Shown here: piece after piece, positions 1 to 64,000 of the stretch | Layout of the letters: each line of letters starts with the position of its first letter | How positions within the stretch are numbered: position 1 is the first letter of the stretch | NCBI GenBank assembly: GCA_046498225.1 | Contig: JAWOBF010000043.1 | Location: forward strand, 16,957-80,956 | DNA length: 64,000 nucleotides | Reading direction: 5' to 3' | Source: Candidatus Aegiribacteria sp. | GTDB taxonomy: Bacteria; Fermentibacterota; Fermentibacteria; Fermentibacterales; JCC-6 | The notes under the pieces: model-generated | What the model was told of the DNA's origin: nothing | Database searches by the model: none | Seen by the model: only the letters and a program-made list of their open reading frames with translations | Made by a program: the position numbers and the translations under genes

Positions 1-350
1 TGTTTCGCCAGCCTGTTCTTGGGGAGCATTCCCCTGACGGCTTTTCTGAGAATCCTGTCCGGGTGCTTCTGCAGCATCTCTTTCATGCTCGTGGTCTTTC
101 TGCCCCCGGGATATCCGGTGTGCCTTCCGTACTCCTTCTGCTCCAGCTTCCTTCCGGTGAAGTCCATCTTCTCCACATTGGTCACTACGACGAAGTCGCC
201 GGTGTCGATATGGGGAGTGTACACCGGTTTGTTCTTGCCCTGAAGAATTACGGCGATCCTGGATGCCAGTCTGCCGGGAGAGTGTCCGGCGGCGTCCACG
301 TGCCACCATTTCCTCTCGATCTCCCCCGTCTTGGCCGAATAAGTCTTCAC
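1..350 (-). CDS. rplM: 50S ribosomal protein L13 (N-terminal ~116 aa; gene continues past window start)
   Basis: Reverse-complement translation from GTG at 350 (GGAGG RBS upstream) gives VKTYSAKTGEIERKWWHVDAAGHSPGRLASRIAVILQGKNKPVYTPHIDTGDFVVV..., the canonical L13 N-terminus; not in the ORF track because it is truncated. Confidence 0.85.
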   Translation of the reverse strand, partial: MKTYSAKTGEIERKWWHVDAAGHSPGRLASRIAVILQGKNKPVYTPHIDTGDFVVVTNVEKMDFTGRKLEQKEYGRHTGYPGGRKTTSMKEMLQKHPDRILRKAVRGMLPKNRLAK

Positions 351-424
351 TTCTTACAAACCTCCACTATGGATAGCGTCCGAGCCCTCCAGTTTTCCGT
401 GAGATTGAAATAACTGGAACACAA

Positions 425-470
425 CATTTTATAATACCCCCTCGGCAAATGAAAAACGCACCTGTCCTCG
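425..470 (-). promoter_or_regulatory. candidate sigma70-like promoter upstream of rplM (TTCATT..16..TAAAAT on minus strand)
   Basis: AT-rich patch in otherwise GC-rich DNA ~80-120 nt upstream of the rplM start; hexamers read by eye. Confidence 0.2.
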
Positions 471-606
471 CTTCCCGCTCTCGTCTGCGCCCGCAACGCC
501 TTAGGCGAAAAACAGTCGACAGCGGAAACTCCGAAGGGAACCGCTAAACTGTTAGAATTTCAAGAGAAAGTCAAGGTCGGGGCCGATCCGCTCCCGGCGA
601 TGTCCA

Positions 607-1116
607 TCACCCATGGCCGCCGTCCAGCACTTTTTTCAGCATGTCCGGAGAACATACCCTCACTCCGCCTTTCCCGAGAACGGCCAGCAGTTCGTCGTTC
701 CAGCGGGCCGCCGCCACCCAGAGGGTGACGCCCGCCCTTTCAGCCGCGGCCGACCTGCCCACCAGGGACAGCGCCCTCTTTCCCGGGGGCACCCGGTGTG
801 CGAAGGACTGGGGCATGACCGCCACGCCGTCCCGAAAGAAAGGTATGAGGAGAGTTATTCCCTGCCACGGCTCCAGCCTCAGGGGCCGGCTGAAGCCCAT
901 GCCGCGCAGTTCCTCCCATACATGACCGTAGATGAACCTGCCCTGTCTCGACGGCAGAGGCTCACCCAGAACCGTCACGCCGGCGGCGGGGGGCGGAACA
1001 GGCGAACTGAGAACCCCTGCCATGACCTCGGGAAGATGGGAGGGGAGCGGTCCCGGATCCCCGATTATCCTTCTTCCCAGTTCGGTCCAGAAGAAGAGGT
1101 ACCACCTGTTTCTCAA
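607..1116 (-). CDS. hypothetical protein (169 aa) downstream of recX
   Basis: ORF with 4-nt overlap to recX stop; no family recognised by eye. Confidence 0.35.
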   Translation of the reverse strand: MRNRWYLFFWTELGRRIIGDPGPLPSHLPEVMAGVLSSPVPPPAAGVTVLGEPLPSRQGRFIYGHVWEELRGMGFSRPLRLEPWQGITLLIPFFRDGVAVMPQSFAHRVPPGKRALSLVGRSAAAERAGVTLWVAAARWNDELLAVLGKGGVRVCSPDMLKKVLDGGHG

Positions 1117-1751
1117 TCCGGCGGCCCCCCGGAAGAGCCAAGAGCCTCCTCCAGCACCCTTCGCACCAGGTCGAAACTGAAGCCTCTTCTCCTGAGATAT
1201 CCGGATGCTCTGCGGAAAGCCCTTTGATGTTCCATATTCCCGTACTTCCCTTCGATCTCCCTGACCAGGACAGAGTGGAGCTCTTCCTCGTCACGGCCGG
1301 CCAGGATTTCCTCAACCACATTCGAAGGGACCCCCCGCTCAAGAAGCTCCATCCTTATTCGAAAGTTGCCCATGGGAGACCTGCGAGAGTGGCTGCTTAC
1401 GAAAATTTCCGCGTACCGCCTGTCATTCACAAGTCCGGTGTCCGTCGCCCATCCGCTGATATCGCTCACCACCGCGGAATGGTAGCCCCTTCTTTCCAGG
1501 TAGGAGCGAAGCTGCTTCATGGTACGCTCGCCGGCCGAGATATACCTCTGCGCATCGCTTCCGGCCCGGGGGAGCTGCTCCCGGCGCGCCAGCCCGTCCA
1601 TTTCCGCAGGCAGCACCGGCAGGCCGGGGCGGATGCCCGCGCTGTCCACCGCCCTCTCCGGCAGAAGCCAGGACCCTTCGGTCGCGCGCACCAGGACCCA
1701 TCCTTTCCTGACCTTCTCGATGTCGGTTACCGGGACGCGGTTATTCCCCAT
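1113..1751 (-). CDS. recX: recombination regulator RecX
   Basis: Immediately downstream of recA with overlap; C-terminal [16 protein letters not shown] resembles RecX repeats. Confidence 0.75.
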
Positions 1752-2790
1752 CCTCCTGCTTCTCTTCAGCTGCGCCCCCGGGGCTCGGAATGCTCAGCTT
1801 CTCCCTTATCTGGCTTTCCAGCTGCTGGGCCAGCTCCGGGTTCTCGACCAGGAAGACCCTGCTTTTCTCCTTGCCCTGCCCAAGCTGGATATCACCCATG
1901 GAGTACCATGTGCCTCTCCTGGTCACCAGGTCGTTCTCCATTCCCAGGTCGATCAGTTCACTTTCCCTGGAGATACCGTACCCGTGGAGTATATCGCACT
2001 CCGCCTTCCTGAATGGGGGGGCCAGCTTGTTCTTCACCACCTTGATGCGGGTCCTGCTTCCGATGATGTCCTCTCCGTCCTTGAGAGAGGCCACCCGCCT
2101 GACGTCCAGCCTCACGCTGCTGTAGAATTTCAGCGCCCTGCCTCCGGTAGTGGTCTCCGGATTGCCGAACATCACGCCTATCTTCATCCTTATCTGGTTT
2201 ATGAAGACCACCGCGCACTTGGACTGGGAGACGACGCCGGTGAGCTTCCTCAGCGCCTGGGACATGAGGCGGGCCTGAAGACCCACGTGGCTGTCCCCCA
2301 TCTCCCCCTCTATCTCTGCCCTGGGCACCAGGGCGGCCACCGAATCGATTACCACCACGTCCACCGCGTTGCTCCTGACCAGCATCTCGGTTATCTCCAG
2401 GGCCTGTTCGCCGTTGGATGGCTGGGACACCAGCAGATCGTCGATATTGACTCCCAGGTTTTCCGAATAGACGGGATCCAGCGCGTGTTCCGCGTCGATG
2501 AAGGCCACCTCGCCTCCCAGCTTCTGGGCGCTGGCTATTATGTGGAGGGCCAGGGTGGTCTTGCCGGACGCCTCGGCTCCGTAGATCTCGGTCACCCTCC
2601 CCCTGGGAATCCCACCGATGCCCAGCGCCGCGTCGAGGGCGATGGACCCGGTGGGTATTACGTCCACCTTCATGTGAACGTTCTCTCCCAGTCTCATAAC
2701 CGCGCCCTGGCCGAACTGCTTCTGTATCTGGTGGAAAGCCGCTTTAAGCGCTTTATCCCTGTCCTCGGAACCGCTCTTCTTACCCGCCAT
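1741..2790 (-). CDS. recA: recombinase RecA
   Basis: [13 protein letters not shown] Walker [11 protein letters not shown], loop L2 [35 protein letters not shown]; start set at ATG 2790 (MAGKK) preceded by GAGAGGTGA RBS; ORF-track M1 at 2829 lacks RBS. Confidence 0.95.
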
Positions 2791-2809
2791 GGGATCACCT
2801 CTCAGATTG

Positions 2810-3331
2810 TTATAACTCGTATCTTTCAAGAAATGTGTATTCCGGCCCTTCGGAGGTCAATCTGCTGTCGACCAGCGCGGCCCGGGTGATGACGCCCCCT
2901 ATCCCCTCAACCGGCCCCGGCAGGCTGACCGGGAGCCCGCCCCGGCGCCTGGCGACGGTAAGGTGGGGCAGGAACCTCCTGCCGAGGACGGCGCCTTTCC
3001 CGTCCGGTATCGCTCCCAGCCTTCGCGCCTGTTCCATAACTTCCACTGGAAATTCCCCTCCGAGCCAGTATACAGAAGGAGAGCCTTTTCTGCCAAAGGA
3101 GCCCACCCCGGAAAGAGTGAAACCGAGAGGTCCGGGGCGCCACTCCGCCATGGTTCCCCTCACCCTCTCCAGAATATCCTTGCCGATGTCGCCGTAGAAG
3201 CGGAGTGTAATGTGCATATTGTCAACGGACACCCATTTCAGGGAGGGGTACCGGGAGATCAGCGGGCTCTGCCATTCGGCGATCATCCTCAGGGACTCCT
3301 CCGGCAGCTCCAGGGCGGCGAACACTCTCAT
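2810..3331 (-). CDS. thpR: RNA 2',3'-cyclic phosphodiesterase (2H family, ThpR/LigT-like)
   Basis: Two H-x-T-x motifs (HITLRF and HLTVAR) about 85 residues apart in 173 aa. Confidence 0.7.
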
Positions 3332-3822
3332 ACCTCCGGCTCCCTCAGATAATGGTGGAGTTCACGAAGGATGAACCGGGATGCCCCGGTCCTTACCTCT
3401 TCCCGGTTTCCGCCGAACAGTTCTTCCCAGGTCCGGCATCCATCTTCACCGCGGAGCGCCATACAGACGGTGCCCACAGGTTTTTCCGGTGTTCCTCCCC
3501 CGGGGCCCGCTATACCCGTGACGGCGAGGGCCAGGTCGGTGCCGGCCCGCTCCATTATTCCTGCGGCCATGGCGGCGGCCGTCCTGCGGCTAACCGCTCC
3601 GGTGCTTTCGATGACAGCTTCCGGCACGTTCAGAAGGTCAACCTTCAGCCGGTTCGAATAGGCTATGACACCTCCGGCGAACCAGTCCGACGCCCCGGCA
3701 GCAGATGTAAGAAGGCCGCCCAGCAGCCCGCCGGTGCATGACTCCGCCACCGACAGGGTCTTCCCTGCCCGGCGCAGCAGGTTGCCCGTCCTCAGGACCA
3801 GTTCGCGGTCAGACAGCGCCAT
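3328..3822 (-). CDS. pncC: CinA C-terminal-domain protein / NMN amidohydrolase PncC-like
   Basis: LSVAESCTGGLLGGLLT...AYSNRLKVDLLNVP...TGIAGPGGGTPEKPVGTV typical of CinA_C; start moved to ATG 3822 (MALSD) to avoid large overlap with pgpA. Confidence 0.75.
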   Translation of the reverse strand: MALSDRELVLRTGNLLRRAGKTLSVAESCTGGLLGGLLTSAAGASDWFAGGVIAYSNRLKVDLLNVPEAVIESTGAVSRRTAAAMAAGIMERAGTDLALAVTGIAGPGGGTPEKPVGTVCMALRGEDGCRTWEELFGGNREEVRTGASRFILRELHHYLREPEV

Positions 3823-4276
3823 GGAGCAGGCTCCCCGCAAGGACGGATCCGGCGGCCATGACGCCCGCCGCAACATCATCGAGCAGTATTCCCGCCGCGG
3901 AGTCCATTTCGTCGAAGCGGGAGACGGGCCATGGCTTGAATATGTCAAACACCCTGAACAGGACGAAGGCTGCGGCGACCCCCGGTATCCCCCAGCCGGC
4001 GGGTACGGCCATGCATGCTATCCAGCAGCCGGCGAACTCGTCTATAACCACCCTGGAGGGGTCAGCCCCCCAGCTGTTCCTGCCCGCCAGGCAGCCCCAG
4101 TAGCCGAGTACCAGGAAGAGGGCGCACAGCCCCCAGACCAGGATACCGTCCGGCCGGACGACGACGAACAGCGCGGCGGATACCATGCTGCCGGCGGTAC
4201 CCGGCGCCAGGGGGAAGTAACCCGCGCCGAGAACGGTAGCCACCAGCCTTCCGGCGGCGGGAAACACTCCCTTCAC
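3809..4276 (-). CDS. pgpA: phosphatidylglycerophosphatase A
   Basis: GTAGSMVSAALF, VVIDEFAGCW, LFRVFDIFKPWP motifs of PgpA. Confidence 0.8.
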   Translation of the reverse strand: MKGVFPAAGRLVATVLGAGYFPLAPGTAGSMVSAALFVVVRPDGILVWGLCALFLVLGYWGCLAGRNSWGADPSRVVIDEFAGCWIACMAVPAGWGIPGVAAAFVLFRVFDIFKPWPVSRFDEMDSAAGILLDDVAAGVMAAGSVLAGSLLHGAV

Positions 4277-4884
4277 AGCACCAGTCTCCTGATTATCGAC
4301 CTGTTCCGCCAGAAGTAATCCACAGCCGATATCACAGCGAGAAGCACCGCCAGGACCAGGATGATATCGGCCGAGAACAGCAGTGCCCCGCCGCCGGTGG
4401 AGAGGTCCATGCCCGAATGGTAGAGGAAGGCCGTCCTTCCGGTGCTTTCATGGTACAGCACCGAGTAGAGAAGGTAGAGGAACATGGACAGCATCTGGGT
4501 GGAGGTCTTGTATTTGCCCGTTCTGGAGGGCAGTATGAGAACTCCCGCGTAAGCGGCGATGGAGCGCAGGCCGGTCACCAGAAGCTCCCGTCCTATGATA
4601 AGGTAGAGAGCCCAGCCGGGCACCAGGTCTATCTGGTTCAGGCCGATGAGGGCCAGGGCAATGAGCAGCTTGTCCGCCAGGGGATCCAGGAACTTGCCCA
4701 GGTTGGTCACCCAGCCGTACCTCCTGGCCAGGTAGCCGTCGTAGAGATCGGTTATGGAAGCGATGAAGAACACACCCAGGGCGGCTATCCTGGATTCCTG
4801 CCTGTTGTCGATGAGAAGCACCATGAAGACCGGGCTGAGGAGTATCCTCAGGATCGACAGCCTGTTTGGCCAGTTGAGCTGCAA
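4273..4884 (-). CDS. pgsA: CDP-diacylglycerol--glycerol-3-phosphate 3-phosphatidyltransferase
   Basis: CDP-alcohol phosphatidyltransferase motif DLYDGYLARRYG...GKFLDPLADK; 4-nt overlap with pgpA. Confidence 0.8.
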   Translation of the reverse strand: MQLNWPNRLSILRILLSPVFMVLLIDNRQESRIAALGVFFIASITDLYDGYLARRYGWVTNLGKFLDPLADKLLIALALIGLNQIDLVPGWALYLIIGRELLVTGLRSIAAYAGVLILPSRTGKYKTSTQMLSMFLYLLYSVLYHESTGRTAFLYHSGMDLSTGGGALLFSADIILVLAVLLAVISAVDYFWRNRSIIRRLVL

Positions 4885-4887
4885 TTC

Positions 4888-5475
4888 TCAGACTCTCTGT
4901 CGCCCCTGGAAGGCCTGGCTCAGAGTGAGGGAATCCGCGAATTCCACCGACGCTCCCGGAGGAAGCCCCCGGGCGAGCCTGGTCACCTTCACCGACCGGT
5001 CCGCCAGTATTCTGGAGAGGTAGACGGAAGTTGCCTCACCGTCCGCGGTGGAATCCAGGGCCAGTATTATCTCGTCCGCTTCGTACCTGTCAACCATCTT
5101 CCTGAGCTTGTCAATGCCCAGCTCGTCGGGACCCATTCCGTCCAGAGGGGCCAGAAAGCCATGCAGAACGAAATATTTGCCTCTGTACAGGCCCGCGTCC
5201 TCTATGGACCGCTGGTCCGCCGGATTGTGGACCACGCATATCGAATCTCCGCGGGAGGGGTTCGAGCAGATGTCGCAGACATCCTTCTCCGTTATGTTCC
5301 TGCAGATGGAGCATTCACCAAGGTTCTTCCAGACCAGGTGAAGGACCTCTGAGAAATCACTGGCCAGCTCCCGGTCGTCCACGATGCTGAAAGCCAGCCT
5401 GGTGGCTGTCTTCTTCCCAATTCCGGGAAGCCTCTGAAGCTGTTCAACCAGTCTGTCGAACAGGTCGGAACTCAC
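4888..5475 (-). CDS. recR: recombination protein RecR
   Basis: N-terminal HhH LPGIGKKTATRLAF, C4 zinc finger CSICRN...CDIC, Toprim DxxD region. Confidence 0.9.
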   Translation of the reverse strand: MSSDLFDRLVEQLQRLPGIGKKTATRLAFSIVDDRELASDFSEVLHLVWKNLGECSICRNITEKDVCDICSNPSRGDSICVVHNPADQRSIEDAGLYRGKYFVLHGFLAPLDGMGPDELGIDKLRKMVDRYEADEIILALDSTADGEATSVYLSRILADRSVKVTRLARGLPPGASVEFADSLTLSQAFQGRQRV

Positions 5476-5786
5476 ATCAGGCCTCCCAGTCCCGGAAGCC
5501 CCAGGGATTCCATCTTCTCCCGGGAGAGTTCCTTGCTCTCCTTCACCGCGTTCCTCACCGCCACCAGGATAAGGTCCTCCAGCATCTCCACGTCGTCCGG
5601 GTCCACCGTGTCGGGGGAGATGGATATCTCCACGAGCTCTCCCTGTCCGGTCACCACCGCGCGCACCATGCCCTCGGCGGCGATGCCCTCCACCCGTTCC
5701 TCGGCCAGGTCTTCCTGTACCTTCATCACACCGGCCTGCATCTGCTGTGCCTGGGCCATCATCTTCTTGAGCTGTTTCTGGTTCAT
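5472..5786 (-). CDS. ybaB: nucleoid-associated protein YbaB/EbfC
   Basis: 104 aa, MNQKQLKKMMAQAQQMQ... typical YbaB; sits between dnaX and recR. Confidence 0.85.
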   Translation of the reverse strand: MNQKQLKKMMAQAQQMQAGVMKVQEDLAEERVEGIAAEGMVRAVVTGQGELVEISISPDTVDPDDVEMLEDLILVAVRNAVKESKELSREKMESLGLPGLGGLM

Positions 5787-5810
5787 TTATCCTCTCCGTC
5801 TCCGTTCCCG

Positions 5811-7169
5811 TCAGACGGCATCGAAGAGCCCCAGGATCTCCTGTGACGTCTCCTTTTCCTTTTCCCTGTCCATTTCCTCATCGCCGCCCGTTTTCTTCTC
5901 CCGCTCTTCCCGCGAATCCGCGACCGTCTCCTCTGCCGGGGCCGGGTCCTCCACGGCCGCCTCTTCCAGGGGCCTGTCCTCCGAGGTGGACGGTTCCACC
6001 TTCGGGGGGACGCGAGACGCTTCCACACTCCCGGCCGAAGCCAGTGTTTCAGACACCCCGGGAAGATCGTCGATGGAAAACACCCTGGAAAGCTTCGAAG
6101 CGGTCATCACCGCCGTCTCCAGGGTGACCCGGGGAAGATTGCTTCTTTTGACCTCGGTGGAGGCGCTGCTCATGATCCGCAGGATGTTCAGCACCGCCAC
6201 GTCCGGGACACCGGCCGAAAGCTTCTTAAGGAGCTGTATCTCCGACTCCGGTACCTCCCTGAGACTCTCCGACGCGCCGGTCACCACCAGAAGGAGGTTC
6301 CTCAGAAAAGAAATGAACGCGTCCAGCAGTTCGTCGACGCTGTATCCCTCGGACAGAGCCCTGGAGACCCTGTCGATAGCCCCGGGAGTGTCTCCGGCCA
6401 GCACGCTGGCGGCTACCGAGGCCAGCAGGTCGGTTTCCACCATTCCCAGAAGCCTGGCAACCTCCTCGCCGCGTATGTCGTTGCCGGAGAAGCTGACCAG
6501 CTGGTCCATCAGTGAAAGCGCGTCGCGCATGCTTCCGCCGCTGGCCCGGCATATCAGGCTCAGGGCAGAGCTGTCCAGCTTGATATTCTCTCCAGCCGCC
6601 TCCCTGCTCAGATATTCCGACATGTCCGAGACCGGGATCCGCCTGAAATCGAACCTCTGGCACCGGCTGAGTATGGTGTCCGGAACTTTCCTCGGCTGCG
6701 TGGTGGCAAAAATGAAGACAACGGAGTCCGGGGGTTCCTCCAGTATCTTGAGAAGCGCGTTGAACGCCTCGTTGGTGAGCATGTGGACCTCATCGATGAT
6801 GTATATCCTGTACCTGCCGGTAGCGGTGGCGTAGCGGGCCTTCTCCCTCAGGTCCCTTATCTGGTCGATGCCCCTGTTGCTGGCACCGTCTATCTCCCTT
6901 ACGTCAATATGGCTTCCGGCGGTGATGCTCCTGCAGGCCTCGCACTTCTGACATGGCTGTGATATGGGGCCGCTCTCACAGTTCAGGGCCTTGGCGAATA
7001 TCCTTGCCGTGGTGGTCTTTCCCACTCCCCGGGGACCGGTCAGCAGGTATGCGTGACCTATTCTGCCTTTATCTATGGCGTTCTTGAGGGTAACTGTGAC
7101 ATGTTCCTGGGACAGTACCTCTTCAAAGGACTGCGGCCGCCATTTCCTTGCGAAGACCAGATAGCTCAA
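5811..7169 (-). CDS. dnaX: DNA polymerase III subunit gamma/tau (short form)
   Basis: GPRGVGKTT Walker A, zinc module CQKCEACRSI, DEVHML, SRCQRFDFRRI. Confidence 0.9.
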   Translation of the reverse strand: MSYLVFARKWRPQSFEEVLSQEHVTVTLKNAIDKGRIGHAYLLTGPRGVGKTTTARIFAKALNCESGPISQPCQKCEACRSITAGSHIDVREIDGASNRGIDQIRDLREKARYATATGRYRIYIIDEVHMLTNEAFNALLKILEEPPDSVVFIFATTQPRKVPDTILSRCQRFDFRRIPVSDMSEYLSREAAGENIKLDSSALSLICRASGGSMRDALSLMDQLVSFSGNDIRGEEVARLLGMVETDLLASVAASVLAGDTPGAIDRVSRALSEGYSVDELLDAFISFLRNLLLVVTGASESLREVPESEIQLLKKLSAGVPDVAVLNILRIMSSASTEVKRSNLPRVTLETAVMTASKLSRVFSIDDLPGVSETLASAGSVEASRVPPKVEPSTSEDRPLEEAAVEDPAPAEETVADSREEREKKTGGDEEMDREKEKETSQEILGLFDAV

Positions 7170-7187
7170 ATGCTCCTCCGTTCCTGT

Positions 7188-7468
7188 GGTAGGCCGGCCG
7201 TACGGGTCTGCTGGACAGGCCTCACGGGACGCATGCCGCAGCCAGCTCAGGCCAGGTTGTCCTGCGTCGCCCGCCAGACACCGCTTACCGCTGCTACCTT
7301 CCGGTCCTGACGGGGTTCACGGGCTGACGCCGCGCAGGTCCTGACCCTCAACACCGCTTGCATACATGCAGACCCGCTGCGCGCTGCCGCACAGATCGTT
7401 CGGCCCCGCTGCAGCGGATTGCGGGTACAGGGCACCGCTAGCTCCCCGCCTAGCACGGCCGGCGGGCT
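7188..7468 (-). ncRNA. ffs: signal recognition particle RNA, long (Alu-domain-containing) form
   Basis: Minus-strand sequence ...GUCAGGACCGGAAGGUAGCAGCGG... at ~7285-7315 matches the conserved SRP domain IV motif; terminal helix GCCGGCCGU (RC of 7455-7463) pairs with ACGGCCGGC (RC of 7192-7201); canonical position upstream of dnaX. Confidence 0.65.
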
Positions 7469-7510
7469 GAATATACAAGTACATGACACATGGGAGAAGA
7501 GGGGGGTGAG

Positions 7511-8122
7511 CTAATTCCGCTCCAGCGGCAGTACGGTCTCACCGCTGGGCAACGGGTCCTGTGCCCGGTTTTCCGGAGTGACTGCGGCCTCATTCCTGCA
7601 CAGAACGGCGGCCGCTGTCAGCCCCGCCAGGATGACCAGCAGCGCGTACAGGATTCTCCTTGCGCTTATCCCCTTCAGAATTCCATCGGACCTGCAGCAT
7701 CTTACCGCCGCTGCGCTTCCGCCGCTCCCTTTGAAGCGGACCCTGGTCCCGGCCACCATTTCCTCCAGGCATTTATCCAGATTATTCCGGCACCCGCGGG
7801 CAAGACCCGCTGCCGAAGGGGTACCGGCCAGCCCTCGCAGTCCTCCGGTAACCAGGACAACGGACTGCCCGGGCTGAAGGTCCACATCCATCACGGTTCC
7901 CTTTTCCAGTTCTACGGCGAGGCTGTCTTCCAGACCCTTTCCGCATAGAAAGGCCCCGCAGCTTCCCGCCGAGTAGACCCGGACATCTCCATCCAGCACG
8001 GCCGCGGCGGCAATGGACAGACTGGGACTTTCGCCCGGGGAAACGGCCAGTCCGTCCATGCAGTCCTTCAGTACGTCCCCCGCACCGTACGCGACACCCT
8101 CGGCGAAGGTGTCACGAACCAT
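7511..8122 (-). CDS. degenerate PP2C/SpoIIE-like phosphatase domain protein with C-terminal TM segment (N-terminal boundary uncertain)
   Basis: DGDVRVYSAGSCGAFLCGKG and LQPGQSVVLVTGGL resemble the SpoIIE/RsbU phosphatase fold (…YANAGH…/…LEPGD.LLLYTDGL…); ORF-track N-terminus 8123-8476 overlaps tRNA-Ala so is not coding as drawn. Confidence 0.35.
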   Translation of the reverse strand: MVRDTFAEGVAYGAGDVLKDCMDGLAVSPGESPSLSIAAAAVLDGDVRVYSAGSCGAFLCGKGLEDSLAVELEKGTVMDVDLQPGQSVVLVTGGLRGLAGTPSAAGLARGCRNNLDKCLEEMVAGTRVRFKGSGGSAAAVRCCRSDGILKGISARRILYALLVILAGLTAAAVLCRNEAAVTPENRAQDPLPSGETVLPLERN

Positions 8123-8348
8123 GTTCACGGCATTCTTTACGGAAAGGTACGCGGAAGGGGGACCTTCGGCCACCACGGCGACTCCTGCAACCGCCGGCGT
8201 TCCCCTGAAACCATCCGCGTGAGAGCCTGTGCGGGAGCCTATCCTTCCGGGCTGGTTCAGCCAGGAGATCTCCAGCCGGACCCGGGTCTTCAAGACCGGA
8301 CCGCCAGGGACCCGCTTCGGCCTGCTCTTCCGGAGGGAATGGAGGGGG

Positions 8349-8424
8349 TGGTGGAGATGAGCGGGATCGAACCGCCGACCTCTGCCTTGCGAAGGCAGCG
8401 CTCTGCCAGCTGAGCTACATCCCC
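8349..8424 (-). tRNA. tRNA-Ala (anticodon CGC), CCA encoded
   Basis: Cloverleaf read from reverse complement: GGGGAUGUAGCUCAGCUGG...CUGCCUUCGCAAGGCAG...GGUUCGAUCCCGCUCAUCUCCACCA; G3:U70 Ala identity pair. Confidence 0.9.
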
Positions 8425-8477
8425 ACGAACCGCCCTGCGGAATAGATGAAAATACACCGGTGGGCCGGCCTGGCACA

Positions 8478-10232
8478 TCACTCTATGAGATATACCTTCC
8501 CCGAACCGGAAACAACGGTGAAGCCATCCTCGGAGCCGGACAGGACAATGTCAGGGTCCGCGGCCATTATGGAAGATGTCCTCACCAGGAACACCCGGTT
8601 GTTCTGTCCCAGAAGTATGACTCTCACCGGCCTGGGAGCCTGGAAGATGACGGTCTCATGACCGGTATCCTTTATCACGAACAGGTCTTCGTTCTCCGGG
8701 ATCTCCAGAAGCTCCAGCCTGATCTCGCCGGTATGGAGGACCACGGCTTCCTTTCTTATGACCATGTTGTCCCTGACCTCGAGCCTGAGGGGTTCCTCCG
8801 AGCCGCAGTTGAGAAGGAAGGTTCCCTGCCCGGAAAGGCTGACCCTGCTTTCCTCCGCCCATTCCACCTGCAGGGTATTCTCCATCACCGAAAGCATGCA
8901 CCGGTCCAGGTCCAGTCTGCCCGATATCATGCTGACCGTAAGCAGGCCGGATTCCGAAGACCACGGGTCTATGGTGTAGTCGGCTTCGTTCCTCATGACG
9001 CAGACCCTGTGCTCCGCAGCTTCAGTAACAGGTTCCTCTTCGGCAGCAGGTTCCTCCTCGACTTCGGGCTCTTCCTCTTCTTCGGGAACCTCCTCTTCGG
9101 GTTCCTCCTCGACTTCGGGCTCTTCCTCTTCTTCGGGAACCTCCTCTTCAGGTTCCTCCCCGGTACCCTTGAAGATGTCTTCCAGCGTCCTGCCGGCACT
9201 GAATGGAACGGTCTCCTCGGCCTCGACAACGGGCTCTTCCTCTTCTTCGGGAATCTCCTCTTCGGGTTCCTCCCCGGCTGCCGGTTCTTCCTCTTCTTCG
9301 GGAGCTTCCGCTTCCGGCTTCTCCTCTTCCGGCTCACCGGAGGCGGTGCCGAATATCTCGTCCAGGCTGACGACCCTCTTCCCGCGTCCGGCGGACGTAT
9401 CATCCGGAGCGGCATCCTCCGCTTCATCAGCATCTTCCGGTTCGCTGAACGCGGATTCAAGCGCCGATGACGCTGTAACTCCTATGTTCTCCAGAAGGGC
9501 GGACACATCCGCCTCCTCATCCTCGGAGGTGGAATCTCCCGAAAGGCCTATGTTCTTCAGCAGGGCGTCCACGCTGTCATCGTCCTCGTCGTCCCGGGAG
9601 TCCGCGAAGAGTTCATCCGATGGCACGTCAGGATAGATCTGCAGACCTTCCCTGGGCGTTTCCTCCTCTTCACCGGGTTCCTCCGCTTCGGGCTTCGCTT
9701 CCTCCTCCTGAGCTTCAGCTTCCGGTTCGTTTTCCTCTTCGGCTTCAGCCGCTTCGGTCTCCTCCTCGACAGCAGCCTCCTCGGACTCCTCCTTCTCGGA
9801 AGCCTTCTCACCGACCCTGGAATTGAAGACCTCCGCCAGGTTGACCCCGGAATCCCTTTCCCTGGCGGTGATCCTGTTCATGGCCACGGAAGCGCTGTGA
9901 TGGTCCGGGTCGTTGTCCAGGACTACCTGGTAATTGTCGGCTGCCAGCTGATACTCCCCCAGCTCCTCCAGCACCTGAGCAAGTCTGAAATGATTGTTGA
10001 CGTTGCCCTCCTCCAGGGTGATGAGTATCTCCAGCTGTTCCCTGGCCTCGGACCACAGTTCCATTATCATGCAGGTATCCGCCAGCAGGCTCCTGCCCCG
10101 GGGTCTGGTTCCTATGAGTGAAATGGCCTTCTGCAGCAGTTCCCGGGCCTGTTCCGGAGAGCTCTTCGCCAGGTAGGCCTCCGCATCGTTGCAGAGAGTT
10201 GTGTAAGTTTCGCCAGTGAAAGTATCAGACAT
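8478..10232 (-). CDS. TPR-repeat protein with long poly-acidic (E/P/V) tandem-repeat linker and C-terminal domain of unknown function
   Basis: Start set at ATG 10232 (MSDTFTG) with GGAGGAAAC RBS, because the ORF-track N-terminus overlaps tRNA-Ser; N-terminal TPR-like helices, ~230-aa Glu/Pro-rich repeat region, ~170-aa C-terminal beta-rich domain. Confidence 0.6.
   Translation of the reverse strand: MSDTFTGETYTTLCNDAEAYLAKSSPEQARELLQKAISLIGTRPRGRSLLADTCMIMELWSEAREQLEILITLEEGNVNNHFRLAQVLEELGEYQLAADNYQVVLDNDPDHHSASVAMNRITARERDSGVNLAEVFNSRVGEKASEKEESEEAAVEEETEAAEAEEENEPEAEAQEEEAKPEAEEPGEEEETPREGLQIYPDVPSDELFADSRDDEDDDSVDALLKNIGLSGDSTSEDEEADVSALLENIGVTASSALESAFSEPEDADEAEDAAPDDTSAGRGKRVVSLDEIFGTASGEPEEEKPEAEAPEEEEEPAAGEEPEEEIPEEEEEPVVEAEETVPFSAGRTLEDIFKGTGEEPEEEVPEEEEEPEVEEEPEEEVPEEEEEPEVEEEPAAEEEPVTEAAEHRVCVMRNEADYTIDPWSSESGLLTVSMISGRLDLDRCMLSVMENTLQVEWAEESRVSLSGQGTFLLNCGSEEPLRLEVRDNMVIRKEAVVLHTGEIRLELLEIPENEDLFVIKDTGHETVIFQAPRPVRVILLGQNNRVFLVRTSSIMAADPDIVLSGSEDGFTVVSGSGKVYLIE
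9031..9330. repeat. imperfect in-frame tandem repeat array; two perfect 51-bp copies at 9050-9151 encoding EEPEEEVPEEEEEPEVE
   Basis: ggttcctcctcgacttcgggctcttcctcttcttcgggaacctcctcttc repeated with period 51 (9050 and 9101), partial third copy at 9152, degenerate copies to ~9300. Confidence 0.85.
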
Positions 10233-10330
10233 GTTTCCTCCCCGAATTAATGCTGAAATCGCTGGCATACCGATATCTACGATAATCAGCAGACACACGG
10301 ACCCCGAACCGGCTTCCTCCGGACGAGGGG

Positions 10331-10423
10331 GTGGCGGAGAGAGAGGGATTCGAACCCTCGAGAACGAATACACGCTCTACACGGTTTCCAACCGTGCTCC
10401 TTCGGCCACTCGGACATCTCTCC
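10331..10423 (-). tRNA. tRNA-Ser (anticodon GGA), long variable arm, CCA encoded
   Basis: RC: GGAGAGAUGUCCGAGUGGCCGAAGGAGCACGGUUGGAAACCGUG...GAGGGUUCGAAUCCCUCUCUCUCCGCCA; 7-bp acceptor GGAGAGA/UCUCUCC, discriminator G. Confidence 0.9.
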
Positions 10424-10555
10424 GCATAAGAACTGAACGGGCCGGAAAATTCCTTATACCGCACAACTGCGAACCAGGCCGACACAACGTACCGGTCCGT
10501 CCGGCGGCATCCATTGCGCCCGTCATGGAAGCCGGCCTTTCTCGCAGGCTAATTG

Positions 10556-10600
10556 ATAGGCAATATATAAAAAAGTGTCAACTTGCGGAAAAACAGGCCG
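10556..10600 (-). promoter_or_regulatory. candidate promoter (TTGACA..17..TATCAA on minus strand) in AT-rich patch upstream of tRNA-Ser(GGA)
   Basis: Only AT-rich stretch in the 10430-10660 intergenic region; hexamers read by eye. Confidence 0.2.
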
Positions 10601-10663
10601 ACGCGGATGGAGAAAGGCGCCCGGGTAGCTTCGGAAAGGCCCGGAGCTTCTCCCGGCGGGTCA

Positions 10664-11260
10664 TTACCCGTCCGTCAGACTGCTCCTGAACTCATGCACC
10701 AGCCGTGAGACGGGAAGTCCCATCACGTTGAAATAGCATCCTCTGATCCCGGCCACCAGCATGCTTCCGTAACCCTGGATCCCGTAAGATCCCGCCTTGT
10801 CCATTGGCTCTCCGGTGGAAACGTACGCGTCTATCTCCTCAGGGGACAGCGTCCTGAACTTTACGCCGGTCATCTCGGTGAACGTCAGCTCCAGGTCCCG
10901 TTCGGGCCACAGGACCGTCACACCGCCGATGACAGAGTGCCATGCGCCCGACAGCCTTGACAGCATTCGGACAGCGTGGTCCCTGTCCCTGGGTTTCCCC
11001 AGCAGCTCCCCCTCCAGGTATACCATGGTATCCGCGCCCAGCACCGGTCTTCCATCGGCAAAACCCGATACGCTCCTGGCCTTTTCCCGCGCCCAGTGCA
11101 GGACCACGTCCTCCGGTCTGCCGCTCATCTCCGTCTCGTGGACGTCACCCGGTATCTGAACGAAGGGGATGCCCGCCATTTTCAGTATGGCCTTCCTTCG
11201 GGGTGACCGGCTTGCCAGGACCAGGGGAACCGGGGACGGGTACCACCACATCGGGTTCAT
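10664..11260 (-). CDS. maf: Maf-like nucleoside triphosphate pyrophosphatase
   Basis: LASRSPRRKAIL, GADTMVYLEGELLGKP, DKAGSYGIQG motifs. Confidence 0.85.
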   Translation of the reverse strand: MNPMWWYPSPVPLVLASRSPRRKAILKMAGIPFVQIPGDVHETEMSGRPEDVVLHWAREKARSVSGFADGRPVLGADTMVYLEGELLGKPRDRDHAVRMLSRLSGAWHSVIGGVTVLWPERDLELTFTEMTGVKFRTLSPEEIDAYVSTGEPMDKAGSYGIQGYGSMLVAGIRGCYFNVMGLPVSRLVHEFRSSLTDG

Positions 11261-11709
11261 TCTCTCTCGGAGGGGGAATCGACCATTACGGTCACCGGTC
11301 CGTCGTTCACCAGGCTTACCTCCATCATGTGGCCGAATACGCCGGTCTGTACATCCAGTCCGGAGCCTTCGAGCATCTTTACGAACAGATGGTAGAGTGT
11401 TTCAGCCCGGTCCGGGTCCGCCGCCCCCATGAAGCTGGGGCGTCTTCCCTTCCTGGTATCCGCGTGAAGAGTGAACTGGCTCACTACGAGTATTCCGCCT
11501 TCCGTCTGGCTGACGGAGAGGTTCATGTTCCCCTCCCCGTCGGGAAATATCCTCAGCCCCAGTATCTTCCCGGCCATCCATTCCAGATCTTTCATGCTGT
11601 CGGACCTTCCGAAACCGGCCAGAACCAGGAGGCCTTTGCCTATTCGTCCCCTCAGCCGGCCGCCGGAACTCACAGAAGCACGGGACACTCTCTGCAGAAG
11701 AGCTTTCAA
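11257..11709 (-). CDS. dtd: D-aminoacyl-tRNA deacylase
   Basis: MKALLQRVS...GLLVLAGF...ILVVSQFTLHADTRKGRRPSF...NDGPVT, conserved Dtd motifs; 150 aa. Confidence 0.9.
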   Translation of the reverse strand: MKALLQRVSRASVSSGGRLRGRIGKGLLVLAGFGRSDSMKDLEWMAGKILGLRIFPDGEGNMNLSVSQTEGGILVVSQFTLHADTRKGRRPSFMGAADPDRAETLYHLFVKMLEGSGLDVQTGVFGHMMEVSLVNDGPVTVMVDSPSERE

Positions 11710-12203
11710 GGCGTCTCTTCCTCATCGGGGCGGGGAAAGTCAAGGTCCTCATGGATGGAGCCTGGAACTCCCGCCACCAGAGCCAGAGCCAGTCCGGCCA
11801 GGCTTCCGAGGGCAACCGGCAGACCGGCCAGCTGCAGATACCTTCCAAACCTCAGCCATGAGACCGATTCCAGCCTGAAGGCCGCGATACGGAAGGCAGA
11901 TCCGGCGGCGAAAAACAAAAGGCCGGCCCAGCGCAGTATCCAGGGAGAGCTCCAGGAGGTCAGCTCCAGGAGAAAGCCGTCGACCGCGCTCACCAGGAGC
12001 ACGGAGTAGAACACGGCGTAGGGAAGGCTGGCGGACCCTCCCCTGTACCTGCTCTCCCAGGCGCTCCAGATGAGATATACAAGGACGGTGGCGCCGCTCA
12101 CCTGGAACTCTATCGAATCCCACGGAAGGGCCTCCAGGTCCACCGCACCCAGGGCCCATAGGACACCTACGAGAACCAGGACCAGGATAAATCTCAATAT
12201 CAT
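11706..12203 (-). CDS. small polytopic membrane protein, function unknown
   Basis: Five predicted hydrophobic helices; overlaps dtd stop by 4 nt. Confidence 0.4.
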   Translation of the reverse strand: MILRFILVLVLVGVLWALGAVDLEALPWDSIEFQVSGATVLVYLIWSAWESRYRGGSASLPYAVFYSVLLVSAVDGFLLELTSWSSPWILRWAGLLFFAAGSAFRIAAFRLESVSWLRFGRYLQLAGLPVALGSLAGLALALVAGVPGSIHEDLDFPRPDEEETP

Positions 12204-12305
12204 TTAATTACAGTGCTCCTCACTATTCGTCTTCCGATGCGTGACCGGCTACGGCCGCGAAACGGCCCCTGACACCATCGAAGGCGTTAGAGACTGGCTG
12301 TCTCC

Positions 12306-14165
12306 CTACCTGACCAGGGAACATTTCATGAGATGGATGGAATCGCCCCTTCTCAGGGAGATAATATACACTCCTGACGCCGACATGCTGCCATCGCGGG
12401 ATATCCCGTCCCAGTGGAAAGCCTCTCCGGGAAGGGGAGCCCTGAAGGTTCCCGGACCCGCCCCGGCCCGCGTGGAGCGGTGCACAAGCCGGCCTGTCAG
12501 ATCGAAGACGGTCAGTTCAACGTCAACGGGACCCTGCTGAAGGTCGAATCCCACGTAAATGCCTTCCGTGGAAGGATTGGGGAATACAGAAGGAGGGTCC
12601 GAACCCGGTTCGGGGTCCACGAACACCTCCAGCTCGACCCCTTCATCATCCAGGGTTCCCGAGACGGGAATGACCGCTCCCTCCCCCCCTCCGTGCGAAA
12701 CCGTGAACGGACCGGTTACGCCGGGACAGAAGGCGAAATATCCGCTGCCGTTGGTATCAGTGTGGTAGAGGGAATCCCCCATCGTAACGGTGAGAGGGTA
12801 TTCCGGAAGGGGAGTGAACGAGGAGCTGAGAACGACCCTTCCGGTGACCGAACGATACTTGAGCGCCGCGAAGGCATCTATAATTCCGTGCCCGATACTG
12901 TTGTCCGGGTCGTGGGAACGCGACGCGGTGACCTTGAGTATTTCCATTATCTCCAGCATGTTCCATTCCGGATGTGCCTGCTGCAGGGCCGCGGCCGCGG
13001 AGGCCGCCAGGGGTGCTGAGAACGATGTTCCATTGCCCTGTGAATACCCGGAAGTACCCTGAAAGGCCAGGCTCACGTTCACGCCCAGGGCGCAGCCCTC
13101 GGGCTTAATCCTGCCGTCGAATGTGGGACCCCTGGAGGAAAATTCCGCTACGTTCCCGGCGTCGTCCACACCGCCCACGGCGAAGACGGAATCGCCGTCG
13201 GCCGGCGCGAGGAGGGTGCCCGTCCCGGGGCCCGCGTTCCCGATGGCATTGAATACCACCATTCCCCTTTTCGCGGCGGCGTCGGCGGCTACGGTCGTGA
13301 CAGCGGTGTTCCCGTCCAGGTCGGAGTAGCCGTACCAGTCGATGTAGGCCAGGGAACTGTTGACCAGATGACCGCCCCGTTCCTCCACCCATTCCAGCCC
13401 GGCCACCCAGTAGTCCTCCTCCGCCTGGTACTCGTCGCTGATGTCCTCTGTCTTGGCAAGCAGGTAGGATGCTTCCGGAGCTCCGCCGGAGAAGGAGCCC
13501 TCCGCGAATCCTCCGAGTATCGAAAGAACGGCGGTACCGTGGTCGGACTGTCCGGGGGGGTCATCCGGCTGCTGGGAGGGGTCGGGGTCGTCGTCGACGA
13601 AGTCGTAGCTGTCCAGCACCTCAATGCCTTCAAAGACCTGATGCGCCAGATTGAAGCCGGAGTCCAGCACGCCCACCACCACGCCCCGTCCCAGCCATCC
13701 CCTCTCGTGCAGCTCGTCCAGCCCCGCCTGGCCCAGCTGAAAGGATGTCACCCCCGCCCGGCTCCCGCTCAGGGGACGGAGGGGAGGCATGCGGAATGAA
13801 CTGCCGGCTACGGGGCGAACGTGACTGACGAAGGGAAGGGCCGTGACATGATGGATGTCCCGCTCCGGAATACTGACGCTCACCGCGTTGAGGAACCTGG
13901 ATTCGGTCCTCAGGACGCAGCGGTTTACCTGCAGCACCCGACTGACGTAACCGCTCCAGGGGGGGAGATCATACTCGTCCGCCCCCACAAGACCCGCCGA
14001 AACCCTCCGCTCCCATGATGGTGAGTCCATGAGCTCCGCGGTGCGTGCCGCGAGCCTTGTCTGAACATCGGGACCCCTGTCCGTGAAGAAGACCCACCAG
14101 GCGGTTGTTTCGCACAACGCTGCAGCGGAAACCACCAGCAGCAGCAGTGCAACGCGCAGGATCAT
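12306..14165 (-). CDS. secreted subtilisin-like serine protease (peptidase S8) with C-terminal T9SS-type sorting domain
   Basis: Catalytic triad motifs VGVLDSGFN (Asp), DHGTAVLSILGG (His), GTSFSAPLAASAAAAL (Ser); signal peptide; C-terminal ~80 aa ...VELTVFDLTGRLVHR...VYIISLRRGD... resembles Por-secretion C-terminal domain. Confidence 0.85.
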   Translation of the reverse strand: MILRVALLLLVVSAAALCETTAWWVFFTDRGPDVQTRLAARTAELMDSPSWERRVSAGLVGADEYDLPPWSGYVSRVLQVNRCVLRTESRFLNAVSVSIPERDIHHVTALPFVSHVRPVAGSSFRMPPLRPLSGSRAGVTSFQLGQAGLDELHERGWLGRGVVVGVLDSGFNLAHQVFEGIEVLDSYDFVDDDPDPSQQPDDPPGQSDHGTAVLSILGGFAEGSFSGGAPEASYLLAKTEDISDEYQAEEDYWVAGLEWVEERGGHLVNSSLAYIDWYGYSDLDGNTAVTTVAADAAAKRGMVVFNAIGNAGPGTGTLLAPADGDSVFAVGGVDDAGNVAEFSSRGPTFDGRIKPEGCALGVNVSLAFQGTSGYSQGNGTSFSAPLAASAAAALQQAHPEWNMLEIMEILKVTASRSHDPDNSIGHGIIDAFAALKYRSVTGRVVLSSSFTPLPEYPLTVTMGDSLYHTDTNGSGYFAFCPGVTGPFTVSHGGGEGAVIPVSGTLDDEGVELEVFVDPEPGSDPPSVFPNPSTEGIYVGFDLQQGPVDVELTVFDLTGRLVHRSTRAGAGPGTFRAPLPGEAFHWDGISRDGSMSASGVYIISLRRGDSIHLMKCSLVR

Positions 14166-14195
14166 GAAAGCGGATGCCTGCTCAGACCGGCGACA

Positions 14196-14750
14196 TCAGG
14201 TTGACGACTGGTCGTACCACCGCCAGATGTACCACTCACCGGTTGAATCCTCCCGGCATATGAAAAGCGCGTCTCCGGAGGCCCTGTAACCTGTCTGGTG
14301 GGCATCATCGGTGTATACCTTGAGGTCAAAGGTTCGAGGAAGCTGAAGGGACTGGCCGGTGGAATCGCCGGTCCAGGGGCTCTGTGCTGTTCCGGACAGG
14401 GTCAGTTCTATGGCCGTGACGCTGTTGAACATTATCTGGTGGAACTCCTCCTCGAGGTCCAGGCCCCAGTATTCGTCTATTATTCCGTCACCGTCGTAAT
14501 CGTCCCAGTCCACCTGCAGGAGGTGGAACTCGAAATCGTCGCGGAAGCAATCGAGGTAGTGGTCCAGATCCCTGCTCTCGTAGGCGTACTGAAGGTTCTC
14601 GAGCGCCTTGTAGGCGCTGTCAACAGGATTGTGGTACTGCACTTCCTCGCCGGTTTCCGTATCCGGCGAGAAGGGATTCCAGCATCCCGCCACCAGCAGC
14701 ACAGCGGCGGCCGCCGAAACCATCAGAGCATGTATTTTCGTTTTTTTCAT
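14196..14750 (-). CDS. lipoprotein of unknown function (paralog of 52401-53021)
   Basis: Start at ATG 14750 MKKTKIHALMVSAAAAVLLVAGC lipobox; C-terminal EDSTGEWYIWRWYD motif shared with the 52.4 kb paralog. Confidence 0.55.
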   Translation of the reverse strand: MKKTKIHALMVSAAAAVLLVAGCWNPFSPDTETGEEVQYHNPVDSAYKALENLQYAYESRDLDHYLDCFRDDFEFHLLQVDWDDYDGDGIIDEYWGLDLEEEFHQIMFNSVTAIELTLSGTAQSPWTGDSTGQSLQLPRTFDLKVYTDDAHQTGYRASGDALFICREDSTGEWYIWRWYDQSST

Positions 14751-14909
14751 GGTGGATTCCCTCTGTTCGCTCATTGTACTCGATGCACCTCCGATCGTAA
14801 CCATATAACTCCACCCATGGAAAATTGTTCCAGAACCTCTTCCTGTCAAGAAGACGTCCCGTGTTGACGATTGCTCCTGACCGCTGCATTTATCAATTTG
14901 GAGGATTGG

Positions 14910-16118
14910 ATGACTAACATCGCTTTATGTCTTCTGATATTCATCACCGGACAGGCTGCCACGGTGGACCAGGCAATAGAGCTGTACCTCATGGGAGACA
15001 TGAGAGGCAGCATATCCGCGCTGGAGTCGCTTCTGGACAGGGGAGGCCTTACCCTGGACGAGGAGGTAAGGGCCTACCACCGGCTGGGAGCCGCTTATTA
15101 CGGCCTGGGAGAGACGGACAATACGGAAGACTCCTTCTACAGTCTCCTCATCCTGGACCCCTACTACGATCTGGGACCGTGGGAGAATCCGGAACTCAGG
15201 AGCATACTCAACGACGTGAGGCAGGAGAACCTGGCCACGGTCCTGATACAGGGGGAGCCCCGCGGGGCTCTGGTTTTCCTCCAGGACCAGTACCTGGGCT
15301 CCACCCCCTTCATCCACGATAACCTTATCGGGGGCCAGTCCTATACTTTCACCATCATGGCGGAAGGCTACCGGACCAGTGTGAAGACCTGCAGCGTTGC
15401 GCCGGGACAGCTGCATACCCTTACCTACCAGATGGAATCGGAATCTTCTCCCGGGACCGGGACACTCGCCGGGAGGGAGGATGTCCTTGCTCAGGTGGAA
15501 TCCCGGGGACATGATACCCAATTCCCCGACACTTCCTCCGCAGCCGGACAGGACGGGTCGGGAAGCATGAGCATCGAAAGACTGAACGCGCTGCTTCACG
15601 GAGGGGAGGAGATGGCGGCCCTGGAGGATGTGGGCCCGTTGAACATGAGTTCCTCCGAGAATGAGGACCAAACCTCGGGGCGGGAGTTCACCCGCGACCG
15701 CGTCAGGTTCGAGAGTACCGGCGGAACCATAGAGACCGACTCCCGGAGCGGGGCCCGCATGGTCTTCTCCGATGTAAACGTAGAGTCGGAGGAGGTTCTT
15801 CAGACCGCTCCCGGCGCAACCTACGGCTCCAGGTCCTCCGGCGAGGTCAGGGGCGTGCTGGCCTCCAAGGAAAGCGCCGTAACCTTCATATACAACAAGC
15901 ACCTCAGATCCGACCCACTCCTGTCGGGGACGGTGGTGATCGAGATGATCATACAGCCCAGCGGCAGGGTCTCGGACGTGAGAATAATCGACTCCAACAC
16001 CATGAATCCGGCCTTCGACCTTGAACTGGCCGCCAATGTTGAAACCTGGAGGTTCGGAGCGGTGGATGAGGACGAGGGTCCGCTTCCGGTCACCTACCCC
16101 TTCGTCTTTTCCCGCTGA
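14910..16118 (+). CDS. TonB C-terminal-domain protein with TPR-like and PEGA domains
   Basis: ATG 14910 after GGAGG; signal peptide; PEGA-like LIQGEPRGALVFLQDQYLGSTPF; C-terminal VTFIYNKHL...GTVVIEMIIQPSGRVSDVRII...DLELAANVETWRF fits the TonB_C fold. Confidence 0.55.
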   Translation: MTNIALCLLIFITGQAATVDQAIELYLMGDMRGSISALESLLDRGGLTLDEEVRAYHRLGAAYYGLGETDNTEDSFYSLLILDPYYDLGPWENPELRSILNDVRQENLATVLIQGEPRGALVFLQDQYLGSTPFIHDNLIGGQSYTFTIMAEGYRTSVKTCSVAPGQLHTLTYQMESESSPGTGTLAGREDVLAQVESRGHDTQFPDTSSAAGQDGSGSMSIERLNALLHGGEEMAALEDVGPLNMSSSENEDQTSGREFTRDRVRFESTGGTIETDSRSGARMVFSDVNVESEEVLQTAPGATYGSRSSGEVRGVLASKESAVTFIYNKHLRSDPLLSGTVVIEMIIQPSGRVSDVRIIDSNTMNPAFDLELAANVETWRFGAVDEDEGPLPVTYPFVFSR

Positions 16119-16160
16119 ACCTCGCAGTTTCCCGAACCGTCGAGGGAGAATGAGAACAGT

Positions 16161-16748
16161 ATGAGCGAAAAGAGAGTTCTGGAGATACTGAGAACCACTG
16201 ACGCCCTTCTGGAGGGACACTTCAAGTACACTTCCGGCCGTCACGGCAGGGAGTATTTCGAGAAGATACGCATTGTCCGGGAACCCCGTTTCGTTGACGA
16301 GCTGGGAAGTATGATGGCGGTGATGATGGAAGATGTCCGTGAAGGCATCGATGTCGTATGCGCACCGGCCTACGGAGCGGTGGTTTTCGGATATTCCACG
16401 GCTCTGCACATGGGCCTGAGCTTCGCATTCCTTCAGCGTGACCGCCGGGCCAGGATGTCGATTCGGCCGGGTTTCCTCGACCTGCTGAAGAACAGCCGTG
16501 TTCTTCTGGTGGAGGACGTGTCCACCACCGGCGGCAGCATAGTCGAATCGATAGAGGCCCTGGAAAGGGCGGGGGCCGAGGTCGTTCAGGTGGGTCTGAT
16601 AGTTGACAGGACGGCGGGAAAGCTCGATCTGGGCGTACCTTACAGGTCCCTTCTCAGTGTGGAGGCCGTCAGCTGGGCGGCCGATGAGTGTCCCCTCTGC
16701 CTGAAGGGGGTCCCTGTCACCGCGCCGGGCTCCTCCGGCAAGAAATAG
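16161..16748 (+). CDS. pyrE: orotate phosphoribosyltransferase-like protein
   Basis: GHFKYTSGRHGREYF and PRPP-binding VLLVEDVSTTGGS motifs. Confidence 0.7.
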   Translation: MSEKRVLEILRTTDALLEGHFKYTSGRHGREYFEKIRIVREPRFVDELGSMMAVMMEDVREGIDVVCAPAYGAVVFGYSTALHMGLSFAFLQRDRRARMSIRPGFLDLLKNSRVLLVEDVSTTGGSIVESIEALERAGAEVVQVGLIVDRTAGKLDLGVPYRSLLSVEAVSWAADECPLCLKGVPVTAPGSSGKK

Positions 16749-16793
16749 ACGCCTTCGGCATACCCGGCTGCCGGACATCGCCCGCTGAGACTG

Positions 16794-17666
16794 TCAGGGT
16801 CTCTGGTTGAAGAACTCCGAGAGCTGCGTGTAGAGTTCGGGGGCCTTCCGCTTCATCGTTTCCGGTTTTTCGAAGAAAGCCTCCACCGCGCAGGCGAAGA
16901 ACTCCGCCGGATTGGTCCCTGCGTAGTGCCGCAGAATTGACCTTCCCCTGCCCACCTTCTCGAACTCCCTCTGCATCACCTCCACCCAGGGTCTGTAGGA
17001 GCCCAGGGTCAGTTCATCGGGGATCCCGTCCGGGCGGTAGCCGTCCAGCACATGGGCGAACTCGTGATAACCAACGTTGTAGCCGTCATCTTCATGCTGG
17101 AAGCCCCGCAGCAGGTGGGGAAGGGAGAGGATAACGTTGCCGGATGAGTGGACCAGTCCCGCCGCGGCGGCATCGGTTCCTCTGAGGTCGGTGGAGTAGG
17201 AACCGTCGGTCCTGAAACCTCCGGGATAGACCAGTATCTCCCCGAAATCCCTGAACTCCCACTCAGGCCTCATGAAAACCAGGCGCACGGCCGTGGCGGC
17301 CACCAGCAGCGCTACTTTCCTTGTTATCTCAACCTGATCGACCCCCGTAATACTGTGTTCCGCCAGGAATATGGCCAGGTTGGCCTCGTAGGTCTTCCTG
17401 TCCCGCTCCGAAAGCGTGCAGTAGAAGGACACGTTCTCCCGCAGTATCCTTCTGTCCTCGTCGCTGAGGGGCCGCCGGGATATCCGAAGCCTTCTGCGGT
17501 ACTTCGGGAGGTAGATACCGTAATAGTAGACCGCCCCAATAACGAACACCACCGGCACCACCGGAAGGGCCCTTCCGGCCGCGATGAAGGGAAGGCTGAA
17601 AAGAAGACAGGCCAGGAACGTGATTCCCAGCCTTGCCTTCAGTTTACCGCGGGGGTAGATCTCCAT
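16794..17666 (-). CDS. membrane-anchored zinc metallopeptidase, MtfA/M90-like
   Basis: Two N-terminal TM helices, then YPGGF...NVGYHEFAHVLD (HExxH) resembling MtfA (Mlc titration factor) family. Confidence 0.6.
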   Translation of the reverse strand: MEIYPRGKLKARLGITFLACLLFSLPFIAAGRALPVVPVVFVIGAVYYYGIYLPKYRRRLRISRRPLSDEDRRILRENVSFYCTLSERDRKTYEANLAIFLAEHSITGVDQVEITRKVALLVAATAVRLVFMRPEWEFRDFGEILVYPGGFRTDGSYSTDLRGTDAAAAGLVHSSGNVILSLPHLLRGFQHEDDGYNVGYHEFAHVLDGYRPDGIPDELTLGSYRPWVEVMQREFEKVGRGRSILRHYAGTNPAEFFACAVEAFFEKPETMKRKAPELYTQLSEFFNQRP

Positions 17667-17671
17667 TCGGG

Positions 17672-18235
17672 TCAGACCTTCTTGATGAAGTGCCGCTCCA
17701 CCTGTATGCGCTTGAGTTCCCGCTTGAATATCTCCCTGTCCTTCTGCTCGCTCTGCAGCTCTTCCTGAGCCTCCTCCAGCTTGTGCTCCTCCAGCCTGAA
17801 GGCCCTCCAGGCCTTGCTGTAGCTCTCCTTGAGCGAATCCAGCTCCTCCGGTTCCAGTTTCTCCTCATCGGCGTTTTCCGCGGCTACCCTGACCTTCTCG
17901 AAGGCTTCCCTGGCCTCAGCGGCCAGCCTGGATTCCTCCTTGACCTCCTCGCTGAACTGCTTCATCTCATCCTGGCTGAAGTCCATCTCCTTCATGATCC
18001 TCTCCTCCAGCTCGTCCAGAAGAGGTGTCAGGAATTCCCGCACATCTTCGATGAAGCTGCGGTAGCGCTCCACCGACCTTCGAAGCTTCTTCTCCCTGCG
18101 GATGTTCTGAATTCCGTTGAGTCTCTCCTGCCACTGGTGGAGCTGGCGTACGCTATCCACCAGGTCCTTCCGTATGGCGTTCTTGAAATGTATGTCAGTC
18201 TTGAGCTTTCTCTCCACCGCGGTATGCTGGTCCAT
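17672..18235 (-). CDS. coiled-coil protein of unknown function
   Basis: Start at ATG 18235 (MDQHTAV) with strong AAGGGGAG RBS; highly charged heptad-like sequence (K/E/R-rich). Confidence 0.5.
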   Translation of the reverse strand: MDQHTAVERKLKTDIHFKNAIRKDLVDSVRQLHQWQERLNGIQNIRREKKLRRSVERYRSFIEDVREFLTPLLDELEERIMKEMDFSQDEMKQFSEEVKEESRLAAEAREAFEKVRVAAENADEEKLEPEELDSLKESYSKAWRAFRLEEHKLEEAQEELQSEQKDREIFKRELKRIQVERHFIKKV

Positions 18236-18299
18236 GTAAACGCTCCCCTTAATTGGATTTGGATAACTGTCACTCACTTATGCGCAGTCCCGATAAATT

Positions 18300-18340
18300 G
18301 CTCTAAAACGCCTTTCTGTCAAGGCTGCGTCGATGGAGGC
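18300..18340 (-). promoter_or_regulatory. candidate promoter (TTGACA on minus strand) upstream of the coiled-coil gene
   Basis: RC reads cTTGACAgaaaggcgttttagagcaatttatc, about 60-90 nt upstream of start. Confidence 0.2.
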
Positions 18341-18351
18341 GGCGGGAATGA

Positions 18352-18870
18352 TCAGCTTTCCCGTTCCCCGTCGCGCTCCGCGTCCCGCTCCAGGGCGGCG
18401 TAGCTGAACCTGATACCCAGGCCGGGGTCCAGCCCCAGCTTCTCCGCGGCATGAAGAACGGCCTCTTCCGACTCCGCCTCTATCTCCACGAAGTTCCCGA
18501 ACCAGAGACTGTCCAGACATACTGAAGCCTCACCCAGGCTGCATTCCCGCCGGGTCTTCCGATACCGGTACACCACACCGTATCCCAGAAGGCCGAACAG
18601 CTCCAGCGCATCCTCCTGGGAGCAGTCCAGCACCGCCTCCTTCTCCTGACGGACCTTCAGCGCCGTCGCCGGAAGCGGCTTCTTTACCGTGACAAGGGTT
18701 CCCTTTTCATGATTCCGAAGCCGGAAGAGCAGATCGTTCCTTCCCAGGGGACCCCCCATCCTGTCCAGCACCAGATTGTTCTCCTCCACCGCTTCCCCGG
18801 GATCTATTCCCAGGTCCGAAAGACGTCTCTCGATCTCTGTGTGGTCTTCCACCCTGAACTTCAATTCCAT
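18352..18870 (-). CDS. CYTH-domain protein (class IV adenylyl cyclase / triphosphate tunnel metalloenzyme family)
   Basis: Start at ATG 18870 MELKFRVED (EXEXK signature of CYTH), ~170 aa. Confidence 0.6.
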   Translation of the reverse strand: MELKFRVEDHTEIERRLSDLGIDPGEAVEENNLVLDRMGGPLGRNDLLFRLRNHEKGTLVTVKKPLPATALKVRQEKEAVLDCSQEDALELFGLLGYGVVYRYRKTRRECSLGEASVCLDSLWFGNFVEIEAESEEAVLHAAEKLGLDPGLGIRFSYAALERDAERDGERES

Positions 18871-18906
18871 CTCAAGCAACGCACACCCCCATGCAAGAGC
18901 CGCTGA

Positions 18907-18936
18907 TTGACCGATATGATATGATAGCTTAAATTC
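18907..18936 (+). promoter_or_regulatory. candidate sigma70 promoter for tRNA-Ser(TGA): TTGACC..17..TAAATT, ~10 nt before +1
   Basis: Hexamers and spacing read directly; AT-rich in GC-rich context. Confidence 0.35.
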
Positions 18937-18946
18937 CATCTTTGCG

Positions 18947-19032
18947 GAGGACTAGTCTAACTGGTAAGGCAGCGGATTTGAAATCCGCCGGGTTTATTCC
19001 CTTCGGGGTTCGAGTCCCCGGTCCTCCGCCAT
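18947..19032 (+). tRNA. tRNA-Ser (anticodon UGA), long variable arm, CCA encoded
   Basis: GGAGGACUAGUCUAACUGG...GCGGAUUUGAAAUCCGC...CGGGGUUCGAGUCCCCGGUCCUCCGCCA; acceptor GGAGGAC/GUCCUCC, discriminator G. Confidence 0.85.
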
Positions 19033-19057
19033 CACCCGGTCGAGAACCAGCTGATTT

Positions 19058-19090
19058 CGGATTTCCATGCAGAAAGGGGAGCCCTCTGAA
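19058..19090 (-). terminator. hairpin (GGGGAG-12nt-CUCCCC) followed by CUUUCU on minus strand; likely terminator for 19124-19510 gene and 3' trailer of tRNA-Ser
   Basis: Perfect 6-bp GC stem 19067-19072/19085-19090 read from sequence. Confidence 0.4.
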
Positions 19091-19123
19091 GGACTCCCCC
19101 TCTAATCGTCAATCTGAAGAGCT

Positions 19124-19510
19124 CTAGAACATGCCTCCGCTGACCACGACCCAGCTGCCGTCCTCGAGTACCAGATCGATCTCGTCCTCCTGGGTCTCGC
19201 CCATGAAGGTCATCTCCACCATTACCACGGCTTCCTCGCCGTCGATCTCGGAGCCGAGAACCTTTATGTCCATGTCGCCGAGCATGGCCAGCATGGACTG
19301 AGCCATTTCCTTGTCCTCATCGGACATGTTCTCTATCTCAGCACGCTCGTCTGCGGGCAGGTACTGCGCCATGGCGTCGAAATCACCATTCTTCATGGCG
19401 GCGAACATTCCATTCACGGCGTCTTCGGGACTGCTGGCCCCTCCGCCGCCGCCGCCGCAGGCCATCATTGCGAGGCCGGCAATACCCAGAACAGCAAGAA
19501 GTTTACGCAT
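19124..19510 (-). CDS. small acidic lipoprotein (DUF4878-like)
   Basis: MRKLLAVLGIAGLAMMAC lipobox then Gly-rich linker; ~128 aa. Confidence 0.5.
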   Translation of the reverse strand: MRKLLAVLGIAGLAMMACGGGGGGASSPEDAVNGMFAAMKNGDFDAMAQYLPADERAEIENMSDEDKEMAQSMLAMLGDMDIKVLGSEIDGEEAVVMVEMTFMGETQEDEIDLVLEDGSWVVVSGGMF

Positions 19511-19640
19511 CTGTTTTACCTCCATTAAGAGTATCAGAAGCTGCGCGATTCCGCGAATATGGAAGGCTCAACCCCTGAAGGCCTGATTCGAACATCAGAT
19601 ACTACAAATACGCGCAGCTCGGGTCAACACCAAACAGTCC

Positions 19641-20126
19641 TCAGAAAAGGCGTTCCAGTACGGATGAGCCCGTTACCCGCCATGCGGAGTCCTCCCAGGC
19701 GAGCTGAAAGGTCATGGAGAAGCCCGAATCCCAGGTGAACACCACCTGCGCGTTCCTGCCCGACATGGAGGTGTTCTCGGATACGACTTCGTCCAGGGAG
19801 GGCAGCTGTACAGACCCGAGCAATCCTGAGACGAAATCCTCCAGCGTCATCCATTCCAGGTCAGAGGGCGCCAGGCCCGCTCCGGTTCTCCGAAGAAGCT
19901 CTTCCGCCAGCTGCGGGTTCTGCAGAGCTATCTCCTGAAGCTGGGCGTACGCGGCCTCTATCTGAGACCTGACGCTGTTGGAGAGCATTTCCATGAAAGA
20001 GTCTCCATCACACCGCTCCACAGCGTAGAGAATGTCCCAGGCGGCATCGATGGGGGTGGCGCGCGCCGACGGGGCAAATGCGACGACCGCCACGGCGACG
20101 GTCAGGGAAGTCCGCAGCAAATCCAT
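19641..20126 (-). CDS. secreted hypothetical protein
   Basis: Signal peptide AVAVVAFAPSARA; no recognisable motifs. Confidence 0.4.
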   Translation of the reverse strand: MDLLRTSLTVAVAVVAFAPSARATPIDAAWDILYAVERCDGDSFMEMLSNSVRSQIEAAYAQLQEIALQNPQLAEELLRRTGAGLAPSDLEWMTLEDFVSGLLGSVQLPSLDEVVSENTSMSGRNAQVVFTWDSGFSMTFQLAWEDSAWRVTGSSVLERLF

Positions 20127-21076
20127 GTTCGTCCTTTCCTGTAGACATGTATCGACAGGGGTCCTTCAACCGCTTGATCCATTCTGTGCTCGCCGGGGCC
20201 AAGCCGGCCGGTCCACATGCCGCCTTGGGAGCCGAAAACCGCGACTTCCCCCCCGGAAGGCAGCCTGACGGCAACCCTTCCGTCCTCCCTCGCGGCCCTG
20301 AAACCGCGGGCATCTCCCAGAATGGCGTTGCTGGTGAAGCAGGAGCCCCTTTTCAGCGCGTCGAGTATTCTTCTTTCCGCCAGGGCGTCATCGCCGGGAA
20401 GTTCCTCCTCCAGCAATATATGCGTCAGCAGCCTTCTGAACAGCATGGGGTAGGGAAACACCACCAGCTTTCTCCTTCCCGGGCCGAACTTCAGAGCGTG
20501 GGCGTCCGGCCCGGCTATGGCGCAGCCTCCCACATTCCTCCAGAACTCTATCGCGGCGGGGTCCGGATGTTCCACGGAATCGTCGGGATGCTTCAGCTTC
20601 ATTCTCATGTTCAGCAGAGAGATGTTCCTCTTCCACAGCGACATGTAGTTCCAGACCTCCACTCCCGCCAGCCCCTCCGTACTGTCCGCGGTCCATGCGT
20701 AGCTTCCGGTCCTGGGCAGTTTCCCCGGGGCTTCGGTGGGGTGGGCGGCTATGGCCACGCCCCCCCGCCGGTTCACGAATTCAATCTGTTCGGATGTATC
20801 GGCGGACGGGGGCAGACCGTCGATGCCCCAGGCCAGGATGTGGCTCTTCCGGGCGGAGTCCTCCAGCTCTGTCCCGGCAAGGACGAAGAGGGAGGAATTC
20901 CAACCGCCGTAGCCGTTGTCCCTGGCCCAAAGTGTCCTGTGGTCGTTGATGCCCAGGATATCCGCGCCGGCCGCCACGGCCTCCGCCATGACCTCCTCCA
21001 TGGTCCCGGTGCCGTCGGACGCTCTGGTGTGAACGTGCAGCAGCGCTCTCTTCTCCACGGAAGGGAAGGATATCAT
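20102..21076 (-). CDS. PHP-domain metal-dependent phosphoesterase
   Basis: LLHVHTRASDGTGT...INDH...AAHP metal-binding His/Asp pattern of PHP family. Confidence 0.6.
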   Translation of the reverse strand: MISFPSVEKRALLHVHTRASDGTGTMEEVMAEAVAAGADILGINDHRTLWARDNGYGGWNSSLFVLAGTELEDSARKSHILAWGIDGLPPSADTSEQIEFVNRRGGVAIAAHPTEAPGKLPRTGSYAWTADSTEGLAGVEVWNYMSLWKRNISLLNMRMKLKHPDDSVEHPDPAAIEFWRNVGGCAIAGPDAHALKFGPGRRKLVVFPYPMLFRRLLTHILLEEELPGDDALAERRILDALKRGSCFTSNAILGDARGFRAAREDGRVAVRLPSGGEVAVFGSQGGMWTGRLGPGEHRMDQAVEGPLSIHVYRKGRTWICCGLP

Positions 21077-23874
21077 CCCTCCGGGATGTCTCCATGCCCG
21101 GCGCGCTTCACCATCTTCATCACCTCGAAAACACCGAGGTAGAGGAGCGCCGCGCCTGTTATGAACAGCCAGTCCACGGGACCCGGACCCCTGAAGTAGA
21201 GGAAATCTCTGATGAAGGGCGCGTATACGGCTATCAGCGTGAGGCCTATCGAACCGGCTATGGACCAGAGCAGTATCCGGTTGCTGAAGAAATTGCGGTT
21301 GAAGATGGAGGTGCGGGGGAACCGCCTGGACATGATGTTCACGTACTGGCAGAAGGCAATGGTCAGAAAGGCCAGGGTGGTGGCCCTCAGATATGCGGCC
21401 GGAAAGGGCGGTTCAATGCTGGAAACGAAGGCCACGTCCACAGAGCGGAACATTCCCAGGGCGTAGTTGGCGAAGGCCAGCCCTCCGATCAGCGATCCCA
21501 GAAGCAGTATCTCCGGGGAGGTCCGGGAGTTCATGATGTGTTCGGTCTGGTCCCTCGGCGGCGATTTCATTATTCCCGGGGGAGGCGGGTCGAAGGTGAG
21601 ACAGGTGAGGGGCATGACCTCGGCCAGCAGGTCTATGGCCAGTATCTGAATGGCCATCATGGGAATGGCCCAGTCGCCCATGGCTACGGCCGCCAGGCCC
21701 AGGATCACGACCATGAGCTCCGCCATGTTGGTGGTGATGGAAGCGAGGACCGTCTTCTTCAGGTTCCGGTAGATGGTTCTTCCCTCCCTGACAGCCTCCA
21801 CCAGGGTGGGAAAGCTGTCGTCAAGGAGAATGAGCTCCGCCGCCTCCTTGGCCACATCGGTCCCGGTAATGCCCATGGCAACTCCGATGTCGGCCCTCTT
21901 CAGCGCAGGTGCGTCGTTTACCCCGTCACCCGTAACCGCAACCACCTGGTCCTGGTCCTCCAGCAGGTTCACTATTCGGAGCTTGTGCGCGGGGCTCACC
22001 CTTGAGAAGATGACGGCGTCCCTGGACATGAGTATTCCAGTGAGTTCATCGTCATCCATATCCTCCAGCTGCGCGCCGGTGAACACGTCCGGGTCTCCCG
22101 ATTCGGTAAGGTCTATCTCCCTTCCCACCGCCCTGGCGGTTATGGAGTGGTCCCCTGTCATTACCACTATCCTGACCCTGGCGTTCCTGCATGCGGCAAT
22201 GGCCCCTCTGACACCGTCCTTGGGCGGGTCCATCATTCCCACCAGGCCCAGGAACACGACGTCCTTCTCCACATCCTCAATGACGTAGTCCTTCCCTCCG
22301 GGCTCCAGGGGGCGGAAGGCTATGGCCAGGACCCTGAGGGCCCGGTCGGAGAGTTTCTCGTTCATCTTCCTTATCCGTTCCCGGTCCTCGTCAGTAATGG
22401 GAACGGACTCGCCGTCGCGGTATATGTACTTCGCCACGGAGAGAACACTGTCTGTGGAACCCTTCATTGCAAGCTCCACCCGGTCCCCGAACCGCCTGAC
22501 CGAACTCATCCTCTTCCTCTCGGAATCGAAGGGGAATTCATGCAGCTCCGGGTTTTCCTCGTCCTCCTGGGGACTTCGAGTCCCCAGTTTCGTGGACATG
22601 GTTACAAGGGCCGCCTCGGTGGGGTCCCCCACGGGGTACCAGGAGCTGTGATCGTCGTCCGGAGGATGTATCTCCGCGTTGGAGGCCATGGTGGCCGCGT
22701 CCATCATTATCTCCAGCCGGTCTATCCTCTTCCTGTCCAGGACCTCCCCCCCGGAATCCTTTATGTCACCCTCCGGTTCGTATCCGATGCCGGTGAAGGT
22801 GTACTCCTCGCCGTCGAACCAGGCCCTGGTCACCGTCATCTCGTTCTTGGTGAGAGTGCCCGTCTTATCGGTGCATATCACACTGGTGGAGCCCAGGGTC
22901 TCTACGGAGGGCAGGCTCTTGACAACGGCCTTCCGGTCCGCCAGCCGCTTGCTGGCGGCTGTGAGCGCCACGGTCACCTGGGCGGGAAGCGCCTGGGGAA
23001 CCATGGCAACGGCTATGCCGAGGGCCAGTATCATACTGGTGGTAAGCGAGAATCCCTGCCACATGGCAACTCCGAACAGGATGGAACTGATTATCACGAC
23101 TATCACGGTGAGCCATCTCGCCAGGCTTCCCAGCTCCTTCTGGAGGGGTGATGACTCCTCTTCGGTCTCCTGGGCCATGGTGGCTATCCTGCCCATCTCA
23201 GTGTTCATACCGGTCCTGACCACCACACCGGTGGCGCTGCCGGTGGACACTGTGGTCCCCATGAAGGCCATGTTCTCCCGGTCGGAAATAATGGACTCTT
23301 CGGGAATGGGGTTGGTGTGCTTTCCCTGCGGCATGGACTCACCGGTGAGGGAGAATTCCACCGTCCTCAGGTCGAATGAATCCAGGAGTCTCATGTCGGC
23401 TGGTATCTTGTCCCCCGCTTCCACCTCCACGATATCACCGGGAACTATGAGCCGCTGTGATATCTCGGCAAGTTCTCCGTCCACCATGACCTTTGCGGGC
23501 GATTTTATCAGCTCCCGGAGCTTCTCCAGTATCTTTCCCGCCTTGTACTCCTGCACGAACCCGATTATCGCGTTGATTATCACGATGGCGAACATCACCC
23601 CGCCGTCGCGGTAGCTGCCGATACCGATGGAAATGGCTCCGCCTACTATGAGCACTATCACCAGGAGGTCGCGGAACTGTTTCAGGAAAAGGAGCCATTT
23701 GGGAACCGATATGTCGGAAACTATCTCGTTGGGTCCGGTCCGTCCCCGGATCTCGTTCGCTTTTTCCCTGGAAAGCCCCTTCCTGGTCGACCCCAGCTTC
23801 TCCAGGGCCTCCTCTCCGGAAAGGCGGTAGAAATCGGTCGTCTCCTGCAGCTGTTCGATGCTGTCGTTAGTCAT
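21073..23874 (-). CDS. cation-transporting P-type ATPase (type IIA, Ca2+-ATPase-like)
   Basis: ICTDKTGTLTKN phosphorylation motif, TGES, MTGDHSITA, VAVTGDGVNDAPALKRADIGVAMG hinge, 10 TM pattern; 933 aa. Confidence 0.9.
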   Translation of the reverse strand: MTNDSIEQLQETTDFYRLSGEEALEKLGSTRKGLSREKANEIRGRTGPNEIVSDISVPKWLLFLKQFRDLLVIVLIVGGAISIGIGSYRDGGVMFAIVIINAIIGFVQEYKAGKILEKLRELIKSPAKVMVDGELAEISQRLIVPGDIVEVEAGDKIPADMRLLDSFDLRTVEFSLTGESMPQGKHTNPIPEESIISDRENMAFMGTTVSTGSATGVVVRTGMNTEMGRIATMAQETEEESSPLQKELGSLARWLTVIVVIISSILFGVAMWQGFSLTTSMILALGIAVAMVPQALPAQVTVALTAASKRLADRKAVVKSLPSVETLGSTSVICTDKTGTLTKNEMTVTRAWFDGEEYTFTGIGYEPEGDIKDSGGEVLDRKRIDRLEIMMDAATMASNAEIHPPDDDHSSWYPVGDPTEAALVTMSTKLGTRSPQEDEENPELHEFPFDSERKRMSSVRRFGDRVELAMKGSTDSVLSVAKYIYRDGESVPITDEDRERIRKMNEKLSDRALRVLAIAFRPLEPGGKDYVIEDVEKDVVFLGLVGMMDPPKDGVRGAIAACRNARVRIVVMTGDHSITARAVGREIDLTESGDPDVFTGAQLEDMDDDELTGILMSRDAVIFSRVSPAHKLRIVNLLEDQDQVVAVTGDGVNDAPALKRADIGVAMGITGTDVAKEAAELILLDDSFPTLVEAVREGRTIYRNLKKTVLASITTNMAELMVVILGLAAVAMGDWAIPMMAIQILAIDLLAEVMPLTCLTFDPPPPGIMKSPPRDQTEHIMNSRTSPEILLLGSLIGGLAFANYALGMFRSVDVAFVSSIEPPFPAAYLRATTLAFLTIAFCQYVNIMSRRFPRTSIFNRNFFSNRILLWSIAGSIGLTLIAVYAPFIRDFLYFRGPGPVDWLFITGAALLYLGVFEVMKMVKRAGHGDIPEG

Positions 23875-23926
23875 TTGAGGTGGTTCCCGTTCCTGTTCAT
23901 TATTCTCCCGGGTCTGACCGGGGAAA

Positions 23927-25129
23927 TTACTTCTCGGTTTTCCTCCTGCGCTTTATCTCCTTTATGACCAGCGGTATCACTTCGAACAGGTCGGCGACGT
24001 ACCCCTGGTGGCAGAATTCGAATACCGGGGCGGTTTCGTCCTTGTTCACCGCCAGTATCCTGTCGGCGGACTGCATTCCAACCCTGTGCTGCACAGCCCC
24101 GGAGATGCCGCAGGCCAGGTATATCCTGGGCTGAACGGTCTTTCCGGTCTGACCCACCTGGTGGGGGTAGGGTATCCAGCCCGCGTCCACCGCGGCCCGG
24201 CTGGCCCCGACGCTGCCGTCGAGAAGTCCGGCCAGCTCTTCCAGCATGGAGAAGTTCTCCGGGGACTTCATCCCTCTTCCTCCGGAGACCAGCACTTCCG
24301 CCTCGGTTATGTCGATCTCACCCTCCTCCAGCGGCTTGAACTCCAGGACCTCCGTTCTGCTCACCAGGTCTTCCGGAGATACGCCGACTTCCTCTATCTC
24401 CCCCCGCCTGCTGTCATCCGGTTCCATGGCCTTCATCACCCGGGGACGCACGGTGGCCATCTGAGGCCTGGTATCCGAGCAGACGATCGTGGCAAGTATG
24501 TTGCCGCCAAAGGCCGGGCGGGTCTGAAGAAGGCCTCCCGTCTCCGGGTCGATGGAAAGTTCCGTACAGTCCGCGGTCAGGCCCGTATCCAGGTTCTTGG
24601 CTATCCTGGGCATCAGGTCCCTTCCGGTGGTGGTGGCGGCGGCCAGGACCACAGCCGGTCTGACCTCGTTTATGACTTTCTCGGCCAGCTTCGAGAAGGG
24701 CTCCGTCCGGAAATGCGCCAGTGCCGGATCCCGGGCCAGGTATACCGTGTCGGCGCCGTAGCTTATCAGCTTCCTCGGCCAGTCTCCCGGGTCCGAGGTG
24801 AACAGCGCCACGGACACCCTGCTCTCATCCGCTCCGGCCAGTCTTCGGGCTTCGCCCAGGAGCTCCAGGGTGGAGTGGTCCACCGTGCCGTCCCTCTGTT
24901 CCGCCAGGACCATTATTCCGGAGTACAGTCCGGTATCGGCTACCTCCGACTCCCCGGTGCGGATGACTATGGCCCCGAAGGGACAGGACGCTTCGCATGC
25001 CCCGCACAGGGTGCACTCATCGCCGATGACGGCAAGCCCGTTCTCCATGTATATGGCTCCGAAGGGGCAGGCGGGAATGCAGGCTTCGCAGCCTACGCAG
25101 GTATCCTTACGGACGTCGATGCTCGCCAT
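23927..25129 (-). CDS. etfA: electron transfer flavoprotein alpha subunit with N-terminal 2x[4Fe-4S] ferredoxin domain (FixB-like)
   Basis: CVGCEACIPACP and CTLCGACEASCP ferredoxin motifs then ETF-alpha FAD-binding region (..PRIYLACGISGAVQH..). Confidence 0.85.
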   Translation of the reverse strand: MASIDVRKDTCVGCEACIPACPFGAIYMENGLAVIGDECTLCGACEASCPFGAIVIRTGESEVADTGLYSGIMVLAEQRDGTVDHSTLELLGEARRLAGADESRVSVALFTSDPGDWPRKLISYGADTVYLARDPALAHFRTEPFSKLAEKVINEVRPAVVLAAATTTGRDLMPRIAKNLDTGLTADCTELSIDPETGGLLQTRPAFGGNILATIVCSDTRPQMATVRPRVMKAMEPDDSRRGEIEEVGVSPEDLVSRTEVLEFKPLEEGEIDITEAEVLVSGGRGMKSPENFSMLEELAGLLDGSVGASRAAVDAGWIPYPHQVGQTGKTVQPRIYLACGISGAVQHRVGMQSADRILAVNKDETAPVFEFCHQGYVADLFEVIPLVIKEIKRRRKTEK

Positions 25130-25911
25130 TATTCCTCCTCCCCCAGCAGGTAGTCGACGATGTGCTTCGCCATCTCCTCCGGTTCTCCGCGGTGTATCTC
25201 TCCGCCGGCGGGAGCCTCAGGTGTCATTATCCTGACCACCCTGGTGGGAGACCCGTCAAGGCCCACGTCATCGGGCTGGAGTTCCAGGTCATCTATGCCC
25301 CAGACGGGCAGTTCCATCTTCCTGGCCTTCATTTTCCCCCGCAGGGACGGGAGTCTGGGAGTGTTGGCGTCCTTCAGGAGGGTTATGACCACGGGAAGGG
25401 ACGACCTTACCACTTCGCATCCGCCCTCAACGTAACGTTCGGCGGTGATACCGTCCCCGGTGAGCTCACTGACCTTTCCCACGAAGGTTATCTGGGGCCA
25501 GTCCAGTGAGGCGGCGATACCGGGACCGGTCTGCGCGGTGTCCCCGTCTATGGCCTGCTTCCCGGTCATGACGATGTCAACGTCGCCCAGTTTTTCCACC
25601 GCCCTGGCCAGGGTATGGCTGGTGGCCCAGGTGTCCGCCCCGGCGAAGGCCCTGTGGGAAAGCAGCACCGCTTCATCCGCCCCCATCGCCACCGCTTCCC
25701 TGAGCACCGCCTCGGCCTGAGGGGGCCCCATGGTGACTGCGATGACCGTTCCTCCGAGCTGGTCGCGCCACTTCAGGGCCTCCTCCAGGGCGTACTCGTC
25801 GAAGGGGTTCAGTATCGAAGGGACGCCCTCCCTGACAAGGGTTCCCCTCTCCTCGTCTATTCTCACTTCGGCGGTATCCGGAACCTGTTTTACCGCCACG
25901 ACTATTCTCAT
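25129..25911 (-). CDS. etfB: electron transfer flavoprotein beta subunit
   Basis: MRIVVAVKQVPDTAEVRIDE... typical ETF-beta N-terminus. Confidence 0.85.
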   Translation of the reverse strand: MRIVVAVKQVPDTAEVRIDEERGTLVREGVPSILNPFDEYALEEALKWRDQLGGTVIAVTMGPPQAEAVLREAVAMGADEAVLLSHRAFAGADTWATSHTLARAVEKLGDVDIVMTGKQAIDGDTAQTGPGIAASLDWPQITFVGKVSELTGDGITAERYVEGGCEVVRSSLPVVITLLKDANTPRLPSLRGKMKARKMELPVWGIDDLELQPDDVGLDGSPTRVVRIMTPEAPAGGEIHRGEPEEMAKHIVDYLLGEEE

Positions 25912-27086
25912 TACTTCCTACTCCTTCTGGCAGTCTCCTTGATCAGCGACGAGGCGATGACGCTCCGCTGTATCTGATTGGTGCCCTCGTAAATCTGGGT
26001 TATCTTCGCGTCCCGCATCATCTTTTCCACGGGATACTCCTTCATGTAACCGTAACCGCCCATTATCTGTACGGCGTCGGTGGTGACCTTCATGGCCACA
26101 TCGCTGGCGAAGACCTTGGCCATGGCCGCCTCCTTCTCGAACTTGCGCTCCCCGGCGTCGATCATCCTGGCCGCGCTGAATGTCAGCGCCCGCGCGGCCT
26201 CCACCTGGGTCGCCATGTCCGCCAGCATGAACTGGATCCCCTGGAAGGAGTCTATCCTCCTGCCGAACTGAACCCGCTCCGAGGCGTACATGGCGGCCTC
26301 GTCCAGAGCGCCCTGAGCTATTCCCACGGCCTGGGCCGCGACCCCGGGACGGGACCTGTCCAGCGTCTTCATGGCCACGATGAACCCGTAGCCTTCCCTT
26401 GCTATAAGGTTCTCCGCCGGTATCCTGCAGTCCTCGAATATCAGTTCCATGGTGGAGGAAGCCCGAATACCCATCTTGTCTTCCTTCTTGCCGTAGCTGA
26501 ATCCGGGGGTGCCCTCCTCCACTATGAAGGCGGAAAGGCCTCTCGCCCCTCTGGAGGGGTCGGTCTGTGCTATCACCGTATATATCTGCGCTTCTCCGCC
26601 GTTGGTTATCCACTGCTTCGTCCCGTTGAGTATGTAGCTGTCCCCGTCCTTCACCGCCTTCGTCTTGACTCCGCCCGCATCGCTTCCGGCTTCCGGCTCG
26701 GTCAGGGCGAACGCGGCCAGTTTCTCACCCGAAGCCAGCTGGGGAAGGTACTTCTGTTTCTGTTCTTCGGAGCCCGAGAGCAGGATCGGCATGGCTCCGA
26801 GAGCGTTCGCCGCGAATGAGACCGCCACGCCGCTGCAGGCCTTGCTCAGTTCTTCCGTGGCCACACAGAGCGCCATGCTTCCGCCTCCGAACATCTCCGC
26901 GGAACCGCCGAATTCCTCGGGGATGTAGATGCCGCAGAGGTCGCTCTCGGCTATGACCCTGATGATCTCCGTGGGGAACCTGTTCTCCTCGTCCAGCTCC
27001 GCCCTGACGGGAATTATGTACTTCTCCGCTATCTCCGCGCAGAGTTCCCTTACGTCATTCAGCTCATCGGAAAGAAAATAGTTCAC
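25911..27086 (-). CDS. acyl-CoA dehydrogenase (short/butyryl-CoA type)
   Basis: ACAD fold motifs FALTEPEAGSDAGG, YILNGTKQWITNG, catalytic Glu region GGYGYMKEYPVE near the C-terminus. Confidence 0.9.
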   Translation of the reverse strand: MNYFLSDELNDVRELCAEIAEKYIIPVRAELDEENRFPTEIIRVIAESDLCGIYIPEEFGGSAEMFGGGSMALCVATEELSKACSGVAVSFAANALGAMPILLSGSEEQKQKYLPQLASGEKLAAFALTEPEAGSDAGGVKTKAVKDGDSYILNGTKQWITNGGEAQIYTVIAQTDPSRGARGLSAFIVEEGTPGFSYGKKEDKMGIRASSTMELIFEDCRIPAENLIAREGYGFIVAMKTLDRSRPGVAAQAVGIAQGALDEAAMYASERVQFGRRIDSFQGIQFMLADMATQVEAARALTFSAARMIDAGERKFEKEAAMAKVFASDVAMKVTTDAVQIMGGYGYMKEYPVEKMMRDAKITQIYEGTNQIQRSVIASSLIKETARRSRK

Positions 27087-27087
27087 T

Positions 27088-27771
27088 TCAAACCGTCCTC
27101 TCGATATTGTTCAGGGCGCTTGAGGCAGCTTTTTCAGCGGCCGCTTTCCTGGTGGTTCCCGTACCGGTGCCGGCCTCGTTTCCATCAACGCTCACGGTGA
27201 CGGTAAAGACCGGGGCGTGATCCGGCCCGCTCTTATCCATGGTCCTGTATTCGGGGAGTCTCAGTCCCATCGACTGGCAGTACTCCTGCAGCCTGCTCCG
27301 CGGGTCGGGGCCGTGATCGGAACTGGGGGACATGTCCAGTATCTCCCTGCGGATGAACTCCCTGGCGGGTACAAGGCCGGAATCGGTGTATATGGCCCCT
27401 ATCAGTGATTCCACGATATCCGCCGCTATCGACAGACGGGCTCCGGGGGAGGATGTGAAACTGCCGCCCACCATGGCCAGTCTGTCCAGGCCCATTCGTA
27501 TTCCCTGCCTGGCGAGGTTCTTCTTCCGCACTATCCTTATCTTGCGCCTGGTCAGCATTCCCTCCGGCTCGCGGGGGAATCTCGCGAGAAGGTATTCCCT
27601 GGTAACAAGCTCAAGAACTGAATCCCCCAGGAACTCGAGCCTCTCGTAGTCCTCCCCGATGCTGCCGGCCCGGTTAAGGGACCCGTGGGTCAACGCCCTT
27701 CGAAGCAGGTCCCTGTCACGGAAGCTGTAGTTAAGCAGCCTCTCCGCCTTCGACAAGGGATCCTCCGCCAT
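27088..27771 (-). CDS. rnc: ribonuclease III
   Basis: ERLEFLGDSVLE signature, C-terminal dsRBD. Confidence 0.9.
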   Translation of the reverse strand: MAEDPLSKAERLLNYSFRDRDLLRRALTHGSLNRAGSIGEDYERLEFLGDSVLELVTREYLLARFPREPEGMLTRRKIRIVRKKNLARQGIRMGLDRLAMVGGSFTSSPGARLSIAADIVESLIGAIYTDSGLVPAREFIRREILDMSPSSDHGPDPRSRLQEYCQSMGLRLPEYRTMDKSGPDHAPVFTVTVSVDGNEAGTGTGTTRKAAAEKAASSALNNIERTV

Positions 27772-27776
27772 TTATC

Positions 27777-29018
27777 CTAACCTGAATACTTCTTCAGGGC
27801 TATGGTAACGTTATGCCCCCCGAAACCCAGAGAGTTGGAGAGGGCGTAGGTCATCTCGGCCTTTCTTGCTTTACCGGGGACGTAGTCCAGGTCGCATCCC
27901 TCATCTGCATTGAAGAGAGTGGCGGTGGGAGGAATGATGCCTTCCCTGAGGGCAAACGCGGTGAATATCGCTTCCACCGCCCCCGCGGCGCCAAGCATGT
28001 GACCGGTGACTGACTTGGTGGAGGAGACCGGGGTACGCATGGCGTTCTCCGTGCCCAGCGCTGTCTTGATTGCCATGGTCTCGTTTATGTCGTTCAGCTG
28101 TGTGGAAGTGCCGTGAGCGTTTATGTAATCCACGTCTTCAGGGCCGATACCAGCCTCCTCGATGGCCAGGGACATGGCTCTGGCGGAACCTTCGCCGCCC
28201 TCGGCGGGCGCTGTAATGTGGTAGGCGTCGCAGGTCATGCCCGTGCCGACCACCTCGGCGATTATTTCAGCCCCCCGGGCCCTGGCATGCTCCAGTTCCT
28301 CCAGCACCAGGACCGCTCCGCCCTCCGCTATGACGAAACCGTCGCGGTCCCGGTCAAAGGGCCTGGATGCAGTTTCAGGATCGTCGTTCCTGGTGGAGAG
28401 AGCCTTCAGCTGACAGAATCCGCCCACACCCGTAAGGGTGATGGGAGCCTCCGAACCTCCGGCTAGAATGGCGTCAGCCTTGCCCAGGACAAGCATATCC
28501 ATAGCCACGGCGATGGCATGGCCGCTGGTGGCGCAGGCGGTGACCGTAGCCAGGTTCGGCCCCTTTGCGCCAAGGTCTATACCTACCCTTCCCGCCGCGA
28601 TGTTGCTTATCATCATGGGGCAGAAGAAGGGGTTAATTCGATGGACTCCCCTCTCCATGGCCACCTTGTGCTCCTGCTCCATGGTGGCTATGCCGCCGAT
28701 GCCCGAACCTATTATGACACCCAGCCTCTCGGGCCGGATACTGTCCCGGAGGTTCGATTCCTCAAAGGACTCCCTGGCCGCCACCATGGCGAACTGGGTG
28801 TACCTGTCGATCCTCTTCACCAGTTTTCTGTCGAAGTGATCCAGGGGATCGAAATTCTTCACCTCTCCGGCTATCTGACTGGTGAAAAGCTCGGGGTCTA
28901 ACAGTGACATCCGTCTTACTCCGCTGATGCCTGACAAAGCGTTCTGCCAGCTTTCAGCAGATGTGTTTCCGACCGGCCCGATTATTCCGGTTCCGGTAAT
29001 GACTACTCTTTTTGTCAT
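27777..29018 (-). CDS. fabF: 3-oxoacyl-[ACP] synthase II
   Basis: Active-site Cys ATVTACATSGHAI, HGTSTQLND, NSLGFGGHN. Confidence 0.9.
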   Translation of the reverse strand: MTKRVVITGTGIIGPVGNTSAESWQNALSGISGVRRMSLLDPELFTSQIAGEVKNFDPLDHFDRKLVKRIDRYTQFAMVAARESFEESNLRDSIRPERLGVIIGSGIGGIATMEQEHKVAMERGVHRINPFFCPMMISNIAAGRVGIDLGAKGPNLATVTACATSGHAIAVAMDMLVLGKADAILAGGSEAPITLTGVGGFCQLKALSTRNDDPETASRPFDRDRDGFVIAEGGAVLVLEELEHARARGAEIIAEVVGTGMTCDAYHITAPAEGGEGSARAMSLAIEEAGIGPEDVDYINAHGTSTQLNDINETMAIKTALGTENAMRTPVSSTKSVTGHMLGAAGAVEAIFTAFALREGIIPPTATLFNADEGCDLDYVPGKARKAEMTYALSNSLGFGGHNVTIALKKYSG

Positions 29019-29071
29019 GGAATCAATCCCCTGTCGCTATAATTGTCTATTCCCGACCCGTTCTTGCAGTA

Positions 29072-29098
29072 CCGCACCGCAGCGGGACTGCGGTGCGG
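29072..29098 (-). terminator. perfect 11-bp stem hairpin (CCGCACCGCAG-cggga-CUGCGGUGCGG) in the acpP-fabF intergenic region; no U-tract, likely attenuator/processing hairpin
   Basis: Inverted repeat read directly. Confidence 0.4.
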
Positions 29099-29119
29099 CT
29101 CATTATCTGAGCTGAAAGG

Positions 29120-29359
29120 CTACTGATCCAGGTCCTGCTCCCGCAGATACTCCACAACCTTTCCCACCGTGGTAAGCTTGGCGGCTTCCTCTTCGTCTAT
29201 GCGAAGGCCGAAGGCGTCCTCGAATCCCATGATGAGTTCGTACTGGTCGATGGAATCAGCTCCGAGGTCGGTATCGAACTGGGCTTCCATGGTTACCTGC
29301 TCGGGCTTCACTCCAAGCTTGTCGATTATGATCTCTTGTACACGGCTTTCAAGTGACAT
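29120..29359 (-). CDS. acpP: acyl carrier protein
   Basis: 79 aa, DLGADSIDQYELIM with the phosphopantetheine Ser. Confidence 0.9.
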   Translation of the reverse strand: MSLESRVQEIIIDKLGVKPEQVTMEAQFDTDLGADSIDQYELIMGFEDAFGLRIDEEEAAKLTTVGKVVEYLREQDLDQ

Positions 29360-29372
29360 ATTCTTTCCTTTC

Positions 29373-30095
29373 TCAGGTTGTCAGTCCGCCATCTACCGGG
29401 AGTACTACCCCGGTAATATATGAAGAAACGTCCTCAAGTAGAAAATGTACCGAATCAGCGACGCTCTCCGGCTGCCCCATCCGGTTCAGAGGTACCCTGG
29501 CGGCGTAATCCTCCCTGACCTTTTCGGGCAGTTCCCTGGTCATCTCCGTCTCTATGAAACCGGGGGCTATGGCGTTGACCCTTATGTTCCTGCCGGCGAA
29601 CTCCCGGGCCAGGGCCCTGGTGAGGCCCAGCAGGCCCGCTTTAGTTGAGGCGTAATTGGCCTGCCCGGCAGCTCCGAGAATAGCGACCACCGAAGAGATG
29701 TTGATTATGGAGCCCTCCTTCTGTCTCAGCATTCCACGGGAAAACGCCCTGCACATGAGAAAGGCTCCCGTAAGATTCACCGACAGGACCGTGTTCCAGT
29801 CCGCCATGCTCATCCGCATCAGCAGCCCGTCACGGGTCACGCCGGCGTTGTTCACCAGGCCGAATACCGGTCCCAGCTCCTTCTCGATCTGCCCTGCCGT
29901 CTCATTGACGGACTCCTCGTCGGTGACATCCAGGACCCAGGGGCTGAAACCGGCCCCCAGCTCCCCGGTGACCCTGTCGAGGTCTTCCTGCAGGATATCG
30001 CATCCGGCCACGGACCATCCGGACCCTACCAGTTTCCTAGAAATCGCATAACCGATACCCCGCGCGGCACCGGTGACTACTGCCAGTCTGCTCAA
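29373..30095 (-). CDS. fabG: 3-oxoacyl-[ACP] reductase
   Basis: SDR: TGAARGIG, NAG, YxxxK (YASTKAG). Confidence 0.9.
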   Translation of the reverse strand: MSRLAVVTGAARGIGYAISRKLVGSGWSVAGCDILQEDLDRVTGELGAGFSPWVLDVTDEESVNETAGQIEKELGPVFGLVNNAGVTRDGLLMRMSMADWNTVLSVNLTGAFLMCRAFSRGMLRQKEGSIINISSVVAILGAAGQANYASTKAGLLGLTRALAREFAGRNIRVNAIAPGFIETEMTRELPEKVREDYAARVPLNRMGQPESVADSVHFLLEDVSSYITGVVLPVDGGLTT

Positions 30096-30115
30096 TTCGA
30101 TCCCCCCCTGTTCCG

Positions 30116-31102
30116 TTACCAGTGCAGAATCATGCCGCCCCAGGTCAGGCCGGCGCCGAAAGCGGCCAGCACCACGGTACTGGATTCCCGTATCGCTTCG
30201 CTTCGCCTGGCCTCATCGAGGGCAATGGGTATGGACGCGGCTGAAGTGTTGCCGTACTTCTGAATATTGATGAACACCTGCTCCGGTTCGAGCTCCAGCG
30301 CTCTGGCCGTGGCGTCGATGATCCTCAGGTTGGCCTGATGGGATACCAGCAGGTCAACGTCCTTCTTCTCCGTCCCGTCCTTCTTCAGGGCTTCCATACA
30401 GGAGTCGTGCATCGCCCTTACGGCGTGCTTGAATATGCGGGAGCCGTTCATGAATATGGTGTGGTCGTTCCTGTCGACGGTCTCGTGGGAGGCGGGATTG
30501 ATGGACCCTCCGGCATGCATGATGAGATGTTCGCCCAGCGAACCGTCGCTCCCCCAGTGCCAGCCCCCCAGTCTGCCGCCGGGTCCCTCCGAGGAGACCG
30601 CCACTGCTCCCGCGCCGTCGCCGAAGAGGATGCAGCTGGACCTGTCATCCCAGTTGGTTATCTTGGTGAGGCAATCGGCGCCGACCACTATCATCCTGTC
30701 CATGATACCGGATTCCACGAAAGCCTTGGCCTGGATAAGTCCGTACACGAAAGCGGTGCACCCGGCCTCGAAATCGTAGGCGGGAATCTTGCCCATACCG
30801 AGCTCCGTCGCCACCAGCGCTGCGGTGGAGGGAAACGGATAATCCGGAGTGACCGTTCCCACTATGATCCCCTGCACATCCCCGGGTTCCCAGCCGGCCA
30901 TGTCCAGGGCGTTCTCCACCGCTTCGGTCACAAGCCGGGAGGTGCCGGTACCCTCTTCCGTCTTCCGTCTTTCCTTGATGCCCGTCCTGCTGGTGATCCA
31001 TTCGTCGGATGTATCGACGATCTTCTCAAGGTCGGCATTGGTTATCACACCCTCCGGCACTCCATGACCGGTCCCGACTATGTAGGCGTTCCTGTTCACC
31101 AT
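30116..31102 (-). CDS. fabH: 3-oxoacyl-[ACP] synthase III
   Basis: Start at ATG 31102 (MVNRNAYIVGTG) with GGAGAAATG; C/H/N catalytic residues context (GCTAFVYGL...SHQAN...NTSAASIP). Confidence 0.85.
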   Translation of the reverse strand: MVNRNAYIVGTGHGVPEGVITNADLEKIVDTSDEWITSRTGIKERRKTEEGTGTSRLVTEAVENALDMAGWEPGDVQGIIVGTVTPDYPFPSTAALVATELGMGKIPAYDFEAGCTAFVYGLIQAKAFVESGIMDRMIVVGADCLTKITNWDDRSSCILFGDGAGAVAVSSEGPGGRLGGWHWGSDGSLGEHLIMHAGGSINPASHETVDRNDHTIFMNGSRIFKHAVRAMHDSCMEALKKDGTEKKDVDLLVSHQANLRIIDATARALELEPEQVFINIQKYGNTSAASIPIALDEARRSEAIRESSTVVLAAFGAGLTWGGMILHW

Positions 31103-31112
31103 TTCTCCAATC

Positions 31113-32138
31113 TCATGTTGTAGAGCTTTGAATCTCCTGCCGTATTCTGTCGCTGACCCCGCATCTGTAGAAGTCACAGGCGGCGACCACGGCGTTTTTG
31201 ATGGCTTTTGGGGTGCTGCTGCCGTGAGCCACGATAGAAACACCGTCCAGCCCCAGCAGAGGCGCGCCTCCGTACTCGGCGGAATCGAGTCTCTCCCACA
31301 GCTTGGAAAAGGAATGCCTCATGAGAAGATACCCCGCCCGTGAAGCCCAGTGACGCTTCATCTCCAGGTAGAGCGAACCTCCGACCATGTCAGCTATGGA
31401 CTCGTACGTCTTGAGAAGCACGTTGCCGGCGAAACCGTCGCACACAACCACATCGGCCTCGCCCTTGAGTATTCCGTCACCCTCTATATTGCCCCTGAAA
31501 TTGAGCCGGGAATCCTCGAGCATACCGTAGAGCTCCTGCAGGACCGCCGGGCCCTTGGTCCTTTCGTGGCCTACGTTCAGGACCAGGACCCTGGGGTCGT
31601 CGATATCGAAGACGCTTCTGGAATATGCGGTGCCCATAATGGCGAACTGGAACAGCTGATTCTCGTTGCATCCAACATTAGCCCCTACGTCCAGTATCAC
31701 GGTGGGATTCTTCTGAGTAGGGACGGTTCCGGCTATCGCCGGCCTGGGTATCCCTTCTATTCTCCCGAGGGCGAAGAGACTGGCAGCCATCATGGCGCCG
31801 GTATTGCCCGGGCTGACCATGGCCTGGGCCAGGCCCTTCTTCTGAAGACCGGCCATGACCACCATGGAGCTGTTCGGCTTATTCTTCAGGGCTTCGGCCG
31901 GATGGTCGGTCATGGTTATGACCTGAGAGGCGTGCTGTATCGAAATGGGAAGCTTCGCCCCTCCGCTCCTGCTAAGAAGCCCGGACAGGCAGTCCCGGTC
32001 TCCCACCAGGGTGATGGAAACGCCGTCGGTGACGGAACCGTCGCAGTCCCTGAAGAACTTCACCACTCCGCTCACGACAACGGCCGGCCCGTTGTCCCCT
32101 CCCATGGCGTCCACGGCTATATTGAAGTTTTCAGGCAA
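31113..32138 (-). CDS. plsX: phosphate acyltransferase PlsX
   Basis: IAVDAMGGDNGP N-terminus typical of PlsX. Confidence 0.9.
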   Translation of the reverse strand: MPENFNIAVDAMGGDNGPAVVVSGVVKFFRDCDGSVTDGVSITLVGDRDCLSGLLSRSGGAKLPISIQHASQVITMTDHPAEALKNKPNSSMVVMAGLQKKGLAQAMVSPGNTGAMMAASLFALGRIEGIPRPAIAGTVPTQKNPTVILDVGANVGCNENQLFQFAIMGTAYSRSVFDIDDPRVLVLNVGHERTKGPAVLQELYGMLEDSRLNFRGNIEGDGILKGEADVVVCDGFAGNVLLKTYESIADMVGGSLYLEMKRHWASRAGYLLMRHSFSKLWERLDSAEYGGAPLLGLDGVSIVAHGSSTPKAIKNAVVAACDFYRCGVSDRIRQEIQSSTT

Positions 32139-32183
32139 CTGCGAAATCCGTCCTTCCCGTTATCGGGATGAAAGTAAGGATGA

Positions 32184-32366
32184 TTATTCCTCTTCAGGTT
32201 CCGTTACCTGTCTGCCGTCGTAGAAACCGCAGTGCCTGCAGACCCGGTGAGGGATCCTGGGTTCTCCGCACTGGGGGCAGCTGCTGACCGACCTGGCCTT
32301 CAGGGCGTCGTGGGCCCTGCGCTTGTCTCTTCTTGTTGACGAATGTCTTCTCTTGGGTACGGGCAT
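32184..32366 (-). CDS. rpmF: 50S ribosomal protein L32
   Basis: MPVPKRRHSSTRRDKRRAH...CPQCGE...CRHCGFY. Confidence 0.9.
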   Translation of the reverse strand: MPVPKRRHSSTRRDKRRAHDALKARSVSSCPQCGEPRIPHRVCRHCGFYDGRQVTEPEEE

Positions 32367-32442
32367 GATTCCTTCTCTTCCTAGACATCGTTGTTACGAT
32401 CCGGGTTTGCGGCTGAAATTTACCGGGTAAACCGTAATATAC

Positions 32443-32871
32443 TCAAATATAATCTATTCCGGGGCAGTCGGAAGAGCAGAGGGGTTTTCCGGGTATGGAG
32501 AGTATTATGGCTTCCCTTACCGCTTCCAGCACGTTCAGTTCACCGGAATCGGATATCAGTTCCCTCGGTTCCTCTTCCGGCGCGGCAGGTATCCAGCTGT
32601 ATTCCCGGATTATTTCCTCCCGGACCGGAAAAACCGCGGGCTGAAGACATCTGGCGCACCGGGTCTGAAAGCGCGCGTCAAAGCTGCCGGTGCAGATGAC
32701 GGCTTTTTCCTCCAGGTCCACGGTCAGGTCCAGGACGCCTGTGTCCCCGGCAGGTTCAACATCTTCGATTGACCATTCCACATCCCTGAGAGGTATTATG
32801 AAACTGCCCCTGTTGGTGCCCCGGGAGAGGCTTCTCATGTCCAGCGCCAGTTTTTCCGTGTCCAGCTTCAC
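32443..32871 (-). CDS. yceD: YceD/DUF177 family protein
   Basis: Conserved position upstream of rpmF-plsX; C-terminal Cys cluster CLQP...CSSDCPG. Confidence 0.7.
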   Translation of the reverse strand: MKLDTEKLALDMRSLSRGTNRGSFIIPLRDVEWSIEDVEPAGDTGVLDLTVDLEEKAVICTGSFDARFQTRCARCLQPAVFPVREEIIREYSWIPAAPEEEPRELISDSGELNVLEAVREAIILSIPGKPLCSSDCPGIDYI

Positions 32872-34271
32872 CGTTCACCCGCCTCCCGGCGGAGATCGGA
32901 GGTGACCCGGTCCAGGAGCCTGTCCCTGGAATCGGGGGCATCGGACTGGGCGTATATCCTGGCCAGCGGCTCGGTGCCCGAGAGCCTGATGAGTATCCAG
33001 TCTCCCCCCTCCAGAACAAGCCTGGTCCCGTCCGTACGGTCCACCGATTCCACCCGCCGGCCGGCTACGGCCCCGGGACTGGAATCGAACCAGTTCTCCC
33101 GGATGAGTTCCCCGAGCGGCGGGGAAAGACGCATGTCCCTCCTGGATAAGAATATCCTTCCGTACCTTTTCCACAGCCCGGACAGCTGTGCGGCAAGCCC
33201 CGAGCCGGATGCGCATACCATCTCGGCCGCCATCAGGCATGCAAGTATTCCATCCTTCTCCGGGACGTGGCCGTCGATGGAGAGGCCTCCGCTCTCCTCG
33301 CCGGCAAGTATCACTCCGCCCCTGCGCATCTCGGCTCCGAGGTACTTGAAACCAACCGGCGTAACCACCGTTTCCAGACCGTGGGCGGAGGCTACCCGGT
33401 CGAGAAGACTCCCCGTGGTAACGGACCTTACAACCCTGCCGGTGAAGCCCTTCCGCTTAACCAGGTAATCGAGAAGCAGAGGAAGGAAATCATGCGGAGA
33501 AACGAAACTGCCGTTCTCGTCCACTATTCCGAACCTGTCGGCATCACCGTCGGTGGCTGCTCCAAGGGAGGCTCCGCTGGCCAGGACCTGCCTGCCGAGA
33601 TCGACGGTACCGCTCTCACCGGGTTCAGGGTGCTGACGTCCGGCGAAAAGAGGGTCTCTGGTGCCGTTGAGAACCCTGACGGAAGCGCCGAGTTCCACCA
33701 GCAACCTGTCCAGAATACCGGCGCCTGTTCCGGAAAAAGCGTCATATACAACTTTCAGTCCGCTGTCCCTGAAGGCTTCGGGATCCAGGTACTCCATGAT
33801 GTCCGGAATGTAATCGATCCTAAGGTCCGCTGAAGTCACGGAACCGGTTCCGGCGGCAGGTTTCTCTCCCGAATCTATCAGCTCCTCTATTTCGGAGGTC
33901 ATTCCGTCATCGGCGGGTCCCCCGTGCCACGGGCTGAACTTGATTCCGTTGTACAGCGGGGGATTGTGGCTGGCGGTGAAATTGATGATGCCGCCGTGCC
34001 CTCCCTTTCTGCAGGCATGGGATAGCACCGGGGTGGGGCAGGGTCCATCGGAGAGTATCACGTCAAAACCGTACTCGGACATCCTCTCCGCGACCGATTC
34101 CGAAAGCTCCGGGGAAAGGAAGCGGCAATCGCCGCCCACTACCAGCGTGTTCCTGCCTTCGCGCTGCAGCAGGACCCCGATGGCGTCCGCCACCCTGTTC
34201 ACCCTTTCCCAGGTGAATTCCCTGGCGATTATCCCTCTCCAGCCGGAAGTTCCGAACCTTATCCGCATCAC
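32868..34271 (-). CDS. alpha-D-phosphohexomutase (phosphoglucomutase/phosphomannomutase family)
   Basis: FGTSGWRG, catalytic TASHNP, GGDCR, sugar-binding loop GEESGG. Confidence 0.8.
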   Translation of the reverse strand: MMRIRFGTSGWRGIIAREFTWERVNRVADAIGVLLQREGRNTLVVGGDCRFLSPELSESVAERMSEYGFDVILSDGPCPTPVLSHACRKGGHGGIINFTASHNPPLYNGIKFSPWHGGPADDGMTSEIEELIDSGEKPAAGTGSVTSADLRIDYIPDIMEYLDPEAFRDSGLKVVYDAFSGTGAGILDRLLVELGASVRVLNGTRDPLFAGRQHPEPGESGTVDLGRQVLASGASLGAATDGDADRFGIVDENGSFVSPHDFLPLLLDYLVKRKGFTGRVVRSVTTGSLLDRVASAHGLETVVTPVGFKYLGAEMRRGGVILAGEESGGLSIDGHVPEKDGILACLMAAEMVCASGSGLAAQLSGLWKRYGRIFLSRRDMRLSPPLGELIRENWFDSSPGAVAGRRVESVDRTDGTRLVLEGGDWILIRLSGTEPLARIYAQSDAPDSRDRLLDRVTSDLRREAGER

Positions 34272-35749
34272 TCCCCCTCCCTGAGGAACTGAAGCGCTCT
34301 CTGAATGCCGTCGTCATGGGGCGTCATAACCCTGTAGTACATCTCGCGGTCCCAGACCCTGCCGGCTATCTCCGAGAAGAGGGCGGTCTCGATGTAGAAG
34401 AGGTTGTCGGTGAATTCGCCCTCCTCCCATTCGATGCCCCGGTCCAGGAGGTACTGCCTGAACTCCGCAATCGTGCTTTCATCCGGCCAGAAATCCTCCT
34501 CGATATCGTGCTCCTGGACGTATTCAGTGGCGAAATTGAAGAACTCCGAACCCAGGTAGAGTTCCGCCGGAAGGGAACCGGACAGATGCTGGGAGTCCAA
34601 TTCGATGTCGGGGACTATTCCCCAGGTGGCCAGGGAATCGTCAACCTCCTGGCCGTTCATGTAATCCTCATCCATGGTCCTGTCTATGCTCCTGCCGCTG
34701 GGAGTGTAGTATCTGGCTGTGGTGAGCTTGACGCCGTAATGGCCGAGATTGGGGAATTCCCCGAGGTCCATGAGGGTCTGGACCGAACCCTTTCCGAATG
34801 TCCTGCTTCCTATGAGGGTGGCGGCGTCGTTATCCTGAAGGGCGCCTGCCAGTATCTCCGAGGAGCTTGCGCTTGCTCCGTCCACAAGCAGCACCAGCCG
34901 CCCGCCGAACAGCACGCCCTTTGATGTGTAGTAGTCGTCCCGCCCTACTGCCTTGCCCCGGGTGGACACAACCAGGGTGCCGGAGGGAAGGAAGAAGTCG
35001 GCCACTTCCACCGCGGCTGAGAACAGACCTCCGGCGTTGCCCCTGATATCAAGTATCAGGCTTTCCGCTCCCCGGTCCACAAGGTCATTTGTGGCCTCCA
35101 TGACCTCCTTTCCCGTTTCCTCACCGAACCTGGCAAGACGAATGTAACCGACGGCGTCATCTATCATGAAGTTCGCGCTGACCGATGGCAGGTCTATCAC
35201 ATCGCGCTGAATGTTGAACTCCAGGGAATCCGAAATACCGGGCCGGACCACGGTGAGGTCCACCGTTGTGCCTTCAGGCCCCCTGATCTGCATCACGGCC
35301 TCGGTGGTGGTGATACCCTCGGTGGAGCTGCCGTCTATCTCCACTATCCTGTCACCCGCCTTCATTCCGGCCCTGAAGGCCGGGGTACCCTCCACCGGGG
35401 CGATGACGGTCAGCCAGTCCTCCCTGATGCCGATGGTTATTCCCACACCCTCGAAGGAGCCGGAGAGCTGAATTCTCAGGTTCTCGTAATCGTCCGGGTT
35501 CAGCAGCACGCTGTTGGGGTCCAGCGAATCCAGCATTCCCCTCAGCGCCGCCTCTATGAGTTCCTGGGAATCCAGTGAATCAACATAGGTCACGCTGGTC
35601 CTGGAGAAGACGTCCATGAAAAGCTCTATGGAGGAATTCGTCGTCACCGCGTCGTAGGCGATGGCGGAGGGAAGCAGCATCAGACCGGCAGCGACTATCA
35701 GGCCGGCGGCTAGCACGACTGTTACCCATCCGGGCAGAAATTTTTTCAT
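34268..35749 (-). CDS. carboxyl-terminal processing protease (peptidase S41) with PDZ domain
   Basis: GSRTFGKGSVQT catalytic Ser motif; PDZ GVGITIG...GDRIVEIDG. Confidence 0.85.
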   Translation of the reverse strand: MKKFLPGWVTVVLAAGLIVAAGLMLLPSAIAYDAVTTNSSIELFMDVFSRTSVTYVDSLDSQELIEAALRGMLDSLDPNSVLLNPDDYENLRIQLSGSFEGVGITIGIREDWLTVIAPVEGTPAFRAGMKAGDRIVEIDGSSTEGITTTEAVMQIRGPEGTTVDLTVVRPGISDSLEFNIQRDVIDLPSVSANFMIDDAVGYIRLARFGEETGKEVMEATNDLVDRGAESLILDIRGNAGGLFSAAVEVADFFLPSGTLVVSTRGKAVGRDDYYTSKGVLFGGRLVLLVDGASASSSEILAGALQDNDAATLIGSRTFGKGSVQTLMDLGEFPNLGHYGVKLTTARYYTPSGRSIDRTMDEDYMNGQEVDDSLATWGIVPDIELDSQHLSGSLPAELYLGSEFFNFATEYVQEHDIEEDFWPDESTIAEFRQYLLDRGIEWEEGEFTDNLFYIETALFSEIAGRVWDREMYYRVMTPHDDGIQRALQFLREGE

Positions 35750-36411
35750 GGCTTTTCTCCTCCGCTGTCACTTTCGGTTATCAGCTCGATCACTCTGCTC
35801 TCTATAATCCTGTCCTGGACTTCAGGTTCCTCGGCGGCATCTATGACCAGGTACCTGTCGTTCTCCCCGGCCAGCTGCAGATATTTATTCCTCACCCTGC
35901 GATGGAAGCGGATCTCCTCCCGTTCTATCCTGTCCCTCTGCCTGCCCTGCCTCTGAAGTCTCTTCATTCCCGTTTCCGGGTCCAGGTCCAGCAGGATGAC
36001 CAGGTCCGGCAGAAGCCCGCCGGTGGCCAGACTGTCGGCGTTCCTTACGGGAGTCTCGGGAAGTCCGCGTCCACCGATCTGGTAGGCGAAGGTAGCGTCG
36101 GAGAACCTCTCGCACACCACGTTGATACCCTCCGCCATGGCCGGCCTGACCACCAGGTCCACGTTGGAGGCCCGGGACGCCAGGTAGAGCATCAGTTCGG
36201 TGAGAGGGGTTACCTTCAACCGGGGGTCGAGAAGTATGGCCCGAACTTTTTCCGAGGCGGGGGTTCCGCCGGGTTCACGGGTGTGAATGACGGGTATTCC
36301 GCCGGCCTCCAGAGATTCCACAAGCCTTCGGCAGCGAGTGGACTTGCCCGCCCCCTCCACTCCCTCGAAGGTAATGAAACGTCCGGTATGGCCGGCTTCA
36401 TTGATCTTCAA
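35746..36411 (-). CDS. tmk: thymidylate kinase
   Basis: FITFEGVEGAGKST P-loop, TREPGGT. Confidence 0.85.
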   Translation of the reverse strand: MKINEAGHTGRFITFEGVEGAGKSTRCRRLVESLEAGGIPVIHTREPGGTPASEKVRAILLDPRLKVTPLTELMLYLASRASNVDLVVRPAMAEGINVVCERFSDATFAYQIGGRGLPETPVRNADSLATGGLLPDLVILLDLDPETGMKRLQRQGRQRDRIEREEIRFHRRVRNKYLQLAGENDRYLVIDAAEEPEVQDRIIESRVIELITESDSGGEKP

Positions 36412-36414
36412 GAG

Positions 36415-37536
36415 CTATTTCTTAGGCTTCTTCTCCGAAGCCTTCGTCTCCTGCTTGTTCTGGTGGTACTGCTCTATGTAGTCCTCTGTCATCCTGCGGC
36501 ACTGGTCATCGTAATACTGGACCGGAGGCGACTTGAAGAAGTAGGATGAGGGAGCCTCTATCGCTCCGGAGAGCCCGTTGTCAAGAGCCAGCTTGGCGCA
36601 TCTGACGGCATCGATGATAACCCCGGCGGAATTGGGGCTGTCCACCACCTCCAGCTTCGCCTCGATGTTCAGGGGGACCTCTCCGAAACTGGTGCCCTCC
36701 ATTCGAATGTAGCACCACTTCCTGTCATCCAGCCACTCTATGTAATCGCTGGGACCGATATGGACGTTCCTCGGCTCCAGTCCCCCGGGAAGCTGAGAGG
36801 TAACCGCGTTGGTCTTGGATATCTTCTTGCTCTCCAGCCTTTCCCTCTCCAGCATGTTCAGGAAATCGGTGTTGCCTCCCACGTTCAGCTGATAGGTCCT
36901 GTCGAGCCTGACCCCCCTGTCCTCGTAAAGCCTTGTCATCACCCTGTGAAGGATGGTGGCTCCCACCTGGCTCTTTATGTCGTCGCCCAGGACGGGAAGG
37001 CCGCGGTCACGGAATCGCTTCTGCCAGTAGGCCTCGCCGGCTATGAAGACCGGAATGGCGTTGACGAACGCGCAACCGGCGTCCAGTATCTGTTCAACGT
37101 ACCATTTGGTGGCCTCTTCGCTTCCTACAGGAAGGTAGCTGACTACTACGTCGGTCTTTGTCTCCTTCAGAATGCCCACTATGTCCGAGGTGGGGCCCGG
37201 CGCCTTTTCGATGACTTCCTTCAGATATTTCCCCAGGCCGTCATGGGTCATTCCCCTGTGAACCTTTACGCCCATCTTGGGAACGTCACAGAGCTTCACG
37301 GTACAGTTGGGCTCTGCGAAGATGGCCTCGCTGAGATCCTTTCCGACCTTGGTGACGTTGATATCGAAGGCGGCGGAGAACTCGACATCGTTAATGTGAT
37401 AGCCGCCCAGGTTCACGTGCATCAGCCCCGGGACCTTCTCCGTGTCCCTGGCGTTACGGTAGAACTCCACGCCCTGAACCAGACTGCTGGCGCAGTTGCC
37501 TACACCGATTATGGCTACTCTCACTTTCTTGGACAT
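36415..37536 (-). CDS. myo-inositol-1-phosphate synthase
   Basis: N-terminal [18 protein letters not shown] Rossmann, ...[10 protein letters not shown]..., length 373 aa typical of the bacterial/archaeal MIPS. Confidence 0.8.
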
Positions 37537-37588
37537 TCATATCCTCCCTGAAGGGATTGAACGAATAAATAAACGGCCTGCAGGAGTC

Positions 37589-38167
37589 TCATTCCTCATC
37601 CAGCGCGACTCCTCTGCCGTCCCTGATTACTCTTGCGAACCTCTGCGCCGCGGTGAACCAGGTCCCCGCGGACATCACCGCCAGCATGATGACTATGGCC
37701 CGTGTGTCCCACAGGCCGGCGGCCACCAGGCCGGCTATCAGAAGGACCAGCCTCTCCGTTCTGGTGAATATACCAACAGAACCGAAAAGTTTCACTCCCT
37801 CTGCCCTGGCCCTGATATAGCTGACCATGTACGAGCCTCCGATGGCGGCCGGGACCAGATAGACCAGCGAATGATGAACAGAACCCGCTTCTCCCGCAAG
37901 CATCGCGCCGAAGATAAACAGTTCGCCGACCCGGTCGGAGCTGGAATCGAAGACCGCCCCCGCCTTGCTGACTATGCCCTTCCTGCGGGCAAGCTCCCCG
38001 TCGACTGCATCCAGGATGCTTCCGCCGGCGAGGAATGCCGTTCCCGCAATGTAACTGCCACCCCATACGAACCATGCGGCCACGGCCGTGAGCAGCAATC
38101 CCGCGGTTGTGACCGAGAAGGGTCCAACTCCCATGCCCAGAAGCAGCCTTACAAGGGGTTCAAGCAA
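37589..38167 (-). CDS. CDP-alcohol phosphatidyltransferase (candidate phosphatidylinositol-phosphate synthase)
   Basis: DAVDGELARRKG...GAVFDSSSDRVGE = D(x)2DG(x)2AR...G(x)3D(x)3D motif; adjacent to MIPS. Confidence 0.7.
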   Translation of the reverse strand: MLEPLVRLLLGMGVGPFSVTTAGLLLTAVAAWFVWGGSYIAGTAFLAGGSILDAVDGELARRKGIVSKAGAVFDSSSDRVGELFIFGAMLAGEAGSVHHSLVYLVPAAIGGSYMVSYIRARAEGVKLFGSVGIFTRTERLVLLIAGLVAAGLWDTRAIVIMLAVMSAGTWFTAAQRFARVIRDGRGVALDEE

Positions 38168-38263
38168 TCTCCTGCCGGCGTCCTTAATATCGTCCAGGTT
38201 AAATCATCCCCCCTGGAAACAGTTCCGCAAAGCATTGTAAAATAGAGCCGGCGGATGTCATCG

Positions 38264-38962
38264 TCAATCAAAAAGACCGGATTCCACACCCGCTCCACCT
38301 ACAACCAGCGTTATCTCCCCGCGGACCTTCTTTTCGGAGAAGTGCTCCGCTGCCATTTCGATGTTTCCCCGCACGTACTCCTCATGGAGCTTGGTCATCT
38401 CCCTGGCTACACAGACAGGTCTGTTGCCAAGAATTCGCCTCATTTCCTCCAGATACCTGAGGAGATGATGGGGACCAAGGTAATATACAATGGAACCGGC
38501 GTAGGTGGACATCTCTTCCAGCCTGGAGGTTCTGGCCCCGCTCTTCCGTGGAAGGAATCCCTCGAAGGCGAACCTGTCGGTGGGCAGCCCTGACGCGGCA
38601 AGAGCGCAGACCACCGCGGAGGGACCGGGCACCGCTGTCACCTGATGACCGTCTTCCAGAGCCGCCCGCACAGCGCGGTATGCGGGGTCGGATATACCGG
38701 GCATTCCGGCGTCGGAGACCAGGGCCACGGTAAGTCCGTCCGTGAGGAACCCCAGTATCTGGGGGATTCTGCCCGAGGCATTGTGGTCATGGTAACTGTA
38801 CAGCCTTCGGCGGTCTTCCACGAACTTCGCCGTCCTCCTGGTATCCTCCGCCATCACCACATGCGCCGTGGCGATGGTCTCCCGGGCACGGGGAGATATG
38901 TCGGACAGGTTTCCGATGGGCGTCCCCACCAGCACCAGCTTTCCATCTCCGCCCGGCGTCAT
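38264..38962 (-). CDS. rsmI: 16S rRNA (cytidine1402-2'-O)-methyltransferase
   Basis: LVLVGTPIGNLSDISPRARETI...VVMAEDTR tetrapyrrole-methylase fold. Confidence 0.85.
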   Translation of the reverse strand: MTPGGDGKLVLVGTPIGNLSDISPRARETIATAHVVMAEDTRRTAKFVEDRRRLYSYHDHNASGRIPQILGFLTDGLTVALVSDAGMPGISDPAYRAVRAALEDGHQVTAVPGPSAVVCALAASGLPTDRFAFEGFLPRKSGARTSRLEEMSTYAGSIVYYLGPHHLLRYLEEMRRILGNRPVCVAREMTKLHEEYVRGNIEMAAEHFSEKKVRGEITLVVGGAGVESGLFD

Positions 38963-39216
38963 TCCCCTGCGTCCTCCCGACCGCGCCGGTCAGTTCTCTC
39001 CAGGAGCCTTCTCTGAAGTTCCGCCACCCTGCCGGAAAGCTCCTCCGTTTCCCGGAGGTTCCTTCTGAACTGTACATCGAGAACGTCTCCCTCCCTGCTG
39101 CCGGGGGGAAGGTACCGGGCGGGAACCAGCCAGGACTGGCCGTCCTCCGTTATCAGGACCGCCAGATCCTCCTCTATCCTGTCAAGCGAAACCATCAATC
39201 CATTTTCAAGAGCCAT
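38959..39216 (-). CDS. small hypothetical protein (DUF3006-like)
   Basis: 85 aa ORF overlapping rsmI start by 4 nt. Confidence 0.4.
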   Translation of the reverse strand: MALENGLMVSLDRIEEDLAVLITEDGQSWLVPARYLPPGSREGDVLDVQFRRNLRETEELSGRVAELQRRLLERTDRRGREDAGE

Positions 39217-39244
39217 ATCCCTCCCTCAGGCAAATGTCCCATTT

Positions 39245-39682
39245 TCAGCCCCGGCACCGAAATGGGACATTTCCGAAGAACAGTACAGTTATTCCCAGGC
39301 CGGCGGCAAGTCCGGTTAGCATTCTCAGCAGGTTGCCGCTCTGGTAGATATTGTGATACTGCAGAAGCCCGTCGACGGCAAGGGGAAGCAGGGCGGGAAT
39401 TCCAGCCCAGAACGGAACGCGTATCGCGGGCCTGTACATCAGGACGGTTCCCGCGGCGGCTCCCAGCCAGAAGGCGGTACATCTGGCGCAGAGGGCCGAG
39501 TACCCCCACGGCAGCAGCACAGACCGGGAGGGCAGCCGGTGGCATACGGCGGAAAGCGCGGGGTCGAGGAAACCGCAGGCCTTCCCGGTGAGAGGTCCGG
39601 CCATGGAAAGGGCGAAAAGCAGGAAGGAGGGCACACCCAGCATAAGAGCCAGGACGAGCCTCCCCCCGCTGAACCGTTTCAT
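39245..39682 (-). CDS. DUF2085 family membrane protein
   Basis: CHR...C.RC.AFW Cys pattern between TM helices. Confidence 0.5.
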   Translation of the reverse strand: MKRFSGGRLVLALMLGVPSFLLFALSMAGPLTGKACGFLDPALSAVCHRLPSRSVLLPWGYSALCARCTAFWLGAAAGTVLMYRPAIRVPFWAGIPALLPLAVDGLLQYHNIYQSGNLLRMLTGLAAGLGITVLFFGNVPFRCRG

Positions 39683-39713
39683 CGGCTGCCTTCCCCGCAG
39701 ACGGCCCTGAGGT

Positions 39714-41312
39714 TCAATCCCCTATCCAGATTATTCTGGTCTGGTTGTCGGGTTCCACCATGTCAAGCATGTCGATATAGGCGGTAACAGCCTCACGCAG
39801 AGTCATCTCCGCGGGGACAGCCTGGTGTTCCAGCATTATATCGTATCCCACGTTTCCCTGGGCCAGGTATCCGGTGGTGACGAATCTGTATACGCTGTCC
39901 GGATGCCAGGGCTCTCCCCCGACAAGGATATTGTCCATTTTCTGACCGTCGGGCATGGACTGGTCCCTTGTGGCGGTGAGGCCGCCTATCTCCATGTCCC
40001 TTCTCCGGCCCTGCATGCCTGTCTCCAGGATGTCCTTCAGCTGGGAGCCGGTGAGTTCCATGACGAAAAGCTGCTCCTCGAAGGGAAGGCACTGGTAGAT
40101 GATTCGGGGAGTGACGGGACCCCTGGGCAGGGCGGCCCTTATTCCCCCCCGGTTCATAAGGGCGACGTCGGCATCCGTGCTCCAGAGCATGGCATCGGCC
40201 ACCAGCCTTCCCATGGGATGCTCGGCCCCTCCCCTGGGTATCTCGTCCAGGGCCTCACCGATGACCTGGTCCATGCCGGCTTCGGCCACCGACCTGAATT
40301 CCTCTATCATTCGGGCCACTTCCGGGTCGGGCCAGAACTGGTCATGCAGAAGACTGATATACTCCTCGCCCTCCGGCAGGTCGTAGCCGACCAGGGTCCC
40401 GCTGTCGGTATCAATGGCCAGCCTTATCCGCCCTATGCCTGTGCCGTTGGCGTAACCCTGAACTACTACGGTGTGGCTTACCGGGCTCACCCATGGCTCC
40501 GCGAACCCCACGTGGAAATGACCGGAGACGATAAGGTCGATGCCCTGGACAAGGCAGGTGAGTTCGGCGTTGTTCATGGAGAAGTCCTTGGTGTACTCCT
40601 CCCCCTCCCTCCATGCGTCGAAGACCCTCTGGAGGTAGCGGTCCGGGTCCGACGGCTGGCCCAGGTGGGAGACGAGTATGATGATGTCGGCACCCAGTTC
40701 GGTGACCTCGCTGACGTATCTCTCGGCGGTCTCCACCTCGTTCAGGAACACATAATCGCCCAGGAGCTCGGGGGTTACCAGGCCGTAGGTGTCAGGTGTG
40801 TTGAGCCCTATGAACGCTACTTTCGCGCCGTCGTACTCCCTTATCTCGTAGGGAACGACCGGGTCCGGTATCTCCCCGGTGGAAGCATTTACGAAGTTCG
40901 CGCAGACAACGGGGAACTCCGCCTGCTCGCACAGTTCCAGGGCATTGTCGGTCCCGTCGTCCAGATCATGGTTCCCCAGGGTCATCATGTCGTAACCGGC
41001 GGCGTTCATCCATTCCATCACGAACTCCCCACCCTCGTAGTTCCCGGTGGGGGTGCCCTGGTATATGTCTCCCGCGTCGATGAGAAGGACGTATTCTCCA
41101 TTCTCCCGGCATTCCCGCCTTACATCGTTCACGTAGGCGCTTATGTAGGCCCCGCCGCCTATCATGGGGGGAAAGTCCGGGTTGAGAAAACTGGCCTTCT
41201 GAGGCACTATCCCTCCGTGCATATCGTTGGTGTGAAGTATATTGAGGTATATTATCTCTCCCGACGCCCCGAAGGCCAGCACAAGCGACAGGATGGGAAG
41301 CAGTAGTCTCAC
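39714..41312 (-). CDS. secreted bifunctional metallophosphatase / 5'-nucleotidase (UshA-like)
   Basis: Signal peptide; HTNDMHGG, GDIYQGT, GNHDLD calcineurin-like motifs plus C-terminal 5'-nucleotidase domain. Confidence 0.8.
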   Translation of the reverse strand: MRLLLPILSLVLAFGASGEIIYLNILHTNDMHGGIVPQKASFLNPDFPPMIGGGAYISAYVNDVRRECRENGEYVLLIDAGDIYQGTPTGNYEGGEFVMEWMNAAGYDMMTLGNHDLDDGTDNALELCEQAEFPVVCANFVNASTGEIPDPVVPYEIREYDGAKVAFIGLNTPDTYGLVTPELLGDYVFLNEVETAERYVSEVTELGADIIILVSHLGQPSDPDRYLQRVFDAWREGEEYTKDFSMNNAELTCLVQGIDLIVSGHFHVGFAEPWVSPVSHTVVVQGYANGTGIGRIRLAIDTDSGTLVGYDLPEGEEYISLLHDQFWPDPEVARMIEEFRSVAEAGMDQVIGEALDEIPRGGAEHPMGRLVADAMLWSTDADVALMNRGGIRAALPRGPVTPRIIYQCLPFEEQLFVMELTGSQLKDILETGMQGRRRDMEIGGLTATRDQSMPDGQKMDNILVGGEPWHPDSVYRFVTTGYLAQGNVGYDIMLEHQAVPAEMTLREAVTAYIDMLDMVEPDNQTRIIWIGD

Positions 41313-41326
41313 TTTATTCCCCCCGC

Positions 41327-42559
41327 CTACAGCTGGAACGCCCGGCTGATGGAGAGCATCAGCCTGGTTTCGGTTTCCTCCACGGTGAGGCTGTCACCCG
41401 GAGTGAATGAGGGAAGCCCGGTGACCTCCGTCTGCCGCCATCTGTCAGGCGAGAAGCTGGCCCCCAGGTCCAGGTCCCACTCCTCGAACTGGAAGCCGAG
41501 ACCGGTGGTGAAGCTCATCCTGTCAAGCGAAGCGGCTATGGGAGAACGCCGGTAGCTGAAGCCGAACCTCGCGGTGGGTCCTCCCGGCAGTGAGTTCTCC
41601 ACCCCGGCGCTGATGCCCCAGGAATTGTGAAGCCCCAGGCTTGTCCCCTGGAATTCAAGTGAGCTCTCGTTGCTCCAGTGGAACTCCCCGGTGACCCTGG
41701 ACCTCAGGATATTGCCGGGCACGTAGAGGGCGCCCAGCCTCGCGGTCATCGGCATGTCAAGGTCGTAATCGTCGTCGGACAGGGTGTTCCAGTCTACAGG
41801 GTCACCGCTGTTCTCCGGCGAGACCGAGAGTTCCATGGGATACTCCAGGCCGGCGCTGACGAAAACCCTCCGGTGGGGTCTGAACAGCACCGAACCCCTG
41901 GTCACGATACCGGACATGGACTCCTCGCGTCCGGCCAGTGTCCCGATCTGGGTCGGGTCAACGTTTGTAACCTCCCAGGTCACATTCCTGCTCCCGGTCA
42001 GGTAGCCGCCCGCCAGTCCGAAGGAGAAGTTATCGGAGGGGATGAAAGCCACCGCCAGGTCGAACTCGCTCAGCTGACCCGAGACATCCAGAAGTTCCTC
42101 CCCGGTCCTGACGTAGGAGGCGTCCCTGATGACGCGGCCGTAATCGTAGTCGAAGAGGCAGGGGACCCTGAAACCCGCCGCGAAGGCCAGGGATCCCGGC
42201 ATGCCGCCGGCTCCCCGAAGAGCGGCGGCCGCCCCTCCGGGAAAGAACCCCAGCTCCTTGTTGAAGGCGATCTCAGACTCTCCTATGGAACTCTCGAACT
42301 GGTCGTAGACCCGTCTGGTGCGCTTTTCCACGAAGAAATCCATACCTGCGGACAGCTCCATCAGCAGGCCGTCATCAGATATTCCCAGAAGGGCGGGGTT
42401 CTCCAGTATGCCCAGGGCCGAGGCCTCCATGAAACCGGACGCTCCCATTCCCAGCGAAGCCGCCGACTGGGAACCCGAAGGCTCCCCCAGCCACATCACT
42501 TCCGGCAGCCCGGCCGTTACCGTCATTAGCGAAATCATTCCTGCTGCGATAATGCTCAT
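41327..42559 (-). CDS. outer-membrane beta-barrel, PorV/PorQ (FadL-like, T9SS-associated) family candidate
   Basis: Signal peptide; N-terminal AASLGMGASGFMEASALGILENPALLG resembles the GMGGAFTAVADDA..NPAGLA motif; alternating beta pattern; terminal RAFQL. Confidence 0.45.
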   Translation of the reverse strand: MSIIAAGMISLMTVTAGLPEVMWLGEPSGSQSAASLGMGASGFMEASALGILENPALLGISDDGLLMELSAGMDFFVEKRTRRVYDQFESSIGESEIAFNKELGFFPGGAAAALRGAGGMPGSLAFAAGFRVPCLFDYDYGRVIRDASYVRTGEELLDVSGQLSEFDLAVAFIPSDNFSFGLAGGYLTGSRNVTWEVTNVDPTQIGTLAGREESMSGIVTRGSVLFRPHRRVFVSAGLEYPMELSVSPENSGDPVDWNTLSDDDYDLDMPMTARLGALYVPGNILRSRVTGEFHWSNESSLEFQGTSLGLHNSWGISAGVENSLPGGPTARFGFSYRRSPIAASLDRMSFTTGLGFQFEEWDLDLGASFSPDRWRQTEVTGLPSFTPGDSLTVEETETRLMLSISRAFQL

Positions 42560-42571
42560 TGTTCCTCCACC

Positions 42572-45001
42572 CTACCAGCGGAAATCCAGCTGACAGCGGA
42601 TCCCGTATTCCGTAGCATGATCGATGAAATCCCTTACCGGGCTGCCCGGGTCTCCCTCGTAGTAGAAGCTGTCGTCCGGGTCGGGCCTGTACAGCCCGGT
42701 TCTGGGATAGAAAGTGTCTTTGCGAAGCACCCTCAGCCTTAGCTGCAGGTTGTCCGATAGGTTGTTCTTCACGGTCACGTAGAACTTCGTGCCGTCCCCG
42801 TCAAGGAAATCTATTCCGGTATCCTCGAATTCCCACTGGCTCATTCCGTCGGTGGACCACAGGGTGGACCCGCCCAGTACGGACAGGTTCCGGCTGAAGT
42901 TGTGCTCCCACCTTACGGCCACGTAGCCCCCGGTCATCAGCCTGTCGTCCCCGTAGAGAGGGTTGGGGGTCAGCTCCACCATCCCGTACCTCAGCCGCAC
43001 ATCGAAATAGTCGCTGTTCGTGGGAAGGAAGAACGTCCTGAAGGTGTACTCGGTGGTGCGTGAGGTGGTAGGCACCACGTCATGCATCTTGGTCTTCTCC
43101 TGGTACTTGTACTTCAGCCTGAACCTGACGGTGAAGTCGGGTCTGTACTCAACCTCGCCCTGCAGCCTGTGGTTGTCGAAACCGTAGGGGAGCGACCTCC
43201 ACATGTCCAGGTATACCCTGGTGAACGTAATGCTCCTGCTCACCTGGAACCGGCTCTCCAGGTAGAGGCCCTCCTCGGGTTTAGGCGTGGGCCACTGGGC
43301 CAGCTGGGACGCCAGGGGGTCGTTCAGGTAGTAGGGTTTCTCGAAGATGGTGTCGTCGTAGCGGAGCTGTTCGGCGAAGCCGCGGTTGTAGGGATTATTG
43401 AAACCCAGGTCGTAGCGGCGCCATATGCCAAGGAGGTAGAAGTAGTCATTCTGCCATCTGCCCCTGGCCAGCGCGGCCATGGCGTCGTTGTCCTGTCGGA
43501 CGACTTCGCCCTCCAGGCTGACGTTGTCGATGATGGTCTGGGCGGACAGGCCGAGGAAGGAGGCGGATTCCCCCGCCTCCAGGATATCGTACTCCGGGCA
43601 GTCCCAGTTCTGGGCATCCCCGGGAATGTCCATGACGGCCGCGTCCGGCACCAGCGAATCGCTGTAGTTCACGCTCATCGCTCCCAGTCCGATGGCGGTG
43701 CCGTAGGGAAGGAATCCTCCGAAGTCGTAAAAGCCGTATCCTCCGTAGGTGGTCTCCTTCAGGACGTCCGCGTAGGGAGTTGTCCTGGTGGAGGACATGA
43801 CCGGAATGCTGGGTGTGCCGTCAAGCGCGGTTATGGCGTCCCGGGAGGCATTGGAGTAGAAACCGTAACCGAGGAAGGGTCCGCTCTGGAATTCGAGGGC
43901 TCCTCCCAGCAGGGCGAACTGCCTCGTGGACGTAAGGTCCGGGTAGAGGCCCCAGTTACGGTATGTGGACCTGTACATCATCTCATCCGTATTGTCCACC
44001 AGCAGGCCCTGTCCCAGCGAGAGGTGGTAGTTGCCCAGGACCACCTGCCTTACCGCCCCTATGTTCTCGATGGAGGCGAACCCCTTGGCCACGTCGAACC
44101 GGTCGTTGAGGTCTCCCAGTTCCAGGTCGTTGACCAGCCCGAAACCGGACGTGGAATTCCTGCCTCGGGACAGCCTGGCGCCGCCCCGGAACCGGTCCCC
44201 GAGACCCACTCTCACCCGGTGTTCCCATCCAATGGTGTTCTGCGCCTGAAGAAGCTCCTGGTACTGGTCCTGAACCCTTCCGGCCCAGGCGATGCTGTCG
44301 GATTCGGTATAGCCGCGGCCGTCGAGAATGTCGTACTCCGCGGACCGGAGTTCTCCCAGCATGGCCGAGAGTCCCTCCTCGTCGTACAGCCTTCCGTCGC
44401 CGCCGTCCACGACTATCCTGTAACTGCCGAAGAATTCCATGGAGGTGAGGTCCAGCTGCCTGGTGGAGACGAAATCCCTCATGTTCCGGTAACCGTAGTA
44501 GGTGAGGTTGTCCACGCTCCTGAGCGAAGTGACGCTGGAGACGGGACCGAGGACCTTGAGCCTTCGCTCCACCGCCACGGCGTCAACCAGGCTCACCCTG
44601 TCCAGGCTGCGAAGCTGCCAGGACGTGGCGGAGTTGACCGGAATGGGCCTGATGAGATAGTTCTCCCACATGTCCACCGCCGCGTCCCCGGGTCCGTCCT
44701 CTGTGGCCAGCCTCTCCATGATGCTGATCACCTCGGTGGAGATGCTGCCCTCGGCAGGGGGTACGACCACGCAGTTGTTCTTCAGATAATCCAGCTCCCG
44801 CGGTCCGAAACCGGGAATTTCCATCACGTCGTAGATACTGCGCAGTCCCCCCGTCTCGAAGATGAACATGTAAAGGTCTTCCACCTGTCCTGCGTCCAGC
44901 TCCTCCAGTTCCCGCAGCTCCTCCAGGCTGGCGGTGTTGAGGTCGAATCCTCCGGGAACGGAGAGACCGATGCAGGCGGCCAGTATGAAACTAGAAATCA
45001 T
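42572..45001 (-). CDS. large outer-membrane beta-barrel protein with two N-terminal ComEA-like helix-hairpin-helix motifs
   Basis: DLNTASLEELREL...IPGFGPRELDYL and PVNSATSWQLRSLDRVSLVDAVAVERRL HhH signatures; ~650 aa of amphipathic beta strands, Y/G/F rich; terminal aromatic LDFRW. Confidence 0.55.
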   Translation of the reverse strand: MISSFILAACIGLSVPGGFDLNTASLEELRELEELDAGQVEDLYMFIFETGGLRSIYDVMEIPGFGPRELDYLKNNCVVVPPAEGSISTEVISIMERLATEDGPGDAAVDMWENYLIRPIPVNSATSWQLRSLDRVSLVDAVAVERRLKVLGPVSSVTSLRSVDNLTYYGYRNMRDFVSTRQLDLTSMEFFGSYRIVVDGGDGRLYDEEGLSAMLGELRSAEYDILDGRGYTESDSIAWAGRVQDQYQELLQAQNTIGWEHRVRVGLGDRFRGGARLSRGRNSTSGFGLVNDLELGDLNDRFDVAKGFASIENIGAVRQVVLGNYHLSLGQGLLVDNTDEMMYRSTYRNWGLYPDLTSTRQFALLGGALEFQSGPFLGYGFYSNASRDAITALDGTPSIPVMSSTRTTPYADVLKETTYGGYGFYDFGGFLPYGTAIGLGAMSVNYSDSLVPDAAVMDIPGDAQNWDCPEYDILEAGESASFLGLSAQTIIDNVSLEGEVVRQDNDAMAALARGRWQNDYFYLLGIWRRYDLGFNNPYNRGFAEQLRYDDTIFEKPYYLNDPLASQLAQWPTPKPEEGLYLESRFQVSRSITFTRVYLDMWRSLPYGFDNHRLQGEVEYRPDFTVRFRLKYKYQEKTKMHDVVPTTSRTTEYTFRTFFLPTNSDYFDVRLRYGMVELTPNPLYGDDRLMTGGYVAVRWEHNFSRNLSVLGGSTLWSTDGMSQWEFEDTGIDFLDGDGTKFYVTVKNNLSDNLQLRLRVLRKDTFYPRTGLYRPDPDDSFYYEGDPGSPVRDFIDHATEYGIRCQLDFRW

Positions 45002-45821
45002 ATGTCACCCCGAACTGGTGGGTAAGGTCCAGCTTTGGATGGCTGATAACGGCGTAATCCAGCTGAATGCCGCTTACCGTCGTCCCGAGGCCGCCGGATA
45101 CGGTCACCGGGCTGCTCTGTACCCCCGCCATCAGCGTCATCGCCCCGAGGGGAAGGGACTGGCCCGCGTGCAGCCTCGTCCCGTTGAAGTCCCGGGAGAG
45201 GGTGACGGCGGACATCATGCCACTGGAAGGTTCGTAGCGGAGCCCGGCGTCTATCCTCCTCTTCATATACTCGCCGCTCTCCCCCACCCTGGCCTGGAAG
45301 GGGTTCCTCATGGAAGCCGCCAGAAGCCATCTGCCGTACATCCTCACCTGGAACCCGGTATTCACAGCGAAGGCGGTGGCGCTTCCGTACTCGGACACCC
45401 CCTCGGCGATCTCGGCCCTGCATATTACCGGCTGCACTCCGAAGGACATGTCATCGGTGAGCATGCCGGCAAAGGTAACCGCCGCCATCTGTTCGCCGTA
45501 GAGGTCTCCTCCGAAACTGCGCAGGCTCAGCCCGGCGCTCCATTCGCCGGCCAGGGGCAGGGCTCCGTCCAGGCCGTAGGTCCCGAAATCCAGGTTGGAG
45601 AATGGAAGTCTTCCGGAGATGACGGCCGCTGTCCCCTCCATCCCGGCGATGGAAGCGGGGTTGAACAGCACCGAACCCGGGCCGGTAAGGACGACGCCGG
45701 TGCCCCCCATGGCCTGGGATGCAACTCCTATCTCCAGCTCCTCGAAGGAAGCGGCGGCCTGTCCCAGCGTGACGAACAGAACCAGAAACGCTACTGTAGT
45801 CTTGATTCGCATATGTGACAC
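44991..45821 (-). CDS. outer-membrane beta-barrel, PorP/SprF- or PorQ-like candidate
   Basis: Signal peptide LGQAAA; SQAMGGTGVVLTGPGSVLFNPASIA motif; ends YDF; immediately downstream of a CTD-bearing cargo gene. Confidence 0.45.
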   Translation of the reverse strand: MSHMRIKTTVAFLVLFVTLGQAAASFEELEIGVASQAMGGTGVVLTGPGSVLFNPASIAGMEGTAAVISGRLPFSNLDFGTYGLDGALPLAGEWSAGLSLRSFGGDLYGEQMAAVTFAGMLTDDMSFGVQPVICRAEIAEGVSEYGSATAFAVNTGFQVRMYGRWLLAASMRNPFQARVGESGEYMKRRIDAGLRYEPSSGMMSAVTLSRDFNGTRLHAGQSLPLGAMTLMAGVQSSPVTVSGGLGTTVSGIQLDYAVISHPKLDLTHQFGVTYDF

Positions 45822-45822
45822 C

Positions 45823-46842
45823 TCAATTCAGCGGAGCGGCCACCACGACGGTCTCGGTGGTGGTATAACGCTTGCCTTCGGAATCCATACCCTCCAGGAG
45901 CACGAGATAGGGACCCATGGGGAGGTAATCCCCCGAATCGTCCGTCCCGTCCCACTGGACCACGTCCCCCGCCGGTCTGGAATCGGCCAGAATCGCCACG
46001 TCCCTTCCGGCCCTGTCGAACACGGTAAGAGTGAAGCTCATATCGGACGGTCCTCCGTACTCCAGGTTCACCGTCTCTCCCAGCACCGGAGCGAAGGGAT
46101 TCCCGGTAAGGACGGTTAGATGGAATCCGCTGGAAATGGAAGGCTGATAGACCTGAAGGTCCGACTGGTACCGCGGCAGCAGCTGGTAGCCGCTGTCGTA
46201 GGGGGGCTCCGAATCGTACTGTCCCCCGATGCCTTTCATGAACAGCCTGGTGCCGGCGGTCAGGCCGGCGACACTGATACCGGTGGATCCGCTGACCCTG
46301 ACGGCTACCGCGTTCTGGCCGTTCCAGACGCTGAAATTGTAGCCTCCCCCGGCCGATTCCGGATCGCTGGCAACGGTGACCCACTGTCCCTGGGCGCTGT
46401 TGCCCAGCGCCAGAAGCTGCCCTTCAACGTCCTCGGTGACACCCTGGTTGATCCCCAGCTGCAGAGGATCGGGCATTCCCGGAGTATCGATGAAGGTGAA
46501 GTCCGAAGGGGTTGCGGGGGAGATCTCCACAAGGCCGTTGTACTGCTTGATCTCACCCGTTATCCTCCAGCGTTCTCCCGCCGCGATGGGACCGGGGCTG
46601 GCGGACTCGTAGGCGTAGACGTTGATTCCGGCGGTCTCGTCCTGAACGTAGAAGCTCAATCCCGTTTCGGAGAAGAGAGTGCCCTCGCAGGTGGCCGTTC
46701 CTTCGATGGTGAGGATCTCGCCCAGGTGGTCCGGGATGCCGTCACCGTCAAGGTCCTCCCGGGCCTCCAGAATAGTAACGGTCTGGGCTCCGGACAACGA
46801 GACGAAAAGTGTCAGGACCAGGACCGGGAAACTGTTTTTCAT
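45823..46842 (-). CDS. secreted protein with N-terminal OB-fold-like (extracellular-nuclease-type/DUF5689-like) domain and T9SS C-terminal sorting domain
   Basis: TVTILEAR...GEILTIEGTATCEG...SFYVQDETAGINVYAYE...WRITGEIKQYNGLVEI; C-terminus MSFTLTVFDRAGRDVAIL...GPYLVLLEG resembles that of the S8 protease. Confidence 0.55.
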   Translation of the reverse strand: MKNSFPVLVLTLFVSLSGAQTVTILEAREDLDGDGIPDHLGEILTIEGTATCEGTLFSETGLSFYVQDETAGINVYAYESASPGPIAAGERWRITGEIKQYNGLVEISPATPSDFTFIDTPGMPDPLQLGINQGVTEDVEGQLLALGNSAQGQWVTVASDPESAGGGYNFSVWNGQNAVAVRVSGSTGISVAGLTAGTRLFMKGIGGQYDSEPPYDSGYQLLPRYQSDLQVYQPSISSGFHLTVLTGNPFAPVLGETVNLEYGGPSDMSFTLTVFDRAGRDVAILADSRPAGDVVQWDGTDDSGDYLPMGPYLVLLEGMDSEGKRYTTTETVVVAAPLN

Positions 46843-46869
46843 CGTCTCCCCTTTCTTGATTGCTTGAAT

Positions 46870-48246
46870 TCAGTCGAGCTCGGATTCCAGCTCGGCGTCC
46901 GCGAGCCTCGCGGCCCTCTCCAGAGCCTCCTCCGCGCTCATTCTTCCGTATATCGCTATCTCGACGGCCTCGGAGAGGAACATCCTTCCATCGTACCAGA
47001 ACGTTCCCTGGGGCTCGAACTGGGCGTATTCCACCTGAAGCATCACTTCCTCCAGACCCGGATACTCCTGGAATCTCTCCCGTATCGCCGAATGGTCAAG
47101 AGAACTCTCTGTTGCCGGTATGTAACCGGTGGCGGCGCTCCATCTGGCCTGCTGTTCGGGTTCGGTGAACCATTTGATGAACTCCCAGCCCGCCCGGACC
47201 GTGGCGCTGTCGGACCTGAAAAGGATAACGTTGGTGCCCGCTATTATGACGGCTTTCTCCCTTCCGGCGGGAAGGGGGGCTATGCCCAGGGTGAAGACAT
47301 CATCACCGCTGTTCTCCATTCTTTCGACGGTATTCTCAAGGAATGACAGGGAGACCGTGGAGCCCTGGACCATACCCACCTTACCCTCGAGGAAATCATT
47401 CTGATGCGTATACCCCGACGATATCCTGGCGGAGCTGTCGGTGTATATAAGGTGGATCAGCAGCTGAAGGGCCTCTATACCCTCCGGCGAGTTGAACGCG
47501 GTGCTGGAGCTGTCGCTGCTGAGCAGCGCGCCTCCGTTCTGGAGCAGAAGGTTCTCGAACATTCCCACACTGGGATTGAAGGCGGTGCCCCACCTGTCGC
47601 AGTCGTCCATAAGGTCGCCGTCATCGTTGCCGTCATGGGTGAGGGAATCCAGGACCATCCTGTACTCCTCCCAGGTGGCCGGAGGTCGCAGCCCGAGGCT
47701 GTCCATGAGCTGGGTGTTGTAGTAGAGGGCCTGAACGCTCTTGTTGAAGGGGAAACTGTATATCCGGCCATTGTAGGTGTTGTTGCGGCGGAAAACGGTG
47801 AAGAAATCGTTCTCCCATCTCTCCGTCACCGCCGGGTCATCCAGCCGCATAAGCGAATCCAGCGGGACAAGCGCTTCCCCTCTTATCAGCTGTGATGTCC
47901 AGGTCTCGTACGCCTGGGCCACCACCGGAGTGTCCCCGGCCATGACGCTGGCCAGTATCTTCTGGCAGAGGGCCCTGTAGTTGCCCATGCTCACAGGTAT
48001 CACCCTGATACCGGGATGAGTAGCGTTGAACTCCTCTATCAGGGTATCTTCGAGATATTCGCCCAGAGGGCCGCCCATGGCATGCCAGAATATCACCTGG
48101 ACCTCATCGGCGGTGTTCGATGAACCGTCCCCGCAGGCCAGCGCCAGCGCGAGTATCAGGATGGCCGGGCAGGATCTTGTGAGCAGAATCCACCTCCCTG
48201 GATGGAGCCGGAGAATAATGGCTAGTATACTATCTTGAAAATGCAC
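46870..48246 (-). CDS. ABC transporter substrate-binding lipoprotein (family 1, sugar-type)
   Basis: Lipobox LALAC; typical SBP_bac_1 features. Confidence 0.7.
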   Translation of the reverse strand: MHFQDSILAIILRLHPGRWILLTRSCPAILILALALACGDGSSNTADEVQVIFWHAMGGPLGEYLEDTLIEEFNATHPGIRVIPVSMGNYRALCQKILASVMAGDTPVVAQAYETWTSQLIRGEALVPLDSLMRLDDPAVTERWENDFFTVFRRNNTYNGRIYSFPFNKSVQALYYNTQLMDSLGLRPPATWEEYRMVLDSLTHDGNDDGDLMDDCDRWGTAFNPSVGMFENLLLQNGGALLSSDSSSTAFNSPEGIEALQLLIHLIYTDSSARISSGYTHQNDFLEGKVGMVQGSTVSLSFLENTVERMENSGDDVFTLGIAPLPAGREKAVIIAGTNVILFRSDSATVRAGWEFIKWFTEPEQQARWSAATGYIPATESSLDHSAIRERFQEYPGLEEVMLQVEYAQFEPQGTFWYDGRMFLSEAVEIAIYGRMSAEEALERAARLADAELESELD

Positions 48247-48264
48247 CTACCAGAGACACGAAGC

Positions 48265-48528
48265 TCAGGATTCGTCGCAGCGGCCTCCGGCGGGACAGCT
48301 GTCCCCTTTCTCTCCGCAGCTTCCGCCGGCGCAGCCGCCGTCCCCGCCACGGGCGTAGTCCGTAGCGTAAAAACCGGTTCCCTTGAAGATGATGCCAGAA
48401 CCCGTACCTATCATCCTCTCCGCCTCTTCCCCGCAGTCGGGGCAGGCCCTGGGAGCAACATCGTTCATGTTATGGAACACATCAAACCTCAGGCCGCAGC
48501 CTTTACACCTGTATTCGTAAGTCGGCAT
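48265..48528 (-). CDS. FmdB-family zinc-ribbon regulatory protein
   Basis: MPTYEYRCKGCGLRFDV...CPDCG CxxC-x18-CxxC. Confidence 0.7.
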   Translation of the reverse strand: MPTYEYRCKGCGLRFDVFHNMNDVAPRACPDCGEEAERMIGTGSGIIFKGTGFYATDYARGGDGGCAGGSCGEKGDSCPAGGRCDES

Positions 48529-48733
48529 TTGGAACTGTACCTTTCAATGGTTATTCACTGGTTCTTCCTGACATACTGCAACAACCTGTGGAACCGGCGG
48601 GTTCCCGTCCGTATACAGGCAATATTCATTCCAGTCGGCACAAATCCTTAATTTACTGTTCTATATATATTTGCATGTCCACATAACGGTACCGCGCCCG
48701 CAGGCGCGTCAAAGGGACATAGGCGCCGGCCCT

Positions 48734-49777
48734 TCAATCGCGGACGGATGCGCCGGTATCGGTAATATTCAGTTCATCCTCGTGCTCGGCTATCCTGCTG
48801 ACCTGGGATGCTGTCACGCCCTCCCCGATGGCCGCCACCAGCCCCACCAGTATGACGGGAATGAACTGGGTGGTATGAAATACCAGTGCCAGCACCCTGG
48901 CGGTTTCCGCCGTGATGCCCGCCAGCCCCGGCAGTACCAGTACCAGCGCTCCGTGCACCGTGCCCGTTCCCGCCGGAGTCGGTATGAGCATTCCCAGTCC
49001 CGCCAGGACCAGGACCATTACAGGGTAGTACCACATCATGGCCAGACGCATGGCCCAGAAGACGGGTATCACCGAAAGGGTCAGTGACGTCCAGACAAGC
49101 AGGGACAGCAGACCGACCCTGAGGGTGTCCTTCCAGTCCCTCATTATCTCCAGCCCTTCGGCGAAGGACATCAGTAGTCCCTCCGTCTTCTTCCCCAGGG
49201 ACTCGAGGCCGACCCACTTCAGAGGCAGTGACAGGGCTCCGGCCGCCCTTTCCCTGAACCTTCCGAGGAGTATCAGGACAGTCAGAACGCTAAGGTAAAG
49301 CAGGCCCGCCGCCATCAGCCCCGCCCTTATGCCTCCATCCAGCCTGTCCCACAGCACCGTCAGCGCCAGAAGTGTCATGGCGGCCAGGGTGAGGCCGTCG
49401 AACAGCCTCGCCAGCACCACCGTCGCGAAAGAACCCGCCCTGGGAACCGAGGTCCTGCGTGACAGCAGCAGCGCCCTGAGTATCTCACCGACCCGCCCGG
49501 GAAGTAGCGTATTGACGAAAAAACCCGTTATCAGAGGACCCGAGGCGTCCCCGACGGAAACCTTCTCCATGGGAGAAAGCAGTTTCCTCCACCTGACGAC
49601 CCTGAAGAGATAACTGAGGACAAGCGGCGGCAGCACCAGCAGAAGGACCGGCCACTGCATATCGCGCAGGGCACCGAGCAGAGCTTCCGTATCGGTCTTC
49701 CTGTAGGTGAGGTAGAGAGCGACGCCGGCTATGACAAGTCCCGGGACCAGGTGCTTCCATAGGACTCCCTTTTTCAA
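48734..49777 (-). CDS. UPF0104/lysylphosphatidylglycerol-synthase-TM-like (flippase-like) membrane protein
   Basis: 8 TM helices, LLPGRVGEILRALLL motif of LPG_synthase_TM family. Confidence 0.65.
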   Translation of the reverse strand: MKKGVLWKHLVPGLVIAGVALYLTYRKTDTEALLGALRDMQWPVLLLVLPPLVLSYLFRVVRWRKLLSPMEKVSVGDASGPLITGFFVNTLLPGRVGEILRALLLSRRTSVPRAGSFATVVLARLFDGLTLAAMTLLALTVLWDRLDGGIRAGLMAAGLLYLSVLTVLILLGRFRERAAGALSLPLKWVGLESLGKKTEGLLMSFAEGLEIMRDWKDTLRVGLLSLLVWTSLTLSVIPVFWAMRLAMMWYYPVMVLVLAGLGMLIPTPAGTGTVHGALVLVLPGLAGITAETARVLALVFHTTQFIPVILVGLVAAIGEGVTASQVSRIAEHEDELNITDTGASVRD

Positions 49778-50347
49778 TCAGTCATCCCCCCTGCCGCGGA
49801 AGGCTTTTTCTACCGCGTCACAGACGGCGTGGCCCGCTATCAGCAGAGCTTCCTGCACATGGCTGGTCTCCGGGGATTCCGCAGATACGCATACATCGGA
49901 AAGGCGGCCCACGGCTCCTTCCGCCGCTCCGGTGAAGCCGATGGTCTTCATTCCCATCTCCCTGGCCTTCTCCATGGCCTTTATCACGTTCATGGATCCG
50001 CCGCTGGTGGATATTCCCACCAGAAGGTCCCCGGGGCGGCCCAGAGCCTCCACCTGTCTGGAGAAGACAAGGGAATAATCGTAATCATTGGCTATCGCGG
50101 TGATAACGGCGGAATTAGCGGTTATGGCCACCGCCGGCAGAGCCCTTCGGTCCATTCTGAACCTGCCCACCAGCTCCCCGGCGAAATGCTGTGAATCGGC
50201 CGCGCTGCCTCCGTTGCCGCAGAAAAATACAGTCCCCCCGTTCCCGATACATTCGACACAGAGTTCCGCCGCCTTCCGGACAGCGTTCCCGTTCAGGGAC
50301 GCGGTGGCTTCCCGGGCGGCCGCGAGATAACGCTCTATATCAGACAT
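49778..50347 (-). CDS. gmhA: D-sedoheptulose-7-phosphate isomerase (SIS domain)
   Basis: Start ATG 50347 (MSDIERYL) with GGAAGG RBS; FFCGNGGSAADSQHFAGEL, GISTSGGS. Confidence 0.75.
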   Translation of the reverse strand: MSDIERYLAAAREATASLNGNAVRKAAELCVECIGNGGTVFFCGNGGSAADSQHFAGELVGRFRMDRRALPAVAITANSAVITAIANDYDYSLVFSRQVEALGRPGDLLVGISTSGGSMNVIKAMEKAREMGMKTIGFTGAAEGAVGRLSDVCVSAESPETSHVQEALLIAGHAVCDAVEKAFRGRGDD

Positions 50348-51149
50348 TCCGTTCCTTCCATCGTTCAAGGGCGTCCTGAATGGCCGGCAGTTCAACCCCT
50401 CTCGAGGTGCCGAGTTCCGAATAGAAGGGTCTGGGGGCATCAAGGTCAAGGTCGGCCCACTCCACGTACCGGACTTCGCCTCCGGTCTCGCCGGCCGCCA
50501 GGTCGGCCACTCGGGCCGGGGTCATGCCCGGCCTGTTGACCAGATGGAACACCCCGCTCCGGCCCTGTTCCATCAGCCCTATCATCGCCGCGGCCAGGTC
50601 AGGCGCGTATGTCAGGCAGGCCTGCTGATCGCTGACCGCCATCACCTTGCCCCCGCGGGAAAGACTTCTCCAGATGAAAGGGACCATGCCTTCCCTGTCC
50701 GAGAACATCCATGAAGTGCGGACCACGATATTACGGTGGCCGGACCCCAGCGCCTCAAATTCCCCCAGAAGCTTGCTCCTGCCGTACAGGTTCGCCGGAA
50801 GGGTCCTGTCATCCTCCAGGAAAGGCCTGCTGCGCCCCTTCTCCCCGGTGAAGACATGGTCCGTGGAAATGGTCAGCAGTCTTCTGCCGGCCGCGGCCAG
50901 GTTCGCCACTCCGTCCCGGTGAACCCTCATTGCCAGTTCCGGCTCCCTCTCGCACCTGTCCACATCGGTGACCGCGGCGCAGTTCACTATCCATGAAGGG
51001 TCCCAGGTATCCACCGCGGCCCGAACCGAATCGGCGGAAGTCACATCCAGACCGGGAAGGTCAGTGCCCGCCGCTCTTTCGCCCAGCAGCCGGAGAAGCG
51101 CCCTGCCCAGCTGTCCCGAGGCGCCTGTTATCAGGAATTCAGCTTTCAT
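50340..51149 (-). CDS. rfbD: dTDP-4-dehydrorhamnose reductase-like NAD(P)-dependent reductase
   Basis: ITGASGQLG Rossmann, YGRSK catalytic motif, 269 aa. Confidence 0.65.
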   Translation of the reverse strand: MKAEFLITGASGQLGRALLRLLGERAAGTDLPGLDVTSADSVRAAVDTWDPSWIVNCAAVTDVDRCEREPELAMRVHRDGVANLAAAGRRLLTISTDHVFTGEKGRSRPFLEDDRTLPANLYGRSKLLGEFEALGSGHRNIVVRTSWMFSDREGMVPFIWRSLSRGGKVMAVSDQQACLTYAPDLAAAMIGLMEQGRSGVFHLVNRPGMTPARVADLAAGETGGEVRYVEWADLDLDAPRPFYSELGTSRGVELPAIQDALERWKERNV

Positions 51150-51315
51150 CTCAACTTTCTTCAGAACAGAGACGGCCTGGACTGAGGAGCCCTGACCGTC
51201 CGGGGTATCCCGGGTGGCCCGGGCTATGTATTCCTGGAACTATACGAAAGAAAGCGTGCTTAAGTAAATGGAAGCGGAAACAGCAACCGGAAAGGGCGAA
51301 GGGGGAGAAGGTGGA

Positions 51316-51753
51316 ATGATGATCAGGGCGGTACTCCCGGCGCTGCTCCTTGTTCTCGTTCAGTCAGCTGCCAGGGGAGATGAGGCGGCGGCGCTGAAGC
51401 GCTTGCTGAACATGGTGGAGACTTTCCAGGAGATGGGTGATGAGGTCATGGGGGAGCCGGTAACGGGAACACTGGCGCTTGGGGACACGGTCGACCTGGA
51501 ACTGGCCCTGGACAGCAGTTTCATGTACCATGTCCACGTCTGGTCGGATTCCTATTTCAATATCCTGGACGTATGGCTCACCGACCCGGGAGGTGAGCGG
51601 TGGGGTGTCGCCGGAGGGGACAACGCTTCCCTGGCCGTCTACCCGGACACCTCGGGAACCTGGACCCTGAACCTGCTTCTGCTGGAGGGCGCCTACTCCG
51701 ACTCCGCCTCCTACGCCGCGGCCCTGTTCAGGGGGTGGCGCTATACCGATTGA
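51316..51753 (+). CDS. small secreted hypothetical protein
   Basis: ATGATG at 51316 after GAAGGTGGA; signal peptide MMIRAVLPALLLVLVQSAA. Confidence 0.4.
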   Translation: MMIRAVLPALLLVLVQSAARGDEAAALKRLLNMVETFQEMGDEVMGEPVTGTLALGDTVDLELALDSSFMYHVHVWSDSYFNILDVWLTDPGGERWGVAGGDNASLAVYPDTSGTWTLNLLLLEGAYSDSASYAAALFRGWRYTD

Positions 51754-52400
51754 CCGCCTTCGGTTCCGCCGCCGGAGATGATCTCCTCCGCCGAACTCTG
51801 TGGCAGGATGATAAGCTCAGCCGAGGACCCCTTGCCGCATCTCAGGACCGCGTGGACCGCGGGACCGCCCTTCCGTCCCACCGGCTGAAGAGTCTCCGGA
51901 CCCAGGTTCCAGGTCGAACAGCCAAGCATCATGACCGGGAGCATGGACGGTCTGCCCACCAGCAGGAAGCATCCGCCGGGAACGAGCAGGTGGGCCGCCG
52001 CTCTGATGAAATTCAGCACCAGAAGTTCCGAACCGGTCCTTGATACCGACCTGGAAGGGCAGGGGCTCACCCTGCCCCGCCCCGCAGAGGTAAAGGGGGG
52101 ATTGCAGATTACAGCATCCGCGGCTTCCCCGGGAAGGGCCCGGGGTACGTCCTCCACCCTGCAGCAGACGGCATTGAGGCTTGAACTCCCGAAGGTACGC
52201 ATCATCTCCGCCAGGGGGCGGGGACGGATATCTATACCTATCCACCGGCAACCGGGATTTTTTTCTGAAGCGGCTTCCATGGCGCCGCCGGAGCCGCAGC
52301 CGAGGTCCACCACCGTTGAACCGGGAGGGACCGAGAGAAGGGAAGCAAGAAGGAGTGTATCGGTAGTTACCGGAGCTCCCGGGTCCCCTCCGCCTTCCAT
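51741..52400 (-). CDS. class I SAM-dependent methyltransferase (N6-adenine/N5-glutamine type, NPPF motif)
   Basis: VVDLGCGSGG motif I and ICNPPF motif IV. Confidence 0.6.
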   Translation of the reverse strand: MEGGGDPGAPVTTDTLLLASLLSVPPGSTVVDLGCGSGGAMEAASEKNPGCRWIGIDIRPRPLAEMMRTFGSSSLNAVCCRVEDVPRALPGEAADAVICNPPFTSAGRGRVSPCPSRSVSRTGSELLVLNFIRAAAHLLVPGGCFLLVGRPSMLPVMMLGCSTWNLGPETLQPVGRKGGPAVHAVLRCGKGSSAELIILPQSSAEEIISGGGTEGGQSV

Positions 52401-53021
52401 CTACCTGAAGGTGGCCTTGGCCACGCCCCAGGTGTAGTACTCTCCGGTGTAGTCGTCGGGTCTGTAATCGTACCATCTCCTGATCGACCAGAGACCGTAG
52501 CTGTCCTCCACCATCAGGAACATCACCCTGCCTATGGCGGGGCTGTCCCAGCCGGCGTAGTCGCTTCCGGCGGCCACTATCTGGTAATCCCTCCACAGCT
52601 CGGCGGAATCCGAAGGCGCCACCGGGTCCGGCAGCGTGGGCACCGTTTGCATCACCACGGACAGCAGGCTGTCCTCCGGCAGACCCGATCCCTCCACGGA
52701 GCTGTATATGTTCATCAGGGTGTTCTGCTCCACCTGGTAGTCCCATTCGCTGAAATCCCATGAGCCGCCGAACTCCGCTATATCCGCTCCGTCGGCGATG
52801 AAGTAGTAGGATGAGTCGCAGCAGGCCATGGTTATCGATACAGACCGTCCCTCCATGGCGCTCTCCAGGTTCACTATGACGGTTGTGGGGGAGTACGGCT
52901 GCTGCCACTGGATCTCTTCCCCGGGGTCCGGATCCTCCGGGTCCCTGGGGTCGAAGAAGGAGCAGGAAAGCAGCGTCGCGCATATGACCGCGAGCGTCAT
53001 CTCAATGTACCGGTCTCTCAT
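52401..53021 (-). CDS. lipoprotein of unknown function (paralog of 14196-14750)
   Basis: Lipobox ATLLSC; C-terminal EDSYGLWSIRRWYD motif. Confidence 0.5.
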   Translation of the reverse strand: MRDRYIEMTLAVICATLLSCSFFDPRDPEDPDPGEEIQWQQPYSPTTVIVNLESAMEGRSVSITMACCDSSYYFIADGADIAEFGGSWDFSEWDYQVEQNTLMNIYSSVEGSGLPEDSLLSVVMQTVPTLPDPVAPSDSAELWRDYQIVAAGSDYAGWDSPAIGRVMFLMVEDSYGLWSIRRWYDYRPDDYTGEYYTWGVAKATFR

Positions 53022-53033
53022 TCTCTCTCCCGA

Positions 53034-54860
53034 CTAGAACTGATAGTTCATGCCTACCGAGGCTTTCCAGTAGCTTTCCCTGTCGTCCCTGGAATAGAAG
53101 GAGCGGGTAACGTTCAGGTTCAGCGTACCGCTTCCGAGGTTCATCCTGGTCTTCAGTCCCACGTGATGTATGTGCTCCACCCGCGACGGTATGCTCTGGG
53201 CCAGGTAATTCCTCCTCTGGTACTCCCAGGCGTAGCTGGGGGTCAGGCCGGTATTGCCGCTGACATGGAAACCCAGGTTCAGCTGGATCCTGTTGTTGAT
53301 CACTTCTTCGGACCTAAGGAAGACGGAGTTGGTGTAGCTGCCCTGGTCCTGGAAACGGAACGTATGAGTTACGCCGAGGGCGGTGCTGTCCTGGGACACC
53401 CTCTGGAACGAGGTGTTGGTATTGACCCTCCTGAAGAGCAGGTCGTTGCCGGCGGAGGAGTACTCCGGAAAGAGGAAGGTTGTGTAATCCGCGCTGAGCT
53501 TGATCGATTCTTCAAGGGTCCAGTCCCCGCCGGCCGAGTATTCGAAGCCCGGCTCGAAGCTGTAGGTGGAGGACCTCTTGCTGTTGCCGGACTGCTCGGA
53601 CATGATGTAGATGGTCTCCCTGCTCTGTCCCTGTATCACCGCGTTGAATGTAATCCTATCGCTCACAGGCAGCTCCGAACTCAGCGAAAGCACCTGTCTT
53701 GTCTGGTCGTAGTCGTAATTGTCCGTATGCTCGATGCCCCATATATCCGTCCAGGTGCCGTAGGTATCACGCTTAAGAAGATGCACCGACCTGACGAAGG
53801 TGATGCGGCTTTCTCCCGGAGTATAATCCAGGGCCGCGGTGAACAGGCGGTCATCATCTATGTAGTAGGTATCGAACAGGGTTTCCACTCCGGTTGCGGT
53901 CCGCTTCTGGTCGACCCGGAGTATGTTCCTGGAGAGATTGAGGTTCAGCTTCACTTCATCCATTATCTGGTAACGGAGGGAGGATGATATGTCCCTGTTG
54001 TTCTCCGTCCTGTCCAGGATATCGTCCTGGCTGCCGGCCGAATCGGGGTCGGCATACTCGTAGAACCTGTCGGAATATCTCCATCCGGTGGCTACTTCCA
54101 TGGACACGTTCTCCCAGGGTATCGGCACCACCATGGCCAGACCGCTGGAGAGATCGTCCTGTCTCTGCGTCCTGTTGGAATCATTGTAGGTAATGAACAG
54201 CTTCGAGGCTCTTACCTGGGCATCCAGGCTGCCGCCCCTGAACTGCCGAGGAAAATCGTATCCTATGCGAACTGCGAGGTTGTCGTTCCCGGTATCCTTC
54301 TGGTAGCCCAGTGTCCTGCGCTCGGCGAAGGAGATGTTCCCGGCGAGGCCGGGCAGGATGTCCCGGTTCAGGGTGATATCGGCGTTCCTCACTCCGCCCT
54401 CGTCGTAACCGGTTATTGTACTGTCGCCGGAGGGATTCATGTAGTCAACGAAATGGGCCCCCAGGCTCATGTTGACCGTGAGCCAGGAATTCGGTCTGTA
54501 GCGGATCTGCCCGGAGGTGGTGTTGTTCAGCTGGTCCCTGATGATCTCCCCGTTCTTCTCCTCGGAGCTGACCGTGCGTGACAGGTTCAGGCCGAGTTCG
54601 ATGCCCCGGGCGGGAACGAAGGTGAGATTCGCGTTGCCCGTCCTGCCGTCCAGAAACCTGTCCAGGTCCTGGTTCTTCTCACCGGTGAACGTGGCGGTGG
54701 CGTTCATGGATATCCTGCTGGTGAGCTGCTGTTGAAGGGAGAGGGAGTTCATCAGCTTCATCCTGTCCTTGAACTGGTCGAGTTCCACGTTGTAGCCGAT
54801 GGTCACCCCTCCCGCAACGCCGGCGAGGGTAAGGAGAGCCAGCAGCGCCGGGGTCCTCAT
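53034..54860 (-). CDS. large outer-membrane beta-barrel protein (possible LptD-like)
   Basis: Signal peptide, 608 aa of alternating beta strands, terminal NYQF; overlaps ksgA stop by 4 nt. Confidence 0.55.
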   Translation of the reverse strand: MRTPALLALLTLAGVAGGVTIGYNVELDQFKDRMKLMNSLSLQQQLTSRISMNATATFTGEKNQDLDRFLDGRTGNANLTFVPARGIELGLNLSRTVSSEEKNGEIIRDQLNNTTSGQIRYRPNSWLTVNMSLGAHFVDYMNPSGDSTITGYDEGGVRNADITLNRDILPGLAGNISFAERRTLGYQKDTGNDNLAVRIGYDFPRQFRGGSLDAQVRASKLFITYNDSNRTQRQDDLSSGLAMVVPIPWENVSMEVATGWRYSDRFYEYADPDSAGSQDDILDRTENNRDISSSLRYQIMDEVKLNLNLSRNILRVDQKRTATGVETLFDTYYIDDDRLFTAALDYTPGESRITFVRSVHLLKRDTYGTWTDIWGIEHTDNYDYDQTRQVLSLSSELPVSDRITFNAVIQGQSRETIYIMSEQSGNSKRSSTYSFEPGFEYSAGGDWTLEESIKLSADYTTFLFPEYSSAGNDLLFRRVNTNTSFQRVSQDSTALGVTHTFRFQDQGSYTNSVFLRSEEVINNRIQLNLGFHVSGNTGLTPSYAWEYQRRNYLAQSIPSRVEHIHHVGLKTRMNLGSGTLNLNVTRSFYSRDDRESYWKASVGMNYQF

Positions 54861-55675
54861 GACAGCTTCTCCGCCATGGAGAGGAACTTGTCCGGGGGTA
54901 TCTGCTCCGCCCTGCGGCCGGGCGCTACACCGGCGTCCTTCAGAAGGGCCAGAGCTTCATCCCTGCCCAGTGCGGCCTTCAGATTGTTCAGAATGGTCTT
55001 CCTCCTCATGGAGAAGGATACCTTCACAAGCCTTCTGTACACCGCGAAATCATCCGTGTTCAGCAGCGGCTCCTCTCTCCTTTTCAGTACAACGACCCTG
55101 GAATGCACCTCCGGGACCGGATAGAAATCCTCGGGCCCCGCGTCCAGCAGCGTCTCCACCAAGAACAGGGGCCAGAACTGAAGTGAAAGTTTACCGTAAT
55201 CCTTTCCGCCGTCAAGGGCCGCCAGTCTCGCCGCCACCTCTCTCTGCAGCATCAGGACCGCAGTGCGGACGTCCCGGAACCCATCTTCAAGCAGCCGGAA
55301 GAGTATGGGAGAGGAGATGGAATAGGGCAGGTTTCCGGCAAGGACGGCAAAAGGGAATCCGGGAAGAGAAGCGGGGTCCACCCGCAGAAAATCGGAATTG
55401 ACCACGTTCACGGCATCCCCCCGGAACCTGTCCAGAAGAAAATCGGACATCCTCGCGGATATCTCCACCAGGGTCAGCTCCGCGCATCTTTGAACCAGCC
55501 TCTCAGTCAGGGCCCCGAATCCGGGGCCCACCTCCAGGACGCTCTCCCCCCGGGGAACGGCGGCGGCGATACCGGCGGCGATTGACGGGTTGACCAGGAA
55601 GTTCTGCCCCAGGTTCCTGTCCGGAGACAGTCCCGCCTTCCTCAGGTTCCGTCTCAGCCGGGTGAGCAGCATCAT
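54857..55675 (-). CDS. rsmA: 16S rRNA (adenine1518/1519-N6)-dimethyltransferase
   Basis: LGQNFLVNP, VLEVGPGFGALT, NLPY motifs. Confidence 0.85.
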   Translation of the reverse strand: MMLLTRLRRNLRKAGLSPDRNLGQNFLVNPSIAAGIAAAVPRGESVLEVGPGFGALTERLVQRCAELTLVEISARMSDFLLDRFRGDAVNVVNSDFLRVDPASLPGFPFAVLAGNLPYSISSPILFRLLEDGFRDVRTAVLMLQREVAARLAALDGGKDYGKLSLQFWPLFLVETLLDAGPEDFYPVPEVHSRVVVLKRREEPLLNTDDFAVYRRLVKVSFSMRRKTILNNLKAALGRDEALALLKDAGVAPGRRAEQIPPDKFLSMAEKLS

Positions 55676-57027
55676 CTCACCCTGAAGGGGAGGTCGAGTT
55701 CTTCCGCGAGCTTTCCGACCGCGTCCATGTCCACTCCGGGGTACCTGACCGCCGTTGCCCTGATCCCCACACGTCCCCCGGCCAGTTCAAGGAATTCCAT
55801 CAGGCTTTCCCACGCGCCGCGGCCGGAGGGCCTGCATATCCTGTCGTATTCCTCCATGGAGGAGGCGTTCAGGCTGACGCTGACCGTGTGGAAAGGCTCC
55901 AGCATCCTCAGGGTCTCCCGGCGGGACAGCCTCTGAAGGCAGGTTCCATTGGTGTTCAGCCGCACCCTGTACCCTTTTCCGGCCGCGGAGCGGGCAAGCT
56001 CTTCCAGCAGGAGGTGCCTCATGGTTGGTTCCCCGTACCCGCAGAAAACCAGCTCCCGTCCCGACCCGGGCGGAAGAAAGCCGACCAGCGCCCTGAGCCT
56101 GTCCGGGTCGGGCTCGTGATGATGCCTCAGGTAGTAACCCCCCAGTCCGTCGGTCCTGTCGCGGATGCAGAACCTGCAGTGATTGGAGCAGAGGCCGGTT
56201 ATGTTCAGGTAGAGGTTACCGTACAGTTCGTAGATGAGATCGGTCCTTCGAGGGTCTTCCAGCTGAAAGGCCCGCATGGAGTTCCGCATGAGGATCCGCG
56301 CAGTCTCATCCAGATCCTGTTCCAGCACTTCGGAAAGGGTCTCGGCCACGTGGACCAGGTATGCCGGTTCGTTCCTGCGCCCCCTTACCGGCTCCGGGGA
56401 AAGGAAGGGTGAATCGGTCTCTATCAGTATCCTGTCCCGCGGTAGAGCCGCGGCCAGCTCTCTCAGCCTTCCGTTGGCCCTGTATGTAATCGGGCCGGTG
56501 AAACCTATGTAGAATCCTCTTTCCGCGGCCCTGAGAGCATGTTCCGAAGGGCCGGTGTAGCAGTGCATTATCACGGGGACGGAGGGTTCCCCGCCCAGAA
56601 CTTCCAGAACCTCGGCCTCAGCGCTCCGCGAATGCACCACCAGGGTAAGGCCGAATGCCCCGGCCATTCGGACATGTTCGGCGAAACATTCCCTCTGCCG
56701 TTTTTCGGCTGATCTGTCACGGTACAGGTCCATGCCGGTCTCACCCACGGCTACCACACCAGGGGATACCAGCATTCCGGTTAACTTCCCCATTTCTTCG
56801 GCCCAGCCTTCGCCGCAGTGGCCCGGATGGATACCGGCGGCGGCGAAGATACCGCTTCGCACATCGGCCATGGCCTCCGCCAACCTGCTTGTGTCCAGGG
56901 TAATGCCCGGGATCATGAAACGGTTGACCCCGGATCTCCTGGCCGAGTCCATGACCCGGTCCGGGTCATCGTCGAACCGGTTGTGGAACAGGTGGCAGTG
57001 AGTGTCGAAAAGCCCTACGTTCTCCAG
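55672..57027 (-). CDS. fusion protein: TatD-family metal-dependent hydrolase (N) + TatD-associated radical SAM domain (C)
   Basis: N-terminal part has the TatD His/Asp/Glu pattern (HCHL..., HSRS, HCYTG, DSPFL). The C-terminal part has CSNHCRFC (CX3CX2C) and FCGYGEP. The ORF-track start at 57165 overlaps purA by 150 nt, so the real start is near 57027; that codon is CTG, no canonical start, so the start is unresolved. Confidence 0.6.
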   Translation of the reverse strand: MENVGLFDTHCHLFHNRFDDDPDRVMDSARRSGVNRFMIPGITLDTSRLAEAMADVRSGIFAAAGIHPGHCGEGWAEEMGKLTGMLVSPGVVAVGETGMDLYRDRSAEKRQRECFAEHVRMAGAFGLTLVVHSRSAEAEVLEVLGGEPSVPVIMHCYTGPSEHALRAAERGFYIGFTGPITYRANGRLRELAAALPRDRILIETDSPFLSPEPVRGRRNEPAYLVHVAETLSEVLEQDLDETARILMRNSMRAFQLEDPRRTDLIYELYGNLYLNITGLCSNHCRFCIRDRTDGLGGYYLRHHHEPDPDRLRALVGFLPPGSGRELVFCGYGEPTMRHLLLEELARSAAGKGYRVRLNTNGTCLQRLSRRETLRMLEPFHTVSVSLNASSMEEYDRICRPSGRGAWESLMEFLELAGGRVGIRATAVRYPGVDMDAVGKLAEELDLPFRVR

Positions 57028-58289
57028 ATCAGATCCTCTCTCGCGGGTCCTGTGGAGACGGCCCTGACCGGTACCCCCATGATGTTCTCTATGAAGAGCA
57101 CGTAGCTCCTGGCATTCTCCGGCAGGGCGTTCCAGCTGCGCTCCCCGGTGATATCCTCGGTCCACCCGGGAAGGGTCTCGTACACCGGAATGTGCTTGCC
57201 CAGTCTGGCCCCTGTTTCGAAAAGGTTGAGGTCTATCTCCGGATCAAGCTCGTACTTCTTGCACACTTTCAGCTCCGGAAAACCGCTGAGCACGTCAAGC
57301 AGGGTGAGAACCGTCCAGGAGCTTCCGTTTATTCTTGCGGCATAGCTGGCGAGCACCGCGTCGAACCATCCGCATCGCCGCGGTCTTCCCGTGGTGGCGC
57401 CGTACTCGTTGCCCCGCTCCCTCATCATGTCCCCGATATCCCCGGTGAGCTCCGTGGGAAAGGGACCGTTCCCCACCCTGGTGGTGTAGGCTTTCATGAT
57501 GCCCACCACCTCGTCGATCATCAGAGGACCTATGCCCAGGCTCACGCAGGCGGCACCGGAAACGCAGGACCCGCAGGTAACGAACGGGTAGGTCCCGTGG
57601 TCGGGATCCAGCAGGGTCCCCTGGGCTCCCTCGGCGATGACGGTGCCGTCGGAATCGAGTATCCTGGATATCACCATTGACACGTCGCTGGCCCTGGTCA
57701 CCAGCTCCAGTGAACGGTCCTGGAAGACCTCCGCCTCGTCCCTGAGAGCTCGGGCTTCGCCCTCCTCCAGCTCCAGGTCCCGGATGCACTCCTCCGTCAT
57801 TCCGGATGACCTTTCGATGAAGATTTCCGGTACCGCGGCGTCCTCCAGCCTCAGTCCCGTTCGGGCGAACTTCCGCACGTAGGTGGGTCCGATGCCACGG
57901 CCGGTAGTGCCCACCGGGGAGTCTCCGAGTTCCCTCTCGCCGGCCCTCTCCCGGTATCTCGCCGCGGGATGCACCAGGTGGACTTTCCCGGAGATGATGA
58001 GCCGGTCGGACACCTCGAAACCCTCCTCCTCCAGCCCTCCCATCTCTTCGCGCAGGGAGACCGGGTCAAGGACGCACGAGGCTCCGATGATGCCCAGCAC
58101 TCCCGGGCGGAGGAGACCGCTGGGAAGCTGATGAAGCGCTATCCTTCGGCCGCCGGTCTCCACCGTATGACCGGCGTTGGCCCCGCCTGAGAATCTGGCC
58201 ACCGCCGCGGCGTTCTCCGCCAGATGGTCCACCATCTTGCCCTTGCCCTCGTCGCCCCACTGAAGCCCTGTTACTACGGTTGCCGGCAT
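57015..58289 (-). CDS. purA: adenylosuccinate synthetase
   Basis: QWGDEGKGK P-loop, GGANAGHTV, TTGRGIGP. Confidence 0.9.
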   Translation of the reverse strand: MPATVVTGLQWGDEGKGKMVDHLAENAAAVARFSGGANAGHTVETGGRRIALHQLPSGLLRPGVLGIIGASCVLDPVSLREEMGGLEEEGFEVSDRLIISGKVHLVHPAARYRERAGERELGDSPVGTTGRGIGPTYVRKFARTGLRLEDAAVPEIFIERSSGMTEECIRDLELEEGEARALRDEAEVFQDRSLELVTRASDVSMVISRILDSDGTVIAEGAQGTLLDPDHGTYPFVTCGSCVSGAACVSLGIGPLMIDEVVGIMKAYTTRVGNGPFPTELTGDIGDMMRERGNEYGATTGRPRRCGWFDAVLASYAARINGSSWTVLTLLDVLSGFPELKVCKKYELDPEIDLNLFETGARLGKHIPVYETLPGWTEDITGERSWNALPENARSYVLFIENIMGVPVRAVSTGPAREDLIWRT

Positions 58290-58317
58290 GTCATCCCTTT
58301 CGTATGTCCGGCGGATC

Positions 58318-58884
58318 TCACGTCGCCGCCTGGAATATCCATTTCCTCAGCTCCCGGAGTCCCTGCCCGGAAACCGATGATACCGGTATGACCGGCCCCA
58401 TATCCTGTGCCTTCCGGGCGGATGACGCAAGCTTGCCTCTCTTCAGCTTGTCGGCTTTGGTAAGCGCTATGATATACGGCCTGCCCCTCTCCCTGAGGAA
58501 ATCGCTCATCTGAACGTCGCTGGGCAGGCAGGGATGCCTGGCGTCCGCCAGCAGTATCACTCCTCTAAGGGGCACTCTCTCCATGAGGTATTCCGCTATC
58601 CAGCCGACCCAGCGGTCCCTTTCCTTCTCGGGAGCCTTTGCGTACCCATAGCCCGGCAGGTCCACGAAATAGAAGCCGCCGGCGACGGAATAGAGGTTCA
58701 GGAACTGGGTGCAGCCGGGTCTTGCGCTGGTCCTGGCCACCTGACGGCTTCCGGCCAGACTGTTGAGCAGGGAGGACTTCCCCACGTTGGACCTGCCCGC
58801 CAGGCAGATCTCGGGAAGACCGTCCGCGGGAAGGTGGTCCGGCCCGGGACAGCTTCTGACGAAACTTATGTCCAGGGACGGCAT
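58318..58884 (-). CDS. engB: ribosome biogenesis GTPase YsxC/EngB
   Basis: GRSNVGKSSLLN G1, DLPGYG G3, TKADK G4. Confidence 0.85.
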   Translation of the reverse strand: MPSLDISFVRSCPGPDHLPADGLPEICLAGRSNVGKSSLLNSLAGSRQVARTSARPGCTQFLNLYSVAGGFYFVDLPGYGYAKAPEKERDRWVGWIAEYLMERVPLRGVILLADARHPCLPSDVQMSDFLRERGRPYIIALTKADKLKRGKLASSARKAQDMGPVIPVSSVSGQGLRELRKWIFQAAT

Positions 58885-58896
58885 CAGGCGACCATA

Positions 58897-60147
58897 TCAG
58901 CCGGCTCTGCCCGATTCTTTCTTTCCGGACTTCACGACCACCGGTTTGGCCTGACCCCTTACCACTTCCGGTGAAATGATCAGTTTTCTCACGTCGGTCA
59001 GTCCCGGCAGGTCGTACATGGGTTCGAGCAGGACGTTCTCGATAACCGAGCGAAGTCCCCTGGCGCCGCTTCCCGCTTCCCGGGCCTTTTGCGCTATCTC
59101 CTCCAGGGCTCCCTCCGCGAACTCCAGCTCAACGTCCTCCAGTTCGAAGAGGTACTGGTACTGGCGCACCAGAGCGTTCCTGGGCTGTGTCAGGACCTTC
59201 ACCAGATCCTCCGTGTCGAGGTCGTCCAGCGCCACCAGCACCGGAAGTCTTCCCACCAGCTCAGGCACCAGACCGTACTTGACCAGGTCGTGCGATTCCA
59301 CCCGGGCCAGAATGCCCGCGGAATCGGCGGCCACGGGTCCGGGGTCCGGGCTGAAGCCCATCGCGTTCTTCTTCACGCGCCTCTCGACAATGCTGTTCAG
59401 CCCGTTGAAAGCGCCTCCGCATATGAAAAGGATGTTCCCGGTATCGATGAGGATGTTGTCCTGATAGGGATGCTTTCTGCCTCCCTGGGGGGGGACGCTG
59501 GCAACGGTGCCCTCGATTATCTTGAGAAGCGCCTGCTGTACGCCCTCGCCGGAAACGTCACGGGTGATGGAGGGGTTCTCCGATTTCCTTGATATCTTGT
59601 CTATCTCGTCGATGTAGATAATGCCCTGCTGAGCAGTTGGAACGTCCATGTCCGTGACCTGCAGAAGGCGCAGGAGGATGTTCTCCACGTCCTCTCCCAC
59701 GTATCCCGCCTCTGTCAGTGTGGTGGCGTCCGCTATGGCGAACGGCACGTCCAGTATCCTGGCCAGGGTCCGCGCCAGAAGGGTCTTTCCAACCCCGGTG
59801 GGTCCGAGGAGCAGGATGTTGCTCTTCTCCAGCTCCACGTCCCCCGCGTCCCTGGATGACCTGAGACGCTTGTAGTGATTGTAGACAGCCACCGAAAGGA
59901 CTTTCTTGGCCAGCTCCTGCCCCACCACGTAATCATCCAGCCGCAGTTTTATCTCGGCCGGCGTGGGCAGGTCCTCCCTGAGCAGCTCGGGAACCTCCAT
60001 CATCTGTTCCGACTCCAGGTCCACCAGTTCGCTGCAGTACCTTATGCACTCGTCGCAGATGTGTACTCCCGGTCCCTGTATCAGCTGGTTGACCTCACCT
60101 ATCGGTCTTCCGCAGAAAGAACACTTCTTCTCTTTACCCATATCCAA
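58897..60147 (-). CDS. clpX: ATP-dependent Clp protease ATP-binding subunit ClpX
   Basis: N-terminal C4 zinc finger CSFCG...[12 protein letters not shown] Walker [10 protein letters not shown] Walker B. Confidence 0.95.
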
Positions 60148-60152
60148 TCCCG

Positions 60153-60737
60153 TCAGCTCCTCGAGGACAGAACGTTATCCACGATACCGTACTCCACGGC
60201 CTCCTGAGCGTCCATCCAGTAGTTCCTGTCGGAGTCCTTCTCTATTCTATCGAGGGGCTGTCCCGTGTGCCTTGAGAGGATCTCGTTCAGCTTCTCCCTC
60301 AATTTCAGTATCTCCCGGGCCTGTATCTCTATATCACTGGCCTGTCCCTGGGCTCCGCCCATGGGCTGGTGTATCATCACCCTGGCGTGGGGAAGTATGT
60401 TCCTCTTCCCCTTCTCACCTGCCGCCAGAAGAACCGCCGCCATGCTGGCCGCCGTGCCCATGCAGAATGTTGCGATAGGAGGCTTTATGAACTGCATGGT
60501 ATCGTATATGGCCAGTCCGGAGGAGATTATTCCACCGGGGCTGCTGATGTACATGTTTATGTCCTTCTTGGAATCCTCCCCCTCCAGGAACAGCAGCTGG
60601 GCGACTATCAGGCTGGCCGACTGGCTGCCGAGGGAATCTCCCACGAAGATTATCCGCTCCTTGAGAAGACGGGAATAGATGTCGTAGGACCTCTCCCTGT
60701 TGCCTTCCCGCTCCACCACAAATGGTACGAATGACAT
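60153..60737 (-). CDS. clpP: ATP-dependent Clp protease proteolytic subunit
   Basis: Ser-His-Asp triad context [18 protein letters not shown]. Confidence 0.95.
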
Positions 60738-62014
60738 CAGCTTCCTTCCTCCCCGGCGACGTCTTCGCCGGCGCCGGTTTCGCCTTCCTCAACAAGGACC
60801 CATCGCCATGACGCCCCGGGCTTGTCCGAAGTCTCGGCTTCCCCGTCGCTCTTTTCGGGTTCCTTCTCAGTAATATCGGCCCTCTCGATAATTAGTTCCA
60901 GGGCCCTGGCGTTCCTGAGCCTGTCAAGGACGGACGATTTGGATTCCTCGGGACCCATCTCCTCCTCCACCTCTTCGGGGGAGACCTGAATGCCCTCCTT
61001 CCCGGCCACCGCCCTGAGTATGAGGAATTCCCTCACCTTGTCCTCCGCTATCTCCTCCGCGGCGCTGACGGTCGCATCCTCCGGGCTCTCCTCTCCCAGT
61101 CTGTGGAGGTAATCCCTCTTGAGGTTGTTCACCATGTAGGCCGGGGGATCGAAGGGGTTGCTTTTCAGAAGGCTGTCCAGCACGGTCCTTTCCTTCAGGT
61201 AGTTGACCTCCTGCTCGTAACGGGCCTTGACGCTCTCCTCCACCCTGTTCCGGAGTTCCTCCATGTTCTCCACGCCTGCGGCCTTCTCGGCGAATTCATC
61301 GTCGAGTTCGGGCAGCACCGGCCGCCTTACCTCCGTCACCAGGAAAGAGTGCACGGGGTTCCGCTTCTCGTCCGGGTCATCGCTTTCCATCCTGGCGGAG
61401 AACCGGTACCCCGGCTCCACTCCCGTAACCAGGAGGTCGAACCCCTCACCAATATGGGAATCGCCTATCCTGACGCTGAAAACCTGGGGGTCGCCACCCT
61501 CCTCGGCGGGGTCCGCCTCCAGCATCACGAGGTCGCCCTCCTCCGCAGGCCTGTCCACCTGCTCGAAGCTCACCATCTTCTCCCGGAAGGACTCGATGGT
61601 CCTGTCCACGGCATCCTCCAGCTCCAGGGGGGGAATCTCTACGGTTATTCCGTCGGTTCCGGAAGGCTCGGGTGTCTCGAACAGGGAGAAGGTCATCTCA
61701 AAGGAGTAGGGACTTCCCTCTGCAGGCATCCGGACCTCGTTCTCATGGTCGGTGTCGTCCAGTATCCAGTCCTGTTCCTCGAGGAGGCTACTGGTCAATT
61801 CCTGCCTCACCGTGTCGGCCACCTCGGCCTTGATGATGTTACCGTACTGCCTGTCTATAATGGATTTAGGCACCTTGCCGGGCCTGAACCCCGGCAGATC
61901 CAGGTCCCTGGATATCTGTTTTCTGACTTTTCCGAACAGCTCGTTTATGCGTTCGGCTGTCTCGGTGAAGCGCACCGTTCTTACGTTTCCCTCTGACTTG
62001 ACGATATCATGCAT
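60737..62014 (-). CDS. tig: trigger factor
   Basis: Conserved position upstream of clpPX; ribosome-binding GFRPGKVP motif. Confidence 0.85.
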
Positions 62015-62043
62015 GTGAGATTCTTTCCATTGTTCGTTCGAAA

Positions 62044-62129
62044 TGGTGCGAGAGGGGGGACTTGAACCCCCACAAGCATGGCTTACCAGATCCTAAATCT
62101 GGCGCGTCTGCCAATTCCGCCACTCCCGC
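62044..62129 (-). tRNA. tRNA-Leu (anticodon UAG), CCA encoded
   Basis: RC: GCGGGAGUGGCGGAAUUGGCAGACGCGCCAGAUUUAGGAUCUGG...GGGGGUUCAAGUCCCCCCUCUCGCACCA. Confidence 0.9.
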
Positions 62130-62202
62130 AGCGCGCGCTGTCCATAATCGGGAAATATGCTTCAGCGAACCGTTTCCGTCAAAGCCGGGCCGGATGAGCC
62201 TC

Positions 62203-62877
62203 TCAGTCCTGAAGCTCCCTGACCAGGGCCGCCTCATCGCTCCCGGGGTAGCGGTTCAGCAGCAGGTCGTAAAGCCGCTCCTTCTCACCCCGCGCCCCGT
62301 GGGCGCCGTATATGTCGGCGGCCCTGAACAGCGCTCCAGGGGCCCATTCCGAGTCCGGATACATGTAATAGAGCGCCACCAGGTCCTCTATGGCCCTGTG
62401 GGAAGACCCGGATTCCTCCCAGCAGATGGCCATGTAGTAGAGGGCGTCATCAGCCAGCGACGAGGAGGGATATCGGTCATGAAGCTCCAGGAATCCCTGG
62501 GCGGCTATATCGAAACTGCCCTGCTGGAACTGCCTGTAAGCCTCATCGAAAATGAGCTGTGCGTCAGGGCCGGCGGTTGTGTCCTGCACCGAAACGCCAC
62601 CGCCCCTGTTCATTCTTGTCAGGGCCAGGTCCAGCTCGTCCGCCAGGGCGGACAGTCTTTCCAGCAGTTCGGCGGTTCTGCTTCCGGACTGGGCCTGCAT
62701 GCCGCGGAGAAGGCTCTCGTTCTCTTCCGCGGCGGCTGCGAGGTCCAGCAGTTCCTGCCGGATATCCTGCTGGTCGGCCCGAATGTCCTCTATCTCCCGG
62801 GGAGTGCGGACCCAGATGCCGAAGCACCCGGTAAACAGAAGAAATGCGGCGATCGACAGTATTGACAGCCTGAGCAT
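62203..62877 (-). CDS. cpoB: Tol-Pal system protein YbgF/CpoB (coiled coil + TPR)
   Basis: Signal/lipobox FTGC, coiled-coil N half, C-terminal TPR (YYMAICWEE...ALYYMY...LLLNRYPGS); downstream of pal. Confidence 0.65.
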   Translation of the reverse strand: MLRLSILSIAAFLLFTGCFGIWVRTPREIEDIRADQQDIRQELLDLAAAAEENESLLRGMQAQSGSRTAELLERLSALADELDLALTRMNRGGGVSVQDTTAGPDAQLIFDEAYRQFQQGSFDIAAQGFLELHDRYPSSSLADDALYYMAICWEESGSSHRAIEDLVALYYMYPDSEWAPGALFRAADIYGAHGARGEKERLYDLLLNRYPGSDEAALVRELQD

Positions 62878-62879
62878 GT

Positions 62880-63422
62880 TCAGTTCCCGGGAAGAACTCT
62901 GAAATGGGCTCTTCTGTTGCGTGCCCAGGCCTGTTCGTTATGCCCGGGGTCGAAGGGTCGTTCCTTGCCGTAGCTCACGTACTCCAGACGGCTGCGGTCC
63001 ACGCCGTAGTTCACCAGGTACTCGTAGGCTGCAAGAGCCCTCTTCTCCCCCAGCGAGAGGTTGTAATCTATCGTTCCCCTCTCGTCGCAGTGGCCCTCTA
63101 TCAGTACCCTGTAGCCATCGGTGTCCATGATGTAGGAGGCGTTCTCCGAAAGGACCTCCAGCGCCTCCGAAGAGAGCTGGTGGCTGTCGTATTGGAAGAA
63201 CACGTCCTCCAGGTTCTCCTGGTGGACCGTCATCATCTCGGTGAAGGCGGAAAGGGTGTCGGATTCCCACACTCCATCCAGCGTGTCCGGAAATTCCTGC
63301 ACAACCACCGTGGTCGTGTCGGTGCCGTCGGGGACGGTCTCGTCCGGTCGGCATCCGGCGAAAGAGCCCAGGCCGGCCACTACAACCACCGCGGCGATGA
63401 ACGATGCATATCCTCTTTTCAC
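62880..63422 (-). CDS. pal: peptidoglycan-associated lipoprotein (OmpA-like domain)
   Basis: Lipobox GSFAGC; OmpA_C motifs FQYDSHQL, LIEGHCDERGT, YNLSLGEKRA. Confidence 0.85.
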   Translation of the reverse strand: MKRGYASFIAAVVVVAGLGSFAGCRPDETVPDGTDTTTVVVQEFPDTLDGVWESDTLSAFTEMMTVHQENLEDVFFQYDSHQLSSEALEVLSENASYIMDTDGYRVLIEGHCDERGTIDYNLSLGEKRALAAYEYLVNYGVDRSRLEYVSYGKERPFDPGHNEQAWARNRRAHFRVLPGN

Positions 63423-63456
63423 TGTATTCTCCTTCTGGAAAAAGATCGAAGCCGGT

Positions 63457-64000
63457 TCATTTGAATCCCAGGGGCGACCAGGCCGGACAGTAGTTCTCCC
63501 CTCCCCCGGATACCTTTCTCACTGTCAGTCCGTTCAGTTCTATCATGTATACACCCCGCCCGCCGTCCATGTCGCTGCTGAAGGCGATGTGCCTGCCGGT
63601 GGGTCCCCAGACGGGATCCTCGTTCAGGGTCCCGTCGAAGGTAAGCTGACGGACATTGGAGCCGTCAGCGTCCATGACGAATATGTGAAAATCCCTTCCG
63701 GACCGGGCGGCATAGGCTATCCTGTCCCCGTCCGGCGACCAGGCGGGGCTGTCGCAGTAACCGTGCGAAGCGGTAATTCTCCTGGCGGTCCCGCCGGAGC
63801 TGTCCATCACGTAAAGCTGGGGATAACCTATCCTGTCGCTGGTGAAGACTATCTGTCTGCCGGTGGGCGAGAAGCTGGGGGAGGTCTCGATGGATTCTCT
63901 GAGGGTGAGCCTGGTGGTCTGCGAAGTTCCGGTATCGAGCAGGTATATGTCCGAATTCCCGCCGCGGGACATGGTCAGGGCGATGGAGCCGCCGTCCGGC
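63457..64000 (-). CDS. tolB: Tol-Pal system beta-propeller protein TolB (C-terminal part; N-terminus beyond window end)
   Basis: Repeated DxSPAWSPDG / SPSFSPTG blades. Confidence 0.85.
   Translation of the reverse strand, partial: PDGGSIALTMSRGGNSDIYLLDTGTSQTTRLTLRESIETSPSFSPTGRQIVFTSDRIGYPQLYVMDSSGGTARRITASHGYCDSPAWSPDGDRIAYAARSGRDFHIFVMDADGSNVRQLTFDGTLNEDPVWGPTGRHIAFSSDMDGGRGVYMIELNGLTVRKVSGGGENYCPAWSPLGFK

Follow-up and report, generated by a model that had tools for sequence, protein, structure and literature searches.

In the E. coli thrU-tyrU-glyT-thrT-tufB operon, a protein gene is embedded among tRNA genes. The locus described here is similar in that its protein gene lies on the same strand as two neighbouring tRNA genes, with a promoter-like element before the first of them. 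It differs from the tufB operon in that its protein does not belong to the known translation factors, and co-transcription is here a prediction.

The protein itself recalls several described architectures, each in a different part. Three-repeat peptide-binding TPR modules, such as CTPR3 and those of Hop/STIP1 and SPAG1, consist of three repeats and a capping helix, as does its N-terminal head. Acidic repeats or spacers occur in the polar hub proteins FimV/HubP, which are defined by LysM and transmembrane parts, in the Glu-Pro/Lys-Pro spacer of TonB and in the PEVK/poly-E spring of titin. AIM24 proteins (PF01987; 1PG6, 1YOX), which the C-terminal tail resembles in being all-beta, typically stand alone. 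Those that have been characterised are scaffold-type parts of eukaryotic membrane complexes, and the prokaryotic members have no known function (PMC10203443, PMC6393860).

The window analysed here is a stretch of 64,000 nucleotides from Candidatus Aegiribacteria sp., and the locus occupies its minus strand (Table 1). ARAGORN, Rfam and the ORF list all agree with the initial annotation that tRNA-Ser(GGA), a single CDS and tRNA-Ala(CGC) follow one another on this strand, and the anatomy it proposed, a TPR head, an acidic repeat linker and a beta-rich tail between the two tRNAs, is right. Only one real CDS lies between the tRNA genes. As had been pointed out, the maximal ORFs of this gene (8478-10373, 631 aa) and of the next gene (7511-8476) run into tRNA-Ser and tRNA-Ala, respectively. 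The TPR gene starts at the ATG at 10232, which has GGAGG 5 nt upstream, and the products of all its orthologues begin with MSDTFTGETY. The plus-strand ORFs 8460-9470 and 8995-9636 are low-complexity antisense artefacts, whose Ser/Phe/Leu-rich translations derive from GAA/GAG runs. The gene product (P0011, 584 aa) is NCBI MFO8183135.1, 'tetratricopeptide repeat protein [Candidatus Aegiribacteria sp.]', and it is extremely acidic, with a net charge of about -126. We favour, at a probability of roughly 0.55, the reading that this vertically inherited Fermentibacterota gene encodes a cytoplasmic, putative multivalent scaffold or tether that is probably co-transcribed with the tRNAs.

Table 1. Features of the tRNA-Ser/tRNA-Ala locus (positions in the window; aa numbering of the 584-aa protein)
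Feature	Positions	Strand	Basis or remark
Promoter-like element upstream of tRNA-Ser	10553-10581	-	read from sequence; function inferred
tRNA-Ser(GGA)	10332-10423	-	ARAGORN and Rfam RF00005, 54.1 bits
CDS, 584 aa and stop	8478-10232	-	ORF, RBS and ATG, start shared with orthologues
Three TPR repeats and capping helix, aa 1-125	9858-10232	-	Pfam TPR_2, PDB matches
First short motif SGVNLAEVFNS, aa 128-138	9819-9851	-	kept in most orthologues; in motif census
Acidic tract 1, aa 139-193	9654-9818	-	lineage-specific ~37-aa insertion on 27-bp repeats
Motif block, aa 194-298	9339-9653	-	column conservation, 7 complete orthologues
Acidic Glu/Pro tract 2, aa 299-341	9210-9338	-	composition
Motif VPFSAGRTLEDIFKG, aa 342-356	9165-9209	-	conserved in orthologues as (S/F)xSGKTLE(A/D)IF
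Acidic Glu/Pro/Val tract 3, aa 357-410	9003-9164	-	holds 51-bp tandem repeat 9047-9159
C-terminal all-beta domain, divergent AIM24/DUF124-like, aa 411-584	8481-9002	-	Pfam, PDB profile, Foldseek (all weak)
tRNA-Ala(CGC)	8349-8424	-	ARAGORN and Rfam tRNA, 66.8 bits
Downstream neighbour, 260 aa, TTG start 8293	7511-8293	-	ORF; maximal ORF 7511-8476

The initial annotation read the tRNA bracket as an integration or variation hotspot and the acidic linker as a periplasm-spanning segment. Together these proposals would make the locus a tRNA-flanked cassette that encodes a TonB-like envelope protein. Two same-strand tRNAs do bracket a single gene, Glu/Pro-rich repeats superficially recall TonB-type spacers, and in one relative (L010) a rearrangement with its breakpoint between tRNA-Ser and the gene has removed that tRNA while leaving the gene intact. 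However, the cassette, whose absence from relatives was the proposed island test, is present at the same site in all related loci recovered. Its tRNA-Ala lies directly downstream in all 24 related loci, tRNA-Ser lies directly upstream in 12 of the 13 loci with upstream flank, and no empty tRNA-Ser/tRNA-Ala site exists among the 24 loci recovered. The shared order is Maf/Dtd, tRNA-Ser(GGA), TPR gene, tRNA-Ala(CGC), PP2C-like gene, SRP RNA and dnaX-ybaB-recR, with housekeeping neighbours (Maf, Dtd, SRP RNA, dnaX) on the flanks. GC content is 0.56-0.61 across the TPR gene and 0.59-0.64 in the flanks, which is no deviation. There is no att-like flanking direct repeat beyond a 73% likeness of the two tRNAs' 3' halves, and no integrase is found among the called neighbours of the L001 and L002 copies.

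The envelope half of this proposal fares no better. The highest 19-aa Kyte-Doolittle average over the protein is 1.12, the N-terminus MSDTFTGETYTTLCNDAEAY is polar, and hydropathy reveals neither a signal peptide nor a transmembrane segment. Pfam and NCBIfam searches at E<=1 return no TonB_C, OmpA, T9SS or any further envelope domain. With signal peptide and membrane helix both missing, a periplasm-spanning role lacks support, and the protein is predicted from its sequence to be cytoplasmic. We regard the envelope cassette as barely credible. The TPR gene is a fixed, vertically inherited chromosomal gene and not a mobile cassette.

The protein family is confined to the phylum Fermentibacterota (Aegiribacteria, Fermentibacteraceae and Sabulitectum). 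All homologues with a named organism, like all 12 loci from the genome collection, belong to this phylum, and 23 matches at E<=1e-3 occur among 1.84 billion representative proteins. A PADLOC search for defence systems gave only a 17.9-bit match of the TPR region to a PrimPol model.

The promoter-like element consists of TTGACA (10581-10576), a 17-nt spacer and TATCAA(T) (10558-10553). A simple sigma-70 scan with a strict -10 rule passed over it, since the -10 hexamer has A at position 6. In an alignment of seven orthologous intergenic regions that are otherwise divergent, the TTGACA-N17-TATCAAT element is near-invariant. No conserved promoter is found in the interval from tRNA-Ser to the ATG, nor in that from the stop codon to tRNA-Ala; the latter interval holds a weak terminator-like hairpin that is not conserved. 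The TPR gene and the tRNAs probably share a transcript that starts at the TTGACA-N17-TATCAAT promoter, and tRNA processing would free the mRNA of the gene. Co-transcription with tRNA-Ser is not obligatory, because L010 has lost this tRNA yet keeps an intact gene.

The proposed same-strand unit would run from the promoter through tRNA-Ser, the TPR gene and tRNA-Ala to the PP2C-like gene. In the product of this last gene, the N-terminal region is PP2C-like but degenerate, and a hydrophobic helix lies at the C-terminal end. The gene follows tRNA-Ala in L001, L002, L023 and L024, and its product matches a 495-aa Sabulitectum-type counterpart (BLASTP E 6e-10) that itself has only a faint PP2C match (E 0.2). 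Linkage alone suggests that the PP2C-like gene may form one functional unit with the TPR gene.

The N-terminal TPR assignment is borne out by Pfam. TPR_2 scores 31 bits (cutoff 27) at aa 93-123, TPR_14 scores 24.1 bits (cutoff 23.5), and overlapping TPR families span aa 29-133. The head thus has at least one repeat above the Pfam gathering threshold and several adjacent 34-aa repeats, as a TPR repeat protein should. The PDB sequences nearest to it are designed consensus TPR proteins (best E 1.6e-6; 0.0099 for CTPR3), with much weaker matches to the TPR regions of SPAG1 (E 7e-4) and STIP1/Hop (E 0.03). In comparison with Hop/STIP1-type domains the head keeps only two of the five 'carboxylate-clamp' positions, by a count that is not rigorous and uses a manually set register. 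NCBIfam gives only generic, sub-threshold TPR matches (HemY, SycD/LcrH and MamA), and membership of none of these families is accepted. The TPR domain exceeds all other parts of the protein in conservation, with ~80% identity or more among Aegiribacteria orthologues. Its basic stretch TRPRxRS (aa 41-48) does not vary in any of the family members read, and we know of no counterpart to it.

At the other end, the beta-rich tail first put at ~170 aa measures 174 aa and is all-beta in both AF2 models. These models, built from 5 sequences (pLDDT 51) and 16 sequences (pLDDT 59), do not allow the fold to be called with confidence. Pfam, a PDB profile search and Foldseek, each weak but independent of the others, suggest that the tail is a divergent, sub-threshold relative of AIM24/DUF124. 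Pfam AIM24 matches the window domain at E 2.4e-4 with 21.1-21.3 bits, below the gathering cutoff of 25.7. Of 20 family members, 9 give sub-threshold AIM24 matches at E<1, the best at 1.4e-6, and this is the sole recurrent Pfam signal of the tail. The match in P0021 (21.8 bits) covers profile positions 13-140, whereas the window domain matches only positions 130-202 of 205, in a different register and well short of the full profile.

A profile of the wider family finds 1pg6_A as its top PDB match (E 0.097), and the alignment with 1PG6 shares G-x-G strand turns (SGxG...G.GKVY); a profile of close orthologues finds nothing useful in the PDB. The top six Foldseek matches are chains A-F of 1YOX, with probability 0.69-0.99, E 1.4e-3 and a TM score of 0.25 that is low because the AF2 model is poor (pLDDT 59). 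Unlike typical AIM24 proteins, the tail does not stand alone but follows a TPR head and an acidic linker of 275 aa in one polypeptide. The initial annotation counted a match of this domain to a mundane family among the outcomes that would refute it. That is roughly what was found, since the tail is AIM24-like, and no function is known for this family in prokaryotes.

The linker between the two ends covers ~275 aa (aa 136-410), not the ~230 residues first estimated, and has a net charge of -101. Its earlier description as almost pure Glu/Pro/Val is too simple. Besides E (35%), P (9%) and V (6%) it contains A (12%), D (7%) and S (7%), and a conserved motif block of ~105 aa interrupts it. Like the corresponding parts of FimV/HubP, TonB and titin, it is a long, Glu/Pro-rich, repeat-built, length-variable disordered segment between interaction modules, and by this analogy it would probably serve as an extended entropic spacer. 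In contrast to these proteins, the window protein has no LysM, transmembrane segment, TonB C-terminal domain, signal peptide or sequence homology to them. It matches neither LysM nor a FimV family, and shares with FimV/HubP the acidic-repeat character alone.

The acidic tracts are in-frame tandem repeats whose unit and copy number differ between relatives. In tract 3, TRF finds 2.2 copies of a 51-bp repeat with 96% matches. The 'two perfect copies' reported earlier are perfect as 17-aa peptides, whereas their DNA is identical at 50 of 51 positions. Tracts 2 and 3 are related by duplication, because 9221-9324 and 9056-9159 are 87% identical over 104 nt (family D1). The 27-bp repeats of tract 1 (~9722-9791, 2.6 copies by TRF) underlie an insertion of ~37 aa that is missing from six complete orthologues. 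Each orthologue carries its own in-frame repeats in the acidic tracts, mostly just before the C-terminal domain. At the position of tract 3 their TRF periods are 63, 36/69 and 36/72, and L008 has an additional period-42 array in tract 2.

Length changes by whole units are seen between close relatives. L014 and L018 (94.8% identical) differ by a sole indel, a 39-aa block of 3 x 13 aa in tract 3, and P0028 and P0047 (98.8% identical) differ by a sole indel of one 25-aa unit. The suggestion that the repeat is length-variable therefore holds for these pairs, and the invariant repeat number that would have spoken against it is not what the family shows. It is not reflected in P0041, the only near-identical strain found (99.7%), where the repeat number is unchanged, so the variability is established between relatives rather than within the population of the window allele. 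Replication slippage may be the cause of these differences. Because of the acidic repeats, public loci are often broken or gapped in the TPR gene (10 of 24 end inside it and 2 more have N-gaps there), and many deposited copies are partial.

Short motifs are kept across orthologues while the acidic sequence around them diverges. The motif block holds GLQIYPDVPSDELFADS, SVDALLKNIGLSGD, DVSALLENIGVT, ALESAF and SLDEIFGTAS, and the linker of the window protein as a whole contains LLxNIG twice, SLDEIFG and TLEDIF. At the DNA level, the two LLxNIG units form a duplication of 45 nt with 71% identity (family D3). Across the family the tether bears (V/I)(D/E)xLLxNIG twice and [DSTN]-L-[EDSA]-[AEDS]-[IV]-F-[GNA] 2-7 times. 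Motifs of the L-x-x-[IV]-F type number 2-7 per protein (1 in one divergent member), against 0.02-0.1 expected from composition-matched shuffles, and the observed count is reached by at most 1 in 500 shuffles for 23 of 24 proteins. In the window protein they lie at aa 131-136, 289-295 and 349-355, all internal. In the Sabulitectum-type branch, repeat changes also alter motif valency because the repeat unit contains a DLSAVFA motif. A PDB sequence search with the repeat/motif segment gave nothing useful. The LLxNIG-containing peptide SVDALLKNIGL resembles the CheY-binding peptides of CheZ and FliM. This likeness was set aside because Fermentibacter genomes encode no flagella (PMC5030696).

This pattern of conservation bears on whether the charge itself is the active principle, with the Glu-rich tracts serving as a nucleic-acid mimic, a chaperone of basic proteins or a cation buffer and the folded ends doing no more than targeting. 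Such a role would suit the extreme charge density, the acidic character that is kept although the sequence of the tracts is not, and the DNA-related genes dnaX-ybaB-recR in the neighbourhood. It appears improbable, because what is conserved is the hydrophobic motifs rather than the charge pattern, and because in the branch of P0010 and P0017 the linker is less acidic and Pro/Ala-rich with its motifs retained.

The scaffold or tether that we prefer would work as follows. The TPR head and the AIM24-like tail, two putative interaction modules, would bind either partners or copies of one another, and the disordered tether of ~275 aa that joins them is polyanionic and stiffened by proline. Glu/Pro tracts would act as an expanded entropic spacer, the embedded linker motifs may recruit a further partner, and whole-repeat changes would reset the spacer length.

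A specific version of this idea, which does not contradict it, is that the TPR head, through its basic TRPRxRS patch, recognises acidic LxxIF or LLxNIG motifs on other copies of the protein (in trans) while the tail oligomerises, yielding a self-assembling network, condensate or polar-hub matrix whose logic would be like that of the acidic-repeat hubs FimV/HubP. The motifs are multivalent and far above shuffled expectation, and the repeat units that carry them vary in copy number between strains. Conservation of the TPR domain above all other parts, the invariance of TRPRxRS in the members read, and a best tail fold match reached through six distinct chains of 1YOX are also in keeping with self-assembly. 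However, the strong net negative charge opposes self-association unless counter-ions or basic partners intervene, and the LysM and transmembrane parts that define FimV/HubP are missing. We consider this version doubtful.

A different role is suggested by the motif found after the acidic spacers (DLSAIFG, DLSAVFA, SLDEIFG), which resembles the archaeal/eukaryotic P-stalk tail. As a translation-linked recruiter, the protein would pool or sequester translational GTPases or other stalk-tail binders. The position of the gene between two tRNA genes, behind a conserved promoter-like element directly before tRNA-Ser, would fit such a link, as would the 2-7 copies of [AE]DLSA[IV]F[GA] in Sabulitectum-type members. 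Bacteria, however, use the globular C-terminal domain of L7/L12 rather than a tail peptide. The likeness is one of a six-residue amphipathic motif, for which chance or convergence may account. Pfam and NCBIfam matches include no ribosomal-protein family, among them the N-terminal dimerisation domain of P proteins, and a PDB search with the repeat was empty.

In the factor-binding tail of P. horikoshii aP1 (L100, L103-S104-A105-L106-F107-G108), L103, L106 and F107 are essential, and binding is aided by the carboxylate that G108 leaves free at the C-terminus (PMC4267659). Like this tail (...LSALFG-COOH), the family presents an acidic flexible spacer followed by L-S-A-[LIV]-F-G in multiple copies per assembly (PMC4267659). 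Unlike aP1 with its C-terminal G108 (PMC4267659), the window protein occurs in a bacterial host and ends in a folded beta domain; its motifs are internal, and its copies read SLDEIFG and TLEDIFK. Recruitment of this kind is accordingly highly improbable. Slighter still are the prospects of its most specific form, in which internal P-stalk-like tails expressed from a tRNA operon would act off the ribosome on translational GTPases or other proteins that bind stalk tails, as a 'factor pool' or decoy, with slippage tuning the number of docking sites.

For annotation, the analysis removes a false 'island' lead and defines a Fermentibacterota-specific family, whose members public records name 'TPR protein', 'hypothetical' or, wrongly, 'FlhF'. 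The JGI name 'flagellar biosynthesis GTPase FlhF' for P0002 is rejected because this sequence comprises no more than the acidic repeat and the C-terminal domain and carries no recorded Pfam domain, and because of the lack of flagella in Fermentibacter genomes (PMC5030696). A practical nuisance is also explained, in that the acidic repeats lie behind the partial deposited copies. The finding alone opens no long-standing question. It does offer a hint, from context, about the uncharacterised AIM24 fold of prokaryotes, and it provides a natural example in which the length of a disordered tether and, in one branch, the number of docking motifs shift by whole-repeat indels while the folded ends stay fixed.

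The gene between tRNA-Ala(CGC) and tRNA-Ser(GGA) encodes a cytoplasmic, polyanionic protein in three parts, in which two conserved ends are joined by a repeat-built, variable spacer that carries conserved short motifs. The features listed by the initial annotation (a tRNA bracket, a 51-bp repeat, a TPR head, an acidic repeat linker and a β-rich tail) are all present. Translation is assigned to start at the ATG at 10232, because GGAGG lies 5 nt 5' of this codon, MSDTFTGETY is the N-terminus in all orthologues, and a 584-aa NCBI record (MFO8183135.1, 'tetratricopeptide repeat protein [Candidatus Aegiribacteria sp.]') is identical to the resulting product. Plus-strand ORFs across the repeats were rejected as genes, being low-complexity artefacts.

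Coordinates of the gene, its parts and its surroundings (window positions unless a locus or amino acids are named)
Feature	Position	Strand	Detail
dnaX	5811-7169
SRP RNA, large bacterial type, full-length	7198-7458	-	RF01854, 159.7 bits; directly upstream of dnaX
PP2C-like gene	7511-8293	-	260 aa; directly after tRNA-Ala; position kept across phylum
tRNA-Ala(CGC)	8349-8424	-	ARAGORN; Rfam tRNA model agrees
CDS	8478-10232	-	584 aa; sole real CDS between both tRNAs
Mechanical ORF	8478-10373		631 aa; runs into tRNA-Ser
51-bp tandem repeat	9047-9159		2.2 copies, 96% matches
tRNA-Ser(GGA)	10332-10423	-	ARAGORN; Rfam tRNA model agrees
Trailers CCACCCCCTC	8339-8351, 10322-10334	-	Follow encoded CCA ends
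Promoter-like element	10581-10553		AGTTGACA-N17-TATCAATTA
'tRNA-???'	32016-32112	-	ARAGORN, two-base anticodon; inside 341-aa ORF 31113-32138
TPR head	aa 1-125		Three TPR repeats plus cap; TPR_2 31 bits (cutoff 27)
Linker	aa 136-410		35% Glu, 12% Ala, 9% Pro; net charge -101
C-terminal domain	aa 411-584		All-beta
100-N scaffold gap, L002	about 7590-7700		In acidic repeat
100-N scaffold gap, L004	about 5510-5610		In acidic repeat
Unrelated ORFs, L010	1-3610		WTBT01000012.1, Aegiribacteria MAG
Permuted 'tmRNA*', L023	1159-1773		ARAGORN; overlaps tRNA-Ala(CGC) and start of next gene

The sequences in the PDB nearest to the TPR head are consensus 3-TPR designs. Averaged over 19 residues, hydrophobicity along the protein peaks at 1.12, too low for a signal peptide or transmembrane helix. 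The protein is therefore cytoplasmic, and the periplasm-spanning role that had been suggested for the linker is not supported. A rival reading of this highly charged protein is that it would serve as a polyanion or as a mimic of nucleic acid.

When seven complete orthologues are aligned, the linker resolves into variable acidic tracts interspersed with conserved short motifs (VNLAEVF, GLQIYPDVPSDELFADS, SVDALLKNIGLSGD, DVSALLENIGV, ALESAF, SLDEIFG and GRTLEDIF). In a census of 24 full-length family members, the pattern [DSTN]-L-[EDSA]-[AEDS]-[IV]-F-[GNA] occurs in 2-7 copies per protein, or in a single copy in the divergent member P0026. The expected number, from shuffling these linkers at matched composition, is 0.02-0.1 copies. 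For 21 of these proteins, none of 500 shuffles matched the observed count; for the remaining three, 1, 1 and 30 did so. One rival explanation is a self-assembling hub, wherein the TPR head binds the protein's own motifs. Another, which we regard as a lead from analogy, is a P-stalk-like recruiter of translation factors, since the family's DLSAIFG motif resembles the aP1 P-stalk tail L103-S-A-L106-F107-G108 (PMC4267659).

The two full 51-bp copies differ by a single, synonymous base, and a weaker 27-bp repeat lies within a lineage-specific acidic insertion. The acidic tracts of each orthologue are built on in-frame tandem repeats of their own. The main array lies directly before the C-terminal domain in the window and in the related loci L005, L006 and L008, with periods of 51, 63, 36/69 and 36/72, and L008 has an additional period-42 array in the second acidic tract. 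The length variability anticipated from the repeats is evident between relatives: L014 and L018 (94.8% identity) differ by one 39-aa block indel (3 x 13 aa), and the homologues P0028 and P0047 (98.8% identity) by one 25-aa unit indel bearing a DLSAVFA motif. It is not seen between the window protein and its strain variant P0041, which are 99.7% identical with no indel. Ten of the 24 loci retrieved end within the acidic repeat (L001, L003, L007, L009, L012, L013, L016, L017, L021 and L024) and two more carry N-gaps there, one of which shifts the frame so that the L002 gene is called as a 174-aa fragment. Such breaks account for the many database records flagged 'partial'.

These 24 loci also bear on the proposal that the tRNAs mark an integration hotspot. 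tRNA-Ala(CGC) lies 3' of the gene in every locus, and of the 13 loci that include the gene's 5' end, 12 have tRNA-Ser(GGA) upstream of the gene. Relatives and window share the order S8 peptidase ... Dtd, Maf, tRNA-Ser, gene, tRNA-Ala, PP2C-like gene, SRP RNA, dnaX-ybaB-recR. The sole exception is L010, in which a rearrangement has put unrelated genes (for an ATPase-like protein of 407 aa and for predicted membrane proteins) in place of tRNA-Ser and the Maf/Dtd genes, thus placing the breakpoint between tRNA-Ser and the gene. Given this synteny, a GC content of the gene region that does not deviate, and flanking direct repeats limited to the similarity of one tRNA to the other, the hotspot reading is rejected. 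The data contradict the view of this gene as a mobile or variable cassette as well as that of its product as an envelope protein.

Both window tRNAs carry an encoded CCA end followed by the same trailer, which is peculiar to this lineage because tRNA-Ser at orthologous loci has other trailers (CCACCCTGGCTGG and the like). At the 'tRNA-???' call, Rfam at its gathering threshold finds no tRNA, and this call is probably a false positive. The 'tmRNA*' of L023 is most likely spurious. The PP2C-like neighbor combines a degenerate PP2C-like N-terminal region with a C-terminal hydrophobic helix; its window copy has no Pfam or NCBIfam match, and Sabulitectum-type genomes carry a 495-aa version (BLASTP E 6e-10). 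The adjacent ffs-dnaX arrangement is common.

In aligned orthologous upstream regions, the promoter-like element preceding tRNA-Ser is nearly invariant amid divergent sequence. The aligned loci have no comparable conserved element in the 64-106 nt that separate tRNA-Ser from the ATG, nor in the stretch from the stop codon to tRNA-Ala. Judged from this sequence conservation, the gene is likely co-transcribed with the tRNAs, although L010 indicates that co-transcription with tRNA-Ser is not obligatory.

The C-terminal domain, left unassigned by the initial annotation, yields an AIM24-like signal. Among Pfam families only PF01987 recurs, matching 9/15 and 9/20 members with a best E of 1.4e-6, and its scores never reach the 25.7-bit cutoff. 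The six best Foldseek matches to a 16-sequence AF2 model (pLDDT 59) are all chains of 1YOX, with probability up to 0.99, E 1.4e-3 and a TM of only 0.25. We take 1YOX (PA3696) to be a PF01987 protein also. A profile from 20 diverse C-terminal domains finds as its top PDB match 1pg6_A (E 0.097), the reference AIM24 structure (PMC6393860, PMC10203443). Together, these three independent signals weakly suggest an AIM24-like domain, and membership in the family is not claimed. Prokaryotic AIM24 proteins have no known function (PMC10203443).

The family is restricted to the phylum Fermentibacterota and is conserved across it. Word-indexed searches return matches that, where named, are Fermentibacterota proteins only, the majority 'partial'. 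Searching 1.84 billion representatives exhaustively with a profile recovers 23 proteins at E<=1e-3, all with the same three-part architecture (500-816 aa) or fragments thereof, and those named are Fermentibacteria or Sabulitectum. P0002, a JGI fragment with acidic repeats and the C-terminal domain, bears the source name 'flagellar biosynthesis GTPase FlhF'. This name is apparently a low-complexity artefact, as no Pfam domain is recorded for P0002 and flagellar genes are absent from published Fermentibacter genomes (PMC5030696).

The combination of TPR head, AIM24-like domain and repeat linker is undescribed. Both folded modules belong to protein-interaction folds. The protein would probably act as a multivalent scaffold or tether, whose Glu/Pro tracts would form an expanded polyelectrolyte spacer, the 275 residues spanning by rough estimate some 15-20 nm.

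What the first reader, a model, noticed from the sequence alone, without database searches (positions are those of the whole stretch)
39714..46842. Envelope locus coupling a 5'-nucleotidase, three outer-membrane beta-barrels (one HhH-tagged) and an OB-fold T9SS cargo: candidate extracellular nucleic-acid capture/scavenging system
Five consecutive same-strand genes: a secreted UshA-like 5'-nucleotidase, a PorV-like barrel, an 809-aa barrel carrying two ComEA-type helix-hairpin-helix motifs at its N-terminus, a PorP/PorQ-like barrel, and a secreted protein whose N-terminus resembles the OB-fold of extracellular nucleases (DUF5689-like) with a T9SS C-terminal sorting domain. DNA-binding HhH, nucleic-acid-type OB-fold and nucleotide dephosphorylation are rarely wired together with T9SS-type porins. 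This suggests a surface system that binds extracellular DNA/RNA and feeds nucleotides/nucleosides inward. An ABC substrate-binding protein sits immediately downstream. The family assignments of the barrels and the OB domain are by-eye inferences.
Basis: partly seen in the sequence, partly recalled or inferred. Interest (0 to 1): 0.75.

Follow-up and report, generated by a model that had tools for sequence, protein, structure and literature searches.

The report
Conserved envelope cassette for nucleic-acid scavenging
Five tightly packed genes in an uncultured Fermentibacteria genome form a cassette kept across several candidate phyla, and it most likely captures extracellular DNA/RNA, passes it through a previously undescribed outer-membrane channel and strips phosphate from the resulting nucleotides.

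Summary
Window 39714-46842 (minus strand) carries five co-directional genes separated by -11 to +14 nt:
- g1: secreted tandem-OB (DUF5689/HIN-like) protein with an Ig-like T9SS-type C-terminal domain.
- g2: PorV/PorQ-family barrel.
- g3: 809-aa protein with two periplasmic ComEA-type HhH modules fused to a predicted 24-strand barrel that has no specific structural relative.
- g4: FadL/BamG/PorV-like barrel.
- g5: catalytically intact periplasmic 5'-nucleotidase.

A UgpB-clade ABC binding lipoprotein precedes them; it lies upstream in the direction of transcription, not downstream.

The wiring is a conserved cassette, not a chance neighbourhood. It is complete in all Fermentibacteria loci examined. 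The triad g3-g4-g5 recurs in WOR-3, TA06, Edwardsbacteria, Cloacimonadota and deeper lineages at 22-39% identity. Variable add-ons there include multi-OB/DUF5689 surface proteins, a secreted PLD nuclease, lamin-tail-domain proteins and ABC permeases.

DUF5689 proteins paired with an outer-membrane barrel are experimentally tied to DNA utilisation (B. thetaiotaomicron Ddb) and natural transformation (Riemerella).

Best reading: a nucleic-acid capture, uptake and dephosphorylation system built on a non-TonB barrel. No binding or transport has been shown. The roles of g4 and the HhH modules are inferred, and the window locus contains no nuclease.

The parts
46870..48246 (-). ABC substrate-binding lipoprotein (SBP_bac_8/SBP_bac_1, UgpB-clade CUT1). 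It is the first gene of the run, 27 nt upstream of g1, with a lipobox LALALAC.
   Evidence: Pfam. NCBIfam UgpB scores 111 bits, below the 411 cut-off. The best PDB matches are the 7c14/7c0f series at E 5e-42, followed by UgpB G3P binders. Adjacent in 50/55 Fermentibacteria loci and 5/26 loci of other phyla. Permeases lie next to it in L062, L066, L078 and L092.
45823..46842 (-). g1: secreted 339-aa protein. Signal peptide, then a tandem OB-fold (DUF5689/HIN-like) region at aa ~20-232 (nt 46147-46785), then an Ig-like T9SS-type C-terminal domain at aa ~240-339 (nt 45826-46125).
44991..45821 (-). g2: 276-aa PorV/PorQ-family outer-membrane barrel. Its stop overlaps the g3 start by 11 nt.
   Evidence: NF033709 E 9e-8 for the window protein, below the cut-off. 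14/14 family members hit NF033709 (best 7e-26), 10 hit PorVQ2 and 5 hit T9SS_PorQ. Found immediately upstream of g3 in 57/57 Fermentibacteria loci and 26/30 other loci.
44771..44950 (-). g3 HhH module 1 (aa 18-77), ComEA-type.
44468..44650 (-). g3 HhH module 2 (aa ~118-178), with degenerate hairpins but strongly conserved (D140 and A141 invariant).
   Evidence: Helices in the AF2 model. The alignment to the EEPD1 tandem HhH spans aa 19-167. Two HHH_3 stretches occur in homologs. Family alignments.
42572..44434 (-). g3 barrel (aa 190-809 plus stop): predicted 24-strand outer-membrane beta-barrel of an uncharacterised family, C-terminus ...DFRW.
41327..42559 (-). g4: 410-aa FadL/BamG/PorV-like outer-membrane barrel.
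   Evidence: BamG E 3e-9 (36.5 bits against a 250 cut-off) and PorV_fam E 5e-4. 8/12 family members hit BamG and 6/12 hit PorV_fam. Toluene_X hits are on record for the orthologs in L088 and L090. Found directly after g3 in 59/59 Fermentibacteria loci and 28/30 other loci.
39714..41312 (-). g5: 532-aa UshA-family 5'-nucleotidase with an SPI-type signal peptide and no C-terminal sorting domain.
   Evidence: Metallophos 46 bits and 5_nucleotid_C 109 bits. PDB 3ivd E 4e-50; DxH, GD, GNH(D/E), H and GHxH are conserved in the alignment. Follows g4 in 56/56 Fermentibacteria loci and 20/26 other loci.

Best explanation
The locus encodes an envelope system for acquiring extracellular nucleic acids or oligonucleotides as nutrients (P, N, C).

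Proposed steps:
1. g1 is exported and displayed on the cell surface. Its Ig-like C-terminal domain is probably held by the dedicated PorQ-like barrel g2, as PorZ is held by PorQ. Its tandem OB-fold (DUF5689/HIN-like) module binds DNA or RNA.
2. The polymer, or fragments produced by nucleases encoded elsewhere (or in the locus, in some phyla), passes through the 24-strand barrel of g3. The lumen of this barrel appears to be lined with conserved basic residues.
3. On the periplasmic side, the two ComEA-like HhH modules fused to the barrel receive the incoming strand. They retain it or hand it on.
4. The periplasmic 5'-nucleotidase g5 removes phosphate from the mononucleotides or chain ends.
5. 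The UgpB/U3G-clade binding protein delivers a small phosphoester or nucleoside product to an ABC importer.

g4, a FadL/BamG-like barrel, is an obligatory partner of g3 and g5, but its role is unknown.

Shown here: the domain identities, the predicted folds and topology, an intact nucleotidase active site, and conservation of the cassette across phyla.

Inferred: nucleic-acid binding, passage through g3, the g1-g2 docking, and the identity of the imported product.
For: Three independent nucleic-acid-linked modules are encoded in one tight operon:
- A tandem OB fold whose best structural matches are RPA, aaRS anticodon-binding domains and HIN-dsDNA complexes.
- ComEA-type HhH modules.
- A 5'-nucleotidase with intact metal-site motifs.

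Conservation:
- The cassette is complete in all Fermentibacteria loci. The g3-g4-g5 triad persists at 22-39% identity in WOR-3, TA06, Edwardsbacteria and Cloacimonadota.
- The triad is also present in 5 of 5 still deeper homolog loci.
- All ten deep homologs tested keep the N-terminal HHH_3 domain.

Further links to nucleic acids:
- Genes at the g1 position in other phyla are 785-1367-aa proteins with DUF5689 and tRNA_anti-codon OB domains above threshold, plus FlgD_ig/Por_Secre_tail tails.
- DUF5689 proteins (DdbD, RA0C_RS04920) are the proposed DNA-binding partners of outer-membrane barrels. [quoted passage not shown]
- Add-ons in relatives include a secreted PLDc_2 nuclease between g4 and g5, lamin-tail-domain proteins, and ABC permeases with the same binding-protein family.
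- The binding protein's nearest solved relatives are the T. thermophilus 7c0x series and then UgpB. That clade binds phosphate esters, including a dinucleotide.
- The g3 lumen estimate is net +14 in a protein that is net -41 overall, and the conserved basic residues lie on the lumen face.
Against: - No nuclease is encoded in the window locus or in any Fermentibacteria locus.
- The window g1 does not itself reach any DUF5689 or Por_Secre_tail score.
- Only one of the four HhH hairpins in g3 has the canonical G-hydrophobic-G signature. HhH module 1 is net -10. However, ComEA domains in the PDB are also slightly acidic, and all secreted proteins of this genome are very acidic.
- g1 is net -29.
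- The barrel has no specific structural relative, so its role as a conduit rests on size, topology and a heuristic lumen-charge estimate made without coordinates.
- CUT1 binding proteins mostly bind sugars, and the ligand here is unknown.
- g4 has no assigned role.
- A few relatives (L004-L007) have only g2+g3, without g4 or g5.
Confidence: 0.55

Rival explanations
1. The same outer-membrane machinery (OB surface receptor, HhH-barrel) serves DNA uptake for natural transformation rather than nutrition. On this reading the nucleotidase merely disposes of the degraded strand.
For: The Riemerella DUF5689 protein, its partner barrel and a periplasmic HhH protein are all essential for transformation. 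ComEA-type HhH is the hallmark periplasmic DNA receptor of competence systems. RecJ-like genes follow g5 in 7 loci.
Against: The partners most tightly conserved with g3 are a 5'-nucleotidase and, repeatedly, an ABC importer binding protein and permeases. These are catabolic/uptake functions. No comEC, dprA or pilus genes were found in any of the loci inspected. The RecJ-like proteins lack signal peptides and may be housekeeping neighbours.
Confidence: 0.12
2. The cassette is a T9SS-related secretion or attachment module. g3 with its two PorV-like partners exports or anchors C-terminal-domain cargo such as g1, analogous to SprA-PorV or PorQ-PorZ. The link to nucleic acids is a property of the cargo only, not of the barrel.
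For: g2 is a PorV/PorQ-family protein and g4 is PorV/BamG-like. g1 and its larger counterparts end in FlgD_ig/Por_Secre_tail/CHU_C-like domains. A second cargo plus PorQ-like pair occurs in L062. The gene upstream of g2 in L073 is a Kelch protein with Por_Secre_tail. T9SS is reported in other FCB phyla.
Confidence: 0.15
3. The system imports another anionic phosphoester polymer or its fragments, for example teichoic-acid-like polyol phosphates, glycerophosphodiesters or nucleotide-sugars. The OB and HhH modules would act as generic polyanion binders, and the UshA-family enzyme as a phosphodiesterase or nucleotide-sugar hydrolase.
For: After the 7c0x series, the binding protein's closest solved relatives are glycerol-3-phosphate and glycerophosphocholine binders. 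UshA-family enzymes also hydrolyse UDP-sugars and CDP-alcohols (established knowledge). In Fermentibacteria the locus sits next to envelope-polysaccharide genes: RmlD, SIS, CapC, LPG_synthase_TM.
Against: The best structural matches of g1 are all nucleic-acid-binding OB folds. DUF5689 has experimental links to DNA. The PLD nuclease and LTD add-ons point to nucleic acids. The polysaccharide neighbours are not conserved outside Fermentibacteria.
Confidence: 0.12

Closest known systems
Bacteroidota DNA-utilisation locus ddbABCDEF (B. thetaiotaomicron) and the homologous Riemerella anatipestifer transformation genes RA0C_RS04915/04920
   Same: A surface DUF5689/tandem-OB (HIN-like) protein is encoded next to a large outer-membrane barrel, within the FCB superphylum. 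Both are associated with phosphoester-cleaving enzymes. Riemerella additionally needs a periplasmic HhH protein.
   Different: The barrel here is not a TonB-dependent transporter: it has no plug, CarboxypepD_reg or TonB_dep_Rec hits. The HhH receptor is fused to the barrel. The OB protein carries a T9SS-type C-terminal domain. Two PorV/FadL-like barrels and a 5'-nucleotidase are obligatory. The window locus has no nuclease.
ComEA (periplasmic DNA receptor of competence systems)
   Same: HHH_3 profile match and structural superposition on the ComEA HhH domain. Predicted periplasmic location.
   Different: Two modules are covalently fused to a 24-strand barrel. Three of the four hairpins are degenerate. 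DNA binding is untested.
T9SS PorQ-PorZ / PorV-cargo pairs
   Same: g2 is in the PorV/PorQ family, and g1 ends in an Ig-like C-terminal domain. The cargo gene lies directly upstream of the barrel gene.
   Different: The window g2 scores below the family cut-off (32 bits against 90). No T9SS core genes are in the locus. In many relatives g2 accompanies g3 even when no cargo gene is adjacent.
Vibrio/Shewanella extracellular-DNA utilisation (Xds/Dns or ExeM nucleases, periplasmic UshA/CpdB, nucleoside uptake) and B. subtilis YhcR (OB + nuclease + 5'-nucleotidase fusion)
   Same: The logic is the same: surface or extracellular nucleic-acid handling followed by UshA-family dephosphorylation before import. 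YhcR fuses OB folds to a 5'-nucleotidase (own knowledge; JGI names some g1 homologs 'YhcR').
   Different: In those organisms the genes are scattered, with no dedicated outer-membrane barrel cassette and no HhH-barrel fusion.
BamG, the FadL-like subunit of the Bacteroidota BAM complex
   Same: Best NCBIfam match of g4, and a FadL-like barrel.
   Different: 36.5 bits against a cut-off of 250. g4 is encoded with g3 and g5, not with BAM genes.

Membership tests
ComEA-type HhH (Pfam HHH_3, PF12836) | Profile match above the gathering score | tested here: met
   g3 aa 18-74, 31.8 bits against 27. Homologs score 36-73 bits, several with two stretches.
ComEA-type HhH (Pfam HHH_3, PF12836) | Fold superposes on a solved ComEA HhH domain | tested here: met
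ComEA-type HhH (Pfam HHH_3, PF12836) | Canonical G-hydrophobic-G hairpins and non-specific DNA binding | tested here: inconclusive
   Only IPGFGP (aa ~62-67) is canonical. The other three hairpins are degenerate but conserved. Binding cannot be tested with these tools.
TonB-dependent transporter / DdbC-like barrel | Plug domain, TonB_dep_Rec barrel profile, CarboxypepD_reg N-terminal domain | tested here: not met
DUF5689 / DdbD-like surface DNA-binding protein | PF18942 profile match | tested here: inconclusive
   The window g1 has no hit at E <= 1. It is nevertheless homologous (E 1e-13 to 1e-18) to proteins carrying PF18942. Positional orthologs score 43-51 bits against 28.6.
DUF5689 / DdbD-like surface DNA-binding protein | Tandem OB (HIN-like) fold similar to the p202/AIM2 dsDNA binders | tested here: met
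T9SS cargo (C-terminal sorting domain) | Por_Secre_tail/TIGR04183 or CHU_C/TIGR04131 match at the C-terminus | tested here: inconclusive
   g1: FlgD_ig 27.9 bits against 27, CHU_C 17.9 against 27, no Por_Secre_tail. Orthologs: Por_Secre_tail 18-25 bits, below 27.
T9SS cargo (C-terminal sorting domain) | T9SS core genes (SprA/Sov, PorU, GldKLMN) present in the genome | not tested
   None was found among the window proteins scanned. The whole genome is not available here.
PorV/PorQ family (NF033709) | Score above the curated cut-off (90 bits) | tested here: inconclusive
   The window g2 scores 32 bits. All 14 family members match, best E 7e-26; 10 hit PorVQ2 and 5 hit T9SS_PorQ.
BamG (NF053685) | Equivalog score (250 bits) and association with BamA | tested here: not met
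   g4 scores 36.5 bits. 8/12 members give weak hits. No BAM genes are adjacent.
UshA-family 5'-nucleotidase | Metallophos + 5_nucleotid_C domains with intact dimetal motifs | tested here: met
   46 and 109 bits. NDMHG, DAGD, GNHD, SHLG and GHFH align to 3ivd.
UgpB (sn-glycerol-3-phosphate binding protein) | Equivalog score (411 bits) | tested here: not met
   111 bits. The assignment is at clade level only.

The most novel reading that the evidence does not exclude
g3 defines a new class of outer-membrane nucleic-acid translocon. It would be a 24-strand, TonB- and pilus-independent barrel with a basic lumen and a built-in periplasmic ComEA-like receptor, working with PorV/FadL-like partner barrels. 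On this reading it is the general route by which several uncultured FCB-related phyla (Fermentibacteria, WOR-3, TA06, Edwardsbacteria, Cloacimonadota and others) take DNA/RNA across the outer membrane, for food and possibly for transformation.
Probability: 0.3. Interest if true: 0.85.

Novelty: new variant of a known kind. Interest (0 to 1): 0.7.

Why it matters
Extracellular DNA and RNA are major pools of phosphorus, nitrogen and carbon in sediments and anaerobic digesters, which are the habitats of these uncultured phyla. How diderm bacteria move nucleic acid across the outer membrane is known only for secretin/pilus systems. It has recently been proposed for TonB-dependent DdbC-type transporters.

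A barrel with a fused ComEA-like receptor would be a third solution. It would give a genomic marker for DNA-foraging lineages. It would also be a compact candidate, one barrel plus two small partners, for biochemical reconstitution of DNA passage through an outer membrane.

Tried and rejected
- The promoter/terminator scan of 38.5-50.5 kb gave fewer sites than shuffled controls and nothing on the minus strand inside the operon. It says nothing beyond 'no internal terminator'.
- An apparent g3-g4 fusion ORF in L066 was examined as a possible Rosetta stone and rejected. It is an out-of-frame ORF; g3 ends ...LRW-TGA and g4 is a separate gene.
- DHH-DHHA1 genes after g5 in 7 loci were considered as periplasmic nanoRNases. 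They look like cytoplasmic RecJ, with no signal peptide, so they were not used as evidence.
- The motif 'GNLHAHTSYSDG' in C-terminal-domain proteins after g5 looks PHP-like by eye, but Pfam gave no PHP hit.
- Literature searches for Fermentibacteria plus type IX secretion, for U3GBP, and for Fermentibacteria plus nuclease/extracellular DNA found nothing relevant.
- The identification of PDB 7c0f-7c19 as the T. thermophilus U3G dinucleotide-binding protein rests on my memory of Chandravanshi et al. 2021. The tools confirm only that such a protein exists in the UgpB clade.
- The strong net negative charge of g1 and of HhH module 1 was considered as a refutation of DNA binding. It was down-weighted because all secreted proteins of this genome are that acidic and solved ComEA domains are also net negative.

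Full report
**What is there.**
The window is a ~60% GC chromosomal segment. The closest relatives of its proteins are in Candidatus Fermentibacteria, of the Aegiribacteria type.

The finding covers five minus-strand ORFs that almost abut one another:
- g1: 46842-45823
- g2: 45821-44991
- g3: 45001-42572
- g4: 42559-41327
- g5: 41312-39714

The spacings are 1, -11, 12 and 14 nt. A lipoprotein-type ABC binding protein (48246-46870) lies 27 nt upstream of g1. A DUF2085 membrane protein lies 31 nt downstream of g5. The consensus scan found no terminator-like site inside the run.

**Identity of the parts.**

g5 is a UshA-family 5'-nucleotidase.
- Both Pfam domains score above threshold.
- The five metal-site motifs align to the solved nucleotidase 3ivd.
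- It has an SPI-type signal peptide and no sorting domain.

g3 has one HHH_3 match above threshold, at aa 18-74.
- The AlphaFold model built on 17 homologs has pLDDT 79.5 and pTM 0.77. It shows two helical HhH modules (aa 18-77 and ~118-178), a helical hairpin, and then 24 beta-strands ending ...DFRW.
- No Pfam or NCBIfam family covers the barrel.
- Turns of 2-9 residues alternate regularly with loops of 4-58 residues. This puts both termini, and therefore the HhH tandem, in the periplasm.
- A heuristic assignment takes the more polar face of each strand as lumen-facing. It gives 32 Lys/Arg against 18 Asp/Glu in the lumen, although the whole protein is net -41. Strand 625-638 (VRFRLKYKYQEKTK) forms a basic ladder.
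- Many family-invariant residues lie on that lumen face: R584, R612, R628, K632, S647, T649, E651 and T653.

g1 models well (pLDDT 87.2).

g2 belongs to the PorV/PorQ family. The window protein is below the cut-off, but 14 of 14 family members match, with a best E of 7e-26.

g4 is a more distant member of the same FadL-like superfamily. Its best match is BamG, far below the equivalog cut-off. BamG is the FadL-like barrel of the Bacteroidota BAM complex that holds a surface lipoprotein.

**Conservation.**
A profile search of 1.8 billion representatives found 167 clusters at E < 1e-30. On the order of 80-100 of these are full-length proteins of ~800 aa.

Named members come only from MAGs. The lineages are Fermentibacteria, WOR-3, TA06, Edwardsbacteria, Cloacimonadota, Gemmatimonadota, Eisenbacteria, Elusimicrobiota and Dependentiae. 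All are annotated merely as HhH or ComE-like proteins.

I scanned 92 fetched loci with family HMMs:

| Gene | Fermentibacteria loci | Loci of other phyla |
|---|---|---|
| g2 | 57/57 | 26/30 |
| g1 (or g1-like) | 54/54 | 12/27 |
| g4 | 59/59 | 28/30 |
| g5 | 56/56 | 20/26 |
| Binding protein | 50/55 | 5/26 |

- In all five deep-branching homolog loci inspected, the HhH-barrel is followed by a FadL-like barrel and a 5'-nucleotidase.
- All ten deep homologs tested retain HHH_3 at the N-terminus, often with higher scores and as two stretches.
- A minimal g2+g3 pair occurs in a few genomes.

**Variable add-ons point to nucleic acids.**
- At the g1 position, other phyla encode 785-1367-aa proteins. 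These carry DUF5689 (43-51 bits) and tRNA_anti-codon OB domains (up to 44.5 bits), Big_5 repeats and FlgD_ig/Por_Secre_tail tails.
- Cloacimonadota-like loci insert a secreted PLDc_2 (Nuc-like) enzyme between g4 and g5 (87-90 bits).
- Lamin-tail-domain proteins follow the cassette in L078, L089 and L090.
- ABC permeases sit beside the binding protein in L062, L066, L078 and L092.
- The binding protein's nearest solved relatives are a Thermus thermophilus protein series (E 5e-42) and then UgpB.
- A published analysis places a T. thermophilus uridylyl-3'-5'-phosphoguanosine-binding protein in this phosphate-ester-binding clade (PMC12718374). That the 7c0x entries are that protein is my recollection, not a tool result.

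**Link to known biology.**
Only two papers in the library mention DUF5689, and both concern DNA uptake.
- In Riemerella, a DUF5689 protein, its neighbouring outer-membrane barrel and a separate periplasmic HhH protein are each essential for natural transformation (PMC8459023).
- In B. thetaiotaomicron, the ddbABCDEF locus is required for depletion of exogenous DNA. It encodes three nucleases, the TonB-dependent-type barrel DdbC, and the DUF5689 protein DdbD. DdbD was modelled as a HIN-like DNA binder using 4JBM (10.1101/2025.03.18.642099).

The present cassette has the same logic, a surface OB receptor plus a large barrel plus periplasmic phosphoesterase steps, but with different hardware:
- a non-TonB 24-strand barrel with the HhH receptor fused to it;
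- a T9SS-type rather than lipoprotein anchor for the receptor;
- two PorV/FadL-like accessory barrels;
- an invariant 5'-nucleotidase.

**Mechanism proposed, and its weak points.**
My proposal is surface capture by g1, held by g2 in the way PorQ holds PorZ. This is followed by passage through g3, reception by the periplasmic HhH tandem, dephosphorylation by g5, and ABC import of a small product.

The weak points are these:
- No nuclease is present in the Fermentibacteria version.
- Three of the four HhH hairpins are degenerate.
- HhH module 1 and g1 are strongly acidic. This is tempered by two facts. Secreted proteins of this genome are generally at -6 to -10 net charge per 100 aa, against -0.4 to -4.5 for cytoplasmic ones. 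Solved ComEA domains are also net negative over the aligned stretch.
- The lumen-charge estimate was made without coordinates.
- g4 has no role in the model.

The rival readings are:
- use of the same route for transformation;
- a T9SS-type secretion or anchoring module;
- uptake of other phosphoester polymers.

**Verdict.**

I found no description of the HhH-barrel family or of the cassette in the searched literature. I rate it a new variant of a known kind, the outer-membrane nucleic-acid utilisation/uptake locus. It is built on an uncharacterised barrel family.

Noticed in passing
window 55672-57165 (-): A single 497-aa ORF combines a TatD_DNase domain (aa 53-301) with a Radical_SAM domain (aa 321-486). 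It is either a real fusion or two genes read through in one frame.
   Followed up: no
window 14925-16778 (-) and 53034-54860 (-): Two large ORFs (617 and 608 aa) have no Pfam hit at E <= 1e-4.
   Followed up: no
window 32016-32112 (-): ARAGORN reports a 'tRNA-???' with a two-base anticodon. The Rfam scan did not recover it, so it is probably a false positive.
   Followed up: partly
window-wide (e.g. 34268-35749, 12306-14165, 39714-48246): Secreted and envelope proteins are much more acidic (-6 to -10 net charge per 100 aa) than cytoplasmic ones (-0.4 to -4.5). This suggests adaptation of the extracytoplasmic proteome to a saline or alkaline habitat.
   Followed up: partly
L076 12478-13404 and L082 12427-13353: In Cloacimonadota-like loci the gene at the 5'-nucleotidase position is only 308 aa. 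Its catalytic motifs are altered (HTNDMMG, DAGNCFG) and it has no Pfam hit, so it is probably an inactive remnant. A secreted PLDc_2 nuclease gene sits just upstream.
   Followed up: partly
L062 13192-15419; also L066, L085, L086: A further protein with a T9SS-type C-terminal domain and a PHP-like 'GNLHAHTSYSDG' motif follows g5. In L062 it is followed by another PorQ-like 294-aa barrel, so the pairing of a cargo gene with a PorQ-like barrel recurs.
   Followed up: partly
L004, L006, L007: Some relatives carry only the g2-like (281 aa) plus g3 pair, embedded among NAD, PLP and serine hydroxymethyltransferase genes. They lack g4 and g5 and lie next to a Peptidase_C25 protein.
   Followed up: no
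window 48265-48528 (-) and 39245-39682 (-): A Zn_ribbon_8 (FmdB-like) gene lies 18 nt upstream of the binding-protein gene, and a DUF2085 membrane-protein gene lies 31 nt downstream of g5. Both flank the cassette in Fermentibacteria only. Many relatives have an amine-oxidase gene inserted before DUF2085.
   Followed up: partly
window 7198-7458 (-): Bacterial large SRP RNA (159.7 bits), plus four ordinary tRNA genes elsewhere in the window. This is ordinary chromosomal context.
   Followed up: no

What the first reader, a model, noticed from the sequence alone, without database searches (positions are those of the whole stretch)
42572..45001. Outer-membrane beta-barrel fused to tandem ComEA-like HhH DNA-binding motifs
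ComEA-type HhH motifs (xLNTASxxEL...IPGIG-like) are normally found in small periplasmic competence proteins. Here two copies (residues ~20-75 and ~120-150) precede a ~650-aa barrel ending in an aromatic residue. I do not recognise this architecture as a characterised family. It could be a DNA-uptake or eDNA-anchoring porin.
Basis: seen in the sequence. Interest (0 to 1): 0.7.

Follow-up and report, generated by a model that had tools for sequence, protein, structure and literature searches.

The report
ComEA-like domains fused to outer-membrane barrel
An uncultured Fermentibacterota bacterium encodes an uncharacterised outer-membrane barrel carrying two built-in ComEA-like DNA-binding-type domains. 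The gene lies in a conserved cluster with a surface DNA-binder-like protein and a 5'-nucleotidase, so it is probably a previously undescribed route for taking up environmental DNA, most likely as food.

Summary
Window 42572-45001 (-) is a real 809-aa gene. It has a short signal peptide and a ComEA-type HHH_3 domain at residues 18-80, above Pfam's threshold. A second, divergent HHH_3 domain lies at residues 119-182; profile-profile comparison and orthologues confirm it. A confidently modelled barrel of about 24 strands follows and ends in Trp.

The new evidence is genomic context. The gene sits in a tightly packed cassette:
- a tandem-OB, DUF5689/DdbD-like protein with a T9SS-type tail;
- a PorV-like barrel;
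- the HhH-barrel itself;
- a BamG/FadL-like barrel;
- a 5'-nucleotidase.

This order is kept in every Fermentibacterota locus with enough flank. It is largely kept at 25-38% identity in WOR-3, Edwardsbacteria, TA06 and Cloacimonadota. Related loci add Nuc-type or Endonuclease-I nucleases and a nucleoside phosphorylase.

Loop lengths place the HhH domains in the periplasm, and the inferred lumen is net basic.

Best reading (about 0.55): an outer-membrane DNA/oligonucleotide conduit with a built-in ComEA-like periplasmic receptor, used to scavenge extracellular DNA. It parallels the Bacteroidota ddb system but is mechanistically distinct. DNA binding and transport are untested.

The parts
42572..45001 (-). 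Whole gene: HhH-HhH-barrel outer-membrane protein, 809 aa plus stop codon
   Evidence: ORF list. 65 homologues at 30-96% identity, nearly all 786-862 aa. AF2 model pLDDT 84.6.
44951..45001 (-). Residues 1-17: short hydrophobic signal-peptide-like N-terminus (MISSFILAACIGLSVPG)
   Evidence: Read from the sequence. Modelled as a low-confidence helix 2-12. Orthologues in other phyla have clearer signal peptides. The cleavage site was not predicted with a dedicated tool.
44762..44950 (-). Residues 18-80: HhH domain 1, ComEA-type HHH_3. It has one canonical hairpin (PGFG, residues 63-66) and a net charge of -10.
44648..44761 (-). Residues 81-118: acidic helical linker containing the invariant E101 and P104 (ATEDGPGD motif)
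   Evidence: Invariant columns. pLDDT 59-65 with helices 89-99 and 106-117.
44456..44647 (-). Residues 119-182: HhH domain 2, a divergent HHH_3 duplicate. It lacks Gly-x-Gly hairpins, has a net charge of +4, and contains the invariant P119, D140 and A141.
   Evidence: hhalign of domain 1 against domain 2: 96.4%, E 1.2e-9. The orthologous segment scores as HHH_3 in relatives. pLDDT 83-94.
42575..44434 (-). Residues 190-809: beta-barrel of about 24 strands. Turns of 2-9 residues (mostly 2-5) alternate with mostly long loops. The C-terminus is ...LDFRW.
44237..44389 (-). Residues 205-255: acidic two-helix hairpin (net -8) inserted between strands 1 and 2. It is a candidate extracellular cap or lumen plug.
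   Evidence: Helices 211-227 and 233-253. Charge.
43088..43129 (-). Residues 625-638: strand 17, carrying a conserved basic ladder (R626, R628, K630, K632, K636) on the inferred lumen face
   Evidence: Each position is K/R in at least 92% of 49 members. The face was assigned by hydrophobic alternation only.
45823..46842 (-). Neighbour gene: 339-aa secreted tandem-OB (DUF5689/DdbD-like) protein with a FlgD_ig (T9SS-type) C-terminal domain. Putative surface DNA receptor.
44991..45821 (-). Neighbour gene: 276-aa FadL/PorV-family barrel with an invariant NPA motif
   Evidence: NCBIfam PorV_fam E 9.4e-8, below its cutoff. Profile against PorV 6h3i, E 0.009. hhalign to the 410-aa neighbour, 96.6%.
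41327..42559 (-). Neighbour gene: 410-aa FadL/BamG-like barrel
   Evidence: NCBIfam BamG E 2.8e-9, below its cutoff. Profile against BamG 9n2d_B, E 5.4e-9, and against TodX, E 1e-4.
39714..41312 (-). Neighbour gene: 532-aa UshA/CpdB-type 5'-nucleotidase (metallophosphatase) with a signal peptide
   Evidence: Pfam Metallophos plus 5_nucleotid_C, E 2.6e-31. NCBIfam UshA E 8.9e-51.
46870..48246 (-). Upstream gene: UgpB-like ABC solute-binding protein, 27 nt from the cassette. Whether it belongs to the system is uncertain.
   Evidence: SBP_bac_8 E 3e-39. UgpB E 5e-32. It is adjacent in Fermentibacterota and lies 3 kb upstream in the Edwardsbacteria and TA06 loci.

Best explanation
The 809-aa protein is proposed to be the core outer-membrane channel of a five-gene module that captures and scavenges extracellular DNA. 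The proposed sequence of events is as follows.

1. A tandem-OB, DUF5689/DdbD-like protein is exported and held at the cell surface through its T9SS-type C-terminal domain, probably by the adjacent PorV-like 14-strand barrel. It binds extracellular DNA.
2. DNA or oligonucleotides pass through the barrel of about 24 strands, whose inferred lumen carries conserved Lys/Arg ladders.
3. On the periplasmic side, the two fused ComEA-like HhH domains bind the incoming polyanion and prevent back-sliding. This would act as a built-in version of the ComEA Brownian ratchet, so no TonB coupling or pilus is needed.
4. Periplasmic enzymes convert the material to nucleosides and phosphate for import. These are the co-transcribed 5'-nucleotidase and, in other lineages, a Nuc/PLD nuclease or Endonuclease I.
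5. The second FadL/BamG-like barrel is a lateral adaptor, as BamG is for BamA and PorV is for SprA.

What is shown: the domain architecture, the barrel fold, the family's distribution and the cassette conservation.

What is inferred: the periplasmic location of the HhH domains, the lumen charge, the physical complex, DNA binding, transport, and the nutritional purpose.
For: Architecture:
- HHH_3 is above threshold and the family profile matches ComEA.
- The second HhH domain is confirmed.
- The 24-strand barrel is modelled at pLDDT 84.6 and hits only outer-membrane barrels.

Topology:
- Turns of 2-9 residues (mostly 2-5) alternate with mostly long loops.
- With an even strand count, this places the N-terminal domains in the periplasm.

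Lumen:
- The inferred lumen face is net +3 to +17 in all 49 members, while the loops average -35.
- 23 lumen positions are at least 80% K/R.

Context:
- Gene gaps in the window run from -11 to +27 nt.
- In Fermentibacterota loci with enough flank, the PorV-like gene is present in 56/56, the OB gene in 52/52, the BamG-like gene in 55/55 and the 5'-nucleotidase in 46/46.
- In WOR-3, Edwardsbacteria, TA06 and Cloacimonadota loci at under 45% identity the counts are 14/16, 9/15, 12/14 and 9/11.

The OB partner:
- It is DUF5689-like and structurally matches HIN and RPA OB folds, including dsDNA-bound p204 and entry 4jbm.
- DUF5689 is the DdbD / RA0C_RS04920 family. [quoted passage not shown]

Related loci add DNA-catabolic genes:
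- a PLDc_2 Nuc-like nuclease (L070 and L076);
- LTD + Endonuclease_1 + T9SS tail, together with a pyrimidine-nucleoside phosphorylase (L081);
- 5'-nucleotidase and LTD proteins (L079 and L082).

Precedent for 14-strand FadL-type adaptors on a larger barrel: BamG-BamA (PMC12611786).
Against: - No experiment exists for any family member.
- HhH domain 1 is strongly acidic in Fermentibacterota (-5 to -12). The window protein keeps only one canonical GhG hairpin, and domain 2 has none (and the sequence).
- HHH_3-like folds also occur in proteins that do not bind DNA, such as PsbU and GspK; these appear as weak hits.
- The window cassette contains no recognisable nuclease.
- Whether the pore is open or plugged is unknown, because model coordinates could not be inspected. 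The acidic L1 helical hairpin or the long loops could occlude it.
- The lumen and lipid faces were assigned from sequence alternation only.
- The physical association of the five proteins is inferred from synteny alone.
Confidence: 0.55

Rival explanations
1. The cassette is a natural-transformation machine rather than a feeding system. The HhH-barrel imports long dsDNA into the periplasm, where it is handed to ComEC for genetic uptake. This would be a pilus-independent analogue of PilQ+ComEA and of the Riemerella RA0C_RS04915/04920 system.
For: - In Riemerella, a DUF5689 protein, an outer-membrane barrel and a separate multi-HhH protein are all required for transformation (PMC8459023).
- The ddb feeding locus and that transformation system are homologous, so the two functions are close in evolution.
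- A 24-strand barrel is in the size class of usher pores.
Against: - The invariant partner is a 5'-nucleotidase. Related loci add nucleases and a nucleoside phosphorylase, which destroy DNA rather than preserve it.
- No comEC, dprA or pilQ was found among the window ORFs scanned. The rest of the genome could not be searched.
Confidence: 0.12
2. The barrel is a scaffold rather than a conduit. It anchors a surface DNA-binding and degrading assembly (the OB protein and secreted nucleases) through the FadL/PorV-type adaptors. The HhH domains mediate protein-protein contacts in the periplasm, for example with the 5'-nucleotidase. Nucleosides or nucleotides enter through other porins.
For: - HHH_3-like domains serve non-DNA roles in PsbU and GspK (weak hits).
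- Domain 1 is acidic and the hairpins are degenerate.
- BamG and PorV are adaptors that hold surface proteins on larger barrels.
- The long acidic loops could fill the lumen.
Against: - A barrel of about 620 residues with conserved lumen-facing Lys/Arg ladders is costly for a mere anchor.
- Fusion to the domain type that ComEA uses, and strict linkage to a periplasmic nucleotide-processing enzyme, fit a transport step.
Confidence: 0.15
3. The function is unrelated to nucleic acids. The protein could be a general or substrate-specific porin or a secretion or assembly component, such as an export pore for T9SS-tail proteins in these phyla. Its N-terminal HhH-fold domains would be structural, and the link to the 5'-nucleotidase would reflect organophosphate scavenging in general.
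For: - No close structural relative exists to constrain function.
- PorV-like and BamG-like neighbours belong to secretion and assembly systems in Bacteroidota.
- A UgpB-like organophosphate/sugar binding protein is adjacent.
Against: - Three independent nucleic-acid signals are seen: HhH, the DUF5689/HIN-like OB fold, and nucleases plus LTD domains. They recur with the barrel across distant lineages.
- The barrel lacks POTRA, secretin, usher and plug domains.
Confidence: 0.13

Closest known systems
ComEA (periplasmic DNA receptor of natural competence; e.g. PDB 8dfk, 8dss, 2duy)
   Different: ComEA is a small soluble or inner-membrane-anchored protein. Here two copies are covalently fused to a 620-residue outer-membrane barrel. 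The protein scores 19.4 bits against the 152-bit TIGR01259 cutoff. Domain 1 is acidic and three of the four hairpins are degenerate.
DdbC-DdbD of the Bacteroides ddbABCDEF DNA-utilisation locus, and RA0C_RS04915/04920 of Riemerella transformation (PMC12478041, PMC8459023)
   Same: The locus logic is the same: a surface DUF5689 tandem-OB DNA binder encoded next to an outer-membrane barrel, together with nucleic-acid-degrading enzymes. The OB partner is homologous. Riemerella also needs a separate multi-HhH protein, and here that element is fused to the barrel.
   Different: DdbC is a TonB-dependent, plugged transporter with a CarboxypepD_reg domain. The window barrel has no Plug, TonB_dep_Rec or CarboxypepD_reg hit, has about 24 strands, and shows only generic similarity to TonB-dependent barrels (Z no higher than 12.4). 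The surface binder carries a T9SS-type tail rather than a lipid anchor. Two FadL-type barrels and a 5'-nucleotidase are the fixed partners.
PilQ secretin with type IV pilus and ComEA (canonical Gram-negative DNA uptake)
   Same: The proposed job is the same: moving DNA across the outer membrane to a periplasmic HhH receptor.
   Different: The window protein has no secretin domain, no pilus genes lie in the cassette, and it is a monomeric-type barrel rather than a multimeric secretin.
SprA-PorV (T9SS translocon) and BamA-BamG (Bacteroidota BAM): a large barrel with a docked 14-strand FadL-family adaptor
   Same: Both flanking genes are FadL/PorV/BamG-family barrels with the NPA motif. The OB partner has the T9SS-type C-terminal domain that PorV binds.
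   Different: The central barrel is unrelated to SprA or BamA: it has no POTRA domains and about 24 strands. The neighbours score far below the curated PorV and BamG cutoffs. Complex formation is only inferred.
Bacillus subtilis YhcR (OB folds + nuclease + 5'-nucleotidase on one cell-wall-anchored polypeptide)
   Same: The same functional parts, a nucleic-acid-binding OB fold and a UshA-type 5'-nucleotidase, are combined. JGI names the OB protein after YhcR.
   Different: Here the parts are separate genes arranged around outer-membrane barrels, and the window cassette has no SNase domain.
OmpM-type porins (a periplasmic SLH domain fused to a barrel) and OprP (a phosphate porin with an arginine ladder)
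   Different: The periplasmic domain is different (HhH rather than SLH), the barrel is much larger, the protein is not known to form trimers, and the similarities are generic.

Membership tests
ComEA family (TIGR01259 comE / PF12836 HHH_3) | HHH_3 (tandem helix-hairpin-helix) domain above the Pfam gathering score | tested here: met
   31.8 bits against 27 at residues 18-74. 46 of 49 family members hit it.
ComEA family (TIGR01259 comE / PF12836 HHH_3) | Whole protein reaches the curated ComEA subfamily score and has the small, non-barrel ComEA architecture | tested here: not met
   TIGR01259 scores 19.4 bits against a cutoff of 152.35. The protein is 809 aa with a 620-residue barrel.
ComEA family (TIGR01259 comE / PF12836 HHH_3) | Sequence-independent dsDNA binding | not testable with these tools
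   Indirect evidence only. Domain 1 has net charge -10, domain 2 has +4, and one canonical GhG hairpin remains.
Outer-membrane beta-barrel protein (general class) | Closed antiparallel barrel with an even strand number, alternating hydrophobic and polar faces, short periplasmic turns alternating with long external loops, and a C-terminal aromatic residue | tested here: met
   24 strands in an AF2 model with pLDDT 84.6. Alternation and loop pattern. All top fold hits are outer-membrane barrels. The protein ends in ...FRW.
TonB-dependent transporter (including DdbC / SusC-like) | N-terminal plug domain, TonB box and a 22-strand TonB_dep_Rec barrel | tested here: not met
Secretin (PilQ/GspD) | Secretin C-terminal domain and N-domains | tested here: not met
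   No Pfam or NCBIfam hit.
Chaperone-usher pore (PapC/FimD, 24 strands) | Usher Pfam domains with a plug inserted in the barrel | tested here: not met
ddb-type DNA-utilisation locus (PMC12478041) | DUF5689 (DdbD-like) surface DNA-binding protein encoded beside the outer-membrane transporter | tested here: met
ddb-type DNA-utilisation locus (PMC12478041) | DdbC-type TonB-dependent transporter as the anchor gene | tested here: not met
   The transporter is a different barrel family.
ddb-type DNA-utilisation locus (PMC12478041) | Secreted or periplasmic nucleases encoded in the locus | tested here: inconclusive
   None is recognisable in the window cassette; only a 5'-nucleotidase is present. Nucleases are present in related loci: PLDc_2 in L070 and L076 and Endonuclease_1 in L081.
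FadL/PorV/BamG family (for the two flanking barrels) | 14-strand barrel with an N-terminal hatch bearing the NPA motif, and a score above the curated family cutoff | tested here: inconclusive
   NPA is invariant in both alignments. Hits to PorV_fam (32 bits against 90) and BamG (36.5 against 250) fall below their cutoffs. Profile hits: BamG 9n2d E 5e-9, TodX E 1e-4, PorV E 0.009. The two neighbours are related to each other at 96.6%. Their structures were not modelled.

The most novel reading that the evidence does not exclude
The cassette encodes a previously unrecognised outer-membrane DNA translocon that needs neither a pilus nor TonB. A barrel of about 24 strands, with a basic lumen, has its own covalently attached ComEA-like ratchet in the periplasm. 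Two FadL/PorV-type adaptor barrels flank it and hold a T9SS-delivered HIN-like OB-fold DNA receptor above the pore. If so, it would be a third solution to DNA passage across the Gram-negative outer membrane, after the secretin/type IV pilus route and the TonB-dependent DdbCD route. It would be widespread in uncultured FCB-group phyla: Fermentibacterota, WOR-3, Edwardsbacteria, TA06 and Cloacimonadota.
Probability: 0.3. Interest if true: 0.85.

Novelty: new variant of a known kind. Interest (0 to 1): 0.66.

Why it matters
How DNA crosses the outer membrane is understood mainly for the secretin/type IV pilus/ComEA route. A TonB-dependent route (DdbCD) was described in Bacteroidota only in 2021-2025.

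This family fuses the ComEA-type module directly to an unrelated large barrel. It keeps that fusion next to a DdbD-like DNA binder and nucleotide-processing enzymes across at least five candidate phyla. The fusion is 'Rosetta-stone' evidence that an HhH receptor and an outer-membrane pore work together. It also defines a compact, testable four- or five-protein system that could be expressed heterologously.

Ecologically, it would give abundant but uncultured fermenters of anaerobic digesters, sediments and saline lakes a dedicated way to feed on extracellular DNA, which is a major pool of phosphorus, nitrogen and carbon. Practically, it flags an unmodelled barrel family of about 620 residues that deserves a family definition.

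Tried and rejected
- The AlphaFold-database fold search (afdb50) was unavailable, so no comparison with predicted structures was made.
- Model coordinates are not exposed. Pore radius, plug occupancy and the true lumen-facing residues could not be measured. Face assignment therefore rests on hydrophobic alternation.
- The sigma-70 promoter and terminator scan of 38800-49000 gave no more sites than shuffles, so it says nothing about operon boundaries.
- Pfam at E<=1 does not see the second HhH domain in the window protein. It was rescued only by profile-profile comparison and orthologues.
- I considered and rejected membership in the TonB-dependent transporters, secretins, ushers, BamA/TamA, LptD-like and SLH-porin classes. 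The protein has none of their defining domains, and fold similarity is only generic.
- I considered 'eDNA-anchoring porin with surface-exposed HhH'. The even strand count and the pattern of short turns and long loops disfavour it. It is not excluded, because the N-terminal segment could in principle thread through the pore.
- I looked for comEC, dprA and pilQ among 36 of the larger window ORFs and found none. The rest of the genome is not available.
- Literature searches for the architecture, for Fermentibacteria DNA use, and for follow-ups on DUF5689/DdbCD found only PMC8459023 and PMC12478041.
Full report
**1. The observation**

The minus-strand ORF 42572..45001 encodes 809 aa. Its closest relatives (53-96% identity, nearly all 786-862 aa) come from Candidatus Fermentibacteria/Aegiribacteria MAGs. 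More distant ones (30-40% identity) come from Edwardsbacteria and similar groups. The window is therefore from a Fermentibacterota genome.

It is nonetheless a genuine, divergent duplicate spanning residues 119-182:
- hhalign of the two family sub-alignments gives 96.4% probability and E 1.2e-9.
- Several relatives show two HHH_3 stretches, with the second the stronger.
- P0105 126-187 aligns to window 119-180.

AlphaFold2 with a 49-sequence alignment gives pLDDT 84.6 and pTM 0.80. The model shows a helical N-terminal region and about 24 long strands between residues 190 and 808. The protein ends ...LDFRW.

**2. The barrel**

No Pfam or NCBIfam model covers residues 190-809 in any of 49 members.

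Turns of 2-9 residues (mostly 2-5) follow the even-numbered strands. Loops of 4-57 residues, mostly long, follow the odd-numbered ones. With 24 strands this is the classical outer-membrane topology and puts the N-terminal HhH tandem in the periplasm. This is an inference, because the coordinates could not be inspected.

I assigned strand faces by family-averaged hydrophobic alternation. On that assignment the inferred lumen face is net positive in all 49 members (+3 to +17, mean +11.9). It has 23 positions that are at least 80% Lys/Arg, including ladders on strand 17 (R626, R628, K630, K632, K636) and strand 23. The loops average -35, and the whole window protein is -41.

An acidic two-helix hairpin (residues 205-255, net -8) sits in the first external loop. 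It could be a cap or a plug.

**3. Caveats on DNA binding**

In Fermentibacterota, HhH domain 1 is strongly acidic (-5 to -12) and domain 2 is mildly basic (-1 to +4). In other phyla domain 1 is near neutral and domain 2 reaches up to +8.

The window protein keeps one canonical Gly-x-Gly hairpin (PGFG, residues 63-66). Domain 2 is highly conserved (P119, D140 and A141 invariant) but has no Gly hairpins.

HHH_3-like folds also occur in PsbU and GspK, which do not bind DNA; these appear as weak hits. The fold is established, but the ligand is not.

**4. Genomic context (the main new evidence)**

Six co-oriented genes are separated by -11 to +27 nt:
- a UgpB-like solute-binding protein (46870-48246);
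- a 339-aa OB protein with a FlgD_ig C-terminal domain (45823-46842);
- a 276-aa PorV-like barrel (44991-45821);
- the HhH-barrel;
- a 410-aa BamG/FadL-like barrel (41327-42559);
- a UshA-type 5'-nucleotidase (39714-41312).

The rest of the window is housekeeping: dnaX, fatty-acid synthesis, ETF, clpX and tig.

I fetched 78 loci from GTDB species representatives and checked the four non-SBP neighbours. They are on the same strand and in the same order as follows:

| Neighbour | Fermentibacterota loci with enough flank | Loci at under 45% identity (WOR-3, Edwardsbacteria, TA06, Cloacimonadota and unnamed MAGs) |
|---|---|---|
| PorV-like | 56/56 | 14/16 |
| OB | 52/52 | 9/15 |
| BamG-like | 55/55 | 12/14 |
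| 5'-nucleotidase | 46/46 | 9/11 |

In those other phyla the OB gene is much larger (785-1165 aa). In two of the four scanned it scores as genuine DUF5689 (43-48 bits against a gathering score of 28.6). All four carry FlgD_ig or Por_Secre_tail hits, most of them below Pfam's threshold.

Related loci add DNA-catabolic genes:
- Cloacimonadota-type loci insert a 188-aa PLDc_2 (Nuc-like) protein.
- L079 keeps the barrel, a FadL-like barrel and a 5'-nucleotidase.
- L081 adds a 1518-aa LTD + Endonuclease_1 + T9SS-tail protein and a pyrimidine-nucleoside phosphorylase.
- L082 adds a 5'-nucleotidase and LTD proteins.
- L080 adds a second multi-HhH protein.

**5. The partners**

Residues 31-237 of the window OB protein align at 32% identity (E 3e-22) to the Pfam-positive DUF5689/OB region of P0331.

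DUF5689 is the family of DdbD and RA0C_RS04920. DdbD is the predicted surface DNA-binding partner of the TonB-dependent transporter DdbC in the B. thetaiotaomicron ddbABCDEF DNA-utilisation locus. RA0C_RS04920 is required for natural transformation in Riemerella, which also needs a separate multi-HhH protein (PMC12478041, PMC8459023).

The two flanking barrels are distant paralogues of each other (hhalign 96.6%). Both have an invariant NPA motif. They match BamG (9n2d, E 5e-9), TodX and PorV (E 0.009) below curated cutoffs. BamG is a 14-strand FadL-family protein that docks laterally on BamA and anchors a surface lipoprotein (PMC12611786). PorV plays a comparable role for T9SS cargo tails.

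**6. Most likely mechanism**

1. A T9SS-type-tailed tandem-OB protein on the surface captures DNA. It is probably held by the PorV-like adaptor.
2. The 24-strand barrel, with its basic lumen, conducts DNA or oligonucleotides.
3. The fused periplasmic HhH tandem binds what emerges and biases movement inward. ComEA does this in trans in competent bacteria (established knowledge of ComEA).
4. The periplasmic 5'-nucleotidase, plus nucleases encoded in or outside the locus, yields nucleosides and phosphate.

Steps shown: the architecture, the fold class, homology of the parts and conserved synteny. Steps inferred: topology, complex formation, ligand, transport and physiological role. I put this at about 0.55.

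Rivals:
- Transformation rather than feeding (0.12). The two are not mutually exclusive.
- A scaffold without transport (0.15).
- A function unrelated to nucleic acids (0.13).

**7. Comparison and novelty**

The system works like a DNA-utilisation locus and shares the DUF5689 receptor with ddb. It fails the defining ddb feature of a TonB-dependent DdbC transporter. The protein fails whole-protein ComEA, secretin, usher and TonB-dependent-transporter membership tests.

Databases call it only 'helix-hairpin-helix domain-containing'. The held literature does not describe it.

In a 1.84-billion-protein representative library, 145 clusters match below 1e-30. Roughly ninety of the 150 listed hits align over the barrel, while the many weaker hits are HhH-only. 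At least 183 GTDB species representatives encode a relative.

I rate it a new variant of a known kind: an outer-membrane DNA acquisition system built on an uncharacterised barrel family with a fused ComEA-like module. Interest is 0.66.

Noticed in passing
window 46870-48246 (-): An orphan UgpB-like (CUT1) ABC solute-binding protein lies 27 nt upstream of the cassette, with no permease genes beside it in the window. The same SBP type lies upstream of the cassette in Edwardsbacteria and TA06 loci (L056, L061, L072), there with permeases and a MalK-like ATPase nearby. It might import a product of the system, but its substrate is unknown.
   Followed up: partly
window 55672-57165 (-): A single 497-aa ORF combines a complete TatD-type DNase domain (residues 53-301, E 1.5e-68) with a radical SAM domain (residues 321-486). 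This is either an unusual fusion or two genes read as one ORF.
   Followed up: no
window 42572-45001 (-) and family alignment A1: Fermentibacterota versions of the protein are extremely acidic (net -32 to -54), mostly in the loops. Orthologues in other phyla are near neutral (-5 to +3). This holds even for Fermentibacter daniensis from digesters, so it is not simply a halophile signature.
   Followed up: partly
window 12306-14165 (-): A 619-aa subtilase (Peptidase_S8) has a weak T9SS C-terminal sorting-domain hit. This is consistent with T9SS-type surface or secreted proteins in this organism.
   Followed up: no
window 1519-2889 (+), 4417-5352 (+), 7511-8476 (-), 10942-12009 (+), 14925-16778 (-), 51817-52983 (-), 53034-54860 (-): Seven sizeable ORFs (311-617 aa) have no Pfam hit at the E-value limit used (0.01 for the last two, 0.001 for the other five). 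Whether they are real genes was not checked.
   Followed up: no
window 38963-39713: A gap of about 750 nt lies between the 5'-nucleotidase gene and the next gene (a TP_methylase family protein, 38264-38962). It holds no ORF of at least 200 aa, and smaller ORFs or RNAs were not examined. A terminator-like hairpin on the opposite strand at 39042-39058 is no more than chance would give.
   Followed up: no
L056 13192-14538 (+); L070 11875-12441 (+); L081 108-4664 (+): Related cassettes carry extra secreted enzymes absent from the window. L056 has a 448-aa protein with a PHP-like 'HAHTSYSDG' N-terminus and a FlgD_ig tail. L070 has a 188-aa PLDc_2 Nuc-like protein. L081 has a 1518-aa LTD + Endonuclease_1 + T9SS-tail protein. 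The accessory nuclease appears to be swapped between lineages.
   Followed up: partly
L082 8001-11756 (P0095, 1251 aa); L080 6139-7929: Architectural variants of the family exist. One has a long TPR region in front of the HhH-barrel. In another locus, a separate 596-aa multi-HhH protein is encoded immediately upstream of the HhH-barrel.
   Followed up: no
window 20102-21076 (-): A 324-aa ORF has a weak PHP-domain hit (E 7e-5, below the gathering score) and overlaps a 354-aa plus-strand ORF. Its coding status is uncertain.
   Followed up: no
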